Shown here one piece after another: positions 1 to 64,000 of a DNA stretch of 64,000 bases. The notes under the pieces were generated by a model that saw only the letters and a list, made by a program, of their open reading frames with translations, was not told the DNA's origin and ran no database searches. The position numbers and the translations under genes are program-made. Source of the DNA: Patescibacteria group bacterium (GTDB lineage: Bacteria; Patescibacteriota; SICC01); contig JBBDXB010000006.1 of the NCBI GenBank assembly GCA_040902515.1, positions 499,419 to 563,418 on the forward strand, given 5' to 3'. The number at the start of each line of letters is the position of its first letter. Position 1 is the first letter of the stretch.

Positions 1-2
1 GC

Positions 3-587
3 TGTACGCTCAAGCCCACGCCGGAAACATCAAACACCGAAGCGCTGGCGGGAGTCGTGGAGAAGGAGCTCCGGAAGCAGGGAGCGGAGACGGAACTGCT
101 CCGGGTGGTCGACTACGACGTCCATCCCGGCGTGAGCAATGACGAAGGTGCCGGTGACGAATGGCCGATCATCCGGGAGAAGGTCCTGGCGGCGGACATC
201 CTGGTCATCGCCACGCCGACCTGGCTCGGGCAGCAATCCAGCATGGCCAAACGGGTGCTGGAGCGGCTCGATGCCGTGATCTTCGAGACGGACGACGCCG
301 GACGCCCGCCGGCGTACAACAAGGTCGCAGGGGTCGTAGTGACCGGCACGTCGGACGGCGCGCACTGGGTAGCCGCCGACGTCCAGGCGGCGCTGATCGA
401 GATCGGATTCACCGTGCCGGGACAGTCTTGGACGTACTGGAACATCGGGCCGGGAGGTGGCAAGGGCTATACCGAGACCGACCAGGGGCACGACTGGTCG
501 GAGTCGACCGGCAAGGCGGCTGCCTCGAACCTCTACGCCGTGGCGGAAGCGCTCCGGGCGAATCCGATCCCGGCGCCGCCGAAGTAG
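3..587 (+). CDS. NADPH-dependent FMN reductase / flavodoxin-like fold protein, 5' partial (ORF open to window start)
   Basis: Frame continues to nt 3 without a stop; the flavodoxin-like motif ILVIATPTWLGQ and overall ~180 aa size fit the NAD(P)H-FMN reductase family; the usual N-terminal MKIL..GS segment is missing, consistent with truncation by the window edge. Confidence 0.6.
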   Translation, partial: CTLKPTPETSNTEALAGVVEKELRKQGAETELLRVVDYDVHPGVSNDEGAGDEWPIIREKVLAADILVIATPTWLGQQSSMAKRVLERLDAVIFETDDAGRPPAYNKVAGVVVTGTSDGAHWVAADVQAALIEIGFTVPGQSWTYWNIGPGGGKGYTETDQGHDWSESTGKAAASNLYAVAEALRANPIPAPPK

Positions 588-602
588 CCTCGAGCGGTTG
601 TC

Positions 603-1574
603 TTATGCGGCCGCGTACACGCGGGCCGTACCCCCGCGTTCACCGATCAGCAGCTCTCCGGTCACTCCGAAACTGACGGTGGTCACGTCTTTGTGTTCCC
701 GATCGGCAACCACCCTCAGGGCGCGCTCCTCGCACAGCGCAGGCACCGAAAGCACGGCGATCCGTTCCTGATCGGCCACGGCCAGGAGTGTCCCGTCCGG
801 GCTGAAGTCGAAGCTCTCGATCTCGTCGATGCCCAGCGAGTCGGTCTTGATTCGTTTCGGCCCGCCGCCATCCAGGGAGTACGTCACGAAGTCGCCGTCG
901 TCTTCGCGGGCAATGATGCTGCGACCGCCCGGGATGAAAGCCACGAATTCGATCGGTCGGGGCAACGATTGCTCGTAGACGGACCGGTATGTCCCGTCGG
1001 GATTCCGGCTAAGGAGGCCGATCGTATCGCGACCATCGGCACTTTCCGCGGGGATGGTGCGATAGGCCACGGCATTGCCCTGGCGATTGAATTCCACCTG
1101 GTGCAACTCCCGCTCTCCCAGAGGAATCGTGGCGACCGGTTCCTTCGACCGATCCACGTCGTAGATCCTGAGCGACCGTTCGCCGCCCCGGCCGCGCTTG
1201 GTGTGGGCCGTCGCGATGCGCGTGCCGGTTTGGTCGATGGTAAAGACATCGTCCTGCACGAAGGACGCGTCACGGCGCTCACCGGCCTGGCGTTCTCCGT
1301 CGGTGACGAGCTGCACCAGCTCCTTACCGCCGACCCGTTTCACAAAGGCCACATCGCCGCTATCGCCGATGAAGACATCGTGGATCGGCTTTCCCTGCTC
1401 CGTGCCGAGCAGTTCGTTCAGGGTGCCATCGGCGTCGATGGCGACCAGCCTGGTCCGAGTGGCAAGGATGACGGTGCCGTCGACGTTCGCTACCGACGCT
1501 TCAAGGATGCTGCGTCCTGCCGTGCGCTCGACGGGTTCCGCTGAGAGGTCCGGGATCGGAATCCTTTCTACCAT
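603..1574 (-). CDS. beta-propeller (TolB/PD40-like repeat) protein; alternative start at 1601
   Basis: Repeated DG(T/S) strand motifs (DADGT, NPDGTY, SPDGTLLA) over 320 aa; the ATG at 1574 is preceded by a GAAGGA Shine-Dalgarno, whereas the upstream ATG at 1601 has a poor RBS. Confidence 0.5.
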   Translation of the reverse strand: MVERIPIPDLSAEPVERTAGRSILEASVANVDGTVILATRTRLVAIDADGTLNELLGTEQGKPIHDVFIGDSGDVAFVKRVGGKELVQLVTDGERQAGERRDASFVQDDVFTIDQTGTRIATAHTKRGRGGERSLRIYDVDRSKEPVATIPLGERELHQVEFNRQGNAVAYRTIPAESADGRDTIGLLSRNPDGTYRSVYEQSLPRPIEFVAFIPGGRSIIAREDDGDFVTYSLDGGGPKRIKTDSLGIDEIESFDFSPDGTLLAVADQERIAVLSVPALCEERALRVVADREHKDVTTVSFGVTGELLIGERGGTARVYAAA

Positions 1575-1615
1575 GGGCGTCCTTCGTTCATGACGATTCA
1601 TCTTACCGTTAACGT

Positions 1616-1644
1616 GGTTAAAAAGACAATAAAACAGGTATAAT
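1616..1644 (+). promoter_or_regulatory. putative sigma70-like promoter for the 1086-aa ORF, giving a near-leaderless transcript (-10 TATAAT at 1639-1644)
   Basis: Perfect TATAAT 12 nt before the ATG at 1657; the -35 (TTAAAA-like) is weak. Confidence 0.3.
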
Positions 1645-1656
1645 CAGACGCTCTCC

Positions 1657-4600
1657 ATGAAAGCCATGCCACCAGAACGGACCGAGTCCGCGACGCCGGA
1701 AATCATCGAGCGCCCGCTCGAGCAGACCGATCTCGATCGGTTCGTGACGGATTATTTCGACGACCACTCCGAGTATCTTTCCCTGCTCGTGGACTTGGGC
1801 AATTACACGGAGGAAGACCTGACCCCCAACGAGCTTACCGAGATGCTCGACATCGATGCTGAACGGCTGGAGCGGCTTGGCCTCGGATACTACCTTCGTG
1901 CTGCGAAGTTAAGTGATGAACCCCGGCTGTTCCATGAAGCAGGTCCCGTGCCGCGAGGGCGTCTACTGGCCGAGCATGGCGTTGACATCCCGCGCCCGGT
2001 CACGGCCGTCGACCTGGTGACCTTGCAGTACCTGATGGACACTACCGAAATTACCGATGACGTCGATGGCCGCCGGGCCGTGCTCATGAAGCCCGCCGGC
2101 CGCACGCTGGAAGCGGGGGATGCCTGCTATTCCGGGAACGGGTTACAGAGGATCTATGACGCCGCGCATGGGAAGATCGGCCGGATCGCCGAGAACATCA
2201 CGGTGCACATGAATGACCGCCTGGGGGAATGCCTGAAGGTGCTCGATGACCAGCCGCTCCCGGTCCGGGAGGGTGCGGTTTGCAAGGCCCGACTCGGGTT
2301 GGCGGAGATATTAGAACGGCACGAAAACGTCCGTCGGGCCATCCTGCACAGCATGCCGATCTGGGAATTACATGAGCACGTCAAATCGGATCGACGGACG
2401 ATCGAGGCACTGGCCGAACGGACCGGCGCGCTCAGCAATGATCCGGTCGACGATCTCCGTAGGTTCAGTCTTCGCGGCTTCATGAAGGATCATCGGGAGC
2501 ATGTGGTAGCGGACGATGTGCAGTTCCGTTCGTTCGAGGCAACCACGGCACATTCGCCGTTGATACGCCAGGACGTACTATTCGGCGTTTTCTCCGATCC
2601 CCGGCCGATGGAGGTGCAGCGCTCGGCGGCTGTGCAGGTGCGGGAACTTCTCGCTGAACGGGTGCTGGCGAGCCGGCCGGAGTGGGATGCGCTCCGGCGA
2701 CGGTATCAGTCGGAAAAGCTGGTCGAAGGCTGGGACCTTTCCGTGCGTCTGGAAGACTTCGCGTTGATGGTGGCTCGTCTCGGCACGGAACGGACGGATG
2801 CGCTGCTTCGCGGCAGCGACGATATCGGTCGCACGCTGCGAGGCTTCGGACTGCTGGAACAGGTCGGCAAAGTCCGATCTCTGGACGCCACCGGCGAACT
2901 GGAAGCGGAAGTCGGATCAGCCGGAAGAATCCTGGACGGCGGACTCTGGGAAAACCTGCGTTTCCTCTCGGCCAGCTGGACCAGGGTCGGGAAGTATCCC
3001 GGCACTCCGTTCTCCGAACCGGTACCGGAGACGGACGAGGCGATGGACGCGTTCTGCTATGACCGCTGCCGCCTGGTGTACGAACGGGCAGCGGCGGCAT
3101 ATGCGGCCGATCCCTGGAAGCATTCGGAGACCGGAGCGGTCATCCCGTTCGAAGCGGCGGTCCTGACACAGAAGATCGAATGGATGTACTACGACATCGA
3201 CGTGCCCGGCGTATCCGAGGAAACGATCCGGACCGTCCTGGCCAGCTCACCGGTAACCGTCGATACGTTAGGGGACCATTACCGGATAGCCTGGTCCGAG
3301 GAGCATGGCAAGATGCCGGAAGACCCCGAGGAACGACAGAAGTACCTGGTCCGGGAGGCCGTCGACAGGGCGGCGTTCCTGAGAGACCTGTTCGAGCAGG
3401 CCGCCGCGCACCCGGAAGCGCCGGGGAGATTACTACTGGCCGAAACCCTTGAAAAACGGCAAGCGGAACTGGCCGAGGAGGGGGAAGACCGGAGCCTGGA
3501 AGCGTACTTCACCCCCCATGAACGTACGCTCTATGTGATCCACGCGGAAGAGCTTGCCAAGGTGAGGAAATATGAATGCTTGGCGGAAATCGCGACTTGG
3601 CGCGGTTCGCTCGAGCCGGAGGATCGGGCGCGGTTCGCGCCGCCGGCCGAGGACCTGGACGACCTGGTCTGGTTGTGGCGGATCGCGGAGGAGGGGCCGC
3701 AGGGGCAGTCGCGCTACTACCAAGCTGTCGAAGCATTGGGCCATCGTATCGTCCGGAACTACGTCTGCCTCTTCAACAGTCCCGAGCGGCGCCGTCCGGC
3801 AATGCTCTTCCCGCTCACGGACCGCCTGAAATGGACCGCATACCTTGATCGGGTAACGAAGTCGGAGATGGTTTCCCTACTGGGAGCAGTCGACAGGCAC
3901 GGGGATCACAGGCACCTTTGCGGACTGCTCGCTGAGTACGACCCGGAGCGTGACCCGCTTCGCGACCGCGGGCCGATCGACTCGCTCCGGACACTCCGGA
4001 GCCGTGTCACCGCGATCCGATCGGGCCTGGATATCAATCGGCTGCCTGGCGAATGGAATGTCCTGCTGGACGCTCCCGGTTTCGACTTCGAAGCGCTGAA
4101 GGACATGATGCACCGGCCGGAGTTCCGGGAACTGCGCGAGGGAGGGCTCGATCGGGAGCAGCCGTACCCTGCGACCTCCCGGCCGTTTCTCCCGGAGCGT
4201 CCGTTGACGGAAGCGGTCTCGGCTGCGCTGGGGTCCCAGCGCGAGGGACGGCCCGGCGCGGCGACCCGGCCGAAGCGGCTCTTCCACGAGCTGAAGCACC
4301 TGTTGGCAGAGCGGCGGCCGGATTTGCAGGTGGGCGACCTGTGCCGGGATGTTCCCGAGGAACTGACGCAGCCCGTGCTGGAAGCCGTCCGCCGGTTCGA
4401 GGCGAGGCCGGAAGCGATCACCGGGCCGGTCCTGCAGGCGACGTTGCACGACAAGTCGGATCCGGAAGGCTGGGTCTGCGGTAACTACACCGACTGCTGC
4501 ATGCCGTTCGGTCGCTCGACCAACAACGATTACATGACGAACCCCCGCACCCAGTACTTCACCGTCAAGTACCGGGGCCGGGTCATCGCCCAGTCGGTAG

Positions 4601-4917
4601 TCATCCAGTCAGAGCGGATCAGCGACGGTGTACCGGCGATCGTGCTCGACAGTATCGAGATAGCGAAGAAGTACGCCCCCATGCTGCCGCAGATCAACGC
4701 GTCGTACCGTGGCTTCTGGAACGGCCGGTGGGGGCAGCCGATCCTGGTGGGGGCGAACGATCCGGCCCATCCGATGACCGGGGAGCGCGCCGACGGTACG
4801 GCGCTTCGGGAGACGTATCGCCCCCTCGGACCCGTCGACTACACCGACTCCTGGAACTACCACCTCTTCCCGTTCGGCGGAAGCGCGGACGAGGGAAGCC
4901 AGGCTCCGGCAGCCTGA
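1657..4917 (+). CDS. large acidic hypothetical protein (1086 aa) with a Cys-rich C-terminal segment (CGNYTDCCMPFG)
   Basis: Long uninterrupted ORF with high-GC codon bias and a clean ATG; no recognisable catalytic motif. Confidence 0.6.
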   Translation: MKAMPPERTESATPEIIERPLEQTDLDRFVTDYFDDHSEYLSLLVDLGNYTEEDLTPNELTEMLDIDAERLERLGLGYYLRAAKLSDEPRLFHEAGPVPRGRLLAEHGVDIPRPVTAVDLVTLQYLMDTTEITDDVDGRRAVLMKPAGRTLEAGDACYSGNGLQRIYDAAHGKIGRIAENITVHMNDRLGECLKVLDDQPLPVREGAVCKARLGLAEILERHENVRRAILHSMPIWELHEHVKSDRRTIEALAERTGALSNDPVDDLRRFSLRGFMKDHREHVVADDVQFRSFEATTAHSPLIRQDVLFGVFSDPRPMEVQRSAAVQVRELLAERVLASRPEWDALRRRYQSEKLVEGWDLSVRLEDFALMVARLGTERTDALLRGSDDIGRTLRGFGLLEQVGKVRSLDATGELEAEVGSAGRILDGGLWENLRFLSASWTRVGKYPGTPFSEPVPETDEAMDAFCYDRCRLVYERAAAAYAADPWKHSETGAVIPFEAAVLTQKIEWMYYDIDVPGVSEETIRTVLASSPVTVDTLGDHYRIAWSEEHGKMPEDPEERQKYLVREAVDRAAFLRDLFEQAAAHPEAPGRLLLAETLEKRQAELAEEGEDRSLEAYFTPHERTLYVIHAEELAKVRKYECLAEIATWRGSLEPEDRARFAPPAEDLDDLVWLWRIAEEGPQGQSRYYQAVEALGHRIVRNYVCLFNSPERRRPAMLFPLTDRLKWTAYLDRVTKSEMVSLLGAVDRHGDHRHLCGLLAEYDPERDPLRDRGPIDSLRTLRSRVTAIRSGLDINRLPGEWNVLLDAPGFDFEALKDMMHRPEFRELREGGLDREQPYPATSRPFLPERPLTEAVSAALGSQREGRPGAATRPKRLFHELKHLLAERRPDLQVGDLCRDVPEELTQPVLEAVRRFEARPEAITGPVLQATLHDKSDPEGWVCGNYTDCCMPFGRSTNNDYMTNPRTQYFTVKYRGRVIAQSVVIQSERISDGVPAIVLDSIEIAKKYAPMLPQINASYRGFWNGRWGQPILVGANDPAHPMTGERADGTALRETYRPLGPVDYTDSWNYHLFPFGGSADEGSQAPAA

Positions 4918-4956
4918 AAAAGCTGATTCCGCACGGCTTGTTGGTACACTGGGCGT

Positions 4957-6705
4957 ATGCTGCGAACACACACACTCGGAGAACTCCGGCCGAAGCATGC
5001 CGGCAAGGCCGTCACGTTGGCCGGCTGGGTGCACCGCCGTCGCGACCATGGCGGGCTGATCTTCATCGACCTGCGCGACCGGGATGGCCTGACCCAGCTG
5101 GTCCTGCATCCCGAGCAGGAAGCGGCGTTCAAGACGGTCGACGGCGCCCGTCCGGAGTGGGTGCTACAGGTGACCGGCGCGGTACGGAAGCGCTCGAAAG
5201 AGACGATCAATCCCGACCTTGCGACCGGCGAAGTGGAAGTCGCGGTGGAGCAGGTGAACGTCCTGGCCCGGTCGCAGACACCGCCGTTCGAGATCGATTC
5301 GCAGGGAGACGTGGGCGAGGAGATCCGCCTGAAGCACCGGTATCTGGATTTGCGGAAAGAGGTGGGTGACCGGATCCGTCGTCGCCACGAGGTAATCAAG
5401 GCGATCCGCGGCTTCTACGACACACAGGGATTCACCGAGGTCGAGACGCCTCTCCTGACCAGCAGCTCGCCGGAAGGCGCACGCGACTTCGTCGTGCCGA
5501 GCCGCGTGCATCCGCACCAGTTCTACGCACTGCCGCAGGCACCGCAGCTCTTCAAGCAGCTCCTGATGGTCGGCGGGATGGACCGGTACTACCAGATCGC
5601 GCGGGTATTCCGCGACGAGGACCTGCGCGGCGACCGTCAGCCGGAGTTCACGCAGATCGACGTGGAGATGACCTTCGCCGAGGAGGAAGACGTGATCGGA
5701 CTGAACGAGCGGCTCGCGACCGATATCACCAGACAGTTCACCAAGAAGAAGATCCCGAAGACGCCGTTCCCGCGGCTCACGTACCGTGAGGCGTTGGAGC
5801 GGTTCGGGACGGACCGGCCGGACCTTCGGTTCGGGATGGAGCTCCGGGACGTGACGGATGTAGTGAGGAAGAGCGACTTCAAGGTGTTCACGGACGCCGA
5901 CCAGGTGAAGGCGGTCGTCGTGCCGGATGCCGCGGACCTGAGCCGTGGCGAGATCGACACGCTCACCACGTTCGCGACGGAAGAGGGGGCGAAGGGCCTG
6001 GCTTGGCTGAAGGTGCCGAAGTCCGGAACGTTCGACAGCCCGATCGTGAAGTTCCTGCCGGACGACGTGCAGAAAGCCCTGCATAAGGCGCTCGGCACAA
6101 AGGCCGGTGACCTGGCCCTGTTCGTCGCCGACCGACCGCCGGTGGTGGCGAAGGTGCTGTCGGCGATCCGCCACCGGATCGGTCGCGAACGCGGCCTCGC
6201 CGACCCCGACGTGTTCGCGTTCGCTTGGATCACCGAATTCCCGATGTACGAACGCGACGACGACACCGGCCGCTGGGACTTCAGCCACAACCCGTTCTCG
6301 ATGGTCGCGAATCCGGAAGCGCTCGACGAGGAATCGCTGGAGGAGGTCCGCGGCCGTCAGTACGACCTGGTCCTGAACGGCGAGGAAATCGCCGGTGGCG
6401 CGATCCGGAACCACGATCCGGAATTGCTGAGGAAGGTCTTCGGGAAAGTCGGTTACAAGGAGGACCACTTCGAGAAGGCTTTCGGGCACTTCCTCGAGGC
6501 GTTCAAGTACGGCATGCCGCCGCACGGCGGAATCGCCTGGGGGCTGGACCGCTTCCTGATGCTGCTGATGGACCAGCCGAACATCCGCGAGGTGATCGCG
6601 TTCCCGAAGAACCAGCGTGCCGAGGACCCGATGATGCAGGCGCCGCGCGAGCTCGAACCGGAACAGCTCCGGGACGTGCACATCCAGCTGCGGAAGCGGG
6701 ATTAG
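4957..6705 (+). CDS. aspS: aspartate--tRNA ligase (bacterial type)
   Basis: N-terminal OB fold (RTHTLGELR...GWVHRRRDHGGLIFIDLRD), class II motifs FRDEDLRGDRQPEFTQID and GGIAWGLDRFLML; 582 aa. Confidence 0.95.
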   Translation: MLRTHTLGELRPKHAGKAVTLAGWVHRRRDHGGLIFIDLRDRDGLTQLVLHPEQEAAFKTVDGARPEWVLQVTGAVRKRSKETINPDLATGEVEVAVEQVNVLARSQTPPFEIDSQGDVGEEIRLKHRYLDLRKEVGDRIRRRHEVIKAIRGFYDTQGFTEVETPLLTSSSPEGARDFVVPSRVHPHQFYALPQAPQLFKQLLMVGGMDRYYQIARVFRDEDLRGDRQPEFTQIDVEMTFAEEEDVIGLNERLATDITRQFTKKKIPKTPFPRLTYREALERFGTDRPDLRFGMELRDVTDVVRKSDFKVFTDADQVKAVVVPDAADLSRGEIDTLTTFATEEGAKGLAWLKVPKSGTFDSPIVKFLPDDVQKALHKALGTKAGDLALFVADRPPVVAKVLSAIRHRIGRERGLADPDVFAFAWITEFPMYERDDDTGRWDFSHNPFSMVANPEALDEESLEEVRGRQYDLVLNGEEIAGGAIRNHDPELLRKVFGKVGYKEDHFEKAFGHFLEAFKYGMPPHGGIAWGLDRFLMLLMDQPNIREVIAFPKNQRAEDPMMQAPRELEPEQLRDVHIQLRKRD

Positions 6706-6844
6706 TCGCCACCCCACGGCAATCCGGGATTCTCCTCAGGGCACCTCGCGACGAAGCGAGATGCGCTCAGGAGATGCCTGTTCCCAATCGGTCCGCTGGA
6801 GTGCGGGGAATCGGGAACAGGCGGTGCGTCAGCGATACGGGAGG

Positions 6845-7261
6845 TCAGTAGAGCGGGGCGTCGATGAGCTCGGGGTCCGGACCGTCGATGTCGTAGACCC
6901 CTTGCAGGCCCCAGTGGATCCTTGTGGCGGGGTCGAGCGGGATGACGAAGAACGTCACGTCCTCGTGGCCGATGCGCATGGCGAACGCCCCGAAGCGATC
7001 CACCTCGACGGGAATGCTGAGCCGGTGCATCGATCCGCCTGAGCTGCGCCACCCTACGTAGAACGAAGGGAACGGGCCGTACGCAGGTCGGCAGACCACG
7101 AACACGGCCGCCTTCGTCCACGAATCGATGACCGCGCCGACGTCCGCGTCCGGGTCCTTGGGCCAGGGCGTGGCATCCGGGTCACCAGGCACCGTGATCG
7201 ACGGCAACTCCGGCCAGTACTTCGGGTCGCCGAGGCCGTGCTCGGCCTTCATGTCGCGCAT
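6845..7261 (-). CDS. hypothetical protein (138 aa)
   Basis: ORF with coding-like GC3 bias, convergent with aspS; no motif recognised. Confidence 0.4.
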   Translation of the reverse strand: MRDMKAEHGLGDPKYWPELPSITVPGDPDATPWPKDPDADVGAVIDSWTKAAVFVVCRPAYGPFPSFYVGWRSSGGSMHRLSIPVEVDRFGAFAMRIGHEDVTFFVIPLDPATRIHWGLQGVYDIDGPDPELIDAPLY

Positions 7262-7391
7262 ATGGTCCTTCCGTCCGGGTTCGATGTAAAAGAGCGCCGA
7301 CGTTCAGTTATCGCGTATTTGAGGTAGGCAGTCAAGGAAAGCGAGGCGGCCTTGTGGCCGGCGTGCGGGGCGGTTCTTATACAATGGACCC

Positions 7392-8333
7392 GTGAAGGCG
7401 TCCCAGATCACCGGCTACGGCGGCAACGAGGTCACGGTACTGGACGATGTCCCCGAGCCGGAAGCAGGGGAGGGCCAGGTGGTGGTCTGGGTATATGCCG
7501 CCGGCGTGAACCCGTTCGACGCGAAGCTCCGGGCGGGAAACTTCAAGGATTCGATCAAGCTTGAATTCCCGGCCACGCTGGGCGGTGACCTGGCCGGCGT
7601 GGTCACGGCGGTCGGACCGGGCGTGTCCGGCGTCTCGGTCGGCGACGAGGTCTACGGTTCGGCGAAGGCAGCGAGCGGCGCTGGCTCCTTCGCCGAGTCC
7701 ACCGTGATATCCGCGGACCAGCTGGCGCCGCGGCCGCCCGGCATCCCGTGGATCGAAGCCGGCGCGCTGCCGCTGGCCGGCTCGAGCGCGTACCAGGTGG
7801 TCGTCGAGCACCTCGGCGTGTCCAAGGGACAGAAGATGCTGGTTCATGGGGGCGCCGGCGGCATCGGTTCGCTGGCCATCCAGATCGCCAAGCATCTCGG
7901 GGCGCACGTGATCACGACGGTCAGTGCCCGGGACCGGGAATTCGCGCGTGAACTCGGCGCCGACGAGATCATCGACTACCGCACCGAATCGTTCACTGAC
8001 CTGGTCCGGGACTGTGATGCCGTCCTCGACACGGTCGGCGGCGATGTCACCAAAGACTCGCTGAAGGTAATCCGCCCTGGCGGCCGCCTCGCCTCGATGC
8101 AGCTCTTCGGCCCGCTCGAGGGGGCCGGGCAGTACGACGTGGAAGTGATTCCCGTGCATGGCAAAGCCACCGCGGACCGCCTCGCCTCGCTGGCGGAACT
8201 GGTCAGCCAGGGAGCGGTGCGGCCCGTCGTCGACAGGACGTTCCCGCTGGAGCAGGCCGGCGAGGCGCTGACCTACCTGCAGGAGGGACATCCGCGCGGG
8301 AAGGTGGTCGTACAGGTGCGCACCGATCAGTAA
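7392..8333 (+). CDS. qor: NADPH:quinone oxidoreductase / zinc-type alcohol dehydrogenase-like (MDR superfamily), GTG start
   Basis: GroES-like N-terminus followed by a Rossmann HGGAGGIGSLAIQIAK motif; 313 aa. Confidence 0.85.
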   Translation: MKASQITGYGGNEVTVLDDVPEPEAGEGQVVVWVYAAGVNPFDAKLRAGNFKDSIKLEFPATLGGDLAGVVTAVGPGVSGVSVGDEVYGSAKAASGAGSFAESTVISADQLAPRPPGIPWIEAGALPLAGSSAYQVVVEHLGVSKGQKMLVHGGAGGIGSLAIQIAKHLGAHVITTVSARDREFARELGADEIIDYRTESFTDLVRDCDAVLDTVGGDVTKDSLKVIRPGGRLASMQLFGPLEGAGQYDVEVIPVHGKATADRLASLAELVSQGAVRPVVDRTFPLEQAGEALTYLQEGHPRGKVVVQVRTDQ

Positions 8334-8344
8334 TAGAAAATAAA

Positions 8345-8390
8345 GGTCCCCGTCCGGCTTCTAAAAAAGAAGTGGTTCCGGACGGGAACG
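8345..8390 (+). terminator. stem-loop downstream of qor (9-bp stem cccgtccgg/ccggacggg with nested hairpin; no clear U-tract)
   Basis: Inverted repeat seen directly in the sequence. Confidence 0.35.
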
Positions 8391-8597
8391 GGCGCTCCAG
8401 GGGCGAGCGTACCCGGAGCGCCTGCCCCGACCGAAGGAAGTGTTGTTAATGCCTTTCCGCCAGGGAAAGAAATCTCACCCGAGCATACTCAAAATGCTTT
8501 TAGAAGACCTTGGTTAAGGGAATAACTGGTAAGCATTGTCGGCTGGCCAGGTCCGCCGCATTGCCAAGGGTATGATTGTCGGGTACGTTAGTTCGCT

Positions 8598-9920
8598 ATG
8601 ACACTACCCCGAAACACCGAGCCAGAGCCGTCGCCGGACGGCACCGAAGGACTGCCGCGCGAAGAAGCGTACCGGCGGGCCGCGGACCGGTTGCTGGTGG
8701 AATCCGTACAACGCCGCGCCGAGGACGCATGGGAGGCGATCAACGGGTTGCCCGAGGAGGTTCCCGCGGACATCGAATCCCGCGTGCCGCACTGGGCGCA
8801 GTTGCTCGATGCGCACGACGCTCTCGAGAGTACCCGTGCCCGGGTGACCCGTGTCGTAGGCAAGGGTGTCGCGGATGCGGAACCGCGTCTCCAATTGGCT
8901 TGGGCGCACACCATCGGTGCCAGCTCGCTCACCGAACTCCGGATGCACCAGTGGGAAGTACCCGGATCCCCACGGCCCAAGACGGCCATCAATGCCGCGG
9001 GCCGGGCGATCGAGACCTACGAGCGGGTCGTCTTCGAGAAACCCGGCACGCTCACGGAAGAACGGCGGGAAGCCGCCATCGCCCACGTCTGGCTGGCCGC
9101 GGACATGATCGAAACGTCGGAGGAGATCGGGTTGGAGCGGTATCCCCAGCAGAGGCGCTGGACCGCCCGGGCGCTCGAGGTCGCGAAGGTCGGTCGCCAG
9201 CGGATGCGACGCGGCCGCGATGCTGAGGCACCGCTGGCGAAACTCGACGCGGCGGAGATCGCGCTGCGCCGGTCGGTGGTCTCCATGGAGACCAAGCCGG
9301 TACCTCCGAAGTTCGTCCGGCGACACACCACGGCGATCCTGGATATCGCGGACCGGTACCGTGAGCGCGAAGCCGAGCTCGGACTCAGCGCTCAGGAGCT
9401 ACTGGAGATCGCGCAGGCCGACCTGGTCGCCGCGGAGCAGATCGGGCTGGAAGTGGAATCCCGTCATGGGGCGGTCGCGCTGCTTTTGCACCGGGTCGAG
9501 CGTGAACGGGAGGAGACGTTCGAGGCCAACGTGGCCCGTATCGATAACCGGTGCAAAGGTCTGGTCGACCAGGCACACGATGCCGGCACGGCGGTCGGCG
9601 AAACGTTCGCGTACTACTTCGATACGGAAACCTCGACGATGCTCGAACTGCGTAGCGATCCGGGGCGGGTACGGATCCTGCCGTGGGTCCACGATCAGGA
9701 GCACGACACGTACGTGCGCCGTCCGGGCGGGGTCAAGAAAACGGAGGTCAAGCAGTACGGATGGGAGCATGACGAGGACGGACTGCCGAAAGATTTCTTT
9801 TCCTTCCATGCGCTCACCCGTGACCTGCGAGGCGATGCCGCCGACGCAGCCGCGGAGCTCGCGAAAACCTTGCATCGGGACCTCGTACCGGTACATCCGT
9901 CCCGGATTCGCCGCGGCTGA
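8598..9920 (+). CDS. hypothetical protein (440 aa, helical, Glu/Arg-rich)
   Basis: Long ORF with a clean ATG start; no recognised domain. Confidence 0.6.
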   Translation: MTLPRNTEPEPSPDGTEGLPREEAYRRAADRLLVESVQRRAEDAWEAINGLPEEVPADIESRVPHWAQLLDAHDALESTRARVTRVVGKGVADAEPRLQLAWAHTIGASSLTELRMHQWEVPGSPRPKTAINAAGRAIETYERVVFEKPGTLTEERREAAIAHVWLAADMIETSEEIGLERYPQQRRWTARALEVAKVGRQRMRRGRDAEAPLAKLDAAEIALRRSVVSMETKPVPPKFVRRHTTAILDIADRYREREAELGLSAQELLEIAQADLVAAEQIGLEVESRHGAVALLLHRVEREREETFEANVARIDNRCKGLVDQAHDAGTAVGETFAYYFDTETSTMLELRSDPGRVRILPWVHDQEHDTYVRRPGGVKKTEVKQYGWEHDEDGLPKDFFSFHALTRDLRGDAADAAAELAKTLHRDLVPVHPSRIRRG

Positions 9921-10032
9921 GCGGCCTTCAGCATGCAGTACCCGTCGGGGTATTTTTTGTTGGTGATGCACGAGGTAGCGACGGACCGAAAGGCGTACAA
10001 TGGCCTCGCAGTAACTCGATCACGGAGGCTCC

Positions 10033-10461
10033 ATGAGCGACACGACCCTGACCCCATATCTTAGCTTCAAGGACAGCAAGACCAAGGAGGCCATGGAGTT
10101 CTACCGAGGCATCTTCGGTGGCGAACTGAAGATGCAGACGTTCGGTGACACGCCGATGGACTTTCCGGAAGAGAAGAAGGCGCTGATCATGCACGCCTCG
10201 CTCGAAGGCGGGGCGATGAACCTGTTCGCCAGCGACGGTGCGAAGGACGAGGACTACGTGGCCGGGACGAACGTGAATCTTTCGATCAACGGCTCGGATG
10301 AGCAAAAGCTTCGGGAGTACTTCGACGACCTCAGCGAAGGCGGCACAGTGACGATGCCACTCGAGAAGGCGTTCTGGGGTGACCTCTTCGGCATGGTGAC
10401 CGACAAGTACGGCATCCACTGGATGGTGAACGTCGGCAGCGGGGAAATGGGGTCGGCATGA
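10033..10461 (+). CDS. VOC-family protein, PhnB-like (glyoxalase / 3-demethylubiquinone-9 methyltransferase-like fold)
   Basis: PYLSFKD...AMEFYRGIFGGEL...HASLEGG...FWGDLFGMVTDKYGIHWMV signature of the PhnB family; RBS GGAGG. Confidence 0.8.
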   Translation: MSDTTLTPYLSFKDSKTKEAMEFYRGIFGGELKMQTFGDTPMDFPEEKKALIMHASLEGGAMNLFASDGAKDEDYVAGTNVNLSINGSDEQKLREYFDDLSEGGTVTMPLEKAFWGDLFGMVTDKYGIHWMVNVGSGEMGSA

Positions 10462-10988
10462 CGCTGGATACGCAGCGCACGCAGAAGATCGTCCCCAGCC
10501 TCTGGTTCGACAAGGAGTGCGAGGAAGCGATCAAGTTCTACGTGGACACGTTCAACGCCGCGCCGGGCAAGCGCGCGGAGTCGCGGATCGTCACGCTCCA
10601 ACGATACCCGGAAGACAAGCAGGTAGGCCCTACGCCCGGCATGGAAGGGAAGGTGCTCACCGCGATCTTCGAGCTGGCCGGCCAGCGGTTCATGGCCCTC
10701 GACGGCGGGCCGATCTTCACGTTCAACGAGAGCGTCTCGTTTTACGTTGAATGCGAGGACCAGGAGGAGGTCGACTACTTCTGGGGCAAGCTCTCCGCGG
10801 TGCCCGAATCGGAACAGTGCGGGTGGCTCAAGGACAAGTACGGCCTGTCCTGGCAGGTCGTACCGAAGCAGCTCGGCGAGCTGATGTCCGATCCCGACAA
10901 GGCGAAGGCCGGCCGGGTGATGGACGCCATGCTCAAGATGAAGAAGATCGACGTCGCAGGGTTGGAGCGGGCGGCTGCGGGGGAGTAA
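10458..10988 (+). CDS. VOC-family protein, PhnB-like (second paralog, ATGA-coupled to the previous gene)
   Basis: PSLWFDKECEEAIKFYVDTF...LKDKYGLSWQV motifs; start overlaps the previous stop. Confidence 0.8.
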   Translation: MTLDTQRTQKIVPSLWFDKECEEAIKFYVDTFNAAPGKRAESRIVTLQRYPEDKQVGPTPGMEGKVLTAIFELAGQRFMALDGGPIFTFNESVSFYVECEDQEEVDYFWGKLSAVPESEQCGWLKDKYGLSWQVVPKQLGELMSDPDKAKAGRVMDAMLKMKKIDVAGLERAAAGE

Positions 10989-10991
10989 GTC

Positions 10992-11594
10992 ATGAGAAGA
11001 CTTGTCGTCCTGAGCTTCGTATCCCTCGACGGCGTCATGCAGGCGCCGGGCGGAAAGGGCGAAGATCCGTCCGGCGGGTTCGACCTGGAGGGCTGGACGG
11101 TCCCGTACTTTGATGAAGCGGCGGGTGAAGAGATGGGAAAGCAGATGGACCCGCCGTTCGACCTGCTCCTCGGCCGGAAGACCTACGACATTTTCGCCGG
11201 TTACTGGCCGCAGCACCCGGAAGGCCTGGGCGGGGTCTTTAACAAAGTCACCAAGTACGTGGTCAGCGCGAAGGACATCGATACCGGTTGGGAGAATACC
11301 GTCCAGATCAAAGACGACGTGCCGGGGAAGATCCGGAAGCTGAAGCAGGGAGACGGCCCGATGCTGCAGGTGCATGGTAGCAGCGGCCTGATCCAGACAC
11401 TGCTGGCGGAAGACCTGGTCGACGAGCTCTGGCTGAAGACCTTCCCGATCACGCTCGGGAAGGGGAAGCGGTTGTTCGGCGAAGGGACCATCCCCGCCGC
11501 GTTCAAGCTGACTGACTCGAAGATGACACCGAGCGGGGTGGTCTTCGCGTCATACGAGCGGGCTGGCGAAGTCGAGACCGGCTCGTTCGACTGA
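10992..11594 (+). CDS. dihydrofolate reductase-family protein (RibD C-terminal domain, YwjB-like)
   Basis: MRRLVVLSFVSLDGVMQAPGG...GRKTYD...LQVHGSSGLIQTLL pattern typical of RibD_C. Confidence 0.8.
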   Translation: MRRLVVLSFVSLDGVMQAPGGKGEDPSGGFDLEGWTVPYFDEAAGEEMGKQMDPPFDLLLGRKTYDIFAGYWPQHPEGLGGVFNKVTKYVVSAKDIDTGWENTVQIKDDVPGKIRKLKQGDGPMLQVHGSSGLIQTLLAEDLVDELWLKTFPITLGKGKRLFGEGTIPAAFKLTDSKMTPSGVVFASYERAGEVETGSFD

Positions 11595-11615
11595 TTGGCG
11601 CGGTAGGATGGAGGT

Positions 11616-11813
11616 ATGACGAAAGAGAAGCATATCCGCGTACCGGTCGGCAGCGGGAAGTCGGTAAAAGGATTCCTGCGCGGACCGCTCGCCAAGCCGC
11701 TCGTGATCTTCGTGCACGGGTTGACCAACGTGAAGCCGAGGATCTGCTTACGAAAGTGTGCGGCGAGGCAGTCGTCCTGTCGCACCCCGGCCAGCCACTC
11801 GTACTGTTTCTAG
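11616..11813 (+). pseudogene. N-terminal remnant of an alpha/beta hydrolase (about 40 conserved aa, then unrelated sequence)
   Basis: PLVIFVHGLT is typical of the start of an alpha/beta hydrolase; the frame then diverges into low-complexity sequence exactly where GC content begins to drop. Confidence 0.4.
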
Positions 11814-11912
11814 TATTGACGTATTTTCCGTTGCCTGCCTCCCGGCTGTCTAGTATGATGCTCTGCCGGTAGATCGTTAATAATCAGCAGACCATAAACG
11901 CGGGGAGAACGC

Positions 11913-12302
11913 ATGGGCATTGAGGCTGGTGACAGAGAAGGCCAACGACTGGTCAGAAAACAGCAAGAAAGGGAGGGGCGCTGGGAGGACCCCGCCGTTC
12001 TCCGTCTAATAGAGAAAGATCAACGGAGACAGATGGAACGACGCCGCAAAAGGAAAAGGGCAGGATTCCCGCCGGAGCCACGCGAAAAAGAAGGGTCAAA
12101 GAGCGAGGTAATTCTGTCCAGTGAGCTGGTTCTCGCGGCTATACTATGGTGGATTTTCCTCGTGGTCGGCCTGACGTTCATAGCGTTGGTCCTGGTATCC
12201 ATCGCAGGATTGTCCGTCGAGAGAGTCGGAGAATCTGTCATTCTTGTCGTGAACGGGATCCTAGCCGCGTTCGGAGTACGGTACCTTGTTTCCCAAAGCT
12301 AG
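11913..12302 (+). CDS. small membrane protein (basic N-terminus, two TM helices)
   Basis: ORF followed by a strong intrinsic terminator. Confidence 0.45.
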   Translation: MGIEAGDREGQRLVRKQQEREGRWEDPAVLRLIEKDQRRQMERRRKRKRAGFPPEPREKEGSKSEVILSSELVLAAILWWIFLVVGLTFIALVLVSIAGLSVERVGESVILVVNGILAAFGVRYLVSQS

Positions 12303-12340
12303 CGGAAGCAGCCCCTGGGCTACCGACGCTTATAAGCACA

Positions 12341-12390
12341 CCCCCTGACCCACCGACGTCCTAACGGACACGGGTCAGGGGGTTCTTTTG
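12341..12390 (+). terminator. rho-independent terminator (11-bp GC stem ccccctgaccc/gggtcaggggg plus TTCTTTT)
   Basis: Seen directly in the sequence. Confidence 0.6.
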
Positions 12391-12554
12391 CATCCCGAGC
12401 CGGGATTTTCAGGAAGCCCTCACGCGCATCAGAGTGTGGCGCGGTGCTCGTGCTGCCGTGGGAACGTAACCCCTCACCATTTCTCGTAGAGATAGGCTCA
12501 AATGGTGGGCAGGGTATGCCTTACACCAGCACCCAGACAAGCATGGTCCGGGTG

Positions 12555-13151
12555 TCATGCCGTACTGCTCAACACCACCCGGTGAACGTTGGTGTCTTCC
12601 AGGTTCTGAGCAGGGCGAACGCCAGACTCTAAGACCTTAAAGGCATGCCCAAGGGTAGAACCAAGTGACTCGGGTCTGATGCCCAGTCCTTTCGCCCAGG
12701 CCGGGGCCTTGTTGCCAGTGGCTTCCAAGAACGTATAGACGACTATCCCTTGCCTGGAGATGAGGCCCGAGAGCGCTTCAAAGTATTCCGTCTGCCGGTC
12801 ACTTTTGATGAACTGGGAAGATAAGAGATCGAGGACGATACCGAATGAGCCGGGCTTGAATCCAGCTTGGCCCAAGTCCGCGATATCCATGGTCTTGAAA
12901 GTCACCGGGGCATCCTTGGGAGCCTGCGTCTGGGCTTTGGAAATGGCGATGTCGGAAATATCTATACCGGTCACCTGATAGCCTTGGCTCGCCAACCAGA
13001 AAGCCTTGTCGCCTTCGCCGGTGCCAATATCAAGCGCTTTCTTGGGTGAGGGGTGGTATCTCGACATCAGGTCAGAGAGCCAGTCATCCACGCCGGACCA
13101 GGGGTGCGGACCCGTCTTTGCATAGACTTCATTCCAGTGCGTGTTTGACAT
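12555..13151 (-). CDS. class I SAM-dependent methyltransferase (TPMT/TehB-like); possible longer start at 13259
   Basis: Motif I LDIGTGEGDKAFWLASQGYQVTGIDIS and post-I acidic motif TFKTMDIADL; the 322-aa ORF in the track would overlap the divergent EamA gene, so the internal Met at 13151 is preferred. Confidence 0.7.
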   Translation of the reverse strand: MSNTHWNEVYAKTGPHPWSGVDDWLSDLMSRYHPSPKKALDIGTGEGDKAFWLASQGYQVTGIDISDIAISKAQTQAPKDAPVTFKTMDIADLGQAGFKPGSFGIVLDLLSSQFIKSDRQTEYFEALSGLISRQGIVVYTFLEATGNKAPAWAKGLGIRPESLGSTLGHAFKVLESGVRPAQNLEDTNVHRVVLSSTA

Positions 13152-13332
13152 AAATAGCTTAACTAACAAATTATTTATCTTCACTATACAGGTTACAAAC
13201 TCCGGAAAACGATGGGCATGCCGCAGTTCCTCAAGGTAGCGTCGGTTTAATGTGTCCATCGGGGTGGGCTCTGAAATCGTGAATTCAAGAAAACCAGGAA
13301 AGGTAATACACTTAAGAAAGCAGTAAGCAGGC

Positions 13333-14250
13333 ATGCGAAAAGACAAAAACAACCTACTGCCGATCCTGGCGCTCATGGCGGCGAGCCTGCTTTGGGGAGT
13401 GGAGATTCCGATGGTCAAGCTGGGCCTGGAAACGTTCCCCGTGACCGTCTTCATGGCTGCGAAGTTCTTGGCCGCCTCCCTGATACTGCTGCCGTTCGCC
13501 ATCCGGACCTGGAAACCGCTCAAAAGAAAAGAACTTGGATTATTGGCCCTGAGTTCGCTGATTTACATCACCTTTGCGGCCCTGGCCATTAACGTCGGCC
13601 TGACGTACGCCCCCAGCATCAACTCAGGTATCATCACCTTGCTCGGACCGCTCCTGTTGTGCGTGCTCTCAGTCAAATTCCTGAAAGAACGCATGAACCT
13701 GAAGACGTTCGCCGGCGTCCTGTTGGCTTTCGCCGGGGCCATGGTCATCGTCGGCAAGCCGTGGGAAGTCTCACTGAGCGGGCAGACGACGTTACTCGGC
13801 AATACGCTTTTCCTGTTGGCGGTATTCGGCTCCGTGGTCGCAACGCTCATCGCCAAACCGGTGCTCAAGAAGACAAGTTCGTACCAAGCCACGTTCATCA
13901 TCCTGTTCGTGGGCATACTGCCGATCGCCGCGTTCTCTCTCACCGAACTGCCGCAACTCGATGTCCGGGAAATCGCCACGAGCGGATACGTTGCTCTCCT
14001 TTACGGGATCTTTGCGATCACGCTCGCCAACTTCTTCCATACCTACGGGTTGAAGTACAGGCAAGCACACCAGGTAGGGATTTTCTCGTATCTCAAGACG
14101 GTCATCCTGATCATCGCCGCCTGGTTCATTCTCGGCGAACGGCCGAGCCAGGAGTTCGTCGTGGGAGCCGCGTTAGTGTTCATAGGCCTCTACCTGGCCG
14201 AGGTGGGCCGGATGCCGCGTCATCTCACGCTTCACCATCATCACCGGTAA
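13333..14250 (+). CDS. EamA/DMT-family transporter (10 TM)
   Basis: Two EamA-like halves with repeated hydrophobic segments; 305 aa. Confidence 0.85.
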   Translation: MRKDKNNLLPILALMAASLLWGVEIPMVKLGLETFPVTVFMAAKFLAASLILLPFAIRTWKPLKRKELGLLALSSLIYITFAALAINVGLTYAPSINSGIITLLGPLLLCVLSVKFLKERMNLKTFAGVLLAFAGAMVIVGKPWEVSLSGQTTLLGNTLFLLAVFGSVVATLIAKPVLKKTSSYQATFIILFVGILPIAAFSLTELPQLDVREIATSGYVALLYGIFAITLANFFHTYGLKYRQAHQVGIFSYLKTVILIIAAWFILGERPSQEFVVGAALVFIGLYLAEVGRMPRHLTLHHHHR

Positions 14251-14271
14251 GCGCACCGCAGTGCTGCAGGG

Positions 14272-14307
14272 CTTGAAAAAGTGCTTCAACTATGCTATTA
14301 TTTCTCA
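14272..14307 (+). promoter_or_regulatory. sigma70-type promoter, TTGAAA-N17-TATTAT
   Basis: -35 at 14272-14277 and -10 at 14295-14300, with the ATG at 14326 downstream. Confidence 0.5.
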
Positions 14308-14325
14308 ATTAACTTGCGAGCAAAC

Positions 14326-14832
14326 ATGAGAAACGAAGGAAATCCGGAAGCAACCGAAGGCATGCGGGGAGATGCTGCGCCGGACGAAGCAGTCAAAGGC
14401 GTGGAAACCGCTTACTTCCACCATGTCCTTACCGTGGAGTCTGGCGAGCCTACCGCCGATGGTGATCCCTGGGGCAAAGCGGAAAGCGAGTTTCCGGCCC
14501 AAGCGGACGGAATCAATCGCCTGAAGACCGTTGCCGATCGTGCCGACCGGATATCAGAAACGTTTCCGGGGATGTATCGCGAACTCGTGCGCACGCAGCA
14601 CTTTTCGGATGTCGAAGATACCATGGCGCAGCGCATGCTGGCCGACGTCCTGATCTCCCGGGCTTGCGAGCACCGCAGTACCCGCAGTCCCGAAGAGATG
14701 GAAGAAGCTGCCGCGGACCTGCGTCGTGAGTTTGACCCTGACGGCGGAGATCCTACCGCCAAGGATATCGTCAAAACCGCGCTCGAAGGGCGGCTTGATC
14801 CCGAGACAGAGCTCGGACCACCCCGGTTCTAA
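14326..14832 (+). CDS. hypothetical acidic protein (168 aa from the ATG at 14326; the track ORF begins at a GTG at 14281 inside the promoter)
   Basis: ORF; start chosen downstream of the promoter. Confidence 0.5.
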   Translation: MRNEGNPEATEGMRGDAAPDEAVKGVETAYFHHVLTVESGEPTADGDPWGKAESEFPAQADGINRLKTVADRADRISETFPGMYRELVRTQHFSDVEDTMAQRMLADVLISRACEHRSTRSPEEMEEAAADLRREFDPDGGDPTAKDIVKTALEGRLDPETELGPPRF

Positions 14833-14907
14833 GAGGAGGGTGCTGAGCGACATTGGCATTTTGACCATAGCGGGTTACGATGCAGTGTCCTCAAACGCAC
14901 TCTTCTT

Positions 14908-15264
14908 ATGCAAGACAGTTCCGTAGAATTCCCAATCTCAGAACGACTTGCCGCTGGTTTAGCCGAAGCGGACGCTGAGTTTACCGTGAACGGGCATGAA
15001 ACCCTGCGCCTCGATCCGAAGCGGCTCCTGGGCGAGGAGCGGGAGTGGGAAGAGGCGGAGATAGCCGAATTGCTCGATTCCGTTGCTACTTTCATGAAGA
15101 TTCCCGGTGACCGGCTTTACGAGGCCTACCGTGAGATGTCGGCACCTGACTGTCCGCACCCCGAGTATAATGTGGGTGCGAACGACACCGATTACCGCTG
15201 GATTCACATCCGTCAGTCCCCGGATGGCCAACCGACTATGTGGTTGGTCGGCGGCACGTTTTAA
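14908..15264 (+). CDS. hypothetical protein (118 aa)
   Basis: ORF with ATG start. Confidence 0.45.
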   Translation: MQDSSVEFPISERLAAGLAEADAEFTVNGHETLRLDPKRLLGEEREWEEAEIAELLDSVATFMKIPGDRLYEAYREMSAPDCPHPEYNVGANDTDYRWIHIRQSPDGQPTMWLVGGTF

Positions 15265-15323
15265 CCGGCCGGGTGCGAAGATCGTGAAGGTAAGGATTGA
15301 GGAGAATGAGAGGAAATGACGGT

Positions 15324-15407
15324 TTACGACTTCGTTGTTAGGCGCTCCAGGGCCGCGGCAATGCGGTTCAGGGCATAAACAACTTGCTGAGCAGTATTTT
15401 CATCCAT
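15324..15407 (-). CDS. 27-aa peptide (MDENTAQQVVYALNRIAAALERLTTKS) with a perfect Shine-Dalgarno (GAAAGGAGGT-N4-ATG)
   Basis: Found by hand translation; below the ORF-track size cutoff; a strong RBS is unusual for a chance ORF. Confidence 0.3.
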   Translation of the reverse strand: MDENTAQQVVYALNRIAAALERLTTKS

Positions 15408-15467
15408 TTTGACCTCCTTTCTGCCAACATCTTACGTTGGGTTCGTAAGAAGGCAACGTGCCAAAAC

Positions 15468-15869
15468 CTACAAGCTCCAAAGCGTAGAAAAAATCAGCAG
15501 AGAACCGACGTAAGCAAAAGTAACTATCATGCCATATTGCTTCATGCGGCGCTTATCTTTGTAGTGACCATCAGTAATCGCCTTTCGCGTGTACCACCAA
15601 AGGTTCAAAAGAAGTACTACATACAAGTAAGTTAAGAAAAGACCAACCCCGAAACGTCCGTGGACGTATGCGGCTCCCGCACCAAGCGCCACAGGAGCAG
15701 CAAATAAAAATAATGGCCTTAAAAATTTGTTGGTTATCTGGGCGGTACTAACGAAAAGGGGAATCGCAGCGTAGGTAACGAAGATTAAGCTTACGAGTGC
15801 AACAAGATAGCTCACGGTACAAGGAAGATTATCCAGACCGTGATCAGTATTCCCACGAACGTGCCCCAC
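15468..15869 (-). CDS. membrane protein (3-4 TM); overlaps the upstream ORF by 58 nt in another frame, so a possible frameshifted continuation
   Basis: Hydrophobic ORF in the low-GC (~42%) region. Confidence 0.45.
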   Translation of the reverse strand: MGHVRGNTDHGLDNLPCTVSYLVALVSLIFVTYAAIPLFVSTAQITNKFLRPLFLFAAPVALGAGAAYVHGRFGVGLFLTYLYVVLLLNLWWYTRKAITDGHYKDKRRMKQYGMIVTFAYVGSLLIFSTLWSL

Positions 15870-16207
15870 ATGGTGGCCATCGGGTGAGCTTCAGTGGGAA
15901 GTTGTTTGACTTGAAATAATGTATACGCCACTACTAGGTATGCTGCATAGGCATACAAGAATCCGGTTTGCATGTCCAAAAGGCCATAAATAACTTTCAC
16001 TACTAACGCCATCAAAGGCAAAGCCGCGATCGGGGCAACGAAAGCGATGATCTCAAGTCCGGTCTTTTTCTTAAGGAGTTTAGTTTCTTGAAGAAGTTTG
16101 AGAGGGATTCCGGGAAAAATAACGAGCAATAGTCCGCCAACAAAAGCGATCGGCATAAAAACGACTGGAAGCAAAGGGATTGAAATCAGAAAAATCAGCC
16201 AATCCAT
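15812..16207 (-). CDS. membrane protein (4 TM)
   Basis: Hydrophobic ORF with a clean ATG. Confidence 0.5.
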   Translation of the reverse strand: MDWLIFLISIPLLPVVFMPIAFVGGLLLVIFPGIPLKLLQETKLLKKKTGLEIIAFVAPIAALPLMALVVKVIYGLLDMQTGFLYAYAAYLVVAYTLFQVKQLPTEAHPMATMWGTFVGILITVWIIFLVP

Positions 16208-16251
16208 GGATTCAACCTAGCAAGCAAAAATTACTGTGGCAAACTAAACTG

Positions 16252-17250
16252 CTAATCTGGCAAAACGCCAAATGGCTTCCATCGCTCAATAGCCGGTGGT
16301 GGATTCTTTATCGATGCCAATTTCAATAATGCTGCTCGAAGAAAACGCCTACCCATGATCCCAAGAACAAGGCATTCAAAAGTAAAGAGATTTCGCGCGG
16401 TTAATTCCATCTGACTTTCATAAAATTTTCGTGAATCCATAGGGGTTATGGCTCCGACAGCAAACGAATCTGTTTGTTTGTAATTTGCACGTATACGCAC
16501 GCGATACATTAAATGAAAAATAGAGGTGCTTGGTAACTTACCGGCAATGCGCTCCTTATCAGCCTTGAGAACATTCTTTCTTCTTTTGCCAGTTGCTGTT
16601 TTGGGTTTCTCATTTCGAATCCAATTACTAAAATCTTCTTCACACTGATCTGCTCTGGTAGTTTTAAGTGATTTTGCGAACACGCCCCAAGCTGTTTCTG
16701 TGCTTCGAGGAACAGTTAAATTGCTAATATCTAGTCCGGCTGTAGTGCCGAGATTTTGATATGTAACTTGATCAATTTGTGGGCATCCGTTGGCGGTTGC
16801 ATTCCAAGGCAGAAGAGCTAAGTCTCGTCTTGAAAGCCTGCCGGTAAGGTCATTTAATACTGATCGGTGACTTGTCGCTTTTGAACCAGCTGCTTTCAAG
16901 TAAGCGCGCCCTGCTGAGAAGACTGCATAATATGCCTGTATTGGTGACCAAACATTTGCATATCGTATAGCAGCGTTAGTCGCTGTTTCTAGCGATTCCG
17001 CCATTAAGAGTTCCGTAGACCAAGCCCCCTGAAGAAGAGAAGCTATTTCCTCTGGTTTGATGTCTGTGGGTCTAGCTTTTGAAGCTCCCGGCTGAGCCGA
17101 TATAAAAGTGGCTTGATCTGTAAAAGTGGGATACTGATCCTTGGCAATCCACAAGAATGCATCGGCGTAATTTTTGTACGTGACAAATGCCTTAGCATCT
17201 TCATCTGGTGGATCGTAAATGTCGCCAGGCGCAATTGTAAGTACAGTCAT
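16252..17250 (-). CDS. hypothetical protein (332 aa), 3' neighbour of the HNH gene
   Basis: Long ORF at ~45% GC; no Walker or other recognisable motif. Confidence 0.6.
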   Translation of the reverse strand: MTVLTIAPGDIYDPPDEDAKAFVTYKNYADAFLWIAKDQYPTFTDQATFISAQPGASKARPTDIKPEEIASLLQGAWSTELLMAESLETATNAAIRYANVWSPIQAYYAVFSAGRAYLKAAGSKATSHRSVLNDLTGRLSRRDLALLPWNATANGCPQIDQVTYQNLGTTAGLDISNLTVPRSTETAWGVFAKSLKTTRADQCEEDFSNWIRNEKPKTATGKRRKNVLKADKERIAGKLPSTSIFHLMYRVRIRANYKQTDSFAVGAITPMDSRKFYESQMELTARNLFTFECLVLGIMGRRFLRAALLKLASIKNPPPAIERWKPFGVLPD

Positions 17251-17256
17251 GTGGCC

Positions 17257-18015
17257 TTAAGCTGATTGCATAATTTCTTGAATGTCTTTTGTTACAAGCA
17301 GGACGCACACTTCCCAGTCTGATCGATTGCCGTTAATTTCGAGTTCGCGACTATAGTTGCCAGCGTAAATCTCATAACCAAGATTACGTAATTTTTTAAG
17401 ATGGTCATTTAGCGTAAAACCTATTCTGACACCCTCCCCAGGACCTAGTTCATCAATAATATCTCCGTAGTCAGTGACATCTTGAAAAAACTGTCCAATA
17501 GTTTCAGCTTCTTTTTTAGTTTCGGGGGCGTCGTTTCTCAATTCACTACTCAACCCGGCTCGAACGTACGAAAGTAGATTAGCGCCAGTGCTGACTTTAT
17601 GGACTTTAAGTTTTTGAGGGGGTTTACCCCAGTTAACTTTGGGGGGCCATGCTTTCTCAATTGGATCTAGCGTCTTATCCACCCACTCTTCGTGTTTCTT
17701 TTTCAATCGGCGAAGTTCTTCTGCTGTGCGATGTTTAACTTGATTATCAATTTCTATGTGATGAGTTGGGCACAGAAGTATTCGGTTCTTATACTGATGC
17801 ACATCGTCATCGGGCAGGGGTTCGTATCTTGGACCATCCGACTTATGAGAAACGATATGGCCTTCCTGCCCCAATACCGCATGTTCATCACCTGCAATAG
17901 TCGGGTCCGCTACTAGCTTAATGTGGCACATTACACATCTGTTGCCAGAATTTCCCCAGAGTAGTTTGCGACTCTTTGCCGAAATTGCCTTAGCCATACA
18001 CAAAGCGTACATCAC
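17257..18015 (-). CDS. HNH endonuclease-domain protein (252 aa)
   Basis: CVMCH...H(x)...N...LLCPTHH arrangement of Cys/His/Asn typical of the HNH beta-beta-alpha-metal motif in the N-terminal 90 aa. Confidence 0.75.
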   Translation of the reverse strand: MMYALCMAKAISAKSRKLLWGNSGNRCVMCHIKLVADPTIAGDEHAVLGQEGHIVSHKSDGPRYEPLPDDDVHQYKNRILLCPTHHIEIDNQVKHRTAEELRRLKKKHEEWVDKTLDPIEKAWPPKVNWGKPPQKLKVHKVSTGANLLSYVRAGLSSELRNDAPETKKEAETIGQFFQDVTDYGDIIDELGPGEGVRIGFTLNDHLKKLRNLGYEIYAGNYSRELEINGNRSDWEVCVLLVTKDIQEIMQSA

Positions 18016-18049
18016 AAAATCCGCCGGACATAAGCCCGCCGGATTTTTA

Positions 18050-18474
18050 TGGTGGAGATGGGGGGAGTCGAACCCCCGTCCGATAAAGACCTGTGAAAGA
18101 CGATCTACCGGCGTAGTCCGCTTTTTGCTGTCAGCTCGCTGGTCGAAAACGGACCAAACCCAGCGAACCCAGTCTCAAACGTGTCTCCGAATTTCCTGAG
18201 ACTAGGGAATCCGGATGAGCCCGGAGTATGACGCGCGGTCCTGCCAGCCGGGCACTGGTAGGCGCACGGTCCGGGGTATTACGCCCGGACGGGAGAGACA
18301 GCCAGGCCGGTGAACGCAGTGCGCACGGAATCCCGTACGTCCTGGTACGCGGCGATAGCCTTCTCTTTGAAGTTGGCAGTTGTAATGCCGTTGAACGCGT
18401 GATTAGCGAGGTGAGCGTTCATCCTCGGCCGGCAGCCTGTCAAGGTACTTCACCGTCGAATCCGGTGCATCCCC
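18050..18474 (-). ncRNA. ssrA: tmRNA (ssrA), about 425 nt
   Basis: Reverse complement begins GGGGAUGCACCGGAUUCGACGG and ends GGACGGGGGUUCGACUCCCCCCAUCUCCACCA, the canonical tmRNA 5' and 3' tRNA-like ends; smpB lies 4 kb away. Confidence 0.85.
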
Positions 18475-18521
18475 GTGCGCGGATTGTACGTCGGTTAGGC
18501 GTGAAAGTCAATGGTCTGAGC

Positions 18522-18550
18522 TTGTAAGAACCGCTACACCATGCTACAAT
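18522..18550 (+). promoter_or_regulatory. promoter TTGTAA-N17-TACAAT
   Basis: -35 at 18522-18527 and -10 at 18545-18550. Confidence 0.45.
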
Positions 18551-18607
18551 ACGGGTGATGTGAGGCCCTGCTGCACAGGAAACCTGCGCTCGAGCAGCCT
18601 GTAGCGA

Positions 18608-18632
18608 GAACCCCGAAAGGGGTTCTTTTTGT
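18608..18632 (+). terminator. rho-independent terminator gaacccc-gaaa-ggggttc plus TTTTT
   Basis: Seen directly; lies about 60 nt downstream of the promoter-proximal region and 70 nt before lysA. Confidence 0.6.
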
Positions 18633-18699
18633 GTTGTCTTTATGCTCGCATGGTAGCTTGCTAAAATGTAAGCGGTGGGCATGATGTCCACCCACCCGG

Positions 18700-19890
18700 G
18701 TGGTATGCCAGAATGGATACATGCGTGAAGCGACCGGATTCCCCGGACTCAAGCAGGCCGCCAAGCGGTTCGGCACGCCGCTCTACGTCTACGACGAGCG
18801 GGTGATCGCGGACCGGTACCGGGAGCTGGTGCGGTCGATCCGCTATCCGAAGCTCGAAGTCCACTACGCGATGAAGGCGAACGCGAACCCGCGGGTGCTC
18901 CGGCTCCTGCGACGGCTCGGTTCGGACGTGGAGACGGTCAGTCCCGGCGAGATCCGGCTCGCGAAGCAGGCCGGGTTCACGCCGAAGCAGATCGCGTTCA
19001 CGTGCGCCAGTGCGAGCGCGGCCGATCTGGATGCGGCCGTCCGCGGCGGCGCCACGGTGAACGCGGACTCGCTGCATCAGCTCGAGTACCTCGCGAAGCG
19101 GCTACCGAAGCGCCGGCCGCTCGGCGTGCGGATCAACCAGGGGATCGCCGGTGGCCATCACAAGCATGTGATGACCGGCGGACCGGATAGCAAGTTCGGG
19201 ATCGATCCCGGGCAAGTGCGGGACGCGCGGCGGATTGCCGCGAAGTACGGGCGGAAGATCAACGGGATCCACCAGCACATCGGCTCGAACGTGTTGGATC
19301 CGCCGCTGTTCGCCAAGGCGATGCGGGCGCTGCTCGGCACCGCCCGCCAGTTCGATGAGCTGGATTACGTGGACTTCGGCGGGGGATTCGGCGTGCCGTA
19401 CCGGCCCGATGAACCGCGGCTGGACATTCCGGAGCTCGGCCGGCTGATCGATAAGACGATGGCGGCGTTCATGGCTGCGGCCGGCTATGAGCCGCGGCTC
19501 GCGTTCGAGCCCGGGCGCTACCTGGTGGCGGAAGCCGGCACGCTTCTGGTGACCGTGACGGACTACAAGGTCACGCCGCACAAGGTATTCGTGGGCGTGG
19601 ATTCGGGATTCAATCAGCTGCTCCGCCCGGCGATGTACGGCTCGTACCATCACATCGAGAACGTCAGCAATCCGCGGGGTCGCCGCTGCACGGTGACGAT
19701 CGCGGGGAACGTCTGCGAATCGGGGGACGTGTTCGCGAGGGATCGGCCGCTTGCGGCGTCGCGGCTCGGCGACCTCCTCGCGATCCGCACCGCCGGCGCG
19801 TACGGTGAGACGATGGCCTCGACCTACAACGCGCGGCCGCTACCAAAGGCAGCCGTCATCACCACGGCGGGCAAGTTAGTCGCGAGCTGA
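18700..19890 (+). CDS. lysA: diaminopimelate decarboxylase (fold-type III PLP enzyme); alternative start at 18721
   Basis: YAMKAN (PLP-lysine), GGGFGVPY and ESGD motifs of the Orn/DAP/Arg decarboxylase family 2. Confidence 0.85.
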   Translation: MVCQNGYMREATGFPGLKQAAKRFGTPLYVYDERVIADRYRELVRSIRYPKLEVHYAMKANANPRVLRLLRRLGSDVETVSPGEIRLAKQAGFTPKQIAFTCASASAADLDAAVRGGATVNADSLHQLEYLAKRLPKRRPLGVRINQGIAGGHHKHVMTGGPDSKFGIDPGQVRDARRIAAKYGRKINGIHQHIGSNVLDPPLFAKAMRALLGTARQFDELDYVDFGGGFGVPYRPDEPRLDIPELGRLIDKTMAAFMAAAGYEPRLAFEPGRYLVAEAGTLLVTVTDYKVTPHKVFVGVDSGFNQLLRPAMYGSYHHIENVSNPRGRRCTVTIAGNVCESGDVFARDRPLAASRLGDLLAIRTAGAYGETMASTYNARPLPKAAVITTAGKLVAS

Positions 19891-20172
19891 CACAAGCAGA
19901 CTCACCGGCTCATACGTCGGCTCCTGCTCGCAGGCCGGATACAGCGTCGCGACGAACTCCTTGGTGTAGTCGGCGTCCTTGTGCCGCTCCTGCGCAGTGG
20001 CATCGGCGAACGTCATCAGATGCGCGAACGACCGTCCGTCCTCCTTGAGCCACGATTCGTAGCGGGTCTCCGGCTCCTGCTCGGCGATCGCGGCGACGAA
20101 CCGTCGGACCGCCTCTTTCACCGCCGCTTCCTGACCGGCTCGGACGGTGTACTGGATCAGCATCGAGGGCAT
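19876..20172 (-). CDS. antibiotic-biosynthesis-monooxygenase (ABM)-domain protein
   Basis: 98-aa ferredoxin-like ORF resembling ABM/quinol monooxygenase. Confidence 0.6.
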   Translation of the reverse strand: MPSMLIQYTVRAGQEAAVKEAVRRFVAAIAEQEPETRYESWLKEDGRSFAHLMTFADATAQERHKDADYTKEFVATLYPACEQEPTYEPVSLLVSARD

Positions 20173-20306
20173 GCCTTGAGCCTAGCAGAGAAGCGCGATT
20201 CCGGGCGGCCACCGGCGTGCCCAGGCGTGCTATCATGGCGGCAAACGCGGAACCGGCGCACGCACACGTATACGGCAGCGCGGTCCGCGCCAACACGCAC
20301 ACCAAC

Positions 20307-20987
20307 ATGAAACGCATCGCGGTCCTCATTTCGAACAAAAGCGGCGGCTCCAACCTGCAGGCCATGCTGGACGGGCAGGCCGACCGGTTCGACGGCCAGG
20401 TCGCGGTGGTCGCGTCCGACAAGGAAGATGCCTACGGCCTGGTGCGCGCCCGCGAAGCGGACGTGCCGACGGTGGTGCTCGACCACGCGGACTACGCGGC
20501 GCACGGCCGGCCCCGCTCACACTACGAGGAGGACCTCGCGCACAAGCTCCAACGGTTCGCGCCGGACCTGATCGTCCTGGCGGGCTGGACGTACGACCTG
20601 TCCGACGCGTTCCACCGGTACTTCCCGTGGCGGGTGCTCTCGGTGCATCCGGGACTGCTGCCGGATCCGGGGTATCACAAGTATAAGCTCCCGGACGGGA
20701 ACTTCGCCGATCCGTGTCTCGGCCTGACCGGCGAGAACGCGATCCAGGCGGTCCTGGCAGGCGGTCAGAAGTGGGCCGGCTCCAGCGTCTTCGCGCACAC
20801 GCCGGACGGCGGGGCGGGGCCGGTGTTCCAGCGCGCGGTGGTCGAGGTGCACGGCGGCGACACGGTCGAGAAGCTCTATGCCCGGATCAAGCCGGCGGAG
20901 CACAAGGCGCTGACCCGCGCCCTCGCCGAGATCTGCAGGGTTGCCGTCGCGCGCGCACCGCAGTACGGCGACGTACGCCGCGGTTGA
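20307..20987 (+). CDS. purN: phosphoribosylglycinamide formyltransferase
   Basis: MKRIAVLIS..G.NLQA N-terminus, LIVLAGW and SVHPGLLP formyl-transferase motifs; the start taken is the internal Met of the track ORF. Confidence 0.85.
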   Translation: MKRIAVLISNKSGGSNLQAMLDGQADRFDGQVAVVASDKEDAYGLVRAREADVPTVVLDHADYAAHGRPRSHYEEDLAHKLQRFAPDLIVLAGWTYDLSDAFHRYFPWRVLSVHPGLLPDPGYHKYKLPDGNFADPCLGLTGENAIQAVLAGGQKWAGSSVFAHTPDGGAGPVFQRAVVEVHGGDTVEKLYARIKPAEHKALTRALAEICRVAVARAPQYGDVRRG

Positions 20988-21032
20988 CGTACTTTCCGGG
21001 GCGCGGTATCAAGGGGTGTCACGGAGAAGCGC

Positions 21033-21689
21033 ATGATCGACGAACCCACACCCGACCACGGATTCGAACCGGACGGAGAGCCCGAGGAAGAACTCGCCGG
21101 ACTGCAGCCCGTGCAGGACCGCTTCTTCGTGGAATCGTTAGAAGCGCGGGAGCTTGAACGGGCTAGCCGGGTGCTCGACATCACGACGATCCACCGGCTG
21201 CCACGCCGGTTCCACGACGGCGACTTGGAGCGGTTCGAGGAACATGGCGTCAGCGTCCGTTTCGTGCCGTTCCGGGCGAACAGCCGTCCGGTTCCCGAGG
21301 CGTGGAAGGACGTGTTCACCCAGGCGGTGGATGGGCCGGGCTGGTATGCGGTCTACGAGGAGCCGCTGGATGCGGCGGCGATCGCCCGGCGCGGCATAAC
21401 GCAGGAGCCGGTCACGGTCGCGGAGTTCTTCGAGAGCCTGGGCCGGCTGCAGATGGACTTGCCCGGCAATCCCAACGCACCGCTCGTGCTCGCGAACGCG
21501 CCGGAGCTGTACTATTTATTGGACCGCGACTCCGGTTGGTTCGAGGACGGCGAGCTGATGTTGTCTTCGGCGCCGAGCGCCGATACCGCCCTCGCGTTAC
21601 GGTTCGACGGCCCGAAGGCGGAACAGCGGGAGTACCGGCTCGACGAACCCTTCGGCGGTGCTATCTATCCGCTCCGTCGCGTGGCTTGA
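21033..21689 (+). CDS. hypothetical protein (218 aa)
   Basis: ORF preceded by a GGAGAAG RBS. Confidence 0.5.
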   Translation: MIDEPTPDHGFEPDGEPEEELAGLQPVQDRFFVESLEARELERASRVLDITTIHRLPRRFHDGDLERFEEHGVSVRFVPFRANSRPVPEAWKDVFTQAVDGPGWYAVYEEPLDAAAIARRGITQEPVTVAEFFESLGRLQMDLPGNPNAPLVLANAPELYYLLDRDSGWFEDGELMLSSAPSADTALALRFDGPKAEQREYRLDEPFGGAIYPLRRVA

Positions 21690-22056
21690 GGCCTTGGCCT
21701 CTCGCCTGCTGCCGGGCCCTCTTGGCCGCCATGATCGCTTCCATGCTGGGGCCGTCGGCCGTGCGGATCGGCGGAACCTTTCCGTCCCGTCGCTCGGCAC
21801 TGCGGCGAAGGTAGTTGCCTACGCCGTTTGGAAACGTCTCTATCAAGCGGTTCAGCCCTTCTCCGTCGCGGAAGGAGCCGTCCCGCCGGGCCGAACGGGC
21901 CTGGAAGGTGTCGGTATCGGGAGTGTCCGTCGCATCGGCATCGGGGATACTTGCTACTTCAGGGACGGCAGGAACGGACTCGGATCCGGGTTCGACTAAC
22001 GACTCCGGCTCGGCGTCGGGATTGAATCCTGATCCTGTCTCTGCTCGTAGGCTCAC
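21661..22056 (-). CDS. hypothetical acidic/disordered protein (131 aa), downstream of smpB
   Basis: ORF only; composition looks low-complexity. Confidence 0.25.
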   Translation of the reverse strand: MSLRAETGSGFNPDAEPESLVEPGSESVPAVPEVASIPDADATDTPDTDTFQARSARRDGSFRDGEGLNRLIETFPNGVGNYLRRSAERRDGKVPPIRTADGPSMEAIMAAKRARQQARGQGLKPRDGADR

Positions 22057-22096
22057 GATTCCTAAGTCTACGGATTCTCAGAAATTTGTCAATGGA

Positions 22097-22561
22097 CTAG
22101 CTTTTCGTGGCACGCTTGACCGCTTGTGCGGTCTCGCGGTCCGCCTGGCGGCGCTTCAGCGTCTCGCGCTTATCGTGCGCTTTCTTACCCCGGGCAAGGG
22201 CGATCTCGAGTTTCACCAGTCCTTTGCTGAGGCCGACCGTGACCGGCACAAGGGTACGGCCCTTCTCGCGCGTGGCGCCGACCAGCTTGTCGAGTTCGCT
22301 GCGATGGAGCAGGAGCTTCCGGGTGCGGGTCGGATCGGGTCCGCTGCCGTCCGCCTGGGCGGCGGCCGCATGCCAGGGTTTGACGTGCGCGCCGACCAGG
22401 TACGCCTCGCCGCCGCGGATCGTCACGTACGCTTCCTGGATCGAGATGTCGCCTGCCTTGATCGACTTCACCTCGCCGCCGGTCAGCGCGATGCCCGCCT
22501 CGTACGTTTGCTCGAAGAGGTAGTCGTGCCGCGCGCGCCGGTTCTTCGCGATGACTTTCAT
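22097..22561 (-). CDS. smpB: SsrA-binding protein
   Basis: KVIAKNRRARHDYLFEQTYEAGIALTGGEVKS and KLLLHRSEL signature motifs; internal Met start of the track ORF. Confidence 0.9.
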   Translation of the reverse strand: MKVIAKNRRARHDYLFEQTYEAGIALTGGEVKSIKAGDISIQEAYVTIRGGEAYLVGAHVKPWHAAAAQADGSGPDPTRTRKLLLHRSELDKLVGATREKGRTLVPVTVGLSKGLVKLEIALARGKKAHDKRETLKRRQADRETAQAVKRATKS

Positions 22562-22708
22562 GGTTCGATTATGCCTCATCTGACGGAACACGACGCGGGA
22601 TCGGCACATACAAAAGGAAAAGCGGCCGGAGAAACGGGAGTGTGATTGTTTCTCCGGCCGCGCGGGGTGTCGTGTCGTCCGGATGGTGGCAGGTCCGCGA
22701 AGCAGCGG

Positions 22709-22867
22709 TCACCGGGTCTGGGACGGAGGAGTCGGGTCGTGGGGTGTTCCATACCTGTCCTCAGCGCCAGCAGTGATGGCAATCAGGGCCACCACCAGGC
22801 AGACGATCCCGACGATCACGACAGTCGGCGACATGCCGGTGGGGCTGCCATTGTCCTTCCGTTGCAT
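22709..22867 (-). CDS. 52-aa single-TM protein (MQRKDNGSPTGMSPTVVIVGIVCLVVALIAITAGAEDRYG...)
   Basis: Hand-translated; SD GGAAAGGAAT 5 nt upstream; a clear TM helix. Confidence 0.3.
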   Translation of the reverse strand: MQRKDNGSPTGMSPTVVIVGIVCLVVALIAITAGAEDRYGTPHDPTPPSQTR

Positions 22868-22938
22868 AGCGATTCCTTTCCGGTTGTGAACGAACGTTTT
22901 ACCTGGACCTGCGAACGACGGATAATGGTATCAATCCT

Positions 22939-24504
22939 ATGCTTGCTCAACAAATACGCACACTGCTTACGAAACTTGCCGAGGCGGAAGACGCCGGCTT
23001 TTCCGTCGAGCGGCCGAAGCAGCCGGAACACGGCGACTACGCCTCGAACGTGGCGATGGTGCTTGGCAAGAAGCGGGGCGTGAATCCGCGGAGCCTGGCC
23101 GAACAGCTTCAGGAAAAGCTCTCGACCGAGGAGATGTTCAACGCGGTCGAAGTGGCCGGGCCGGGGTTCCTCAACTTCCGGTTGAGCCCGGCCGCCTGGC
23201 AGGGGGTGGTCGCGGAAATCCTGGGGGCGGACAAGGACTTGGGGCGGCTCCCCGAGACCGGCCGGAAGGTCCAGGTCGAGTTCATTTCCGCCAACCCGAC
23301 CGGCCCGCTCACGCTCGGCAACGGACGCGGTGGGTACGGTGGCGACGTCCTGGCGAACGTCCTGGCCCGGGCGGGGCACACGGTCAGCCGCGAGTACTAC
23401 CTGAACGACGCGGGCTTCCAGGTGGAGCAGCTCGGCGCCACGCTCAAAGGCGAGGAAGACGCCTACAAGGGCGAGTACGTCGCGGAGCTCAAGACCAAGG
23501 TGGACGCGTCGAAGACCGCGGCTGAGGTGGGGACCGCTGCCGCGGAGCTGATGACCGAAGAGATCCGGAAGACGATCGGGCGGATGGGCATCCGGTTCGA
23601 CTCCTGGTTCTCGGAGCGGAAGGAGCTCCATGACAGCGGCGAGACCGCGCGGGTCCTGGGCGACCTCGAGAAGATCGACGCGACCTACGAGAAGGACGGC
23701 GCGCTCTGGCTCAAGACGACCCACCACGACGACGACAAGGACCGCGTGCTCCGGAAGTCCGACGGCGCGCTCACGTACTTCGCCGCCGACCTGGCCTACC
23801 ACTACCACAAGCTGGCGAAGCGTCAGTTCGACCTGGCGATCGACATCTGGGGCGCCGACCACCACGGCTACATCAAGCGGCTCGAAGCGGGGGCGGAGTT
23901 CCTCCGGCAGGCCGAGCACTTCGAGGGGAAGTTACAGATCGTGATCACGCAGTTGGTCCGCCTGACCCGCGAGGGACAGGAAGTGAAGATGAGCAAGCGC
24001 GCCGGGACCTATGTGACGCTCGACGAGCTGCTCGACGAGGTGCCGTCCGACGTGGCGCGCTTCTTCTTCGTGATGCGCGGCTGGGATACCCACATGGACT
24101 TCGACCTCGACCTGGCCAAAGAGCAGAGCCAGAAGAATCCCGTCTACTACCTGAAGTACGCGTACGCGCGGGTGGCGGGGATCCTCCGGCAGGCCGGCCG
24201 CGGCGCGAAGAAGAAGGACGCGGAACTCGATCGGCTCGTCGAACCGGCGGAGTTCGCGCTGATCCAGGAGCTGGCCGGCTTCCCCGAGGTGATCCGCCAG
24301 ACGGCGGAGGACTACCAGATCCAGCGGGTGCCGCACTACGCGCTCGGCGTGGCCGACGCGTTCCACAAGTTCTACGAGCAGTGCCGGGTGGTGTCGGACG
24401 ACAAGGAGCTTACCGCGGCACGGCTCAAGCTGGTCGAGGCCACGAAGCTGACGCTTGAACAGGTCGGCGAGACGCTCGGCATCGAGATGCCGGAGAAACT
24501 GTAG
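22939..24504 (+). CDS. argS: arginine--tRNA ligase
   Basis: P(E)HGDY(A)SN N-terminal motif; class I HIGH-like region (SANPTGPLTLGNGRG) and KMSKR motif. Confidence 0.9.
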   Translation: MLAQQIRTLLTKLAEAEDAGFSVERPKQPEHGDYASNVAMVLGKKRGVNPRSLAEQLQEKLSTEEMFNAVEVAGPGFLNFRLSPAAWQGVVAEILGADKDLGRLPETGRKVQVEFISANPTGPLTLGNGRGGYGGDVLANVLARAGHTVSREYYLNDAGFQVEQLGATLKGEEDAYKGEYVAELKTKVDASKTAAEVGTAAAELMTEEIRKTIGRMGIRFDSWFSERKELHDSGETARVLGDLEKIDATYEKDGALWLKTTHHDDDKDRVLRKSDGALTYFAADLAYHYHKLAKRQFDLAIDIWGADHHGYIKRLEAGAEFLRQAEHFEGKLQIVITQLVRLTREGQEVKMSKRAGTYVTLDELLDEVPSDVARFFFVMRGWDTHMDFDLDLAKEQSQKNPVYYLKYAYARVAGILRQAGRGAKKKDAELDRLVEPAEFALIQELAGFPEVIRQTAEDYQIQRVPHYALGVADAFHKFYEQCRVVSDDKELTAARLKLVEATKLTLEQVGETLGIEMPEKL

Positions 24505-26850
24505 CTACAGTTTGATCTGCCAGAGCCGGTTCCCGGAGAGCACGAACAGCTCCTCCGTCTTGTCGTCGACGACGATGTCGGTGATGTCGCCGAAATCGTC
24601 GCTCCGGAACTGGCGGACGTAGGCACCGTCGGCGTTGAACTCGACCACCCGTTCCCGCTTCGGGTCGGCCACGAACAGGTGGTCGTTCGCGAAGTTGATC
24701 GCGAACGCGGTCGCGCCGTCGAGGGAACTATCCGGGGCGGGCGGTTTGGCGAGCGGCAGGTCCGCCGGTTCGCCGCCGCTGGCACGGATCACCGTGCCGT
24801 CCGACTTCAGGATGTGCACCGCCGCACCGGTCACGATGTCGACCGCGCCTTCCAGGTCGACCTCGCCATCGAAGTACGGTTCGCCGCGGTTGAACGCGGA
24901 GAGCGTCCGGGTGTGGCGCCAGACCTGGTCGTCATCGGGCGAAAGGATGTACGCGTTCTGCTGGACGGTGTCGACCGCCGTACCGCGCTCCCAGCTGCCG
25001 CCGGTTCCGATCGCGATTTCCGCGGCCGCGCCGGACGCGGTGTCGAGCTGGACCAGCGCCGGCTTGTCGGTCAGCAGGAGGACGTCACCGTTCGAGGTCG
25101 TCGCGGTGCCGGTGACCGCGCTCTGTGCCGGTGGCTCCTCGCCGACGGTGGTCTCGCTGCCGTTCAGGTTGAAGGTGACGACCGGCGATCGCTTGCCGAA
25201 CGCGTAGAGGCTGGTGCCGGACTGGGCCATCGAGATCAGCGGGCTGTCCGCCCGCTCCCGGAAGTCGACGATCGGCTCCTGGACCCGGACCACCACGTTG
25301 ATCCGGTCCGCCGAGACGGTCAGGCTCTTTTGGAGCGCGGACACCTCGTCCTCGAGGACACCCTCTCGCTCGAGTTCGTCCGCCTGCATTCTGGCTTCGG
25401 CGAGCTGCTTCCGCGCGCCGGGCACGTCCTTGAAGATGAAGCTCGCCTCCGCCTTGGCCTGGAGCTCCTCGACCTGCTCGATCCGTTCGCGGACGTCGGC
25501 TTCGGCCTTGCGGTTCTGGGCGGCATTCACGGAGAGCGCGATGCTGATCAGCAGGATCAGCGCGCCGGCCAGGATCAGGTTCCGGTAGAGGGTCCGCTTG
25601 TCACCGGCGAACTGGTCCCGCCAGGGAAGGGTAGCTACCCGCTGGTAGACCGGAGCGGTGACCTTCCGGACGGCTCCGGAGACGCGCTGCCAGGCACCGG
25701 AACGCGGAATGCCGCTCTTCTCCCAGAGCTCCCCGAGCTTGCGGGTGACGGGACGGGCGGACTCGGCCGCCTGCCGGCCGAACCGCCGGACGGTCTCCAG
25801 GGCGGCATTCCGACTTCCGGCACCGGCCGCCGGCCGGTCGGAACGCGGCTTCGGGTGCTCCGTCTCGGGAGTGCCGGCGGCGTGCCGCGGCGGAGGTGGG
25901 GGCGCCTCGCCCTTTCGGGAAGCCTGCCAGGAACGGACCCGGTGGGTCAGCCCTGCCGTGGCCCGCTGGACCTGTGGCCGGAGTTCTCGTTCCCAACGCT
26001 TGCGGGTCTTGTCGACCAGCTCGGCGGCCGGGGTGTCCTTGCGGAGCGGCCGGAGCCGCTGGAGTGATTCGAAGTGCCGGCGCGGCGCGGACAGGATGAT
26101 CTCGTTCGGTTCGTCGGAGAGGGTTTCCGTGGAGATCAGATCCACGGTAGTGAGTTCGACGAACACCGACGCGAACCGTTCCGGCCGCTGCTCGGTGAGT
26201 TGTTCGGCGAGCTTCTGGATCGTGCGGATCGGCGGATGCAGGAAGACGGTACGGCGGAGGTCTCGGATCTGGATTCGCTCCAGCAGTTCCGGCGTGGCCA
26301 GCACCAGCTTGTCGCCGACCTCGAGCGCGCCCTCCGCGACGTTCAGGAACGTCTTCGCGGTCTGACCGCCGGCCGGCGGCTCGGAAAGCCCTTCGGTGAT
26401 GTCGGTGGAGGAGTGGCCCCGGACGAGGTACGCCTTGGCGTTTCCGGCCTGGGTCACGAAGATGTGATTCTCGTGGACCACGGAGATGACCGCGTTCAGC
26501 CTGCCGACCCAGTCGGACTGTCCTTCGGCGGCCAGGTCGGCCAGCGTCTGGTTGAGCACCGTGAGGGCGTGCTCGAACGCGTCACCGACGGAGCGGTTGA
26601 GGTCCCCGAAGAACTCGCGCTGGAACGTGTCGGTGATGATCTCACCGACGTCGTAGGCATCGTTAGTGAAGGGGATATCCGTGACGATATAAACCCGTCC
26701 GTACTGGCGTTCGAGGAAGTTTTCCGACTCTTCGGCGACCGCCCGGGCTATGCCGGTTTCGGTCTGGTTGAGGAGCCGCGCGTCCTTGGTGGTGTACTGG
26801 AGGTTCTCGGGGTGCTCGCCCCCGAACTCCAATCCGTCGGATTCAGGCAT
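24505..26850 (-). CDS. membrane protein with N-terminal PP2C-like phosphatase-fold domain, one TM helix and a C-terminal NHL-like beta-propeller
   Basis: HENHIFVTQAGNAKAYLVRG resembles the PP2C GDSRAYL motif; TM segment LILAGALILLISIALSV; C-terminal repeated hydrophobic-Asp-Gly blades. Confidence 0.6.
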   Translation of the reverse strand: MPESDGLEFGGEHPENLQYTTKDARLLNQTETGIARAVAEESENFLERQYGRVYIVTDIPFTNDAYDVGEIITDTFQREFFGDLNRSVGDAFEHALTVLNQTLADLAAEGQSDWVGRLNAVISVVHENHIFVTQAGNAKAYLVRGHSSTDITEGLSEPPAGGQTAKTFLNVAEGALEVGDKLVLATPELLERIQIRDLRRTVFLHPPIRTIQKLAEQLTEQRPERFASVFVELTTVDLISTETLSDEPNEIILSAPRRHFESLQRLRPLRKDTPAAELVDKTRKRWERELRPQVQRATAGLTHRVRSWQASRKGEAPPPPPRHAAGTPETEHPKPRSDRPAAGAGSRNAALETVRRFGRQAAESARPVTRKLGELWEKSGIPRSGAWQRVSGAVRKVTAPVYQRVATLPWRDQFAGDKRTLYRNLILAGALILLISIALSVNAAQNRKAEADVRERIEQVEELQAKAEASFIFKDVPGARKQLAEARMQADELEREGVLEDEVSALQKSLTVSADRINVVVRVQEPIVDFRERADSPLISMAQSGTSLYAFGKRSPVVTFNLNGSETTVGEEPPAQSAVTGTATTSNGDVLLLTDKPALVQLDTASGAAAEIAIGTGGSWERGTAVDTVQQNAYILSPDDDQVWRHTRTLSAFNRGEPYFDGEVDLEGAVDIVTGAAVHILKSDGTVIRASGGEPADLPLAKPPAPDSSLDGATAFAINFANDHLFVADPKRERVVEFNADGAYVRQFRSDDFGDITDIVVDDKTEELFVLSGNRLWQIKL

Positions 26851-26951
26851 AACGGATTACAGTATAGCGATTTCTGTTCCGACGGACACGCAGGGAGGGG
26901 AAGGCCGGACCCGGGGCGGGCCGTCGCGGCAAATAACAGTGCTACGCTGGA

Positions 26952-28424
26952 GTGGTGAGGACCATGACACGCCGCGACTGGTGGATCCTCGGCGGGCTGA
27001 CGCTCGCCGCGTTGCTACTCCGGTTCGTGAACCTGGGCCATCCCGGCGAGATCATCTTCGACGAGACGTACTTCGCGGTCTTCGCGCAGAACTACCTGAC
27101 CGCGACGCCGTTCTTCGACGCGGAGCCGCCGCTCGGCAAGTTCCTGATCGCCGGCGGGCAGTGGCTCTTCGGCAACGACTCCTTCGGCTGGCGGTTCGCG
27201 CCGGCGCTGTTCGGCGCGGCGGTGGTCCCGCTGCTCTACCTGCTCGCCAAGCGCCTGTTCGGCGGGGTGCTGGTCCCGGCGATCGCCGGCGTACTCGCGC
27301 TGCTCGACGGCTTCCTGCTCGTTGAGTCGCGGACGGCCGTGCTGGACGGCTTCGTCGTCTTCTTCAACGTCCTGACCTACTTCCTGTTCCTGGCCAGCTT
27401 GCAGGCGAAGACCCGCCGGGCCGCGTACCGCTGGCTGGTCGCGACGGGGGTGGCGTTCGGACTCGGGCTCTCGCTCAAGTGGATCACCCTGGCGTTCATC
27501 GCGCCGGCCGTCGGCCTGCTCCTGGTGTACGCGTTCCGTGACCGCCGCCGGATCAGACGGTTCTTCAAGGTTCGCTCCGGCGACCGGCTCCTGGCTGCGC
27601 TCGGCGCCCGGAAGGAGAACCTCTTCCGGGCGGAGCACTACGTCGCGTGGCTGGTGGTCGCGCCGGTGATCATCTACACGGCGATCTTTGCGATCCACGT
27701 GCCGTTCGATTCGACCGGCGAGAACGCCGCTGGCATCCACAAGCAGATCTGGAACTACCACCACAACCTGGATGCCACGCATCCGTACGGTTCGGACTGG
27801 TTCACCTGGCCGGCGATGATCCGGCCGGTGGCGTACTACTTCAAGGTCGTCGAGGGGCAGTGGCAGGGCATCATCGCGATGGGGAACCCCGTCGTCTGGT
27901 GGGGTGGGCTGCTGGCCGTGATCTTCGCGGCCGTGGCCGCGGTCCGGCGGCGGAGCCTGGTCCTGGTCTTCGTTCTCTTCGCGATCCTGGCGCACTACGC
28001 GCCGTGGGCGCTGATCGACCGGGTACTCTTCATCTACCACTACGCGGGGGCGCTCCCGTTCGTGATCCTGGCGCTGGCATACGCGCTCGGCCAGAGCTGG
28101 CAGTGGCGGCCGAAGGACCCGTGGCCGCAGTCACTGGTCTGGCTCGGCCTGATCGCGGCGAACGGCGTGCTCGGCGGACTGCTCCTGCGCTCGGCGCTCG
28201 GCGGGGATGTCACCTGGTTCACGGTCGGGACGCTTCTGGCCGGTGGCGTGACGCTGGTGTGGGCAGGTGCGAACGTGCCCCGCTGGCGGTGGGGAAAGAA
28301 ACAGAGCGTGGCTTTCCTGGCCCTGGCGCTGCTGGCGTTCGCCTACTTCTATCCGGTCTGGACGGGAGTCGGGCTCGACGCTACGGATTACGGTAGGCGG
28401 ATGTGGCTAGGGAGTTGGATTTGA
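26952..28424 (+). CDS. pmt: protein O-mannosyltransferase (GT39 / PMT family); ATG alternative at 26964
   Basis: FDETYF (DE motif of PMTs) in loop 1, multi-TM, 490 aa. Confidence 0.8.
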   Translation: MVRTMTRRDWWILGGLTLAALLLRFVNLGHPGEIIFDETYFAVFAQNYLTATPFFDAEPPLGKFLIAGGQWLFGNDSFGWRFAPALFGAAVVPLLYLLAKRLFGGVLVPAIAGVLALLDGFLLVESRTAVLDGFVVFFNVLTYFLFLASLQAKTRRAAYRWLVATGVAFGLGLSLKWITLAFIAPAVGLLLVYAFRDRRRIRRFFKVRSGDRLLAALGARKENLFRAEHYVAWLVVAPVIIYTAIFAIHVPFDSTGENAAGIHKQIWNYHHNLDATHPYGSDWFTWPAMIRPVAYYFKVVEGQWQGIIAMGNPVVWWGGLLAVIFAAVAAVRRRSLVLVFVLFAILAHYAPWALIDRVLFIYHYAGALPFVILALAYALGQSWQWRPKDPWPQSLVWLGLIAANGVLGGLLLRSALGGDVTWFTVGTLLAGGVTLVWAGANVPRWRWGKKQSVAFLALALLAFAYFYPVWTGVGLDATDYGRRMWLGSWI

Positions 28425-28535
28425 GGTCTGCGGCATGCGGATGCGCCGGACAGGACTGGATCCGTGAAGCCTGTCCGGCTATAAGTCTCAGCATCCGCAG
28501 TTACCGCAGACGCTCAAATCGATAACGCACGAAGG

Positions 28536-29291
28536 ATGGAATCTGTCGCAGCCAATCCAGGGGTCCAACTGCTCGGCCTGCTGGTGGCCACGCTGGTCTT
28601 GTCGTACGCCGCGAACCGGTTCCTGGCGCGGGTGTTCGTCGGGCGGACGTACCGGTTCCTGATCGCGCCGGGCGTGATCGTCCACGAGTATTCGCACGCG
28701 CTGGCCTGCGTTCTGACCGGCGCACGGATCCGGCAGGTCCGGGTGTTCGACGCGCGCGGCGGGGCGGTGGTGCACGAGGAGCCGCGGGCGCCGCTCGGTG
28801 ACGGGATCATCAGCGTGGCACCGATCCTCGGCGCGGCGACCGCGGTATACCTCCTGGCCCTGGCGCTGGTGCCGGGCTTCGTCGGCTTCGGCGAGCTTTC
28901 CATCTCCTCCTGGCAGTTCTTCGTCTTCGCGTACCTGGCCTCGGCGATCACCGCGGCGATGGCGCCGAGCCTGCAGGACCTCCGGGCCGGACTGGCTGCG
29001 TTCGTCGCGCTCTGCGCGATCATCGGACTTGGTGCGCTCAGCCCGGGACTGTCCGATTACGCGGGTGCCGTCCTCGGAACCGAGTTCGAGCGGGTACGGG
29101 GCATCGTCCTCTTCAGCCTGATCGTCCTGGCGACGCTGGCCGCCGCGGCGGGCGCCGCGTACGCGGTACTCCACCGCACGACCCGGCAAGGGGTGCGGTA
29201 CGTCCGCGAGCCGGAACGGTCGGACCACGGCCCGGGCGGCGGGAAAGGCCGGCGTGCCTCGGGCGACCGCGGCGGCGGATTGTTCGAGTGA
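28536..29291 (+). CDS. putative integral-membrane zinc metalloprotease (HExxH)
   Basis: VIVHEYSHALA HExxH motif within a polytopic membrane protein. Confidence 0.45.
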   Translation: MESVAANPGVQLLGLLVATLVLSYAANRFLARVFVGRTYRFLIAPGVIVHEYSHALACVLTGARIRQVRVFDARGGAVVHEEPRAPLGDGIISVAPILGAATAVYLLALALVPGFVGFGELSISSWQFFVFAYLASAITAAMAPSLQDLRAGLAAFVALCAIIGLGALSPGLSDYAGAVLGTEFERVRGIVLFSLIVLATLAAAAGAAYAVLHRTTRQGVRYVREPERSDHGPGGGKGRRASGDRGGGLFE

Positions 29292-29357
29292 CCGCACCCG
29301 GCCGATTGCGGCCAGCGGCCGGTCGGGGTAGCATTCGCATCGAACACCGATAGACAT

Positions 29358-30017
29358 ATGAGCCTTAGACGTTCCCAACGAATCCGCCGTTCCCGCCTCC
29401 GCGGGACGATTTCCGGCCAGCGCGGTGCGTCGCCCCTCCTGTTGACTGTCCTGATCGGCCTGTTCCTGACGGCTGGCGCCGGTTTCGGCGGCTGGATCGT
29501 GGCAAGCCAGTCCGCGGCAGAGCAGCTGGCCGAGCAGGAAGACGAGATCAAACGGCTCAAGAAACGGCTCGGCGCGCAACCAAGTCCCGAACCGCTGGCC
29601 AGTGCCGCGCCGCAGACCCAGGAGGGTGACGCGCCGGCCGCCCAGACCGCGACGTACTCCAGTGCGAACCTCGGGTTCGCCGTGGACGTGCCCGAGGAGT
29701 GGATCGGCAAGTGGCGGTACCAGGAGGCGAGCAACGTCGGTGTCAGCACCAATTCCGTGACGTTCTTCCTGATCAACAAGGAGACCAAGTACGCCGAGGT
29801 GGCGACGATCGGCAAGATCCCGATCGACAAGTACAACGACGCCAGGGCTTCCGGCCACGCGATCGGCAACCCGGACAGCCTGCTTGAGGAAACGGGCGGA
29901 TTCGCGTACGTCGTCGTCTTCGCCGACGGTACGGTCGGGGATTACAAGGACTTCACGTACGCCGAAGCGACCGCGGCGGCCAAGCGGTCCTTCAAGGACA
30001 GCTTCCGGACGCTCTAG
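29358..30017 (+). CDS. membrane-anchored/secreted hypothetical protein
   Basis: Basic N-terminus plus a TM helix, then a soluble domain. Confidence 0.55.
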   Translation: MSLRRSQRIRRSRLRGTISGQRGASPLLLTVLIGLFLTAGAGFGGWIVASQSAAEQLAEQEDEIKRLKKRLGAQPSPEPLASAAPQTQEGDAPAAQTATYSSANLGFAVDVPEEWIGKWRYQEASNVGVSTNSVTFFLINKETKYAEVATIGKIPIDKYNDARASGHAIGNPDSLLEETGGFAYVVVFADGTVGDYKDFTYAEATAAAKRSFKDSFRTL

Positions 30018-30053
30018 CGATTCGCCGCCGGGGCACTTCGGTACAATGGTGAG

Positions 30054-32954
30054 GTGAATCCCGCCTCCACCGAACCGAAGCAGCCGAAGCCGCGCACCGG
30101 CCTGAACGAAGCCCAGGCCCGGGCCGTCACCCACGGCGAGGGGCCGCTCCTGATCGTGGCCGGGGCGGGGACGGGCAAGACCAACGTGATCACCCGGCGG
30201 ATCGCGCACCTGATCGAAGAGCGCGGCGTACCGGCGAACGAGATCCTGGCCATCACGTTCACGGAGAAGGCGGCCGGCGAGATGCTCGACCGGCTGATCG
30301 GCATGGGACTCTCGGCGCTGCCGGAGCACATCCAGACGTTCCACGCCTTCGGCGACGCGCTGCTCCGCGAGTACTCCTTCGAGCTGGGGCTGCCGCCGAC
30401 GTACCAGTTGCTCGGCGAAGCGGAGCAGGTGATCTTCCTGGAGGACCATCTCGAGGAACTGGGGCTGGAAGTCCTTTCCCCGCGCGGCCGGCCAGCGGCG
30501 TACCTGCGGGAGATCGCCGGGGCGATCAACCGCGCCAAGGCGGAGGACCTGGCGCCCGATGACTACGCGAAGTGGACGAAGCGGGAGGCGGCCCGGGCGA
30601 AGAAGCTCACCGATCCCGACGAACGGGCCGATGCGGAACGGAGGCTCGCACGCCATCAGGAGGTGGTGGCGGCGTTCGGCGCGTACGAGCGGCTCAAGCG
30701 GGAGCACTACCTGATCGATTACGGCGATCAGGTGCAGCTGCCGCTCCGGCTCCTCCGGGACAAGCCGGAGATCCGGGCGCGGCTTCGGAAGGTCTTCCGC
30801 TGGATCCTCGTCGACGAATACCAGGACACCAACCCGACGCAGGCCGCGCTGGTGGACGAGATCGCGGGACCGGGCGGCAACCTCACGGCGGTCGGTGACG
30901 ACGACCAGAGCATCTACGGGTTCCAGGGCGCCGACATCGGGAACATCCAGCGATTCGAGCAGGCACATGAGCGGCCGGCACGGATCGTCCTGACCGAGAA
31001 CTACCGGAGCTCGCAGCCGATCCTCGATGCGGCGTACCGGCTGGTCCGGCACAACCCCGACCGGCTGGAGACGCAGGACGGCTTCGACAAGCGCCTGACC
31101 GCGGCAGCGGTGACGGACGAGGCGGAGCCGCAGTTTCTGCGGTTCGCGACGGTGACGGACGAGGCGGAGGCGGTTGCCGCGCGATTCCGACAGCACCATG
31201 AGCAGGGCATCCCCTGGCAGGAGATGGCGGTGCTGGTGCGGCAGAAAAAACTCGGACAGCATTTCGCACGGGCGCTGGCATCCGCCGGGATTCCGTACCG
31301 GGCGGAGGGGAGCGGCCGGCTTTACGCGCAACCGGAGGTGAAGCTCTGCGTGAACTTCCTGCTGGCGGTCGCGGATCCGCATGATTCCCCGGCGCTCAAG
31401 CACCTGGCGACCAGCCCGGTCTATGATGTGCCGCTGGATACGTTGTTCGCTGCCGCCGCGCAGATGAAGCGGTACCATAAGCCGCTCTGGGAACTGCTGG
31501 ACCGTCAGGCGAAGGGCGTTCCGCAGGCCAGGAAACTCCTGGATGACATCCGGACGTACGCACGCAGGGCCCGCGAACGGCCGGTGGACGAGCTGCTCTA
31601 TGACTGGCTGGCCGAAGCCGGGTACGCCGAGCGGCTCCGTGCCGGCGGCGACGAACAGCCGGTCGAGAACATCGGCAAGCTCTTCGCGCGGCTCCGACAG
31701 TACGCGGCGACGGCCGAGGACCCGAGCGTCGCTGGCTGGGCGCGGCACTACGCCGACATCGCCGCGCTCTCCGACGAGTCCGTCGCGGCGGAATTCGACG
31801 GCGAGTATGACGCCGTCCGGATCCTCACGGCGCACGGTGCCAAGGGGCTGGAGTTCGAGGTCGTGGCGGTCGCCGGGATGGTGAAAGGGAAGTTTCCGCA
31901 GAACCGGCGGGGCGGCCAGCTCGCGATCGACTCGGTGATCGGTCGGGAAGCGGACAGCGCGTCCCACGAGCGCGAGGAGCGTCGGCTCTGTTACGTGGCG
32001 ATCACCCGGGCGAAGCGGTTCTGCTACCTCACCGCGTCCAGCGACTACCAGACCGCGCGGGCCTGGCGGGCCAGCCCCTTCGTTACCGAGGCGCTCGGGA
32101 ACGACATCGCGACGACGCTGCCGGACGCGCCGAAGGATCCCTGGCGGGCGCTGGCCCAGTCCACACCGGTGACCGCGATCACCAGCCCTGTCGCCAACGA
32201 CGAGATCCTCCGGCTGTCCTACTCGCGACTCCGCGATTACTGGGAGTGCCCGCTCAAGTATTACTGGAAACACGTGGCGAAGTTCCCGGACGAACGGGCG
32301 TTCGCACCGGAGTACGGCAACCTCGTCCACCGGGTGATCGAACGCATCAACCGCGCCAAGCTGGAAGGGCGGAAGCCGAGCCTCAAGGAGAGCCTTGACT
32401 GGTTCGAACGGGGCATCGGGACGCTGCCCGAGGAGCGTCCAGGACAGCGGGAGCGGGCGCACGCCAAGGGTGAGGCCGCGATCAAGCGGTTCTTCGCCGA
32501 GGAAGCGAAGCGCGAGGCGCCGACGAAAGTGGAGCATCCGTTCAAGATGGCGCTGCCCGGCTGCGTGGTGACCGGCCGCCTCGACCGGATCGATATCCAC
32601 CACGGCAGGCCGACGATCGTCGACTACAAGACCAGCGAATCGGTGCGGACCGAAGCCGAAGCCGAGCGGAAGATCAAGCAGAGCGCCCTTGCCAAGCAGC
32701 TCCAGATCTACGCGCTGGCGTACCAGGAGGAGCACGGCGAGCCGCCGGAACGGATCGTCCTGAACTTCGTGGAGACCGGCGTGTCGGCCGTGGCCACGCC
32801 CACGGCCCGGCAGCTTTCCGCGATGCGTGAGAAGATCATCGAGACGGCCACGGCGATCCGGAAGGGCGAGTTCCTGCCGGCGCGGACCGCGCACGAGTGC
32901 AGCCCGTTCGCCGAGTGCCCGGGCCACCGGCCGAAACACCGCACGGAGTCCTGA
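30054..32954 (+). CDS. UvrD/PcrA-family helicase fused to a C-terminal RecB-like PD-(D/E)xK nuclease domain
   Basis: AGAGTGKT Walker A, ITFT and DEYQDT motifs; C-terminal IVDYKTSE (ExK) and Cys cluster. Confidence 0.85.
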   Translation: MNPASTEPKQPKPRTGLNEAQARAVTHGEGPLLIVAGAGTGKTNVITRRIAHLIEERGVPANEILAITFTEKAAGEMLDRLIGMGLSALPEHIQTFHAFGDALLREYSFELGLPPTYQLLGEAEQVIFLEDHLEELGLEVLSPRGRPAAYLREIAGAINRAKAEDLAPDDYAKWTKREAARAKKLTDPDERADAERRLARHQEVVAAFGAYERLKREHYLIDYGDQVQLPLRLLRDKPEIRARLRKVFRWILVDEYQDTNPTQAALVDEIAGPGGNLTAVGDDDQSIYGFQGADIGNIQRFEQAHERPARIVLTENYRSSQPILDAAYRLVRHNPDRLETQDGFDKRLTAAAVTDEAEPQFLRFATVTDEAEAVAARFRQHHEQGIPWQEMAVLVRQKKLGQHFARALASAGIPYRAEGSGRLYAQPEVKLCVNFLLAVADPHDSPALKHLATSPVYDVPLDTLFAAAAQMKRYHKPLWELLDRQAKGVPQARKLLDDIRTYARRARERPVDELLYDWLAEAGYAERLRAGGDEQPVENIGKLFARLRQYAATAEDPSVAGWARHYADIAALSDESVAAEFDGEYDAVRILTAHGAKGLEFEVVAVAGMVKGKFPQNRRGGQLAIDSVIGREADSASHEREERRLCYVAITRAKRFCYLTASSDYQTARAWRASPFVTEALGNDIATTLPDAPKDPWRALAQSTPVTAITSPVANDEILRLSYSRLRDYWECPLKYYWKHVAKFPDERAFAPEYGNLVHRVIERINRAKLEGRKPSLKESLDWFERGIGTLPEERPGQRERAHAKGEAAIKRFFAEEAKREAPTKVEHPFKMALPGCVVTGRLDRIDIHHGRPTIVDYKTSESVRTEAEAERKIKQSALAKQLQIYALAYQEEHGEPPERIVLNFVETGVSAVATPTARQLSAMREKIIETATAIRKGEFLPARTAHECSPFAECPGHRPKHRTES

Positions 32955-32960
32955 ATCACC

Positions 32961-33707
32961 ATGCCGACCGAACACACCCACGACAAACGGCCCCTCGCGA
33001 TCTTCGACATCGACGGCACGCTGTTCCGTTCGGCGGTGATGATGGAGATCGTCGACCATATGATCTCGGTGGACATGCTGCCGGAGTCGGCCTACGCCGA
33101 CCTGGTCGCCGCCCAGAACGCCTGGAAGGACCGGCAGGGCAGCTTCGAGCAGTACAACGACAAGCTCGTCCGCCTGATCGAACATAACCTGGCCGGCGTG
33201 TCGGAGCGGGAGTTCACGGTGCTCGCCGGGGGAGTGATCGGCCGCCTCAAGGACCGGCAGTACCGGTTCACCCACGACCTGCTGGAGAAGCTCCGTGCCC
33301 GGGGATACGCGCTCGTCGCGATCTCCGGCATGTTGGTGCCGGCGCTCAAGATCTATAACCGCTTCCTCAAGTTCGACTATGTCTACGGCTCGAAGCAGGA
33401 GGTGAAGGGCGGCCGGTTCACCGGGAAGCCGGTGGGCCTCCAGCCGTACTACGACAAGGCCGCGGTGGTCCGCTACTTCCTCTCCGAGCATGGCGAGTTC
33501 ACGCTCGACGATTCGTTTGGAATCGGGGACACGGAGGGGGACGTAGGCTTTCTCGAGCTGGTGGAGCACCCGATCGCGTTCAACCCCAACCGGAAGCTGC
33601 TCGAAAAAGCCCAGGCGGCGGGCTGGCGGGTGGTCCTGGAGCGGAAGGACGTGGTATACGACATCACCGAGCCGCGGGTCATCTCTTCGGCGGACGACCT
33701 GTTGTAG
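32961..33707 (+). CDS. HAD-family hydrolase
   Basis: IFDIDGTL motif I. Confidence 0.8.
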   Translation: MPTEHTHDKRPLAIFDIDGTLFRSAVMMEIVDHMISVDMLPESAYADLVAAQNAWKDRQGSFEQYNDKLVRLIEHNLAGVSEREFTVLAGGVIGRLKDRQYRFTHDLLEKLRARGYALVAISGMLVPALKIYNRFLKFDYVYGSKQEVKGGRFTGKPVGLQPYYDKAAVVRYFLSEHGEFTLDDSFGIGDTEGDVGFLELVEHPIAFNPNRKLLEKAQAAGWRVVLERKDVVYDITEPRVISSADDLL

Positions 33708-33758
33708 GCTGGAGGCGAGGGGTTGGCACGGAGCCCCGTGTAACCGTATAGTATACAT

Positions 33759-34805
33759 ATGACTACTGCCATCTTGGTGACCGTAGCCGTCGCGATCGTC
33801 GTGGGGATCGCCGCTGTCTACTACGAGCTGCTCCGGCAGCGCCGTGAGCGTGCGGCACAGGGCGACCAGACGGCGCTCTTGGAGTGGCTCAAGGACTTTA
33901 AGGAGGACCAGCGGCACGCCAGCCGGAGCTCGCAAGAAGCGACCCGGCAGATCGGCGAACGACTCGACAATGCCGCCAAGGTGATCGCGTCGCTGAACCA
34001 GGAGGTCGGCCGGATCCAGAAGATGGGCCAGTCGATCGAGGAGATGCGCGAGGTGTTCCGATCGCCCAAGATGCGCGGCAACATCGGCGAATCGCTGATG
34101 AAGGACATCCTTTCCGAATGTCTGCCGAAGGCCAAGTTCAAGCTGCAATACGGCTTCAAGAGCGGCGAAAAGGTGGACGCGGTGGTGTTCACGTCGAGCG
34201 GGATGATCCCGATCGACTCGAAGTTCCCCCTGGAGAAGTACTTGGCGGCGCAGAAACTACCCGAGGATGCACGCGAGCCGGTGCTCAATGAATTCCACAA
34301 ACAGGTCCGGAAACATATCGACGACATCTCCAAGAAGTACATCTTGCCCGGCGAAGACACGGTGGACTACGCGTTCATGTACGTGCCGGGCGAAGCGGTC
34401 TTCCACGAGATCTACTCGACTACGGATCTCTATGACCACGCTGCGGCCAAGCACGTGATTTTAGTCTCTCCGAACAACTTCTACCTGTTCCTGCAGCTGG
34501 TACTGAAGAGTTTCGAAGGCGAGCAGATCGAGGCGCGGGCCAAGGAAGTGCTGAGCGAACTCCGGGCGATCCAGCAGGATTCGGGGAAGCTTGGCGGCAG
34601 CTTGTCGCTGCTCTTCAAGCATCTCGGCAACGCCCGGAACACCGGGGACGTGGTCGGGAAGGACTTCGAACGGCTCAAGGGGAAGATCGACCACGCCGGC
34701 ACGTTGCCGGCCGATACGAAGGAAGCCAAACGCAAGCTTAAGGCCTTCGCCGAACCGGCAGGGAAGGCCGTGGGAGAGGCCGATCAACCTGCCGCAAGAC
34801 GGTAA
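33759..34805 (+). CDS. rmuC: DNA recombination protein RmuC
   Basis: N-terminal TM plus coiled coil, RmuC C-terminal nuclease-like domain (AVVFTSSGMIPIDSKFPLEKY, YAFMYVPGEAVF). Confidence 0.85.
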   Translation: MTTAILVTVAVAIVVGIAAVYYELLRQRRERAAQGDQTALLEWLKDFKEDQRHASRSSQEATRQIGERLDNAAKVIASLNQEVGRIQKMGQSIEEMREVFRSPKMRGNIGESLMKDILSECLPKAKFKLQYGFKSGEKVDAVVFTSSGMIPIDSKFPLEKYLAAQKLPEDAREPVLNEFHKQVRKHIDDISKKYILPGEDTVDYAFMYVPGEAVFHEIYSTTDLYDHAAAKHVILVSPNNFYLFLQLVLKSFEGEQIEARAKEVLSELRAIQQDSGKLGGSLSLLFKHLGNARNTGDVVGKDFERLKGKIDHAGTLPADTKEAKRKLKAFAEPAGKAVGEADQPAARR

Positions 34806-34904
34806 GCCTGCTTGCGAAAGCCCCGTCCCGCTCCTATGATGGAATGGATGGTAGCTAACACCGTCAAAAACGAACGCGAAGGGCAAAAGGTTCTTTCGCG
34901 CGAC

Positions 34905-34928
34905 CACACCGCCTAAGGGCGGTTTTTC
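34905..34928 (+). terminator. rho-independent terminator ccgcc-taag-ggcgg plus TTTTT
   Basis: Seen directly. Confidence 0.55.
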
Positions 34929-35006
34929 AGTTCTTTCGAAAACCAGGCGACGCCAGTCGGGGGCTGGCAAAAAAGCAACTGCAACGTCAACCAAGGGGAG
35001 CGCTCC

Positions 35007-35507
35007 TTGAGCCATCCGGCTTTCGTGCAGGGAACCAAGGTGGTGGGCTGGCGTCCGGAGATTCCACCGGAGCTGGCCACGCTGCTGCGGGAGGCGGCTT
35101 ACTGGGACAAGCGATTGGACCAGGTCCGAGGCCGTCGCCAACGACGCACCTGCGCACACAAGAAGTACCGCGCCTTACTGGAGGCGCATCATACCTACCC
35201 GGCGTACTTCCTGCCGCTCAGACGACAGCGGCGGGGAACCTGCCAGTTCGTGGTCTTCAGCTCGAAGATTGGCTATCCGGGTAACGCACGACGGCTCCGG
35301 ACGTGCATGCACGTCCCGCTTCGCGCGATAGACTCCAGTAAGGAGTGGCGCATCCAGTGCAAAGCGGTCTTCGACCGGCCCCGCCCCTACCAGCGGATAC
35401 GGCCGACCGAGGATGCGCGGTTCTGGCCCGAGGACAGACCCGAGGAGGTGATTACTTCCGCTCCGGCCACGCCGGCGACGGCACGTCCGCATCCGGCCTT
35501 GGCATGA
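35007..35507 (+). CDS. hypothetical basic protein (166 aa)
   Basis: ORF ending 44 nt before a strong terminator. Confidence 0.35.
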   Translation: MSHPAFVQGTKVVGWRPEIPPELATLLREAAYWDKRLDQVRGRRQRRTCAHKKYRALLEAHHTYPAYFLPLRRQRRGTCQFVVFSSKIGYPGNARRLRTCMHVPLRAIDSSKEWRIQCKAVFDRPRPYQRIRPTEDARFWPEDRPEEVITSAPATPATARPHPALA

Positions 35508-35550
35508 CCACCAATCGTTAGGAGGACCGTCCCGTTCTCATAACGGAAAA

Positions 35551-35596
35551 GGCAGCGCACCCGTTTCGCTTCATGCGAAACCGCGCTGCTTTTTTC
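35551..35596 (+). terminator. rho-independent terminator (ggcagcgc...gcgctgc plus TTTTTT)
   Basis: Seen directly. Confidence 0.6.
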
Positions 35597-35672
35597 ATGC
35601 CCGGAAAACCATTGAACATAATTTTTGAAAAGGTGTTGACAGGCATTGTTCATCGTGATAGGTTGACTTAAT

Positions 35673-35718
35673 CCCGATTGAGCGGCGGCCCACCGAGGCC
35701 CCAACAATCGGGTTTTTT
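35673..35718 (+). terminator. hairpin cccgattg/caatcggg with 24-nt loop followed by TTTTTT
   Basis: Seen directly; preceded by TTGACA-like hexamers. Confidence 0.35.
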
Positions 35719-36154
35719 GCTCCCTTACCAACCAGCGTCCTACCACAGCCTTGAACGGCGGGGACTCGAGCATCTTCTCAAGAAGCGCAGCGCCTCCTGA
35801 GAAGGAAAAACAAAATACCAACCTTCATCGACCGACTATCGCTAGCCAGAAGGTGCTCGACGCCCTGCTGTTCGAGCGGGTGCCGATCCCACCCACCCGG
35901 TCAGCGAGACGAACGTTTGCGCAAACAAAAACCAACGGTGGCCCGTTACGGTGGTCCACCACTTCCAAAACGTCAAACCAAAATCCAAGTGTTCGAAACC
36001 ATTCATCGTTTGTCCTGACCACGTGCCGGGCAGCAACTCTTTGCATCACCGGCCTGAGCCCTCTGACGGGAAAAAATCAAAACAAATGCTCGTACCAGAG
36101 GCTCAGACCGGCGATGCCAAGCCTGCTGCCCGGCACATCCAAGACAGGTAGGGC

Positions 36155-36196
36155 CGGGGCTCCCCGGATCATCAGGGGAGCCCCAACACTTCTTTT
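36155..36196 (+). terminator. 10-bp stem ggggctcccc/ggggagcccc with U-rich tail
   Basis: Seen directly in the 600-bp non-coding stretch upstream of lgt. Confidence 0.35.
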
Positions 36197-36331
36197 CGAC
36201 CTTGGTCCTTCGCCGTCCGCGGCGAATGCTGTTTCGGAAAGGGGCGCCGGCAGCACCATTATTTTTACAAAAGGGGTGGCCTTAGCTTGGCGCCTTTTTC
36301 ATTTGGCGACGACTTGCATGACAATGGGAGC

Positions 36332-37126
36332 ATGCATCCGGTGCTCTTCGAACTCGGGCCGTTGACCGTCTACAGTTACGGTCTGTTCGTGGTGCTCGCC
36401 GTTGTGGTCGCGGTGGCGGCGATCTATCTGTTGGCCCGGCAGGCGCGTCTGCCGGTGAAATACCTGGCCGACTACGTCCTGTACGGCACGCTGGCCGCCC
36501 TGGTCGGCGCTCGGATCTGGTACCTCATGCTCCGGCCCGACGAGATCGGGGGGCCGGCGACCTGGTTCGCGATCGGCGGCGGCCGACTGGCGCTTGCCGG
36601 CGGCCTGCTCCTGGGGTCGTTGGTGTTGTTCCTGTTGATCCGGCGGCATCGGGGGCCGCTCTGGCGATGGCTCGACGTGGTCGCGGTCGGAGCGGTCCTC
36701 GGGCTTGCGATCGGGAGGCTCGGCAGTTATCTCAACGGTGACTACCTCGGGACGGCGACCGGCTTGCCCTGGGGTGTGACCTATGAGGAGCGGCCGGCGC
36801 TCGCGGCCGCCGGGGAGCGACTCCACCCGCTGGCGCTCTACGCGGCGGGGCTGTATGCGGGCATCGCTTTCTATGCGTACCGGCTCTGGCGATTGCGACC
36901 CGCGCACGCGCCGGCCGGGATGCTATTCTGGTTGGTCCTCCTGCTGGTTTCCACCGTACAGCTGGCTCTGGAACCGTGGCATCATCCGGCGGATGCCCTC
37001 TTCCTGACGGAAGGCGCCCGGGCGACGGTGCCGGTCTTCCTCGCGTCGTCCGGCGTGAGCCTCTGGGTCCTGATGACCCGCTACGGCCTGCGGCCGCCGC
37101 GCCGCCGGGAAAGGGTGCGACGATGA
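36332..37126 (+). CDS. lgt: prolipoprotein diacylglyceryl transferase
   Basis: Polytopic; conserved Lgt N-terminus (FELGPLTVYSYG) and the GARIWY motif. Confidence 0.85.
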   Translation: MHPVLFELGPLTVYSYGLFVVLAVVVAVAAIYLLARQARLPVKYLADYVLYGTLAALVGARIWYLMLRPDEIGGPATWFAIGGGRLALAGGLLLGSLVLFLLIRRHRGPLWRWLDVVAVGAVLGLAIGRLGSYLNGDYLGTATGLPWGVTYEERPALAAAGERLHPLALYAAGLYAGIAFYAYRLWRLRPAHAPAGMLFWLVLLLVSTVQLALEPWHHPADALFLTEGARATVPVFLASSGVSLWVLMTRYGLRPPRRRERVRR

Positions 37127-37566
37127 CGCCCTCCGTCCGGCGGGGTCCGGAACCGGCCGGACTGATAGCGTTGGCGCTCTTGGCGGCCGACCAGCTTACC
37201 AAGCTGATCGTCATGCAGAGCGGTGAGACCCTCACGGCCGGTCCGATGACCGTTGGTGCGCTGGTGAACCGCTCCGGCGTGCTGGGTCTTCCGCTCAGCA
37301 ACGCCCTGCTGATCGCGGCCGGGTTCATGATCGTACTCGGCATCGCCGTATTGCTTGCCCGCACCCCGCGGCCGTCGGTCCGGCTGGGGCTTTGGCTGCT
37401 TCTGGCAGGCGCGGTCGGGAACACCATCGACCGGCTGCTCTACGGCGGCGCGCTGGACATCGTCGCGATCGGGCCGTCGTCGCACTTCAACCTGGCGGAC
37501 ATCTGGATCCTGCTCGGCGGGCTGGCGCTGCTCCTCGCGGTGTGGCGGAAGGACGGCGGTGGTTGA
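37123..37566 (+). CDS. lspA: lipoprotein signal peptidase II (ATGA-coupled to lgt)
   Basis: DQLTK and GNTIDR motifs. Confidence 0.85.
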   Translation: MTPSVRRGPEPAGLIALALLAADQLTKLIVMQSGETLTAGPMTVGALVNRSGVLGLPLSNALLIAAGFMIVLGIAVLLARTPRPSVRLGLWLLLAGAVGNTIDRLLYGGALDIVAIGPSSHFNLADIWILLGGLALLLAVWRKDGGG

Positions 37567-38275
37567 ACGCGCCGCCGCGGACGTCCCCCGGCCGGTGATC
37601 CGCTACGAAGACGACGATCTGGCGGTGATCAGCAAGCCGGCGGGACTGGCGGTGCATCCCGGTGCGGGACGGCCGACCGGCACGCTGCTCGACTGGCTCG
37701 ACACGGCGATTCCGGCGACCCGGCGGCTCGAGCGCCATGGCCTGGTGCACCGGCTGGACCGGGACACCTCGGGGCTTTTGATCATCGCGAAGACCGATGC
37801 GGCGGCGCGGGACCTTTCCGCGCAGTTCCAGGATCGCCGCGTACGGAAATGGTACCGGGCACTCGTGGAGGGAACGCCTGCCAAGCCGACCGCCGAGATC
37901 GACGCGCCGATTGCCCGGCACCACGCCGACCGCAAACGCTACGCCGTCCGGCCGGACGGCAAGCCGGCCTCGACGACGTACCGGACGGTGCATGCGTATC
38001 CGGGTCGGACGCTGCTTGAGGTGGAGCCCAGGACCGGCCGGACCCACCAGATCCGCGTGCACCTGGCGGCGCTGCGACATCCGATCGTCGGGGATGCGGT
38101 GTACGGCATGACGGATCCCGACCTCGGCCGCCAGTTCCTGCACGCCACCAAGCTCCGGTTCACGCATCCGCGGACGAAACGCTCCTTGACCGTCGAGGAC
38201 CCGCTCCCGGATGATTTGAAGGTGTTCCTGCGGGAATCGGACAAGCGCACCCGGGAATCCGACACAAGCACATGA
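37559..38275 (+). CDS. rluD: RluA-family pseudouridine synthase (GTG start overlapping the lspA stop)
   Basis: HRLDRDTSGLL catalytic motif. Confidence 0.8.
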   Translation: MVERAAADVPRPVIRYEDDDLAVISKPAGLAVHPGAGRPTGTLLDWLDTAIPATRRLERHGLVHRLDRDTSGLLIIAKTDAAARDLSAQFQDRRVRKWYRALVEGTPAKPTAEIDAPIARHHADRKRYAVRPDGKPASTTYRTVHAYPGRTLLEVEPRTGRTHQIRVHLAALRHPIVGDAVYGMTDPDLGRQFLHATKLRFTHPRTKRSLTVEDPLPDDLKVFLRESDKRTRESDTST

Positions 38276-38868
38276 GCAAGACCGCAGACCAGCGTGGAGC
38301 ATTGATCGTCGTGACGGGCCCGTCCGGCGTCGGCAAGGGCACGCTGATCCGGATTATCCGGGAGCGGATCCCGCATCTCGCATACTCCGTGTCGGCAACC
38401 ACGCGGCCGCGCCGGGAGGGGGAACAGGAAGGAGTCGACTACTACTTCCTGTCACCCGAAGAATTCGACCGTCGGATTGCCGCCGGGGAATTCGTCGAGC
38501 ACGCGGAATATGCCGGATACCAATACGGCACGCTCCGGAGCGAGGTCGAACGGCATCTCAAGAGCGGTGATTCCGTCGTTCTGGAAATCGATGTGCAGGG
38601 CGCGCGACAGATCCGCCGGAGCATCCCGGAAGCCACATTGATCTTCGTTTCCCCACCGAGTGCTGCCGAACTGGAGCGTCGGCTGCGCGAGCGGGGCACG
38701 GATACGCCGGAGCACATCGATAAACGCTTGGCGGTGGCCGTAGAGGAGCTCAAGGCGCGTCACGAATTCGACGCGGAGGTCGTCAACGACGATCTGGAAA
38801 CCGCCGCCCGGGAACTGACCGGGTTGGTCCGTGATGCGATCGCGCTCCGGGGCCAGGCGACCGGATAG
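38272..38868 (+). CDS. gmk: guanylate kinase
   Basis: GPSGVGKGT P-loop; YYF and RL..R motifs. Confidence 0.9.
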   Translation: MSKTADQRGALIVVTGPSGVGKGTLIRIIRERIPHLAYSVSATTRPRREGEQEGVDYYFLSPEEFDRRIAAGEFVEHAEYAGYQYGTLRSEVERHLKSGDSVVLEIDVQGARQIRRSIPEATLIFVSPPSAAELERRLRERGTDTPEHIDKRLAVAVEELKARHEFDAEVVNDDLETAARELTGLVRDAIALRGQATG

Positions 38869-38877
38869 CTCTCGGGA

Positions 38878-39186
38878 TCAGGCCTGGGCCGGGCTACCGC
38901 CGCGGCCCTCGAAGTGCTCGATGCAGTAGAGCGGGCGAACCGGAGTGCCGTCGGCGTTCCGGGTGGGCTCGAACGGTACCTCGAAGCTAGTACCGCAGGA
39001 AGTGCACCGGACGGTCGCGCGGACCTTCTGTTCCTGCTTGGCGCGATCCTTGGCGCGGCAGGCGGGGCACTTCTTCGGGATGTTCGTGAGTCCCTTCTCG
39101 TTGAAGGACTTCGCTTCGCCGGCGGTGAAGGTGAACGTCTTCCCGCACTTGGCGCATTCGATCTGGTGGTCGCGTACTTCGATCAT
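38878..39186 (-). CDS. zinc-ribbon protein (four CxxC pairs)
   Basis: CAKCG...CPACR...CTSCG...C pattern. Confidence 0.6.
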   Translation of the reverse strand: MIEVRDHQIECAKCGKTFTFTAGEAKSFNEKGLTNIPKKCPACRAKDRAKQEQKVRATVRCTSCGTSFEVPFEPTRNADGTPVRPLYCIEHFEGRGGSPAQA

Positions 39187-39265
39187 CGGAGACGCATGAT
39201 AGCACGACCGGTCGTCTGAATCAAGTGATACGTAGCTTGGTTACGGTAAAAATACGTGAGGTACA

Positions 39266-40219
39266 ATGGGGCCGATGGCAACGCGCGAACGGTCATTCAT
39301 CGGGAACGACGGGGCGGTCGCCCGGCTCCGGAAGCGGGCCGCGGGTGCCGGGAACCATGCGTACCTGGTCACCGGCCCGGCCGGGGTCGGCAAGCGGACG
39401 CTCGCCGAACGGTTCGCCGCCGCGCTGCTGTGCACGGGCGACGCTCCGAAAGGCGATGGCCTGGCCGCTTGCGGCGCCTGCACCTCGTGCCGGCTGCGTG
39501 CGGCCGGCAACCATCCCGACTTCCATGAGCTGCCGCAAGAGGGGTCGGTCGGCATCGAGCAGGTGCGCGAGCTGACCCATACGCTGGAACTCCGTCCGCA
39601 TACCGGACGGTACCAGATCGGCATCATCCCGGAGGCCGGCCGGCTCGGAATCCCGGCCCAGAACGCGCTCCTGAAGGTGCTCGAGGAGCCGCCGTCCCGG
39701 GCCGTGCTGGTGCTGACGGCCACGTCCCCCGCGAGCCTGCTTCCGACGACGGTCTCGCGGTGCCAACGGATCGCACTCGGTCCCGTCGCGACCGAAGACC
39801 TCGCCGCCGCGTTGACGGAGCAGGGCGCGCCCGAGGCGGAGTCACTGGCTGCCCGCGCGGAGCACCGCCCGGGCAAAGCGATCCGCCTGCTGACGGACCC
39901 GGCCGTCTCGGAAGCGGCCGCGGCGCAGGAGGCGGCGTTGTTCGAGGTACTGGGAGCTTCCGTTCCCGGACGCCTGGCCAGTGCCAAGGCACTGGCCGAG
40001 GACCGCGACGCGCTCCGCGAGACGCTCGATACCTGGATCGGCATCTTCCGTTCCTCGCTCCGGGAAGACGCCACGCCGGCCGGCCGGAAGCTTACTGAAC
40101 AACTGTCTGCCTCGCAGCGGAGCGCCGGATTGGTCAGGCTATTTGCCGCGCGGCGAAATCTTCGCTACAATCCCAACACTCAGCTACTTATTGAGCATCT
40201 GCTGCTCAACCTAAGCTAA
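39266..40219 (+). CDS. holB: DNA polymerase III subunit delta-prime
   Basis: GPAGVGKRTLAERFAAALLC Walker A followed by the CGACTSC zinc module. Confidence 0.85.
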   Translation: MGPMATRERSFIGNDGAVARLRKRAAGAGNHAYLVTGPAGVGKRTLAERFAAALLCTGDAPKGDGLAACGACTSCRLRAAGNHPDFHELPQEGSVGIEQVRELTHTLELRPHTGRYQIGIIPEAGRLGIPAQNALLKVLEEPPSRAVLVLTATSPASLLPTTVSRCQRIALGPVATEDLAAALTEQGAPEAESLAARAEHRPGKAIRLLTDPAVSEAAAAQEAALFEVLGASVPGRLASAKALAEDRDALRETLDTWIGIFRSSLREDATPAGRKLTEQLSASQRSAGLVRLFAARRNLRYNPNTQLLIEHLLLNLS

Positions 40220-40222
40220 ACC

Positions 40223-41083
40223 ATGCTAACCGCACTCGTCCTCCTCGCCCTCGTCGCCGGCATCGTGTATGCCTCGCGCCGCTGGCCGGACGTGGAAGCG
40301 CGGGTATTCGGCGTGGACAACGTGGATGTACCCCAGGCCGAGACCGGGGAACCGGAAGGATCGCCGGTGGAGCGTACGACCGAGGCGGTCCGTGAACACG
40401 CCCGTCAGGCCGGAGAGGTCGCGGACCGGACCGTCCACAAGGTGACGGAGATCGCCGGCGGGTTGCTCCGGAAGAAACCGATCACGGCCGAGCCGGAGGT
40501 GCAGGAATCCAAGTCGAAACCGCAGGATGCGCCGGAAGAGCGCTCGGCGCCCGCCGCCGGCGCCTCGGAAGATTCCGCGATCGACGGGAAGCAGTCGGAA
40601 CCCGTTGCCGAAGAAGCGCCCGCCGCGGAACCGGAGCCCGAAGAATCGCCACAGCCGAATCCCGAACCGCCCCGGGAAGCCCCGCAGGTCCGGTCCGTCA
40701 CCCGGGCGCCCGGTGAGCGTGTGACCAGCATGCCGGCCCGGCCGTCGCAGCCGGCCTACCACGACGGCACGCGGAGCACGCCGGACAACTTCGAGCACCT
40801 CTCCGCCGAAGCCGACCAGGCCTGGCGGGACCGCGAATACGAGCGGTGCGAAGAAGCGTGCCTGAAGATCCTCGTCCAGCAGCCGAAGAACATCAAGTAC
40901 ATGACCCGGATCGGGCAGGTGTACCAGCAGCTCGGCCAGCTCGACGACGCCAAGGAAGCGTTCGAGGCGGCCAAGAAGCTCGACCCGCGGAACTTCTTCG
41001 TGCTCAACCGGCTGGCGGAGGTGGAGCGGATGCTCACCGACAAGAAGGGCCGGACCCAGTTCAACAAGGTCCTGAAGAAGTAG
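40223..41083 (+). CDS. membrane-anchored TPR-repeat protein
   Basis: N-terminal TM; TPR-like helical repeats at the C-terminus. Confidence 0.6.
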   Translation: MLTALVLLALVAGIVYASRRWPDVEARVFGVDNVDVPQAETGEPEGSPVERTTEAVREHARQAGEVADRTVHKVTEIAGGLLRKKPITAEPEVQESKSKPQDAPEERSAPAAGASEDSAIDGKQSEPVAEEAPAAEPEPEESPQPNPEPPREAPQVRSVTRAPGERVTSMPARPSQPAYHDGTRSTPDNFEHLSAEADQAWRDREYERCEEACLKILVQQPKNIKYMTRIGQVYQQLGQLDDAKEAFEAAKKLDPRNFFVLNRLAEVERMLTDKKGRTQFNKVLKK

Positions 41084-41147
41084 CGATCGCAAGCCGGTTG
41101 GCACATCGGGCCCGCTCCGCTTTTTCGTGTGTAAAATGGTATGGTAC

Positions 41148-41220
41148 GCCGAGATAGCTCAGTCGGCAGAGCGCATCCATGGTAAGGATGAGGTCCCGGG
41201 TTCGAATCCCGGTCTCGGCT
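41148..41220 (+). tRNA. tRNA-Thr (anticodon GGT)
   Basis: Manual cloverleaf: acceptor gccgaga/tctcggc, anticodon loop atGGTaa, T-loop ttcgaat. Confidence 0.85.
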
Positions 41221-41245
41221 CCAGGCCGATTAACAATCCGACCCT

Positions 41246-41329
41246 GCTGGGATACCGAAGCGGCCAAACGGGGCAGACTGTAAATCTGCTGGCTTTATGC
41301 CTTCGGGGGTTCGAATCCCTCTCCCAGCA
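41246..41329 (+). tRNA. tRNA-Tyr (anticodon GTA), class II with long variable arm
   Basis: Acceptor gctggga/tcccagc, anticodon loop ctGTAaa, long variable arm. Confidence 0.85.
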
Positions 41330-41392
41330 CAGACAGTTTTGCAAAGGCTTGGCGGGTTGCTATAGTAACCCGTTACAACCGAAACCCATCTC

Positions 41393-42121
41393 ATGAGTAA
41401 ATCCATTGATTTAAGTGAAGTCAGATCCGCGGAAGCCGAGGCGGTAGCCGCCAGCGAAGAGAGGAAAGAGAAATTCGCAGCACTCGACGGAATGAATCAG
41501 GAACTGTATGACCGGGTGCGTGCCGGCGAGACGACCGGTGATCGACTGATCGACCATGTCATCCTCCGTAACCACAAACTCGACCAGGAAGCGGTCGATT
41601 TGTTCCGTTCGCTCGAGGAACGCGTGGCGGCACATGCCAACGAGCCGGTACTGGTGATCTCGCGCGGCGTCAACTACCGGACACATGTGTTCGGTAAAGG
41701 CTGGAAGGATCCATATGTAGTGGAACGCAGGGCTCTCGGTATCCTGGCGAGGCCGGAGTTGGTCATCCGCGAAGAAGGCCAGTGGGGATTCCCTACCGAC
41801 TCTTACGTCTGCACAGGAAGTGAACATGACGTGCGCACAGGTTCGTTGACGACCAGGAGACCGGGAAAGTTCACATGGTCGCAAGATTGTCCGCTGGAAG
41901 GTGCCCTGGATACGCCGGTGCAAGTCGATCCGGGTGATGTCCTCAGGGGACTGAGAGGCGGTGGCAGTCCTGCCCAACTTGAGATTGCGATCGGTACGGA
42001 AGAGGTAGAGGCGAAGGTCAGGGAATCGCTTTTCTTTGACGACGATCAGTATCGGTCCATGCTTGACCAGTTGATGCAGTTTCCCGAAGGCGACGTTGCC
42101 GCGGATTCTGATCGACGCTGA
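41393..42121 (+). CDS. hypothetical protein (242 aa)
   Basis: ORF between tRNA genes. Confidence 0.5.
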   Translation: MSKSIDLSEVRSAEAEAVAASEERKEKFAALDGMNQELYDRVRAGETTGDRLIDHVILRNHKLDQEAVDLFRSLEERVAAHANEPVLVISRGVNYRTHVFGKGWKDPYVVERRALGILARPELVIREEGQWGFPTDSYVCTGSEHDVRTGSLTTRRPGKFTWSQDCPLEGALDTPVQVDPGDVLRGLRGGGSPAQLEIAIGTEEVEAKVRESLFFDDDQYRSMLDQLMQFPEGDVAADSDRR

Positions 42122-42194
42122 GCCGCCTCTCGGATTCGAACCGAGGACCTACTGTTTACAAAACAGTTGCTCTGGCCAACTGAGCTAAGGCGGC
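42121..42194 (-). tRNA. tRNA-Thr (anticodon TGT)
   Basis: Reverse-complement cloverleaf: acceptor gccgcct/aggcggc, anticodon loop ttTGTaa. Confidence 0.8.
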
Positions 42195-42230
42195 GCGCCG
42201 TACGGCATACTCATGGTATCGTAATCTGGT

Positions 42231-42392
42231 ATGGCTAAGGACGTCCGACCAACGATCACGCTCGAATGCACGGTGTGCAAGGAGCACAACTACCACACGA
42301 CCAAGAACCGGCGGAATACGCAGGATCGGTTGGAGCTTAAGAAACACTGTCCGCGCTGCGGCAAGCACACGCTGCACAAGGAAACGAAGTAG
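42231..42392 (+). CDS. rpmG: 50S ribosomal protein L33 (53 aa)
   Basis: Hand translation [53 protein letters not shown]; Cys4 zinc ribbon; below the track size cutoff. Confidence 0.9.
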
Positions 42393-42467
42393 TCCGCGCC
42401 GTCGGGTGAAGCGGTGAGTGCACGCAGTGCGTTCGTAATGCCATAATGGCATTACGCTACGCGATTT

Positions 42468-42541
42468 AGGGGTGTAGCTCAGTCCGGCAGAGCACGGGTC
42501 TCCAAAACCCGGTGTCGGGGGTTCGAATCCCTCCACCCCTG
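42468..42541 (+). tRNA. tRNA-Trp (anticodon CCA)
   Basis: Acceptor aggggtg/cacccct, anticodon loop ctCCAaa, encoded CCA follows. Confidence 0.85.
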
Positions 42542-44131
42542 CCAAGAGGTACGAACGGCTTCCAAAGCCTCGTTTCGTTCCTCGGTAGAGATATTTTTCG
42601 CGGTTCTAACCTTGTGATATTCGGCTTCAAGCGCCGGGTACTGTTTTTTGATCGGTTCAAACCATTCGTAGCTTGATAGACGGAATTTTCCGTCCTCAAT
42701 CAACGGGTTCGAACCTAAAGTCATCACGATCTCTTTTTTCTCGTCCGGCGTGCCTTTCTCGAAGCGAACCCGGGCATAGGTGGCGTAGTCGAAGACTTTC
42801 TCCGTAAGCTCGATCCACTTGTCGGCGCGGCTCTCAGTGTCCCGGATTTTCTCTCGAAGGCTCCGTAGCTCGGCCTGAAGTCGCTTCCGATGCGCCGTGA
42901 ACTCTTCGTCATCAATCTGCTGTCGCATGCGCATCCTCGTTAGTTCATCTAGCTCACCCTGAGTGTCCTCAGCCGTCCTGTTCAGGGATGCGTGAGTTTT
43001 CTGTCGATCCGCAATCTCGCGGTCGTTACGGCGGTTCAAACCCTCGATTGCCCACTGCCGAAATTCCGGGGCAATCGTGATACTGCTGAGTTCCTTGTCG
43101 ATTTGCTTCTCAAGCTCAGTGTCCCGCAGGAAAGTACGCTGAGTGCAATCCACGTCTTTCTTCTTGCGGGTGCAATGGTAATAGGTGTACAGGCCAACCT
43201 TTCCGGTTTTCTTTATGATTTTTCGCTTTGTCTCAGCCGTGTAAAGACAACCGCATTCGGCGCAACGGATCAGACCTGTGAACGCGAAAAGATACTTCTG
43301 TGGGCGCGGGCGACCGTCCCGGCCGAGCAGAAGCTGAACCTTATCGTATTCTTCCTTGGTGACCATCGGCTTATGCTTTCCCTCATACCACTGACCGCTC
43401 CCTTTGGGGTACTCGAACTCGCCGTAGTAGAGGGGGTTGGTGAAAATTTTGTAAATCGCGCTCTTGGAGAGCGTCCTGCCGCCAAGCCGCTTCATCTGCC
43501 GTGTGCGAAGCCCCCATTCGTCCGTTGCGACTTTCAGGATGCGTGGTGGCGTATACGCGCCGGTAAGCATCAATTCCCACATCTTTCTGACTAGGGCGTA
43601 CCGCTCCGCGTCGGGCGCTATCGGATCTTCTTCCTCGCCGCCGGTTTTATAGCCGAGCGGCGGTACATGGGGATACCAGCCGCGCTCCGCTTTTCCGCGA
43701 ATGCCACGTATAACGTTCTTGCTAAGGTCGAGAACATATTGGTTAGACATGCCGCTCTCGATATTGAAGAGCAGGACATTGTCATCGGTAAGGTACTCGC
43801 GCTCGTAGGTCAGAATGCTTCGCAGTACTCCCTGTTGAAGTTTCCATTGCAGGTTTGCGCTGTCGATTGGGTTTCGGGAAAGACGGTTAATTTGCCAACA
43901 TAAGATGCCGTCGGCTTCTCCGGCTTCAATCCGTTCAAGCATCTCAGCGAATGCCGGTCGGTTGTTCGGCTTCTTCGCCGATTTCGACTCGGTGAAAACC
44001 TCTTTGACTTTCAACCTTCGCTCAGAGGCAATCTCTTTCAGGCGATTTAATTGATCCTCAATCGACTGCACTTGTCGATCTTCGCTTTCAGAAGACTTGC
44101 GGGCGTAAAGAAAGTAAGTGTTCTGGCTCAT
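42479..44131 (-). CDS. large serine recombinase (integrase of the island); the 3' end reads antisense through tRNA-Trp
   Basis: Resolvase domain YARKSSESEDRQ..S..Q, recombinase domain and a CxxC...C zinc ribbon. Confidence 0.9.
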   Translation of the reverse strand: MSQNTYFLYARKSSESEDRQVQSIEDQLNRLKEIASERRLKVKEVFTESKSAKKPNNRPAFAEMLERIEAGEADGILCWQINRLSRNPIDSANLQWKLQQGVLRSILTYEREYLTDDNVLLFNIESGMSNQYVLDLSKNVIRGIRGKAERGWYPHVPPLGYKTGGEEEDPIAPDAERYALVRKMWELMLTGAYTPPRILKVATDEWGLRTRQMKRLGGRTLSKSAIYKIFTNPLYYGEFEYPKGSGQWYEGKHKPMVTKEEYDKVQLLLGRDGRPRPQKYLFAFTGLIRCAECGCLYTAETKRKIIKKTGKVGLYTYYHCTRKKKDVDCTQRTFLRDTELEKQIDKELSSITIAPEFRQWAIEGLNRRNDREIADRQKTHASLNRTAEDTQGELDELTRMRMRQQIDDEEFTAHRKRLQAELRSLREKIRDTESRADKWIELTEKVFDYATYARVRFEKGTPDEKKEIVMTLGSNPLIEDGKFRLSSYEWFEPIKKQYPALEAEYHKVRTAKNISTEERNEALEAVRTSWQGWRDSNPRHRVLETRALPD

Positions 44132-44268
44132 GAGAGGCTCCTCAAGGGGCGAGTCCTGGCTGTTCCAGTCCGCTGCTCATACGAGTAGTTTTCTGGCAGA
44201 ACCCGCCCCTTGAGGGCAGGAAACAGAAAACTCGTATGAAGCGGGTGGGACATGGAACAGCATTCTTA

Positions 44269-44460
44269 TTATACGCCCTCCCGCTTGGCGTCGCGCTCTC
44301 GAATTTTTCCAACGTCGCCCTCCGTGATCGGCTGATATACGAGACTCATTGTTCGCAGAACTAACTCACCCTTTTCCCGGGCTTCCTCATGGCTCAGGAC
44401 AACCCCGAATTTCTTCTTATAGATTTTTTGAAATCCAGCGATTTCGGATTGAGTGAGCAT
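44269..44460 (-). CDS. small conserved protein (63 aa), paralog of 60166..60423
   Basis: Shares the F.KIYKK.FG...S.EEARE.G..LLR.M..VY.P.T...V...RERD.KR pattern with the 85-aa ORF at 60166. Confidence 0.5.
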   Translation of the reverse strand: MLTQSEIAGFQKIYKKKFGVVLSHEEAREKGELVLRTMSLVYQPITEGDVGKIRERDAKREGV

Positions 44461-44475
44461 TGGGTAAAACGGCTG

Positions 44476-45483
44476 TTACTTAGGGAGGTCAGTTTTACCC
44501 TTTTGGTCAGCACTCTTTCGCGGTAACGAGTAGAAGAGTTTTTTCTTTTCACCGCGCCGTTCGATGATTTCACCACTCTTCACAAGGTCTTTTACTACTT
44601 CGCGCAGTAGCTTGTCTGACGCACTCACATCCGAAGCCCGAACTTTTTCGAACAGCTCTTGTTGGTAGAGGGGATCATCTTGTTCACCGATTAGATCGGG
44701 AATACACTTCTTTGCCTCATTACGGCTGGAAATTGCTTCATCAACCTCTCCGGCAAACTCGAGAGATACGAGCTGGCCGTCAGTGACAATATCGAGACGA
44801 AACGGCTTTGCTTCTGGCTGATGCCGCAGTTTTGTTTGGTGGATAATCAGGTAATCGTCTTTCTTGCGGATTGCTAGGTGGCAATCCACGGCCGCGAGGA
44901 TGTCTGACGAACCACGCATATCTTGGGCAGGGTTAGAACGTCCCGGCCCTTGTTTACGGTTGTGGTGAGTGAAAAGCACGGCGATTCCCGCGGCCTTAAA
45001 CTGACTGAGCAACTTTGCAACGCCCGCCATCTTTCCAGCGTCGTTTTCATCTTCACCGTGGATCCTGACAAGGGAGTCGAAGATCACCAGTCCGATTTCA
45101 AATTCCTTGCATAGTTCCAATAGCTCTTCGACTTTTTTTACCGACAGAGAGAAATTTTGGTATGAACGAAAATAGATTGGCAATTCCGAGTCTGCAGACA
45201 AAGCGGTAAGTCGTTTTTTCAGCAGAGGAGGACCGCTTTCCTCATCCACAATAAGAACTCCGGTCTGATCAGTCGCAAACTTACTGCACAACTGCGACCC
45301 GGAAGCGACGCTCAAAGCCGCCTGTAGTACTAGCCAAGTCTTATACGAAGCTGGCGCCCCAGAAAGTGCAGTGATGCCCGTGGCAGGGATTAGACTTTCG
45401 ACCACCCACTCCACGGGCGGAAACTCCATCCCCATCAAATGGGAGAGCGTGAGAACCGAGAAATTGTCATTTTTGGTTTCCAT
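44476..45483 (-). CDS. RecA-like AAA_25 / RepA-type ATPase (replication/helicase-loader-like)
   Basis: Walker A ALSGAPASYKTW, Walker B GVLIVDE; size and context typical of island primase-associated ATPases. Confidence 0.7.
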   Translation of the reverse strand: METKNDNFSVLTLSHLMGMEFPPVEWVVESLIPATGITALSGAPASYKTWLVLQAALSVASGSQLCSKFATDQTGVLIVDEESGPPLLKKRLTALSADSELPIYFRSYQNFSLSVKKVEELLELCKEFEIGLVIFDSLVRIHGEDENDAGKMAGVAKLLSQFKAAGIAVLFTHHNRKQGPGRSNPAQDMRGSSDILAAVDCHLAIRKKDDYLIIHQTKLRHQPEAKPFRLDIVTDGQLVSLEFAGEVDEAISSRNEAKKCIPDLIGEQDDPLYQQELFEKVRASDVSASDKLLREVVKDLVKSGEIIERRGEKKKLFYSLPRKSADQKGKTDLPK

Positions 45484-45950
45484 TACTGCTCAATTCTTGC
45501 CATGTACACAGCAACGCTGAACGGCATCGCATGGATATTAGTGATGTATGCGATGGTATCGCCACCGATAGCGCATTCACCGCACCAGAAAGTGTTACTG
45601 TCTGGAAACACCTGAAACTCCTTCGTGTGATGAGCGAAAGGGCAGGACGGAACATTTTTTTGAGAACCTTTATCTTTCTCCATATAGATGACATCCCGAA
45701 GAGGAAGGTCTTGGGCGTACTGGATATCACATCTCCATGTATGACCAGTGATGTCGTTGACGAAAGGATTGAATAACAGTTTCAGTCGTGAACGGAGACT
45801 CAGGTATTCGTTCCAGTGGCCGTCGCATGTACACCACCGACTACCCCTAACTTCACAAAGTAGATTTCTTATCACCCAAAACTTCGTTCTTACACATTCG
45901 GTCAGGACGAAAAGAAGAGAGTATTTGATTTGTTTCTTATCTGCCCGCAT
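45483..45950 (-). CDS. CHC2-type (DnaG-like) zinc-finger protein; the conserved part is the C-terminal 65 aa (alternative start at 45680)
   Basis: CPFAHHTKEFQVFPDSNTFWCGECAIGGDTIAYI matches the CHC2 primase zinc-finger pattern CPFH..K.PSF.V.....F.CFGCG.GGD.I. Confidence 0.6.
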   Translation of the reverse strand: MRADKKQIKYSLLFVLTECVRTKFWVIRNLLCEVRGSRWCTCDGHWNEYLSLRSRLKLLFNPFVNDITGHTWRCDIQYAQDLPLRDVIYMEKDKGSQKNVPSCPFAHHTKEFQVFPDSNTFWCGECAIGGDTIAYITNIHAMPFSVAVYMARIEQ

Positions 45951-46179
45951 GGAGTCGATCCTTGATTAGCTTGGTGTGTACTAAAACGACGCGAGGGTTA
46001 AGTGACAGTTGGTCTTTGTAGAAGGCTTCGGCATCCTGCTCGGCCGAGCCTGAATTAGAAAATTGGAACACAGAACGACTGTGGTTCGTGCGATCCACAG
46101 TTTCGAGATGATGGCCGAGAGCGCTGAGCGCAGTGGCCAAATGGAAATCAGAAGTATCGAATGTATCTGCTTGCTTCAT
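45937..46179 (-). CDS. small DUF5659-like protein (80 aa)
   Basis: FDTSDFHLATALSALGHHL...RSVFQF.NS...AEAFYKDQLSLNPRVVLVHTKLIKDRL follows the recalled DUF5659 pattern. Confidence 0.45.
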   Translation of the reverse strand: MKQADTFDTSDFHLATALSALGHHLETVDRTNHSRSVFQFSNSGSAEQDAEAFYKDQLSLNPRVVLVHTKLIKDRLHAGR

Positions 46180-46264
46180 AATCGGTTCATAAAAAGCCGG
46201 AGCTTTACTCCGACAATATGAGGCAACAGATTAACCGCCTAGTTGGGTGGGAAAAGTGAAATAT

Positions 46265-47344
46265 CTATTCAGACCATATGTAGCGGTTTTCCTTCATATA
46301 GATTGGAAAATCTTCACCCGTTTTTACACCTAGCCTCGTACGCAAATTCCTGTACGTGTCGTAAACGTCTTTTCGTTCCTTGAATGGCCTTGTGAGCGAC
46401 CCGTACCTGTCTTGCTGTTCAATAATTTCGGCCGCGCGCCACGGGTCGTTCTTCCCTTCGGCTAAGAACTTGACCAACGTAAGAGGGCGAGAATTTGAAG
46501 ACAGCCTAGCCTCTTTATTCTTGAACCTAAGAGTCTGCTTGTCCGGGTCGAAGAGGAGGCGGGGCTGAAAGTCAGCATCTTCATCGAGCGCGCTAACTAG
46601 TTCTTCATGAACCTTCCCCGCAGGGTATGCGTATTTGGATTTGTGGAATGTCTCATTCTTTTTCTTGAACTGGAACGGGTGGAAGTCGAGAAGTTCGTTC
46701 AACTCAGAGCAACGATCGTTATACTCTTCCAACTCCCGGTGATCTGAATACGGCAGCTCACCAAATGCATGGCGCAGTCGGTACAGCTCAAGTAGCTTCT
46801 GCCATGCTCCCCAAATTGAGTCGCGTTCCTTTAGCTTCGACTCAGCAACCACATCAGTAACGTACCGGATATATGCAGGCGATTTGATGGATACATCGAT
46901 ATCATCTGCACTGTGTTCCTTGATCGTCGCGTACTTCGCCCAAATTTCTTCACGACCATCCGCAAATAGAGCCTTCAAGATTTTCCGCAAGATGGACTCG
47001 TACTGTCCGGCGCGCCATATTTCGCTGTGACTAACATCATGGACTGCCTTTGCGCTTTTGAAGTCGGCTGAATGCTCGGGTAAATCCTTACAGTCCTTTT
47101 GGAGAAGCACTATGAGCTTCCAAAGTTCGTACGAGGCTTCCTTGGACAGCCGCTCCGCTTCTCGGTCGAGTCGCTTCTTCTCGGTGTTGAAACGCTTCTC
47201 AGATATTTTTCGGAGAGTATCCGATCCACGGACGAAGCGGACGTAATCCGCAAGACCTTCGAAATAGCCGGGATCGTCGAGACCCTCGAAAGTGCGATAC
47301 TGGCGCACCAGCTGGCGCTTCAGAGTCGCAGGTGTTTCCGGCAT
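46265..47344 (-). CDS. hypothetical protein (359 aa)
   Basis: Long ORF inside the island. Confidence 0.6.
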   Translation of the reverse strand: MPETPATLKRQLVRQYRTFEGLDDPGYFEGLADYVRFVRGSDTLRKISEKRFNTEKKRLDREAERLSKEASYELWKLIVLLQKDCKDLPEHSADFKSAKAVHDVSHSEIWRAGQYESILRKILKALFADGREEIWAKYATIKEHSADDIDVSIKSPAYIRYVTDVVAESKLKERDSIWGAWQKLLELYRLRHAFGELPYSDHRELEEYNDRCSELNELLDFHPFQFKKKNETFHKSKYAYPAGKVHEELVSALDEDADFQPRLLFDPDKQTLRFKNKEARLSSNSRPLTLVKFLAEGKNDPWRAAEIIEQQDRYGSLTRPFKERKDVYDTYRNLRTRLGVKTGEDFPIYMKENRYIWSE

Positions 47345-47440
47345 TGGATATTCATATTCATCACCGGCAGTTTACTACTGCACTAAGGCGAATGTTCAAG
47401 TCAACGGACAACCCGCATGGACGAACTAGAGGTGTGTTCG

Positions 47441-47686
47441 CTACAGATCCTTGAGTAGCTGGTCTGCCGGAACCTTCAGTCCCTTGGCTAGGCGGTAGAC
47501 AGTCCGAACCGTAGGGCGCATACGTCCCTGCTCGATAAACCCTATGTGCTTCCAATCGACTCCGCTCTTTGCGGCCAGTTGCTCTTGTGTGAGGGACTTC
47601 TCGTTTCGGAGTTTGGCTAGTCTCTTACCCACGGAGTCGAGAAAGCGTTCCTCTTGTCCTGAACTCATAGACCCAGCGTCCGCCAT
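47441..47686 (-). CDS. XRE-family helix-turn-helix transcriptional regulator
   Basis: RLAKLRNEKSLTQEQLAAKSGVDWKHIGFIEQG HTH_3 pattern. Confidence 0.8.
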   Translation of the reverse strand: MADAGSMSSGQEERFLDSVGKRLAKLRNEKSLTQEQLAAKSGVDWKHIGFIEQGRMRPTVRTVYRLAKGLKVPADQLLKDL

Positions 47687-47724
47687 GCCGAGCTACGGCA
47701 ACACTAAGATATATTAGTGTGTGT

Positions 47725-49545
47725 ATGGCTACTGCTACCGCAAAGCGTGAAATCCCAGCCGAAGTAAGGGCGGAAGTACTTGAGCGTGATGAAAACAAGT
47801 GTAGGGAATGCGGATCCAAGCAGGGACTCAACCTGCACCACGTCTTGCCGGAACAGTTTGGTGGCAAAGAGACTCCCGACAATCTGATAACCGTCTGCAA
47901 GCTCCACCACAAAGCGAAACACGTGGAATTCCACATGTTCTATGGAGATAGCCGTAGTGTGGTTGCGCATATGAGGCGCTACGCCGACCAGGTACGTCAG
48001 CTGAGCGGTAACTTCTTCGGGTTGATGGGCGAGGTACGGCTTAAGCCCGTTCTCTACCTGCTGACCGGACAACGGACATTCCGTCCAAGTCAGGAAGAGG
48101 TAATCCGGGACGTGCTGGCGGGGCGTGACGTGTTATTTGTGACCCCGACAGGATCAGGGAAGTCACTTTGCTTTCAATTGCCGGGTCTTTTACTAGACGG
48201 ACAGACCATGGTTATTTCACCCCTGAAGTCTCTGATGAAGGATCAGGTTGAAGGATTGCTCAAACGGAAAGTACCAGCTACCTATATCAACAGTGACCTC
48301 GGTACGCATGAGAAAAACCAGCGGATAAAGTTTGCCTTAGAAGGGTTGTTCCGGTTCCTATATGTAACCCCCGAGCGGTTTTTCCAGCCGCGCCTCAACC
48401 TGAAGAACAGACTTATTCGAAAGTACAAACTGTTGGCGGTAGACGAAGCTCACTGCATCGATCTCTGGGGGCGCAACTTCCGGCCTTCTTACGCGAAGCT
48501 AGGAGAGCTGAAAAAGGCTCTGGGAAGTCCTCCGACCTTGGCGCTCACGGCAACGGCATCGAAACGAGTCCAAAAAGAAATACTTAAATCCCTTGATATG
48601 CCGAACGCGAAGCGTTACGTCACGGGTTTTCACCGCCCGGAGATTGAACTTTATAACCTGCAAATACCGGTCGGCTTCAAAGATGAAAAGACAGGGGACT
48701 TACTCAGAAGCGAAGAAAAAGTCGATGCCGCGAAAGCGGATCTCATCGAGCGGATACTCAAAGCTCCGAAGTACTACAAGCCAAACCCTCGGCGCCGGTG
48801 GCGAATGATAAAACGAGATATTGCTCCTAAGAAATTCGCGTTGGTTAAGGATGCGCTTTCAGAGCATCGAGAGCAGAGGGTTTCTTTCTACCAAACTTTC
48901 TTTCGGAAGTATAAGGGAGAGCTGCGCGCGGCGGTAAAGCTCATCCGGGACAAAAAACTCAAGCGTGGCGTGAGCCGTTTGACCAAGGCTCGCCAGAAAG
49001 TGCTTTGGCAGACGTATCAGATCGTCAATGACGACAAAGTTCTGATATTCGTGCCGACCGTTACCAAGGGAAAGGAATTAAGAAAAGAGCTAGAGAAGCG
49101 GGGCATTGCCATTGATTTCTACCATGGGAAACTGCCGGTTCACGAAAAAACCCAAGTACAAAACCGCTATTCCGGACTGTTTGGCAAGCAAAGCCGGGCG
49201 CTGATTAGCACCTCCGCATTCGGCATGGGAATAGACATTTCAAACATCAGGCGAGTGGTTCACTACTCGGTTACGGCAAGCCTAGAGGATTACTATCAGC
49301 AAATCGGGCGAGCGGGCAGGGATCGCAAGCGGTCTAAAGCGTTTCTGCTCTATGCCCCGGGCGACGAGGAATTAATCCGCTTCATGAACGAAGTTTCCAA
49401 AGAAGACAAGGAGGAACCGCTAACCGCACAGCAACGAGAACGCCTCGTTCAAATCGAAGAAAAAGAGTTGTCGGCAATGCTCGACTATCTCCAGGCGCCC
49501 CATCAATGGCGTCACATCCTCGATTACTTCGGAGAAACCGTTTAG
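47725..49545 (+). CDS. HNH endonuclease fused to a RecQ-family DNA helicase (no RQC/HRDC domains; about 130-aa basic insertion between the RecA lobes)
   Basis: N-terminal CRECGS...LHHVLP...DNLITVC..HH; RecQ motifs TFRPSQEEVIRDVLAGRDVLFVTPTGSGKSLCFQLP, VISPLKSLMKDQVEGL, LLAVDEAHCIDLWGRNFRPSY, AFGMGIDISNIRRVVHY, QQIGRAGRD. Confidence 0.85.
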   Translation: MATATAKREIPAEVRAEVLERDENKCRECGSKQGLNLHHVLPEQFGGKETPDNLITVCKLHHKAKHVEFHMFYGDSRSVVAHMRRYADQVRQLSGNFFGLMGEVRLKPVLYLLTGQRTFRPSQEEVIRDVLAGRDVLFVTPTGSGKSLCFQLPGLLLDGQTMVISPLKSLMKDQVEGLLKRKVPATYINSDLGTHEKNQRIKFALEGLFRFLYVTPERFFQPRLNLKNRLIRKYKLLAVDEAHCIDLWGRNFRPSYAKLGELKKALGSPPTLALTATASKRVQKEILKSLDMPNAKRYVTGFHRPEIELYNLQIPVGFKDEKTGDLLRSEEKVDAAKADLIERILKAPKYYKPNPRRRWRMIKRDIAPKKFALVKDALSEHREQRVSFYQTFFRKYKGELRAAVKLIRDKKLKRGVSRLTKARQKVLWQTYQIVNDDKVLIFVPTVTKGKELRKELEKRGIAIDFYHGKLPVHEKTQVQNRYSGLFGKQSRALISTSAFGMGIDISNIRRVVHYSVTASLEDYYQQIGRAGRDRKRSKAFLLYAPGDEELIRFMNEVSKEDKEEPLTAQQRERLVQIEEKELSAMLDYLQAPHQWRHILDYFGETV

Positions 49546-49602
49546 CGACCTTTTAACTATCGTTGCGCTAAGATTGCTGTATATGCAGATGAAAGCTGAT
49601 GA

Positions 49603-52600
49603 ATGAGTACCGACCAAACATTTCTTACGAATGAGCCGGGAAAACGACTCGTAGACCGGTTCAGGACGCTTATCAACGATACCCGGCTATTTGACTGTCT
49701 GGTCGGGTATTTCTTTGCCAGCGGTTTTCATCAGCTCTACAACTCTTTAGAAAAAACCGAGAAAATCCGCATCTTGATTGGTCTAAAAACTGATCGCACC
49801 GTGAAGAACCTATTTGACGAAGGCCAGATACCGCTCGGCGACTCCCACGCGGAAATCCGAGATGAGGGAGCTAAGCAATTGGCGAAAGAGATGGCTGAGT
49901 CTGACGACAGCCCGGACGTAGAAGCCGGAGCAAAGAAATTCATCGAATGGATACGAAGCGACAAGCTAGAAATCCGCGCTTGCAACGAACGTCTTCACTC
50001 CAAGCTGTACATCATGTCCTTCAAGAAAGGCCACATAGACGAAGGGCGGGTTATCACCGGTTCCAGCAACTTCACTAGTCCCGGACTGAAAGATAACCTT
50101 GAATTCAACGTCGAACTTAAGAACCGCTCTGATTTTGACTATGCCCTGAACAGTTTTAACGAACTATGGGAAAAATCAGTCGATTTGTCGGATCGTTTCG
50201 TGGATACGATGTCGAAAGATACTTGGCTTAACGACAAGATCACCCCATACGAGCTATACCTGAAGTTCCTGTATGAGTATTTCAAGGAACGACTCTCACC
50301 GGAAATCACAGCCGAGGACATTTACCTGCCCGAACGCTTCAAGAAGCTCCAGTATCAGCAAGAGGCCGTTGCTAGCGCGTACAAGATAGTTCGTGAGTAT
50401 GGAGGGGTATTCCTGTCCGATGTGGTCGGCCTCGGCAAGACCTACATGGCGGCGATGCTGGCAAGCCAACTTGAGGGTGGAACTTTGGTAATTGCGCCCC
50501 CATCGCTTCTCGACGAGAACAACCCCGGATCGTGGCCGAATGTATTTCGAGACTTTGGAGTGCGGCGCTTCCGCACGGAGTCGCTCGGAAAACTAGACCA
50601 TTTGCTTACACAAGGGGTCGAGCGGTACAAGAACGTCATCATCGACGAGTCGCACCGTTTCCGCACTGAGGACAACAAGACCTACGAGTCGTTGGCCAAG
50701 ATATGTCGGAACAAAAGAGTCGTGTTAGTTTCTGCGACTCCGCTGAATAACACTCCCAAGGATATCTTTTCCCAGATCAAGCTTTTCCAGCCACCAAGGA
50801 AAAGTGACATCCCGGGTGTCTCGAACCTCGAAGAATTCTTCGGGAGTCTCGACCGGAAAATCAAGAAGATTAAACGTGGAGAAGATTTTGAAGGATACGC
50901 GAAGACGACAAAGGAAAACGCCAAGGAAATCCGCGAAAAGGTACTTCGACATCTAATGATCCGTCGAACCCGCAAAGAGGTGGCTGAGTTCTTCAAAGAC
51001 GATATCGAAAAACAGGGCTTATCCTTTCCGGAAGTGAAGAACCCGAAGGCTGTCTACTACCAGCTCAGCAAGGAAGAAGATCGGATTTTTACGAGAACGC
51101 TGACGCTAATCAAGAACCTTAATTACGCCCGGTACAAGCCGATGCTCTATTACCTCAAGGACATTGGGCAGGCCGAGGAGCAGGCACAGATTAACCTCGT
51201 AAAGTTTATGGAAGTGTTACTGGTTAAACGCCTCGAAAGCAGTTTCTTCGCGTTTCGTCAGACCATTGACCGGTTCGTAGCGACCTATGAAGGTGCCATC
51301 TCGGAGTACGACAACGGCCGTGTCTTTGTGAGCAAGAAGTACGCCAATAAGATTTTCGGGTTACTGGAGTCTGGGGACGAAGACGGTATCCAGCACCTCT
51401 TAGCAACGAAGGATGCGGATGCCTATAAATCTTCTGATTTCAAAAAGACTTTCCGGGAAGACCTAGTGGCCGACTTGAAGGCGCTTCAGGAAATCCAGTC
51501 GATTTGGAAATCCATTAAGCGCGATCCGAAGCTTGAGCAGTTACTAGCAGATCTAAAATCAGAAGACGTTCTAAAAAAGAGCAAACTGATTATTTTCACG
51601 GAGTCAGGGGAGACTGCCGACTATCTGCACAAAGAGATTTCAAAGCATTCTAAGGAAGCCATTAAGTTCTCAGGCTCGTCTAGCGAAGAGCGACGTCGGC
51701 AGGTCATCGATAACTTCGACGCGAACGCACGCAATAAGAGTGATGAATTCAGGTTGCTAATCACTACAGACGTCTTAGCTGAAGGCGTGAACCTTCACCG
51801 CTCTAACGTAGTCCTGAACTACGACATCCCTTGGAACCCAACGCGGATGATGCAACGGGTCGGCCGGATCAATCGTGTAGATACACCCTTCAAAGTCATC
51901 CACTCATACAACTTCTTCCCGACGACTCAAGCAAACACGCAGATTAAGCTGCAAGAAGCGGCTGAGGCGAAGATTATGGCGTTTATCGACATGCTTGGCG
52001 CGGATGCGAAGTTGTTGACCGAGGGAGAGGAAATCAAGTCGCATGACCTCTTCAGCCGCCTGAATTCGAAAGCTACGATTACTGGCGAAGAAGAAGACAC
52101 AGACAGTGAGCTGGCATTCTTCGAAGTGATTAGGAACGTCAGGGACAAAGACTCGAAGCTGTTTGCGAAGATCAAACGGTTGCCGAAGAAGGCTAGGGCG
52201 GGTCGCAAAGCCAAAGACTCACGTCCGGGCTTGGTTACCTACTTCCGCAAAGGAAGGCTTGAAAAGTTTTACCTGTCTTCAAAAGAGATTGATTTCATGG
52301 AAGCTGCCAAAGTGTTTGAGGCTGAACCACAAGAGAAGACAGTTCCGCTAGACAAGGCATATTACTCACTGCTGGATCGGAACAAGGGGGCGTTTACTGC
52401 TGCGACGACCGAGGACGAAGAGGCGGCCAAGGGCAGGGGCGGCCGGGATACGACCACCAAACTCAGGAACATACTTACCTCCAGTGAGATGAGAGGTTAC
52501 GAAGGCTTCTCTGACGAAGATGAAACATTCTTGAATGGTGTCGTCCGAGCGCTAGAAGAGGGCAGCGTACCTGCTCACACGCGCAAAGAGCTTCACAAAG

Positions 52601-52767
52601 CGCTAGAAGCGGAGATTAAGGGTGGAAAAGCCAACCAGACCAGAATTTTGGCACTAACCAGACGGAACTTCCCGGAAGAGTTTCTCGCGTCCAACCGTGA
52701 TACCGGCAATCGTCAAGCGGGCCCGCGCGAAGTAATACTTTCCGAATACTTTGTTCAGAAGAAGTGA
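49603..52767 (+). CDS. PLD-family nuclease domain fused to an SNF2-family (DExH) helicase
   Basis: HSKLYIMSF...GSSNFTSPG (HxK...GSxN) at the N-terminus; SNF2 motifs LSDVVGLGKT, IIDESHRFR, VLVSATPLNN, helicase-C ITTDVLAEGVNLH and MQRVGRINR. Confidence 0.85.
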   Translation: MSTDQTFLTNEPGKRLVDRFRTLINDTRLFDCLVGYFFASGFHQLYNSLEKTEKIRILIGLKTDRTVKNLFDEGQIPLGDSHAEIRDEGAKQLAKEMAESDDSPDVEAGAKKFIEWIRSDKLEIRACNERLHSKLYIMSFKKGHIDEGRVITGSSNFTSPGLKDNLEFNVELKNRSDFDYALNSFNELWEKSVDLSDRFVDTMSKDTWLNDKITPYELYLKFLYEYFKERLSPEITAEDIYLPERFKKLQYQQEAVASAYKIVREYGGVFLSDVVGLGKTYMAAMLASQLEGGTLVIAPPSLLDENNPGSWPNVFRDFGVRRFRTESLGKLDHLLTQGVERYKNVIIDESHRFRTEDNKTYESLAKICRNKRVVLVSATPLNNTPKDIFSQIKLFQPPRKSDIPGVSNLEEFFGSLDRKIKKIKRGEDFEGYAKTTKENAKEIREKVLRHLMIRRTRKEVAEFFKDDIEKQGLSFPEVKNPKAVYYQLSKEEDRIFTRTLTLIKNLNYARYKPMLYYLKDIGQAEEQAQINLVKFMEVLLVKRLESSFFAFRQTIDRFVATYEGAISEYDNGRVFVSKKYANKIFGLLESGDEDGIQHLLATKDADAYKSSDFKKTFREDLVADLKALQEIQSIWKSIKRDPKLEQLLADLKSEDVLKKSKLIIFTESGETADYLHKEISKHSKEAIKFSGSSSEERRRQVIDNFDANARNKSDEFRLLITTDVLAEGVNLHRSNVVLNYDIPWNPTRMMQRVGRINRVDTPFKVIHSYNFFPTTQANTQIKLQEAAEAKIMAFIDMLGADAKLLTEGEEIKSHDLFSRLNSKATITGEEEDTDSELAFFEVIRNVRDKDSKLFAKIKRLPKKARAGRKAKDSRPGLVTYFRKGRLEKFYLSSKEIDFMEAAKVFEAEPQEKTVPLDKAYYSLLDRNKGAFTAATTEDEEAAKGRGGRDTTTKLRNILTSSEMRGYEGFSDEDETFLNGVVRALEEGSVPAHTRKELHKALEAEIKGGKANQTRILALTRRNFPEEFLASNRDTGNRQAGPREVILSEYFVQKK

Positions 52768-52768
52768 T

Positions 52769-55700
52769 ATGCAGAATACAGAAGCTACGAAGCTGGTAAA
52801 CGAAGTTCTCGGCAGCCCCTTTGATCGGGGCGGTTTTGGTTCATTAGCCAAGAATATCTTGAAGAAACTCGATGACCGAAGTGAAAACAGTACATTTTCG
52901 TATTCCGGGAACCTCATTCCAGACGCGTTCAAAGGTCATGTGAGCAAGTACGAGCGGCTGGGTAAGTACCAAGACCCCAGCAGTAAGCACCACACCGTTG
53001 ATGTGCTAATAGTTCACTTGGCAAAAACCGACGCCCTAGATCGGGCAAGGACGATGCAAAGGAACTTTATTGCCCGGTATCTAAATGGTAGTCGCGGCGG
53101 GCAACAAAAGGATGCGGCGCTAGTTGCGTTCGTAGCTCCAAATAGAAACGACTGGCGATTTTCTCTGGTACGAATGGATTACAAAGACTTCGGAACGAAG
53201 AAAGAACTTTCACCTGCACGCAGGTACTCATTCCTTGTGGGGCAGGATGAGCAAACTCATACAGCGAGAACGCAACTCGTAGACATTCTGACTTCTGACG
53301 AACTGCCGGATATAGAAGTACTCACATCGGCGTTCAATGTAGAAAAGGTAGGACAGGAATTCTTTGAAAGGTACAAAGAATTATTCCTTCAACTGAAGGA
53401 AGCCCTTGATGGAATGATTGAGTCAGACAAGTCCATTGCCCGGGACTTCAGCTCGAAAGAAGTGAGATCTGAAGATTTCGCAAAGAAACTACTGGGTCAA
53501 GTGGTCTTTTTATACTTTCTTCAGAAGAAAGGATGGTTAGGGGTTCCCAAAGAGAAAACTTGGGGCGAGGGGCCAAAGGATTTCCTTCGAAGACTGTATT
53601 TAGGGAAATACGGCGAATACAGTAACTTCTTTAACGATGTCCTTGAGCCTCTCTTTTATGAAGCACTATCCACGGAACGGAGTAAGCACTATTACGACCG
53701 ATTGAAATCAAAAATTCCTTTTCTCAATGGCGGATTATTTGAGCCAATCGACGATTACGATTGGGTAGATACCGACGTTTTGATACCCGACAAATTATTC
53801 TCTAATTCAGATAATGCAGACTTAGGTACTGGCATTTTGGATGTTTTTGATAGGTACAACTTCACAGTCAAAGAGGATGAACCACTTGATAAAGAAGTAG
53901 CGGTTGATCCCGAGATGCTGGGAAAAGTATTTGAAAACTTATTGGATGTCAGAGATCGTCGGTCGAAGGGTTCCTACTACACCCCTAGAGAAATCGTCCA
54001 TTACATGTGTCAGGCATCACTGCTTAATTACTTGGACTCCCGCATCGACGGGAAAATCTCTAGATCCGATTTAGAGTCTTTCTTAAGGACTTCCGACATG
54101 GTGGTAGAACATGACTCGCTCATTCAGAAAAGGGGAAAAGAAACCTCGGCATACCAATATAAATTGCCAGAAAATGTTAGGGCGTACGCAGATAAGATAG
54201 ATAGCCTTTTGTCTGAGGTGCGGGTCTGCGATCCGGCTATAGGCTCAGGCGCTTATCCGGTAGGGATGATGCATGAGATAGTTCGTGCCAGACAAGTTCT
54301 TGCAATATTCAGCAGCAAACCCTTTTCTGCGTATCAGCTCAAGCTAGACGTCATCCAAAACTCCTTATTTGGTGTTAATATTGACTCCGGAGCCGTTGAG
54401 ATTGCGAAACTCAGACTTTGGCTTTCACTTGTGGTCGATGAAAATTCTACGGACGAAATTGACCCACTCCCCAACCTTGATTACAGGATTATGCAGGGGA
54501 ACAGCCTCGTCGAAGATTTTGGAGAAATTGAACTATTCGACGCAGAAGTCCTAAAAGATGAGTCGTCGCGTGAGGGAAAGAAACTTGCAGTTCGTAACCT
54601 CAAAAAACAGGTTGAGACTCTGGAGAAAGAGTACCTCTCGCTTCATAAATCTTCTCAACTTACGGACGCACGCAAGAAAGCCATCAACAAGGAAATACGA
54701 AGAACACGTCGAAGGTTGAAATTATTAGCCGGCAGCAAAACAGATGACCGCCTCAGTCTGTTCTCGGACAAGGGTGAAGTTGATTACAAACAGGTTCTTC
54801 GAGAACTCTTTGAAAAGTTTTTTGATGCTTCTCATAAGAAAGAAAAAGATCAGCTTAGAAGTAATATAGAAGAAATCCAATGGCACTTAATTGAGTCTTC
54901 GTTAGTCAAAGAGGGTAAGGCAGACAAAATTGATGAGATTGAAGATTTACGCTCCAAAAAACAGAGACCTTTTTTCATTTGGCATTTGTACTTTCTAGAG
55001 GTTTTCGAAGAAAAAGGTGGCTTCGATATCGTCCTTGGCAATCCGCCGTACTTAGAGTCGCGACACCCCAACTTCAGCGAGTCAATGAAGGATGACGTAC
55101 AGCGTGCCGCCCATAAGAGGTGGCCGCAAGACGCCGATAAAATCACAAGGGGATCGGACTTACTTGTTTACTTTTTTGAACTTGGTCTTTCATTAGTAAA
55201 CAAAAGTGGGCAGGTCATCCTTTTGACACAAAACTCTTGGCTCGACACAGAATACGGAAAGAAGTTTCAAGAGTTCTTACTGAAGCATTCGAAGGTAGAG
55301 TCGATTATCGATAGCGATTTCAAACACTTTGATAGTCGCCTAGGACCCAACATTAATACAATCATCACAACTCTCCGATCGGGCGGTAACGAGAAGTCGA
55401 ACACCTATCTTGCAAAGTTTCACGAGAACTATTCTGATATGCCGCTTACGCTCTCAAGCAAACTGGGTAAATTAGCGACTATCAAGAATTTAACTTCGGA
55501 TAGTGGCCTGTTACAGAAGTACAAATGGGGATTTATTCTTTCGAGTAATCAAATATTGCTTGAAGCCGTAGATGCACTGAGTAAGAGCGGGCAATTCTTA
55601 TCCGAGCTAGATGGTATCTCGGTTGGGCAAGGGTTAAACGTGTCAAAATCTTCTATTTACGAGAAAAGCCTCTTAAAGAAGTTTCCCTTCGTAAAGAAAG

Positions 55701-56329
55701 CGACCGTACCTATCGCAACCAGTGCGGATAAGCCAAAGTTCGAAATAACTTCTGTCGAGTGCTTCTTAGTAGACTCAACTCGATTGTCGGAGGAAGAACG
55801 TGAAAAGTTAAAAAAAGCTGAGATTAATTTGTATACTTCGTCTTCAACGTCTAAGGATTATCCAACCATGTCGTTGCCTCGTGGCCTGAGTGATAAACAC
55901 TACTGCACCGTCCATGAAATAAAGACTCATACGGCAAGCGCTGTTGATCTTTATTCGGAGAAAGATTTTGGGAAAGATCTTCGACTACTGAACATCTGGG
56001 CAGTATTAAATTCGACATTAGGTTGGCTCATAAGAGAGACATCTGGAAGAAAGAATTTGGGCGGGGGAATGCTCAAGGCAGAGGCAGTAGACTTGAAAGC
56101 TTTTCCTCTGTATCTCGATCTGAAAAAAGACAAACAGATCAGCAAGATCTTTACGAAGACAAAAGGGCGGCTGGTGAAATCCGTGTTCGAAGAAATGAAA
56201 ACTGAAGAGCATAAAGCCATAGATAGGATTGTGTTCGACCACCTTTCGATACTCCCAAAAAATAGAAAAGGTTTGATTGATCTTACGCTTGAAACAGTTA
56301 GGGATAGGTATGCCAAATCCAAAACCTAG
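52769..56329 (+). CDS. gamma-class N6-adenine DNA methyltransferase of the MmeI/Eco57I/PglX/DrmMI lineage (about 1186 aa) with a long N-terminal domain and C-terminal putative target-recognition region
   Basis: Motif X YYTPREIV, motif I VCDPAIGSGAYP (nt about 54230), FFIWHLYFLEVF hinge, motif IV VLGNPPY (55040-55051), LNGGLFEP motif; the ATG at 52769 is 2 nt after the upstream stop (the track TTG at 52751 overlaps). Confidence 0.85.
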   Translation: MQNTEATKLVNEVLGSPFDRGGFGSLAKNILKKLDDRSENSTFSYSGNLIPDAFKGHVSKYERLGKYQDPSSKHHTVDVLIVHLAKTDALDRARTMQRNFIARYLNGSRGGQQKDAALVAFVAPNRNDWRFSLVRMDYKDFGTKKELSPARRYSFLVGQDEQTHTARTQLVDILTSDELPDIEVLTSAFNVEKVGQEFFERYKELFLQLKEALDGMIESDKSIARDFSSKEVRSEDFAKKLLGQVVFLYFLQKKGWLGVPKEKTWGEGPKDFLRRLYLGKYGEYSNFFNDVLEPLFYEALSTERSKHYYDRLKSKIPFLNGGLFEPIDDYDWVDTDVLIPDKLFSNSDNADLGTGILDVFDRYNFTVKEDEPLDKEVAVDPEMLGKVFENLLDVRDRRSKGSYYTPREIVHYMCQASLLNYLDSRIDGKISRSDLESFLRTSDMVVEHDSLIQKRGKETSAYQYKLPENVRAYADKIDSLLSEVRVCDPAIGSGAYPVGMMHEIVRARQVLAIFSSKPFSAYQLKLDVIQNSLFGVNIDSGAVEIAKLRLWLSLVVDENSTDEIDPLPNLDYRIMQGNSLVEDFGEIELFDAEVLKDESSREGKKLAVRNLKKQVETLEKEYLSLHKSSQLTDARKKAINKEIRRTRRRLKLLAGSKTDDRLSLFSDKGEVDYKQVLRELFEKFFDASHKKEKDQLRSNIEEIQWHLIESSLVKEGKADKIDEIEDLRSKKQRPFFIWHLYFLEVFEEKGGFDIVLGNPPYLESRHPNFSESMKDDVQRAAHKRWPQDADKITRGSDLLVYFFELGLSLVNKSGQVILLTQNSWLDTEYGKKFQEFLLKHSKVESIIDSDFKHFDSRLGPNINTIITTLRSGGNEKSNTYLAKFHENYSDMPLTLSSKLGKLATIKNLTSDSGLLQKYKWGFILSSNQILLEAVDALSKSGQFLSELDGISVGQGLNVSKSSIYEKSLLKKFPFVKKATVPIATSADKPKFEITSVECFLVDSTRLSEEEREKLKKAEINLYTSSSTSKDYPTMSLPRGLSDKHYCTVHEIKTHTASAVDLYSEKDFGKDLRLLNIWAVLNSTLGWLIRETSGRKNLGGGMLKAEAVDLKAFPLYLDLKKDKQISKIFTKTKGRLVKSVFEEMKTEEHKAIDRIVFDHLSILPKNRKGLIDLTLETVRDRYAKSKT

Positions 56330-57101
56330 TCCGAAGAAAGGATACACACGCACGCGCAATGTGTTCGACCCTGAGTCAGCTGATACGTATAAACTGTCTA
56401 GATCAAAGCTTGAGAACTTCATACGATGTCCTCGTTGTTTCTATCTTGATCGCCGACTCGGAGTAGGACAGCCGCAAGGCCCGCCGTTTCTACTGAACTC
56501 AGCGGTGGACGAGCTGCTGAAAAAGGAATTCGACCGACATCGGAAAGCTCAGACCAAGCACAAGATTTGCGAGCAATTCGGGGTGGACGCGATCCCACTC
56601 AATCACGAGAAGCTCGATATTTGGAGACACAACTTCGCCGGGCTGGAAACACTACATAAGCCAACGAACTTATTGATTTTCGGGGCGGTGGACGACATCT
56701 GGGTCAACCCGGCCGGGGAGTGGATTGTGGTCGACTATAAGGCCACCTCAAAGCGTGCTGAGATCACACTGGATACCAAGTGGGGCAAAGGCTACAAGAG
56801 ACAGTTAGAGATTTACCAGTGGATATTGAAGCAAAACGGCGAGCCCGTCTCGGAGACCGCATACATCCTGTACTGCAATAACATTCTTGATCGGGAAGAC
56901 TTCGATAATCGCCTCGATTTTGAGGTAAGCATGTTCAAGCACGAAGGCGATACCTCGTGGGTCGAGCCGAAGATTATCGAGGCTCATAAGGCTCTAGTTT
57001 CTGGTCAAATCCCCTCGCCAGCCGAAGACTGCGAGTATTGTGCTTACCGAGAAGCCGCGAGATTAAAGGAAGTCGATGTCACCAAAGAAATCAATCAGTG
57101 A
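56310..57101 (+). CDS. Cas4/RecB-like PD-(D/E)xK nuclease with N- and C-terminal CxxC pairs (putative Fe-S)
   Basis: IRCPRCFY...GAVDDIWVNPAGEWIVVDYKATSK (D, ExK)...RQLEIYQWIL...YILYC...EDCEYCAY; the ATG overlaps the MTase stop. Confidence 0.75.
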   Translation: MPNPKPSPKKGYTRTRNVFDPESADTYKLSRSKLENFIRCPRCFYLDRRLGVGQPQGPPFLLNSAVDELLKKEFDRHRKAQTKHKICEQFGVDAIPLNHEKLDIWRHNFAGLETLHKPTNLLIFGAVDDIWVNPAGEWIVVDYKATSKRAEITLDTKWGKGYKRQLEIYQWILKQNGEPVSETAYILYCNNILDREDFDNRLDFEVSMFKHEGDTSWVEPKIIEAHKALVSGQIPSPAEDCEYCAYREAARLKEVDVTKEINQ

Positions 57102-58008
57102 CCTCTCGGGCGAACTGAGGGAAGTAATCAATAGCAGTATTTCCCTGCGCAATCAGGTGTACCAACAGAAAGCAAAGGGAGCGTGGGATCGGCTTTGGGC
57201 TTCAATGGATGCGCTTGACGATGCACAACTCGCAATCGAGAAGTTCCAAAAAGCGTCCTCAATATCATATCTGGAGTTATACGGACTCCTGCAAGCTTTC
57301 ATTGTTCAACAGGATAGCGTTAATCACATACGGCAGACGACCCTTAATGCACCTCTGATTAAATGGGATAAAGCAGAGCCGAAACTTAATCAGATACGGT
57401 ATTTGAGAAACGAAACAGTTGGTCACCCGACTGACATTCGAACAGGCAAGACGATAGTCTACTGCAATATAAACCGCAGGTCGGTATCTAAAACGAGCTT
57501 CGAGTACATGATTTGGAGTCAGGCCGGAGCGCAACACAAAACCGTCGATGTGACTGATGTAATCAAAACGCAAGATGTCGAAGTCGCGCGCCTAATTAGG
57601 AAAATCATCGCTGACATTAAAGCGCATGAAGTTAGGTTTAAGAAGCAGTTTTCGGGAAAAAAATTGAAAACCGACTACTCGCAGATTAGTCACTACGAGT
57701 TCGAAAAACTTTATCTGTACCAAAACAACCCTGAAATTGCACAGATTATGTTCGGTTTAATAAAAAAGAAGTATGCAGAACTCCGGACTGAACTGGCAAA
57801 ACGCTACGGCGACTTTAGCACCACTATTAACGTCGGAGGTCTCAAAATTGTAATCGACGAACTGGACGAACTTGTTAAACGGGTTGGGACAAAATTGAAC
57901 GAAGGTGTCCCTGACGCCTTTGATTTCAATGTTTATGTCGAAAACCTAGATAGTAAATGGAAAGAACTGGGCGAAATGATCGATGAAACAGACGAGAAGT
58001 TTAGCTGA
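57076..58008 (+). CDS. hypothetical helical protein (310 aa) with a possible HEPN-like Rx5H motif (YLRNETVGH)
   Basis: ORF overlaps the previous stop by 26 nt; the motif match is weak. Confidence 0.55.
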   Translation: MSPKKSISDLSGELREVINSSISLRNQVYQQKAKGAWDRLWASMDALDDAQLAIEKFQKASSISYLELYGLLQAFIVQQDSVNHIRQTTLNAPLIKWDKAEPKLNQIRYLRNETVGHPTDIRTGKTIVYCNINRRSVSKTSFEYMIWSQAGAQHKTVDVTDVIKTQDVEVARLIRKIIADIKAHEVRFKKQFSGKKLKTDYSQISHYEFEKLYLYQNNPEIAQIMFGLIKKKYAELRTELAKRYGDFSTTINVGGLKIVIDELDELVKRVGTKLNEGVPDAFDFNVYVENLDSKWKELGEMIDETDEKFS

Positions 58009-58072
58009 TTATGGATTCATGCAAGGCGCGGAGTCATGGCTGCGGACTTAACGAAGGGGTAACCTTATAGCA

Positions 58073-59908
58073 ATGCGGGAAATTCATGGTGACGCAAAAA
58101 CCGTTCGGGACCTACTCAAAGGGGTTAAGTACTCCATTGACTACTACCAGCGTGAGTACAAGTGGGGCGGGAAACAGCTTCGCGAGCTTATCGATGACCT
58201 GAGTGGTAAGTTTTTGGAAGTCCACAAACCGGGCAACGACCGCAAGAAAGTTTCCGAATACCCCCACTACTTTCTCGGTTCGATCATCATCAGCAAAAAA
58301 GAGAGTGCGAATTATGTCGTGGACGGTCAGCAGCGTCTAACGACGTTGACCCTTCTCCTGATTTACCTAAGAAACCTCCAACGCGAGCGTGACGATAAGG
58401 TTTCGATTGACGAATTGGTCGCTTCCGAAACCTACGGCGAACAGTCATTCAACATCGAGGTAGACGAACGCATCCCGGTAATGGACGCGTTGTTTAGCAA
58501 TAAATCATTTGATGCGACTGACCGATCAGAGTCAGTACAGAACATCCTTAAAAGGTACGAGGAACTCGATGACGCTTTTCCCGAAGAACTGCGCGAAGAC
58601 GCGCTTCCGTATTTCATAGACTGGCTTCAGCAGAATGTTCATTTTGTGGAAATTACCGCGTATTCCGACGACGACGCCTACACGATTTTCGAAACGATGA
58701 ACGATCGCGGCCTTTCCCTGTCCCCGACGGACATGTTGAAAGGTTATTTGCTCGCGAATGTAGACAGATCCAAGCGTAATACCGCAAATGATTTTTGGCG
58801 CAAACGCATGAGCGAGTTAACCGATGTGGGTAAGGAAGCTGAGGCAGATTTCTTCAAGGCATGGTTGAGGAGCCAATACGCAACCAAGATCCGCGAGCGA
58901 AAACGGGGTGCTACTCCCGAGGACTTTGACCGGATTGGTACCGAGTTCCACCGGTGGTTGAGAGATGCCAGCAAGAAAATCGGCTTGGAACAAGACGACG
59001 ATTTCTATCAATTGATTGACCGGAACCTCAACTTCTACAGCCGACAGTATCTCGAATTGATGCGGGCGTCCCGGGAGCCAGTTGAGGGACTAGAACATGT
59101 ACTTTATAACGCCCACCATGGGTTCACCCTTCAATACATGTTGTTGTTAGCCCCGCTCACTCCAGACGACACTGACGAAGTAGCTCGGCAAAAACAGCGA
59201 CTAGTTGGGCAGTTCGTGGACATACTGATTACTCGAAGAATTTGGAATTTCCGATCCATCTCATATTCAACAATGCAGTACGCCATGTTCCTTGTTATGC
59301 GGAGCATACGAGGTCTCGAGCCCGACCAACTTGGGGAGACGTTAAAAAAGGCGCTTGGTGAGCAGGACGAGACTTTCTCAACCCAAGAAGACCTTTACCT
59401 ACATCAACAGAACCGGAGGGCTCTGCATCGGGTTCTGGCGCGCCTTGCTGACAGCGTAGAGGTTGGCTCGGGGCAACCGACGCAGTATATGAATTTTGTC
59501 AGTGACACCGGAAAAGACAGGTTCGAAGTAGAGCATATTTGGGCCGACAAATACGATCGGCATAAGGAAGCGTTTGCACACCCCAAAGACTTTGCAGATT
59601 ATCGTAATCGCATCGGCGGTCTCTTGCTCTTGCCAAAGAGTTTCAATGCTAGCTACGGTGATTTGGCATACGAGAAGAAACTCCCTCACTATCTGACTCA
59701 AAACCTACTTGCCCGGTCGCTGCACCCGCAGTGCTATGAGCGCAATCCTGGCTTTATAAAATTCGTGAAAGAAACCGGGTTGCCGTTCCGGGCTCACGAA
59801 AAATTTACGAAGGAAGATCTCGACGCGCGAGGAGCCCTCTATCGACAGCTTGCAGAATACGTATGGAACCCCAATAAGCTGATAGGTGATGACGTTAGCG
59901 GATCTTAA
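58073..59908 (+). CDS. GmrSD-family type IV restriction enzyme (DUF262 ParB-like NTPase plus DUF1524 His-Me nuclease)
   Basis: DYYQREYKW and VVDGQQRLTTL (DGQQR) in the N-terminal half; FEVEHIWAD...N..N in the C-terminal half. Confidence 0.8.
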   Translation: MREIHGDAKTVRDLLKGVKYSIDYYQREYKWGGKQLRELIDDLSGKFLEVHKPGNDRKKVSEYPHYFLGSIIISKKESANYVVDGQQRLTTLTLLLIYLRNLQRERDDKVSIDELVASETYGEQSFNIEVDERIPVMDALFSNKSFDATDRSESVQNILKRYEELDDAFPEELREDALPYFIDWLQQNVHFVEITAYSDDDAYTIFETMNDRGLSLSPTDMLKGYLLANVDRSKRNTANDFWRKRMSELTDVGKEAEADFFKAWLRSQYATKIRERKRGATPEDFDRIGTEFHRWLRDASKKIGLEQDDDFYQLIDRNLNFYSRQYLELMRASREPVEGLEHVLYNAHHGFTLQYMLLLAPLTPDDTDEVARQKQRLVGQFVDILITRRIWNFRSISYSTMQYAMFLVMRSIRGLEPDQLGETLKKALGEQDETFSTQEDLYLHQQNRRALHRVLARLADSVEVGSGQPTQYMNFVSDTGKDRFEVEHIWADKYDRHKEAFAHPKDFADYRNRIGGLLLLPKSFNASYGDLAYEKKLPHYLTQNLLARSLHPQCYERNPGFIKFVKETGLPFRAHEKFTKEDLDARGALYRQLAEYVWNPNKLIGDDVSGS

Positions 59909-60182
59909 GAGACGCCTTCGTCAAACGAAGTTCCGGTTCGCAAAAACCTATAGCGATACGTACCCCCACGAGTACCTGGTCAAAGAATTGGATGCTGCCC
60001 TCTTTGATGAAATGGCGAAGTTGATTGACGGGAAGGGCTACAAATCCGACTTCCACGGTCAGGAACATACGTACCTAGAGCTTGATGGTTACAAGTACTG
60101 GCACTATGAAACTATCCTTAACAGGGAGCCCCTGAAGGGGTACAAGGATGTAGAGAAGGAGTTAAATGCATCTGACCGATGA
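59889..60182 (+). CDS. hypothetical protein (97 aa)
   Basis: ORF overlapping the GmrSD stop. Confidence 0.45.
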   Translation: MTLADLKRRLRQTKFRFAKTYSDTYPHEYLVKELDAALFDEMAKLIDGKGYKSDFHGQEHTYLELDGYKYWHYETILNREPLKGYKDVEKELNASDR

Positions 60183-60423
60183 AGACATAGACGGGTTCCG
60201 CCGTATCTATAAGAAGCGGTTTGGCGAAGACATAAGCCGGGAAGAAGCACGGGAGGAGGGATCAAGCCTGCTTCGTCTGATGAAAGTCGTCTACAAACCA
60301 GTCACGCAGGAGCAGGTGGATAGCCTCCGTGAGCGCGATATGAAGCGAGTGGACGAAGCCTACGACTTTATCTTCGCAAAGGCTTTGAAAGAGAAGAAGA
60401 GTGAGTCAAATGCTGACGATTGA
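60166..60423 (+). CDS. small conserved protein (85 aa), paralog of 44269..44460
   Basis: See 44269..44460. Confidence 0.5.
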   Translation: MHLTDEDIDGFRRIYKKRFGEDISREEAREEGSSLLRLMKVVYKPVTQEQVDSLRERDMKRVDEAYDFIFAKALKEKKSESNADD

Positions 60424-60550
60424 AGAATGTCGGAAACACCTCCGGGACGACCGGGATCTCACCGACGAACAGGTTCTCGAGCTTCGAGATGCTCTCTATC
60501 ACCTGATTGAAACTGTTTGGGACGAGAAGCTTGGAGACAAGTCTGACTGA
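60410..60550 (+). CDS. 46-aa ORF (MLTIEECRKHLRDDRDLTDEQVLELRDALYHLIETVWDEKLGDKSD) overlapping the previous stop
   Basis: Hand-translated; below the track cutoff; a fourth consecutive overlapping start in the operon. Confidence 0.25.
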   Translation: MLTIEECRKHLRDDRDLTDEQVLELRDALYHLIETVWDEKLGDKSD

Positions 60551-61180
60551 CCTGTTAGGTAAAAGTGACCCCTCTATAGGAGAGCCGTTTTACCGCACCC
60601 TATCCTAAAATTTTTTCACAGATTTCTAAGACGGCCAGGTGACAGGGGGAGGAGAGAGAAAGGGGGGATAGGGGTAGTTACGTACAAATGTGACGTTATC
60701 TACTAGAAATTCCTGTTCCTAGCACGCGCAGTGCTAACCGATCATGAATTTCGGTAACTACGCCCGAGGGGAAAGGCGGGCAGGGGGAGACGCGAGATAG
60801 AGAATGCCATAGCCCTTTCGCTACTTCAGGCGTGAATTCTTCCCGTTTTGTTAGCCTCAGTCACTAAAAAGAGTGAATTAGGGTCGATCACCCACGCATG
60901 GCGGTGTTACCTTACAGTGCGTAGTGGTTCACCGTTGGCGTTACTGGCTTCGAGCGGGGCTAGGTGCGGGCTTCCCGGGAAGGGGGAGGGGCGAGAGACA
61001 TGGTAGATGGGACACTTTACGCACGAAAGTAACGCTCTTTCGGGAAGCTGCCGCCAAGAAAAAGGCTACTTTGCACCCCATGCCGCCGCACCCACCTAGG
61101 CTCTTACCCTTATCACTCACGCATAGCATCTGCCTTCAACCACACCTGCGGCCTGACTCACCGCGCTGCAGTAAACTGGA

Positions 61181-62011
61181 GTGACTTTGGACAACCTCGA
61201 AGAAAACACGCTCTACATCTACACTGATGGCTCTTCGCCTAGCTCGCCCCGGGTCGGAGGGATTGGGATTGTCTTTGCGTGGATCCGGCCGGACGGGACG
61301 GTCGGAGAGTACAAAGACGAACAAGAGGCCTATCGAAGCGGGACAAACAACCAAATGGAGCTGGAAGCTGGCCTGCACGGATTGCGGGAGTTCGACAGGG
61401 CGAGGTTTCCGATAGACGTGCGGGCTGAGATCTCTTCCCATTCGAGGATTGTCATCAGGTCGGACTCCAACTATGTGGTCGAGAACTTCTACCGCGCCTT
61501 CTCCGAGTGGTCTGGGTCTTGGCTGAAAAGATCCGGTGAGCCGGTAGCGAACCCTGAACAGTGGAAGGCGCTGGTGAGGATGGTAAGGCGACTCCAGCGC
61601 AAGAGTGTCAGCGTGCGGGTAGAAAAAGTGAAAGGCCATAGTAGAAGCGTACTCAACCGGAAAGCTCACAAAATGGCCGGGAGGTCAGCCAGGAGGAAAC
61701 CTACTAAGCAAGTCAGTCACATTCGAGTACGGAGGAAGCAGGGTAAAAAATCGGTCGACTCGAAATTGGTTCCGATGCTCGGCCAGAGGATAACCATCTA
61801 CATCGTTACCGACACGTACCTGAAGCCCTCCAAGAGATATCGTTACAAATACCAGGTGAGATCGAGGGGAAAGTTCTTCCACCAGACTGCCCTCGCTCAC
61901 TCAAAGGTGATGATGAGTGCCGGACATACTTATCGGGTTCGCCTTGGCGAAGATCAGAGCAATCCTACGATTGTGAAATGCTTCGGTGAGGTGCCGAAGA
62001 AAGGGAAGTAG
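61181..62011 (+). CDS. RNase HI-domain protein with about 130-aa basic C-terminal extension (GTG 61181 or TTG 61187 start)
   Basis: LYIYTDGSS, TNNQMELEAGL, IRSDSNYVV, VKGHSRSVLNRKAHKMA align to RNase HI D10/E48/D70/H124/N130; the position equivalent to D134 is His. Confidence 0.7.
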   Translation: MTLDNLEENTLYIYTDGSSPSSPRVGGIGIVFAWIRPDGTVGEYKDEQEAYRSGTNNQMELEAGLHGLREFDRARFPIDVRAEISSHSRIVIRSDSNYVVENFYRAFSEWSGSWLKRSGEPVANPEQWKALVRMVRRLQRKSVSVRVEKVKGHSRSVLNRKAHKMAGRSARRKPTKQVSHIRVRRKQGKKSVDSKLVPMLGQRITIYIVTDTYLKPSKRYRYKYQVRSRGKFFHQTALAHSKVMMSAGHTYRVRLGEDQSNPTIVKCFGEVPKKGK

Positions 62012-62446
62012 CTGTACTCTTAGCGTAGAATTGCTTTAGCGCAGTTCGAACGTCCTCTACGCACCCCTGCCAACATCACTGGCAATCCGAGTAGCGGTGC
62101 TCACAGTATGATGTTCGCGATATAATGTCGCCGAAAGGAAAAAATGAAAAGAAAGTTACAATGGAGCAGGGCATATCAAAGGCTCAGGGGCTACAAAAAG
62201 ATCCCCAGTCTTCAAGTTCCCGATGTGTTAGTTGTGGACCCTCTGTACGTGCTCGACCCCATTACTCCAAAGGTTCTCTGCTTCCTCAGGAAGGAGTGGA
62301 AGTGGCTCGCAGGATTTTCACTTGCGCTCTTTAGTCTTGCGTTGAACTAAACAAACCGCCGAGTAGCCTGTCTATCCTCAATCCCAACTCCCCGGCGCGT
62401 CCCAAAGATTATTGAACTATTGCTGAAGCTTGGTGAGACCGGCTAC

Positions 62447-62734
62447 TTACTGATTTACGACAGTGAGAGCAAATATAAGCCCAATTAGGAAAAGGCCAAT
62501 CAAGAGTCCAGAAAGAATAGTTACCGTAAGGTTTAAACCTTTTGAGATTCTGTTTCCTTTAGCTCGCGATATAGCTGCCGTTCCTAATAAAACACTAACG
62601 ACCAGATATAGAAAAGATATTTCTGGTCGGCTATCGCCCAGAGAGCCTACCGCAGTTAGAAGCGCTAATGCTGCCGCGATCAAAGGAAGTGCAGCAGATG
62701 GCTTTCGGGTCGGTGAAAGTGAAGATTCTTTCAT
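62447..62734 (-). CDS. small membrane protein (95 aa from the internal Met MKESSLSP; 2 TM)
   Basis: Hydrophobic ORF; the longer track ORF overlaps a plus-strand ORF. Confidence 0.4.
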   Translation of the reverse strand: MKESSLSPTRKPSAALPLIAAALALLTAVGSLGDSRPEISFLYLVVSVLLGTAAISRAKGNRISKGLNLTVTILSGLLIGLFLIGLIFALTVVNQ

Positions 62735-62809
62735 TGTGCGTTTAGAGTAGCATGGATTCTGGACCCGACTGCCCTGCCGAATCACAAGCTCAAAGGTTTC
62801 AGTTAGGAT

Positions 62810-63094
62810 ATGCATATGCGCGACATTAAACGCGGCGGAGCTAATCCAGGTCACGACGGCGACCTTCCAGAAGGCAGTTCGGGATTCGATGGGCGTGATG
62901 ACCACGTTGACTACTTGGATTGGACCGACAACGAGCCGGGGCAGCCAAGGACCACGCTATTTGTCGGTGGACGCTCACATGTCGATCCTGACCGCCGGTA
63001 TCTCACTGTCAGCGACATAGATGGCGATCAAAGCAAGCTCGATCAGGGTGCCCGTGACGTGTTAGAGGCTTTCGGATTACTTAGAGACTCTTAA
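62810..63094 (+). CDS. hypothetical acidic protein (94 aa)
   Basis: ORF only. Confidence 0.3.
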   Translation: MHMRDIKRGGANPGHDGDLPEGSSGFDGRDDHVDYLDWTDNEPGQPRTTLFVGGRSHVDPDRRYLTVSDIDGDQSKLDQGARDVLEAFGLLRDS

Positions 63095-63194
63095 GAGTCA
63101 GTCCCTGGTTGTGCAGTAACATTCCTGATCGAACTTGCCCGTGACCCAAGGGAACGAGCTTGAAGGTCTGGGCAAGTAGTGGAATCCTAAGCCC

Positions 63195-63824
63195 ATGGAC
63201 TTACTTGGAATATTCCTGACGGTTGCACTGGTTCATCTACTGGCTGTCATGAGCCCCGGTCCGGATTTTGTAATGCTTACTGGCAACACCGTTCGTTACT
63301 CACGGAGAACGGGGGTGCTTACAGCTGCAGGTCTCGGTCTTGGTATTCTTGTTCATGTTACCTACTCTCTAGTTGGCATAGGGCTGCTGGTTTCACAGTC
63401 AATTCTGCTTTTCACGATTATCAAATATGTTGGCGCCGCTTACCTGGTCTACATCGGATACAAGGCACTTAGGTCTGAAAGCAGTAAACGCGCTGTTGCA
63501 CGAAAGTCAGCAAGAAAAGACATATCTCCGCGCAGAGCCATTGGCATGGGTTTTATCACCAACGTCACCAACCCCAAGGCGACCCTCTTTTTCCTCAGTC
63601 TATTCTCGGTGGTGATTTCTCCAGGAACCCCTTTTTGGCTCAAGGCGGTTATGAGCATCGAGATGTCTCTTGTGACATTTGCATGGTTCGCCTTGGTTGC
63701 TGTGGTTATATCGCACCGTTTAGTAGCAAAGCGCCTTGATTCGGTTCAGCACATAGTCGAGCGAGCAATCGGCGGTGTGCTGATATTGTTAGGCCTACGC
63801 ATAGCCACGACGGCCTCCAGGTAA
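63195..63824 (+). CDS. LysE/RhtB-family amino-acid exporter
   Basis: N-terminal FLTVALVHLLAVMSPGPDF motif typical of RhtB/LysE; 6 TM. Confidence 0.85.
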   Translation: MDLLGIFLTVALVHLLAVMSPGPDFVMLTGNTVRYSRRTGVLTAAGLGLGILVHVTYSLVGIGLLVSQSILLFTIIKYVGAAYLVYIGYKALRSESSKRAVARKSARKDISPRRAIGMGFITNVTNPKATLFFLSLFSVVISPGTPFWLKAVMSIEMSLVTFAWFALVAVVISHRLVAKRLDSVQHIVERAIGGVLILLGLRIATTASR

Positions 63825-63851
63825 GTTGGCAGGTTCTGAGTGATTAAGCCG

Positions 63852-64000
63852 TCACGGCGAAGTATCAAAATATCCAGCCCTACCCCGACGCCTCGGTGCT
63901 TCCGCCAGCGTCTGGGTCACCTCCGCATCCGCGGTCTGTTCGAAGCCCCGATAGTACGCGCCGATTGCCCCGAGGAATCGGTCGGGTCGAATGGCGACTA
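63852..64000 (-). CDS. 3' end of a minus-strand gene continuing beyond the window (high GC, host side of the island)
   Basis: 49 open codons from the window edge to a TGA at 63852-63854. Confidence 0.3.
   Translation of the reverse strand, partial: VAIRPDRFLGAIGAYYRGFEQTADAEVTQTLAEAPRRRGRAGYFDTSP

Follow-up and report, generated by a model that had tools for sequence, protein, structure and literature searches.

What do the two genes that close a restriction-modification-like operon in a Patescibacteria (CPR) genome contribute, and do they act with the methylase that precedes them, or with one another? Both sit at the 3′ end of the operon, in a low-GC integrative island; the window, i.e., the whole stretch of DNA that was analyzed, is 64,000 nucleotides long. 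On balance, we favor the reading that they are two separate accessory defence genes, coding for a DNA-end nuclease and for a HEPN-type RNase, respectively. The genes of the island that bear on the question are as follows.

42479..44131, − strand: large serine recombinase of the island, adjoining tRNA-Trp (Pfam Resolvase, Recombinase, Zn_ribbon_recom)
47719..49545, + strand: HNH endonuclease-RecQ-family helicase fusion, 608 aa, heading the + strand gene string (TIGR00614 recQ_fam, 309 bits; Pfam HNH)
49603..52767, + strand: HKD (PLD) nuclease-SNF2 helicase fusion, 1054 aa (Pfam PLDc_2, SNF2-rel_dom, Helicase_C; PADLOC 'HKD+Snf2', 1.1e-50)
52751..56329, + strand: Eco57I-type (type IIG-like) N6-adenine DNA methyltransferase, 1192 aa, immediately 5′ of the nuclease gene (Pfam Eco57I, 3.2e-30; PADLOC REase_MTase_IIG, 5.5e-201)
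56310..57101, + strand: 263-aa predicted Cas4-like RecB-family PD-(D/E)xK nuclease with a four-cysteine cluster (ATG 56310, TGA 57099-57101)
57076..58008, + strand: 310-aa protein with a predicted HEPN-like N-terminal domain and a helical C-terminal domain (ATG 57076, TGA 58006-58008)
58073..59908, + strand: GmrSD-type (DUF262 + DUF1524) type IV restriction enzyme, immediately 3′ of the 310-aa gene (Pfam GmrSD_N, 1.5e-34; GmrSD_C, 6.1e-9)

The GC content is 0.43 to 0.53 in the island and 0.50 in the nuclease gene, which lies 14 kb inside it, and about 0.65 in the host. No attachment-site repeat of the island was found within the window, and promoter-like and terminator-like sites within the operon were no more frequent than in shuffled sequence. 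The HKD-SNF2 protein is likely the restriction/translocase partner of the Eco57I-type methylase. The genes upstream of the nuclease gene also partly match DISARM class 1 DrmD (3.4e-35) and DrmMI (2.6e-28) and HmaA (2.2e-24), and a PLD nuclease is present (compare DrmC). Unlike in the DISARM and Hma systems, however, the SNF2 helicase and the PLD domain form a single protein here, and the methylase matches the type IIG model far better (5.5e-201). DISARM was rejected as an identity for these neighboring genes: DrmB/DUF1998 was not among the matches listed for nine scanned island ORFs (47.7 to 62.0 kb), and DrmA gave only a weak partial match to the SNF2 protein (2.8e-18). The operon has nuclease domains of its own (HKD, HNH), which counts against the need for a helper nuclease.

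The coordinates and lengths of the two ORFs and their 26-nt overlap are as originally predicted. The nuclease start codon had also been described as overlapping the methylase stop codon. The two ORFs do overlap, by 20 nt and in different frames, but the stop codon is TAG 56327-56329 and the start codon itself is clear of it. Shine-Dalgarno-like sites are found within the preceding genes, AGGGA before 56310 and AAGGAAG before 57076. The NCBI call for the nuclease gene (P0013) is shorter, 198 aa beginning at V66, and would lose the CPRC motif; the ATG at 56310 is the better start because the homologues are conserved from residue 14 on.

The 263-aa protein matches Pfam PF12705 (PDDEXK_1) with 53.6 bits for a cut-off of 22 (E 3.8e-14), and the PADLOC Cas4 models match it at 1e-9 to 6e-8. 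Alignment with its homologues mapped the following features, all of them invariant in the 41 sequences.

56427..56438, + strand: N-terminal cysteine pair C40-P-R-C43
56691..56741, + strand: catalytic core, D128-D129 (GAVDD) and D142-Y-K144, the (D/E)xK motif
56802..56816, + strand: RecB-type QxxxY motif, Q165-Y169 (QLEIY)
57030..57041, + strand: C-terminal cysteine pair C241-E-Y-C244; a third Cys at +6 is absent

Judged by its sequence, the protein is thus a RecB/Cas4-like PD-(D/E)xK nuclease whose active-site motifs are intact. This agrees with the original prediction of such a nuclease with flanking cysteines, which the Pfam, PADLOC and NCBIfam matches and the 41-sequence conservation support. 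Part of the motif assignment had to be corrected. GAVDD and YILYC hold, the latter with Y185 and Y188 invariant in the alignment, whereas the (D/E)xK motif is D142-Y-K144 and does not involve E137 of EWIVVDYK, and the QxxxY motif is QLEIY rather than QWIL. Both cysteine pairs, CPRC and CEYC, are present as predicted, and their four residues are not there by chance, as they are invariant in 41/41 homologues. The window protein has Ala at residue 228, a column in which the family conserves a fifth Cys.

The cysteines also show where the kinship with Cas4 ends. The canonical Cas4/AddB pattern is one N-terminal Cys followed by CX2CX5C. Like Cas4 (SSO0001 of Sulfolobus, PDB 4IC1) and solo-Cas4, the window protein is a RecB-family PD-(D/E)xK nuclease of about 200 to 260 aa with D, (D/E)xK and QxxxY motifs, and four conserved cysteines flank its nuclease core; as with solo-Cas4, it stands alone and its family is common in small-genome CPR bacteria. 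Unlike Cas4, it spaces its cysteines as CxxC...CxxC, scores 34.8 bits with TIGR00372 (cas4), under the curated cut-off of 65, and lacks a match to PF01930, which some homologues carry. No cas genes were detected among the scanned ORFs at 40 to 64 kb, and no spaced direct repeats of the CRISPR type in the window. The Cas4/AddB architecture attributed to the protein is not supported in its cysteine spacing, which departs from that of proven Fe-S proteins of the Cas4/AddB type; the predicted cluster could be Fe-S or Zn. A profile search of PDB sequences with the nuclease family returned 4ic1 as its sole Cas4 match (E 0.25). With AddB/RecB nuclease domains the protein shares the catalytic fold family and a metal cluster, here predicted, that would act as a staple, and RecQ-like and SNF2 helicases are encoded in the same operon; it differs in having no fused helicase and another cysteine pattern, and no Chi-type function is implied.

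We examined the gene contexts of nuclease relatives. At least 8000 homologues were found, and at least 588 species genomes, almost all of them CPR, carry a member of the family, at 51 to 61% identity. The window nuclease belongs to a divergent clade whose members are 74 to 85% identical to each other and 51 to 61% identical to the remaining family. Clade contexts were read for three relatives (L003, L004 and L005) and the window copy. Clade members ride related serine-recombinase islands, each beside a different restriction-modification module, the three relatives having the following.

L003: N6_N4 methylase and ResIII
L004: two C5 methylases, an N6 methylase with Type_ISP_C, and Vsr
L005: HsdR-like helicase with its own HSDR_N nuclease domain, and a methylase-S fusion

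The recombinase of the window island is 51% identical to that of L004 and 34% to that of L005, its HNH-RecQ gene is 55% identical to a gene of island L003, and an 85-aa ORF is 75% identical between related islands; among the genes that these islands share, the nuclease gene is the best conserved, above the adjoining cargo. The nuclease ORF overlaps the preceding restriction-modification gene in three of the four clade members, by 4 nt in both L004 and L005. In the contexts read, this sub-clade is therefore mobile and always adjoins a restriction-modification module, of whatever type. Across 80 species genomes of the wider family, with equal flank lengths, restriction or defence genes were located upstream of the nuclease gene in 13 loci and downstream in 1 (binomial p=0.001). 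The physical coupling of nuclease to methylase claimed for the window stands, given the ORF overlap and the close relatives that also adjoin methylases or restriction-modification modules.

The same survey also gives grounds for another reading, namely that the nuclease is a host repair/recombination enzyme or a mobile-element backbone gene with no specific defence role, and that defence cargo accumulates just upstream of it. The breadth of the family in CPR genomes, at the identities given above, would suit such a function. Immediate neighbors in the wider family are mostly housekeeping genes (PolA, XseA, tRNA synthetases), with XseA downstream in 5/71 loci, and the homologues P0061 and P0017 are surrounded by core genes. 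The P0015 contig carries variable genes (TA, DpnI, methylase) upstream of the nuclease gene and core genes downstream, and the higher conservation of the nuclease relative to adjoining cargo in related islands points the same way. With housekeeping neighbors around most members of the wider family, a position beside restriction-modification genes could be the sign of a cargo hotspot and not of cooperation. Against this reading, the window gene is deep inside the island and has island-like GC, the ORF overlap recurs in the clade, and the adjoining module changes each time while the nuclease stays 75 to 85% identical. Moreover, Cas4-family nucleases have been described as helpers of other defence systems (PMC12094033, PMC5704561). 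We consider a repair or backbone function unlikely overall, though it is the alternative to be taken most seriously.

Such helpers provide the closest parallels for a defence nuclease. The 'solo-Cas4' genes of CPR and DPANN organisms were described by Hudaiberdiev et al. in 2017 (PMC5704561), who already noted some of them beside restriction-modification genes, as well as UvrD-Cas4 fusions adjoining type III restriction-modification and Dcm-Vsr genes. The Cas4-family protein ACE1 assists long-A Argonautes (PMC12094033). As in those cases, in which the nuclease is proposed or has been shown to boost its neighbor, the window nuclease is a Cas4-family protein encoded beside an innate DNA-targeting system, and the L004 copy comes directly after Dcm-like methylases and Vsr; unlike them, it has no fused helicase, and its proposed cooperation is read from gene order only. 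No Argonaute gene was present among the ORFs listed for 40 to 64 kb, where the scan took in a minority of the small ORFs. In the mechanism that we propose, a predicted four-cysteine metal cluster would staple the nuclease core, and the protein would be co-expressed with the adjoining restriction-modification module. It would then resect or degrade the DNA ends left by restriction and make restriction irreversible, much as ACE1 may help Argonaute, or UvrD-Cas4 fusions the type III systems beside them.

We next turn to the 310-aa protein, which has no match in Pfam, PADLOC, NCBIfam or PHROGs. A profile search with its family nevertheless collected 1761 representatives of 50% identity clusters, nearly all 300 to 330 aa long; in the longer members (P0185, P0189, P0257, P0177 and others), the additional stretches match no Pfam domain. 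The original prediction had proposed a HEPN protein on the basis of the sequence YLRNETVGH. A bare Rx4-6H match is uninformative, because one arises in 52% of shuffles of this protein; conservation counts instead, together with the place of the motif in the predicted fold.

57406..57426, + strand: R111-N-E-T-V-G-H117, candidate Rx5H RNase motif; R111 kept in 134/135 and H117 in 135/135 divergent members
57181..57645, + strand: predicted HEPN-like four-helix core, residues ~36-190, with helices 36-59, 65-90, 102-116 and 159-190 in the AF2 model of the N-terminal domain

The family motif reads R[NDH]xxxGHP, residue 112 being N in 117, H in 6 and D in 3 of 135 members. AF2 modeled the full-length protein with a pLDDT of 88 and the N-terminal domain alone with 95.5 (pTM 0.89). 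In the model, helix 3 ends at residue 116 and H117 is the first loop residue. The acidic residue D80 in helix 2, kept in 125/135 members, is the counterpart of the acidic residue of Anantharaman et al. The protein thus resembles the HEPN superfamily in several respects: its Rx5H motif is invariant, with N, H or D after the R in 126/135 members, and is predicted to lie where helix 3 of a four-helix bundle ends; helix 2 carries a conserved acidic residue; and the gene is located within restriction-modification operons and defence islands. The motif of AbiU2, RNxxx[AG]H, is spaced in the same way, and weak Pfam matches to HEPN families occurred in 3/135 members of the 310-aa family.

Structure comparison was less decisive. 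With the full-length model, Foldseek found no HEPN protein in the PDB, only spurious coiled-coil, BAR and GPCR matches, and HEPN toxins appeared only once the N-terminal 166 residues were modeled alone. The top matches were then the HepT HEPN toxins 8yuf, 8xdj, 8xeh and 6m6u, at E values of 0.09 to 0.3 that are not significant; the best, 8yuf_B, had a probability of 0.97 and an rmsd of 4.2 Å over 94 columns (E 0.09). HepT-type toxins made up 9 of the 50 matches listed, most others having an rmsd above 7 Å and the few lower ones being short local alignments; among the matches listed, they were the only low-rmsd PDB structures spanning about 95 columns or more. Viral structures (BFVD) returned nothing. 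The fold-prediction check leaves the HEPN proposal standing: the motif is conserved and correctly placed in the predicted bundle, but the Foldseek E value, the lack of a Pfam match and a negative hhalign comparison with AbiU2 weaken it. Members of the family are probably HEPN RNases.

A helical adaptor, sensor or nucleotide-binding protein without RNase activity, in which the R...GHP loop has another purpose, is the alternative here. Neither the sequence nor the structure searches gave a significant match to a HEPN family: hhalign of family profiles against an AbiU2 alignment (25 homologues) and against a single AbiU2 sequence detected no relationship, and a profile search of PDB sequences yielded only coiled-coil noise. 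The 310-aa protein shows no detectable sequence-profile similarity to AbiU2 or to any Pfam HEPN model. Many conserved polar residues (R15, Y207, K211, R243, D306) are distant from the motif. A four-strand beta meander (121-158) is inserted between helix 3 and helix 4, i.e., after the motif, whereas the inserts of canonical HEPN domains separate helix 2 from helix 3. The protein also differs from HepT and AbiU2 by an extra C-terminal helical domain of ~120 aa. However, a non-RNase function leaves unexplained an invariant motif that is correct in its spacing, its following residue and its place within the predicted bundle, the conserved acidic residue in helix 2, and the HepT toxins as the only low-rmsd matches of about 95 columns or more among those listed; we judge it rather doubtful.

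DUF4145 is among the solo Abi-type HEPN families of restriction-modification operons. By analogy with solo genes of this kind (AbiU2, AbiJ), we infer that the 310-aa protein may serve in abortive infection: its N-terminal HEPN domain would make it a metal-independent RNase working as a dimer, which the C-terminal helical domain would hold inactive until infection. One homologue is part of a type I restriction-modification operon and adjoins an AbiU2 gene there. A related-locus search with a narrower family alignment gave 13 metagenome loci; tblastn found no homologue in phage records and one distant, unannotated homologue in plasmid records, in Marinobacter. HEPN-MNT pairs offer no parallel, as no MNT-like neighbor is present at the window, where the flanking genes are those of the nuclease and GmrSD, nor in the related loci scanned. 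No antitoxin-like or other partner is conserved with the 310-aa gene, and no conserved link to a methylase or nuclease was found in the other loci checked.

Could the nuclease instead be the cutter of the methylase-helicase system, i.e., its actual restriction endonuclease subunit and not a helper? Type ISP enzymes normally have a nuclease-helicase half. The N6 methylase-Type_ISP_C protein of L004 is without one, with only Vsr and this nuclease nearby, and in the window the nuclease and methylase ORFs overlap. However, the window operon comes with nuclease domains of its own, HNH and the HKD of the SNF2 helicase fusion, and the HsdR-like protein of L005 has a nuclease domain of its own. Near-identical nucleases with four unrelated restriction-modification architectures are also hard to square with a dedicated subunit, making this role improbable.

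A joint two-gene module of nuclease and 310-aa protein, such as a toxin-antitoxin or sensor-effector pair, is suggested by their 26-nt ORF overlap but is most improbable and was rejected as a conserved pairing, the two never occurring together in the other loci checked: no 310-aa family member is found in the gene lists of nuclease-homologue contexts (L003-L011, L105 and the P0015 contig) or by tblastn of L003-L006 and L010, and no nuclease in 310-aa homologue contexts (L001, L002, L092-L098, L106). The two genes adjoin by island packing.

Within the reading of two separate defence genes, a bolder version can be put forward, tentatively and with considerable doubt. The Cas4-like nuclease would be a universal 'finisher' in CPR for unrelated DNA-targeting systems (type I, III, ISP and IIG restriction-modification, OLD-family nucleases, HerA modules) stacked directly 5′ of it and co-transcribed, and serine-recombinase islands would have captured the nuclease along with a slot in which restriction-modification modules can be exchanged. 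The 310-aa family, for its part, would form a new HEPN branch with an alpha-beta-beta-beta-alpha RNA-binding module inserted at the active site, like that of dsRBD or of the ribosome hibernation factor HPF, which would point to targeting of the ribosome or of structured RNA.

Both genes fit known themes of defence islands. The 310-aa protein, missed by current defence annotation (PADLOC, Pfam, NCBIfam), enlarges the set of candidate HEPN RNases in such islands by a wholly unannotated family of ~1,760 clusters (50% identity). CPR/Patescibacteria, whose genomes are tiny, represent a large, mostly uncultured share of bacterial diversity, and the role of their widespread 'solo Cas4' has been asked since 2017. 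A role as defence helper now becomes testable, as one nuclease lineage travels on mobile islands behind interchangeable restriction-modification modules and, across the wider family, defence genes are far more often upstream than downstream of the nuclease.

The window comes from a Patescibacteria (CPR) metagenome-assembled genome, and its low-GC part that starts at ~42 kb is an integrative mobile island. GC content is 0.61 to 0.69 over most of the first 42 kb, except for a low-GC stretch at ~12 to 18 kb, and drops to 0.43 to 0.54 from ~42 kb until the window end (host, ~0.65). tRNA-Thr and tRNA-Trp genes adjoin the start of the island (42100 to 64000), whose right end was not located within the window. 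The recombinase section at its opening is followed by a tightly packed string of plus-strand genes, within which promoter- and terminator-like sites showed no enrichment over shuffled sequence:

42479 to 44131, minus strand, large serine recombinase that opens the island; the 3′ end of the gene overlaps tRNA-Trp
Island opening, with the recombinase, AAA_25 ATPase and CHC2 zinc-finger protein
47719 to 49545, plus strand, HNH and RecQ-family helicase
49603 to 52767, plus strand, fusion of HKD(PLD) and SNF2 helicase
52751 to 56329, plus strand, Eco57I-type, type IIG-like methylase (PADLOC, 5.5e-201)
56310 to 57101, plus strand, 263-aa RecB/Cas4-like nuclease
57076 to 58008, plus strand, 310-aa protein
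58073 to 59908, plus strand, GmrSD type IV restriction enzyme, 3′ of the nuclease/310-aa ORF pair
59886 to 60423, plus strand, two small overlapping ORFs of 98 and 85 aa, end of the string

The HNH-RecQ, HKD-SNF2 and methylase trio (47719 to 56329) showed partial matches to DrmD, to DrmMI of DISARM and to HmaA; unlike DISARM, it comes without DrmA and DrmB. Neither the 98-aa nor the 85-aa ORF had a family match, apart from a weak similarity of the latter to a PHROG family of MazF-like inhibitors (E 0.019). Two related islands have counterparts of the 85-aa ORF, one of 75% identity in L003 and one of 40% identity, adjoining the recombinase, in L004; it is therefore likely an island backbone gene. 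A 276-aa RNase H-domain protein with a basic C-terminal extension is encoded at the island edge (61181 to 62011). Elsewhere in the window, a low-GC patch (16000 to 18474; 0.44) directly adjoins the 425-nt tmRNA gene (18050 to 18474, minus strand) and may be another element integrated at that gene.

The ORF coordinates, lengths and overlaps of the original prediction were correct: the nuclease ORF shares 20 nt with the methylase ORF and 26 nt with the 310-aa ORF, with Shine-Dalgarno-like sequences at both the nuclease and the 310-aa starts. The NCBI gene call for the nuclease is only 198 aa long and would drop the CPRC motif; this call conflicts with the conservation among homologues, which begins at residue 14. 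All of the quoted peptides were found in the sequence, and two of the nuclease motif labels had to be changed, the (D/E)xK motif being D142-Y-K144 and the QxxxY motif Q165-Y169.

The nuclease matched Pfam PDDEXK_1 above the cut-off and several Cas4 models of PADLOC at ~1e-9, as well as phage exonuclease families. The catalytic residues and Cys40, Cys43, Cys241 and Cys244 are invariant in an alignment of 41 homologues, and judged from its sequence the active site is intact. The window protein has Ala in place of a fifth Cys, which 90% or more of the family conserve. Cas4 and AddB proteins carry one N-terminal Cys and a CX2CX5C motif, a pattern from which the CxxC...CxxC arrangement of the nuclease departs. 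A metal-cluster “staple” is very likely, with Fe-S as a plausible cluster and Zn as the metal that it may hold instead. No solved structure of a close relative was found. The proposal of a Cas4-like nuclease is largely upheld, with the provisos that the protein falls below curated Cas4 criteria (34.8 bits against a cut-off of 65 bits) and that its cysteine arrangement is non-canonical.

A word-based search returned at least 8000 relatives of the nuclease, mostly CPR proteins of ~250 aa, and the family is present in at least 588 species-representative genomes. It is the CPR “solo-Cas4” of Hudaiberdiev et al. 2017 (PMC5704561), who settled no function for it; restriction-modification neighbors of solo-Cas4 were reported there for some DPANN archaea. 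The nearest neighbors of the family are heterogeneous and largely housekeeping genes (72 genomes), as are those of the homologues P0061 and P0017. The window nuclease belongs to a separate clade, with 74 to 85% identity inside the clade and 51 to 61% to the remaining family. A restriction-modification module adjoins the nuclease in all three clade members whose contigs were read, and its type differs each time:

Locus L003, type III-like N6_N4 methylase and ResIII
Locus L004, two C5 methylases, an N6 methylase-Type_ISP_C protein and Vsr
Locus L005, HsdR-like helicase and a methylase-S fusion

These contigs and the window island have backbone genes in common, namely those of the serine recombinase, the HNH-RecQ helicase and the 85-aa ORF, and the most conserved of the shared genes is that of the nuclease itself. 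Downstream of the nuclease on the L004 contig (9410 to 11297) come an unclassified 177-aa ORF and a SMODS cyclase of the CBASS type; the slot on this side therefore also holds swappable defense cargo.

The link between the nuclease and restriction-modification reaches beyond the window clade. We surveyed 80 species loci over a range of 6 kb by tblastn with 15 restriction-modification or defense proteins and by a Pfam scan. Such genes were present within 6 kb of the nuclease in 14 of the 80 loci; 13 of the 14 have them upstream and 1 has them downstream (p = 0.001 in a binomial test, flank lengths being nearly equal). At one of these 14 loci (L051), the gene order is SNF2 helicase, Eco57I methylase, OLD-family ATPase and then nuclease; the methylase is 36% identical to that of the window, and the SNF2 helicase is also related to its window counterpart. 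On the contig of the homologue P0015, variable methylase, DpnI-like and toxin-antitoxin-type genes are found upstream of the nuclease, and core genes downstream.

The nuclease is carried by a mobile low-GC island and is found repeatedly directly 3′ of interchangeable restriction-modification modules. We infer that it would be co-expressed with the adjoining module and would process the DNA ends which that module creates. Such a helper role has two precedents: UvrD-Cas4 fusions are encoded next to type III restriction-modification and Dcm-Vsr genes (PMC5704561), and the Cas4-family nuclease ACE1 enhances interference by Argonaute (PMC12094033). The main rival explanation is that the nuclease is a plain conserved repair nuclease or backbone gene at the border of a cargo hotspot, and gene order does not separate this explanation from the helper role.

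The 310-aa protein, to which an NCBI entry labeled “MAG: hypothetical protein” is 100% identical, had no match in Pfam, PADLOC, NCBIfam or PHROGs. The word-based search gave only 9 relatives; an exhaustive profile search identified 1761 cluster representatives, nearly all of 300 to 330 aa, of which 300 scored E ≤ 1e-30. The original prediction of a possible HEPN protein had invoked an Rx4-6H motif, which is uninformative by itself because 52% of shuffles of the protein contain one; it is conservation that carries weight. Across 135 divergent members, His117 is invariant and Arg111, Gly116 and Pro118 are each kept in 134, yielding the consensus IRxxR[N/H/D]xxxGHPT, an Rx5H motif. R108, D45, D49, D80, Q78/Q79, Q166, Y207, K211, R243 and D306 are each conserved in 90% or more of the members.

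The full-length AF2 model has a pLDDT of 88, and a model of the N-terminal 166 residues obtained from 104 sequences reached a pLDDT of 95.5 and a pTM of 0.89. The predicted layout comprises helices at 36 to 59, 65 to 90 and 102 to 116, the third with the motif at its end as in HEPN domains, a four-strand beta meander at 121 to 158 and a helix at 159 to 190. In HEPN proteins, the motif Arg precedes Asn, Asp or His, and helix 2 bears an acidic residue (PMC3710099); both features are present in the model and the alignment. A Foldseek search of the PDB with the domain model returned first the HEPN toxin 8yuf_B (probability 0.97, rmsd 4.2 Å over 94 columns, 20% identity), with no E-value below 0.09 among the matches listed. 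Related HepT structures (8xdj, 8xeh, 6m6u) account for nine of the 50 listed matches; the others mostly have an rmsd above 7 Å, the few lower ones being short local alignments. Foldseek with the full-length model returned no HEPN protein, hhalign of the family against AbiU2 was negative, and 3 of the 135 members showed weak Pfam matches to HEPN_AbiU2 or HEPN-like_int. Unlike canonical HEPN inserts, which lie between helices 2 and 3, the beta meander follows the motif. The proposal of a HEPN protein is largely upheld: the 310-aa protein probably belongs to HEPN, an assignment that rests on the invariant motif and the predicted fold, with no significant database match.

Residues 121 to 190 (57436 to 57645), i.e., the beta meander and flanking helices, gave weak Foldseek matches, many of them to alpha-beta-beta-beta-alpha RNA binders (RNase III dsRBD, a Drosha-DGCR8 complex chain, HPF/YfiA and SRP Alu-domain proteins). 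Probabilities were at most 0.33 and rmsd values above 12 Å, except for short SRP Alu-domain alignments (7.5 to 8.5 Å); such values give no more than a hint that an RNA-binding module has been inserted.

A 59%-identical homologue of the 310-aa protein (locus L001) is encoded beside an AbiU2 gene in a type I restriction-modification operon, where it lies between hsdM and hsdS. In this operon (8947 to 13617), five small genes intervene between hsdM and hsdR, namely the family member, the AbiU2 HEPN gene and three ORFs of 149, 198 and 181 aa with no family match. Other members follow a DUF2321 zinc-ribbon gene, precede an AAA_15/AAA_21 ATPase gene or have unrelated neighbors. A homologue on a Marinobacter plasmid (24% identity, annotated “hypothetical protein”) has a SIR2 gene 3 kb away, and phage records yielded none. 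As the loci examined showed no conserved partner and the nuclease was absent from all of them, the family behaves as a solo gene found in variable regions. This agrees with the solo HEPN Abi genes that Anantharaman et al. (PMC3710099) list as “in operon with R-M system.”

Judged from the loci examined, the nuclease and the 310-aa gene are not a functional pair. Previous work has already described solo Cas4-like nucleases in the vicinity of restriction-modification genes, as well as solo HEPN genes within operons of such systems. The useful additions are, first, the upstream bias of defense genes at the CPR nuclease and the capture of this nuclease by islands whose restriction-modification cargo is swappable and, second, a large HEPN-like family overlooked by current annotation resources.
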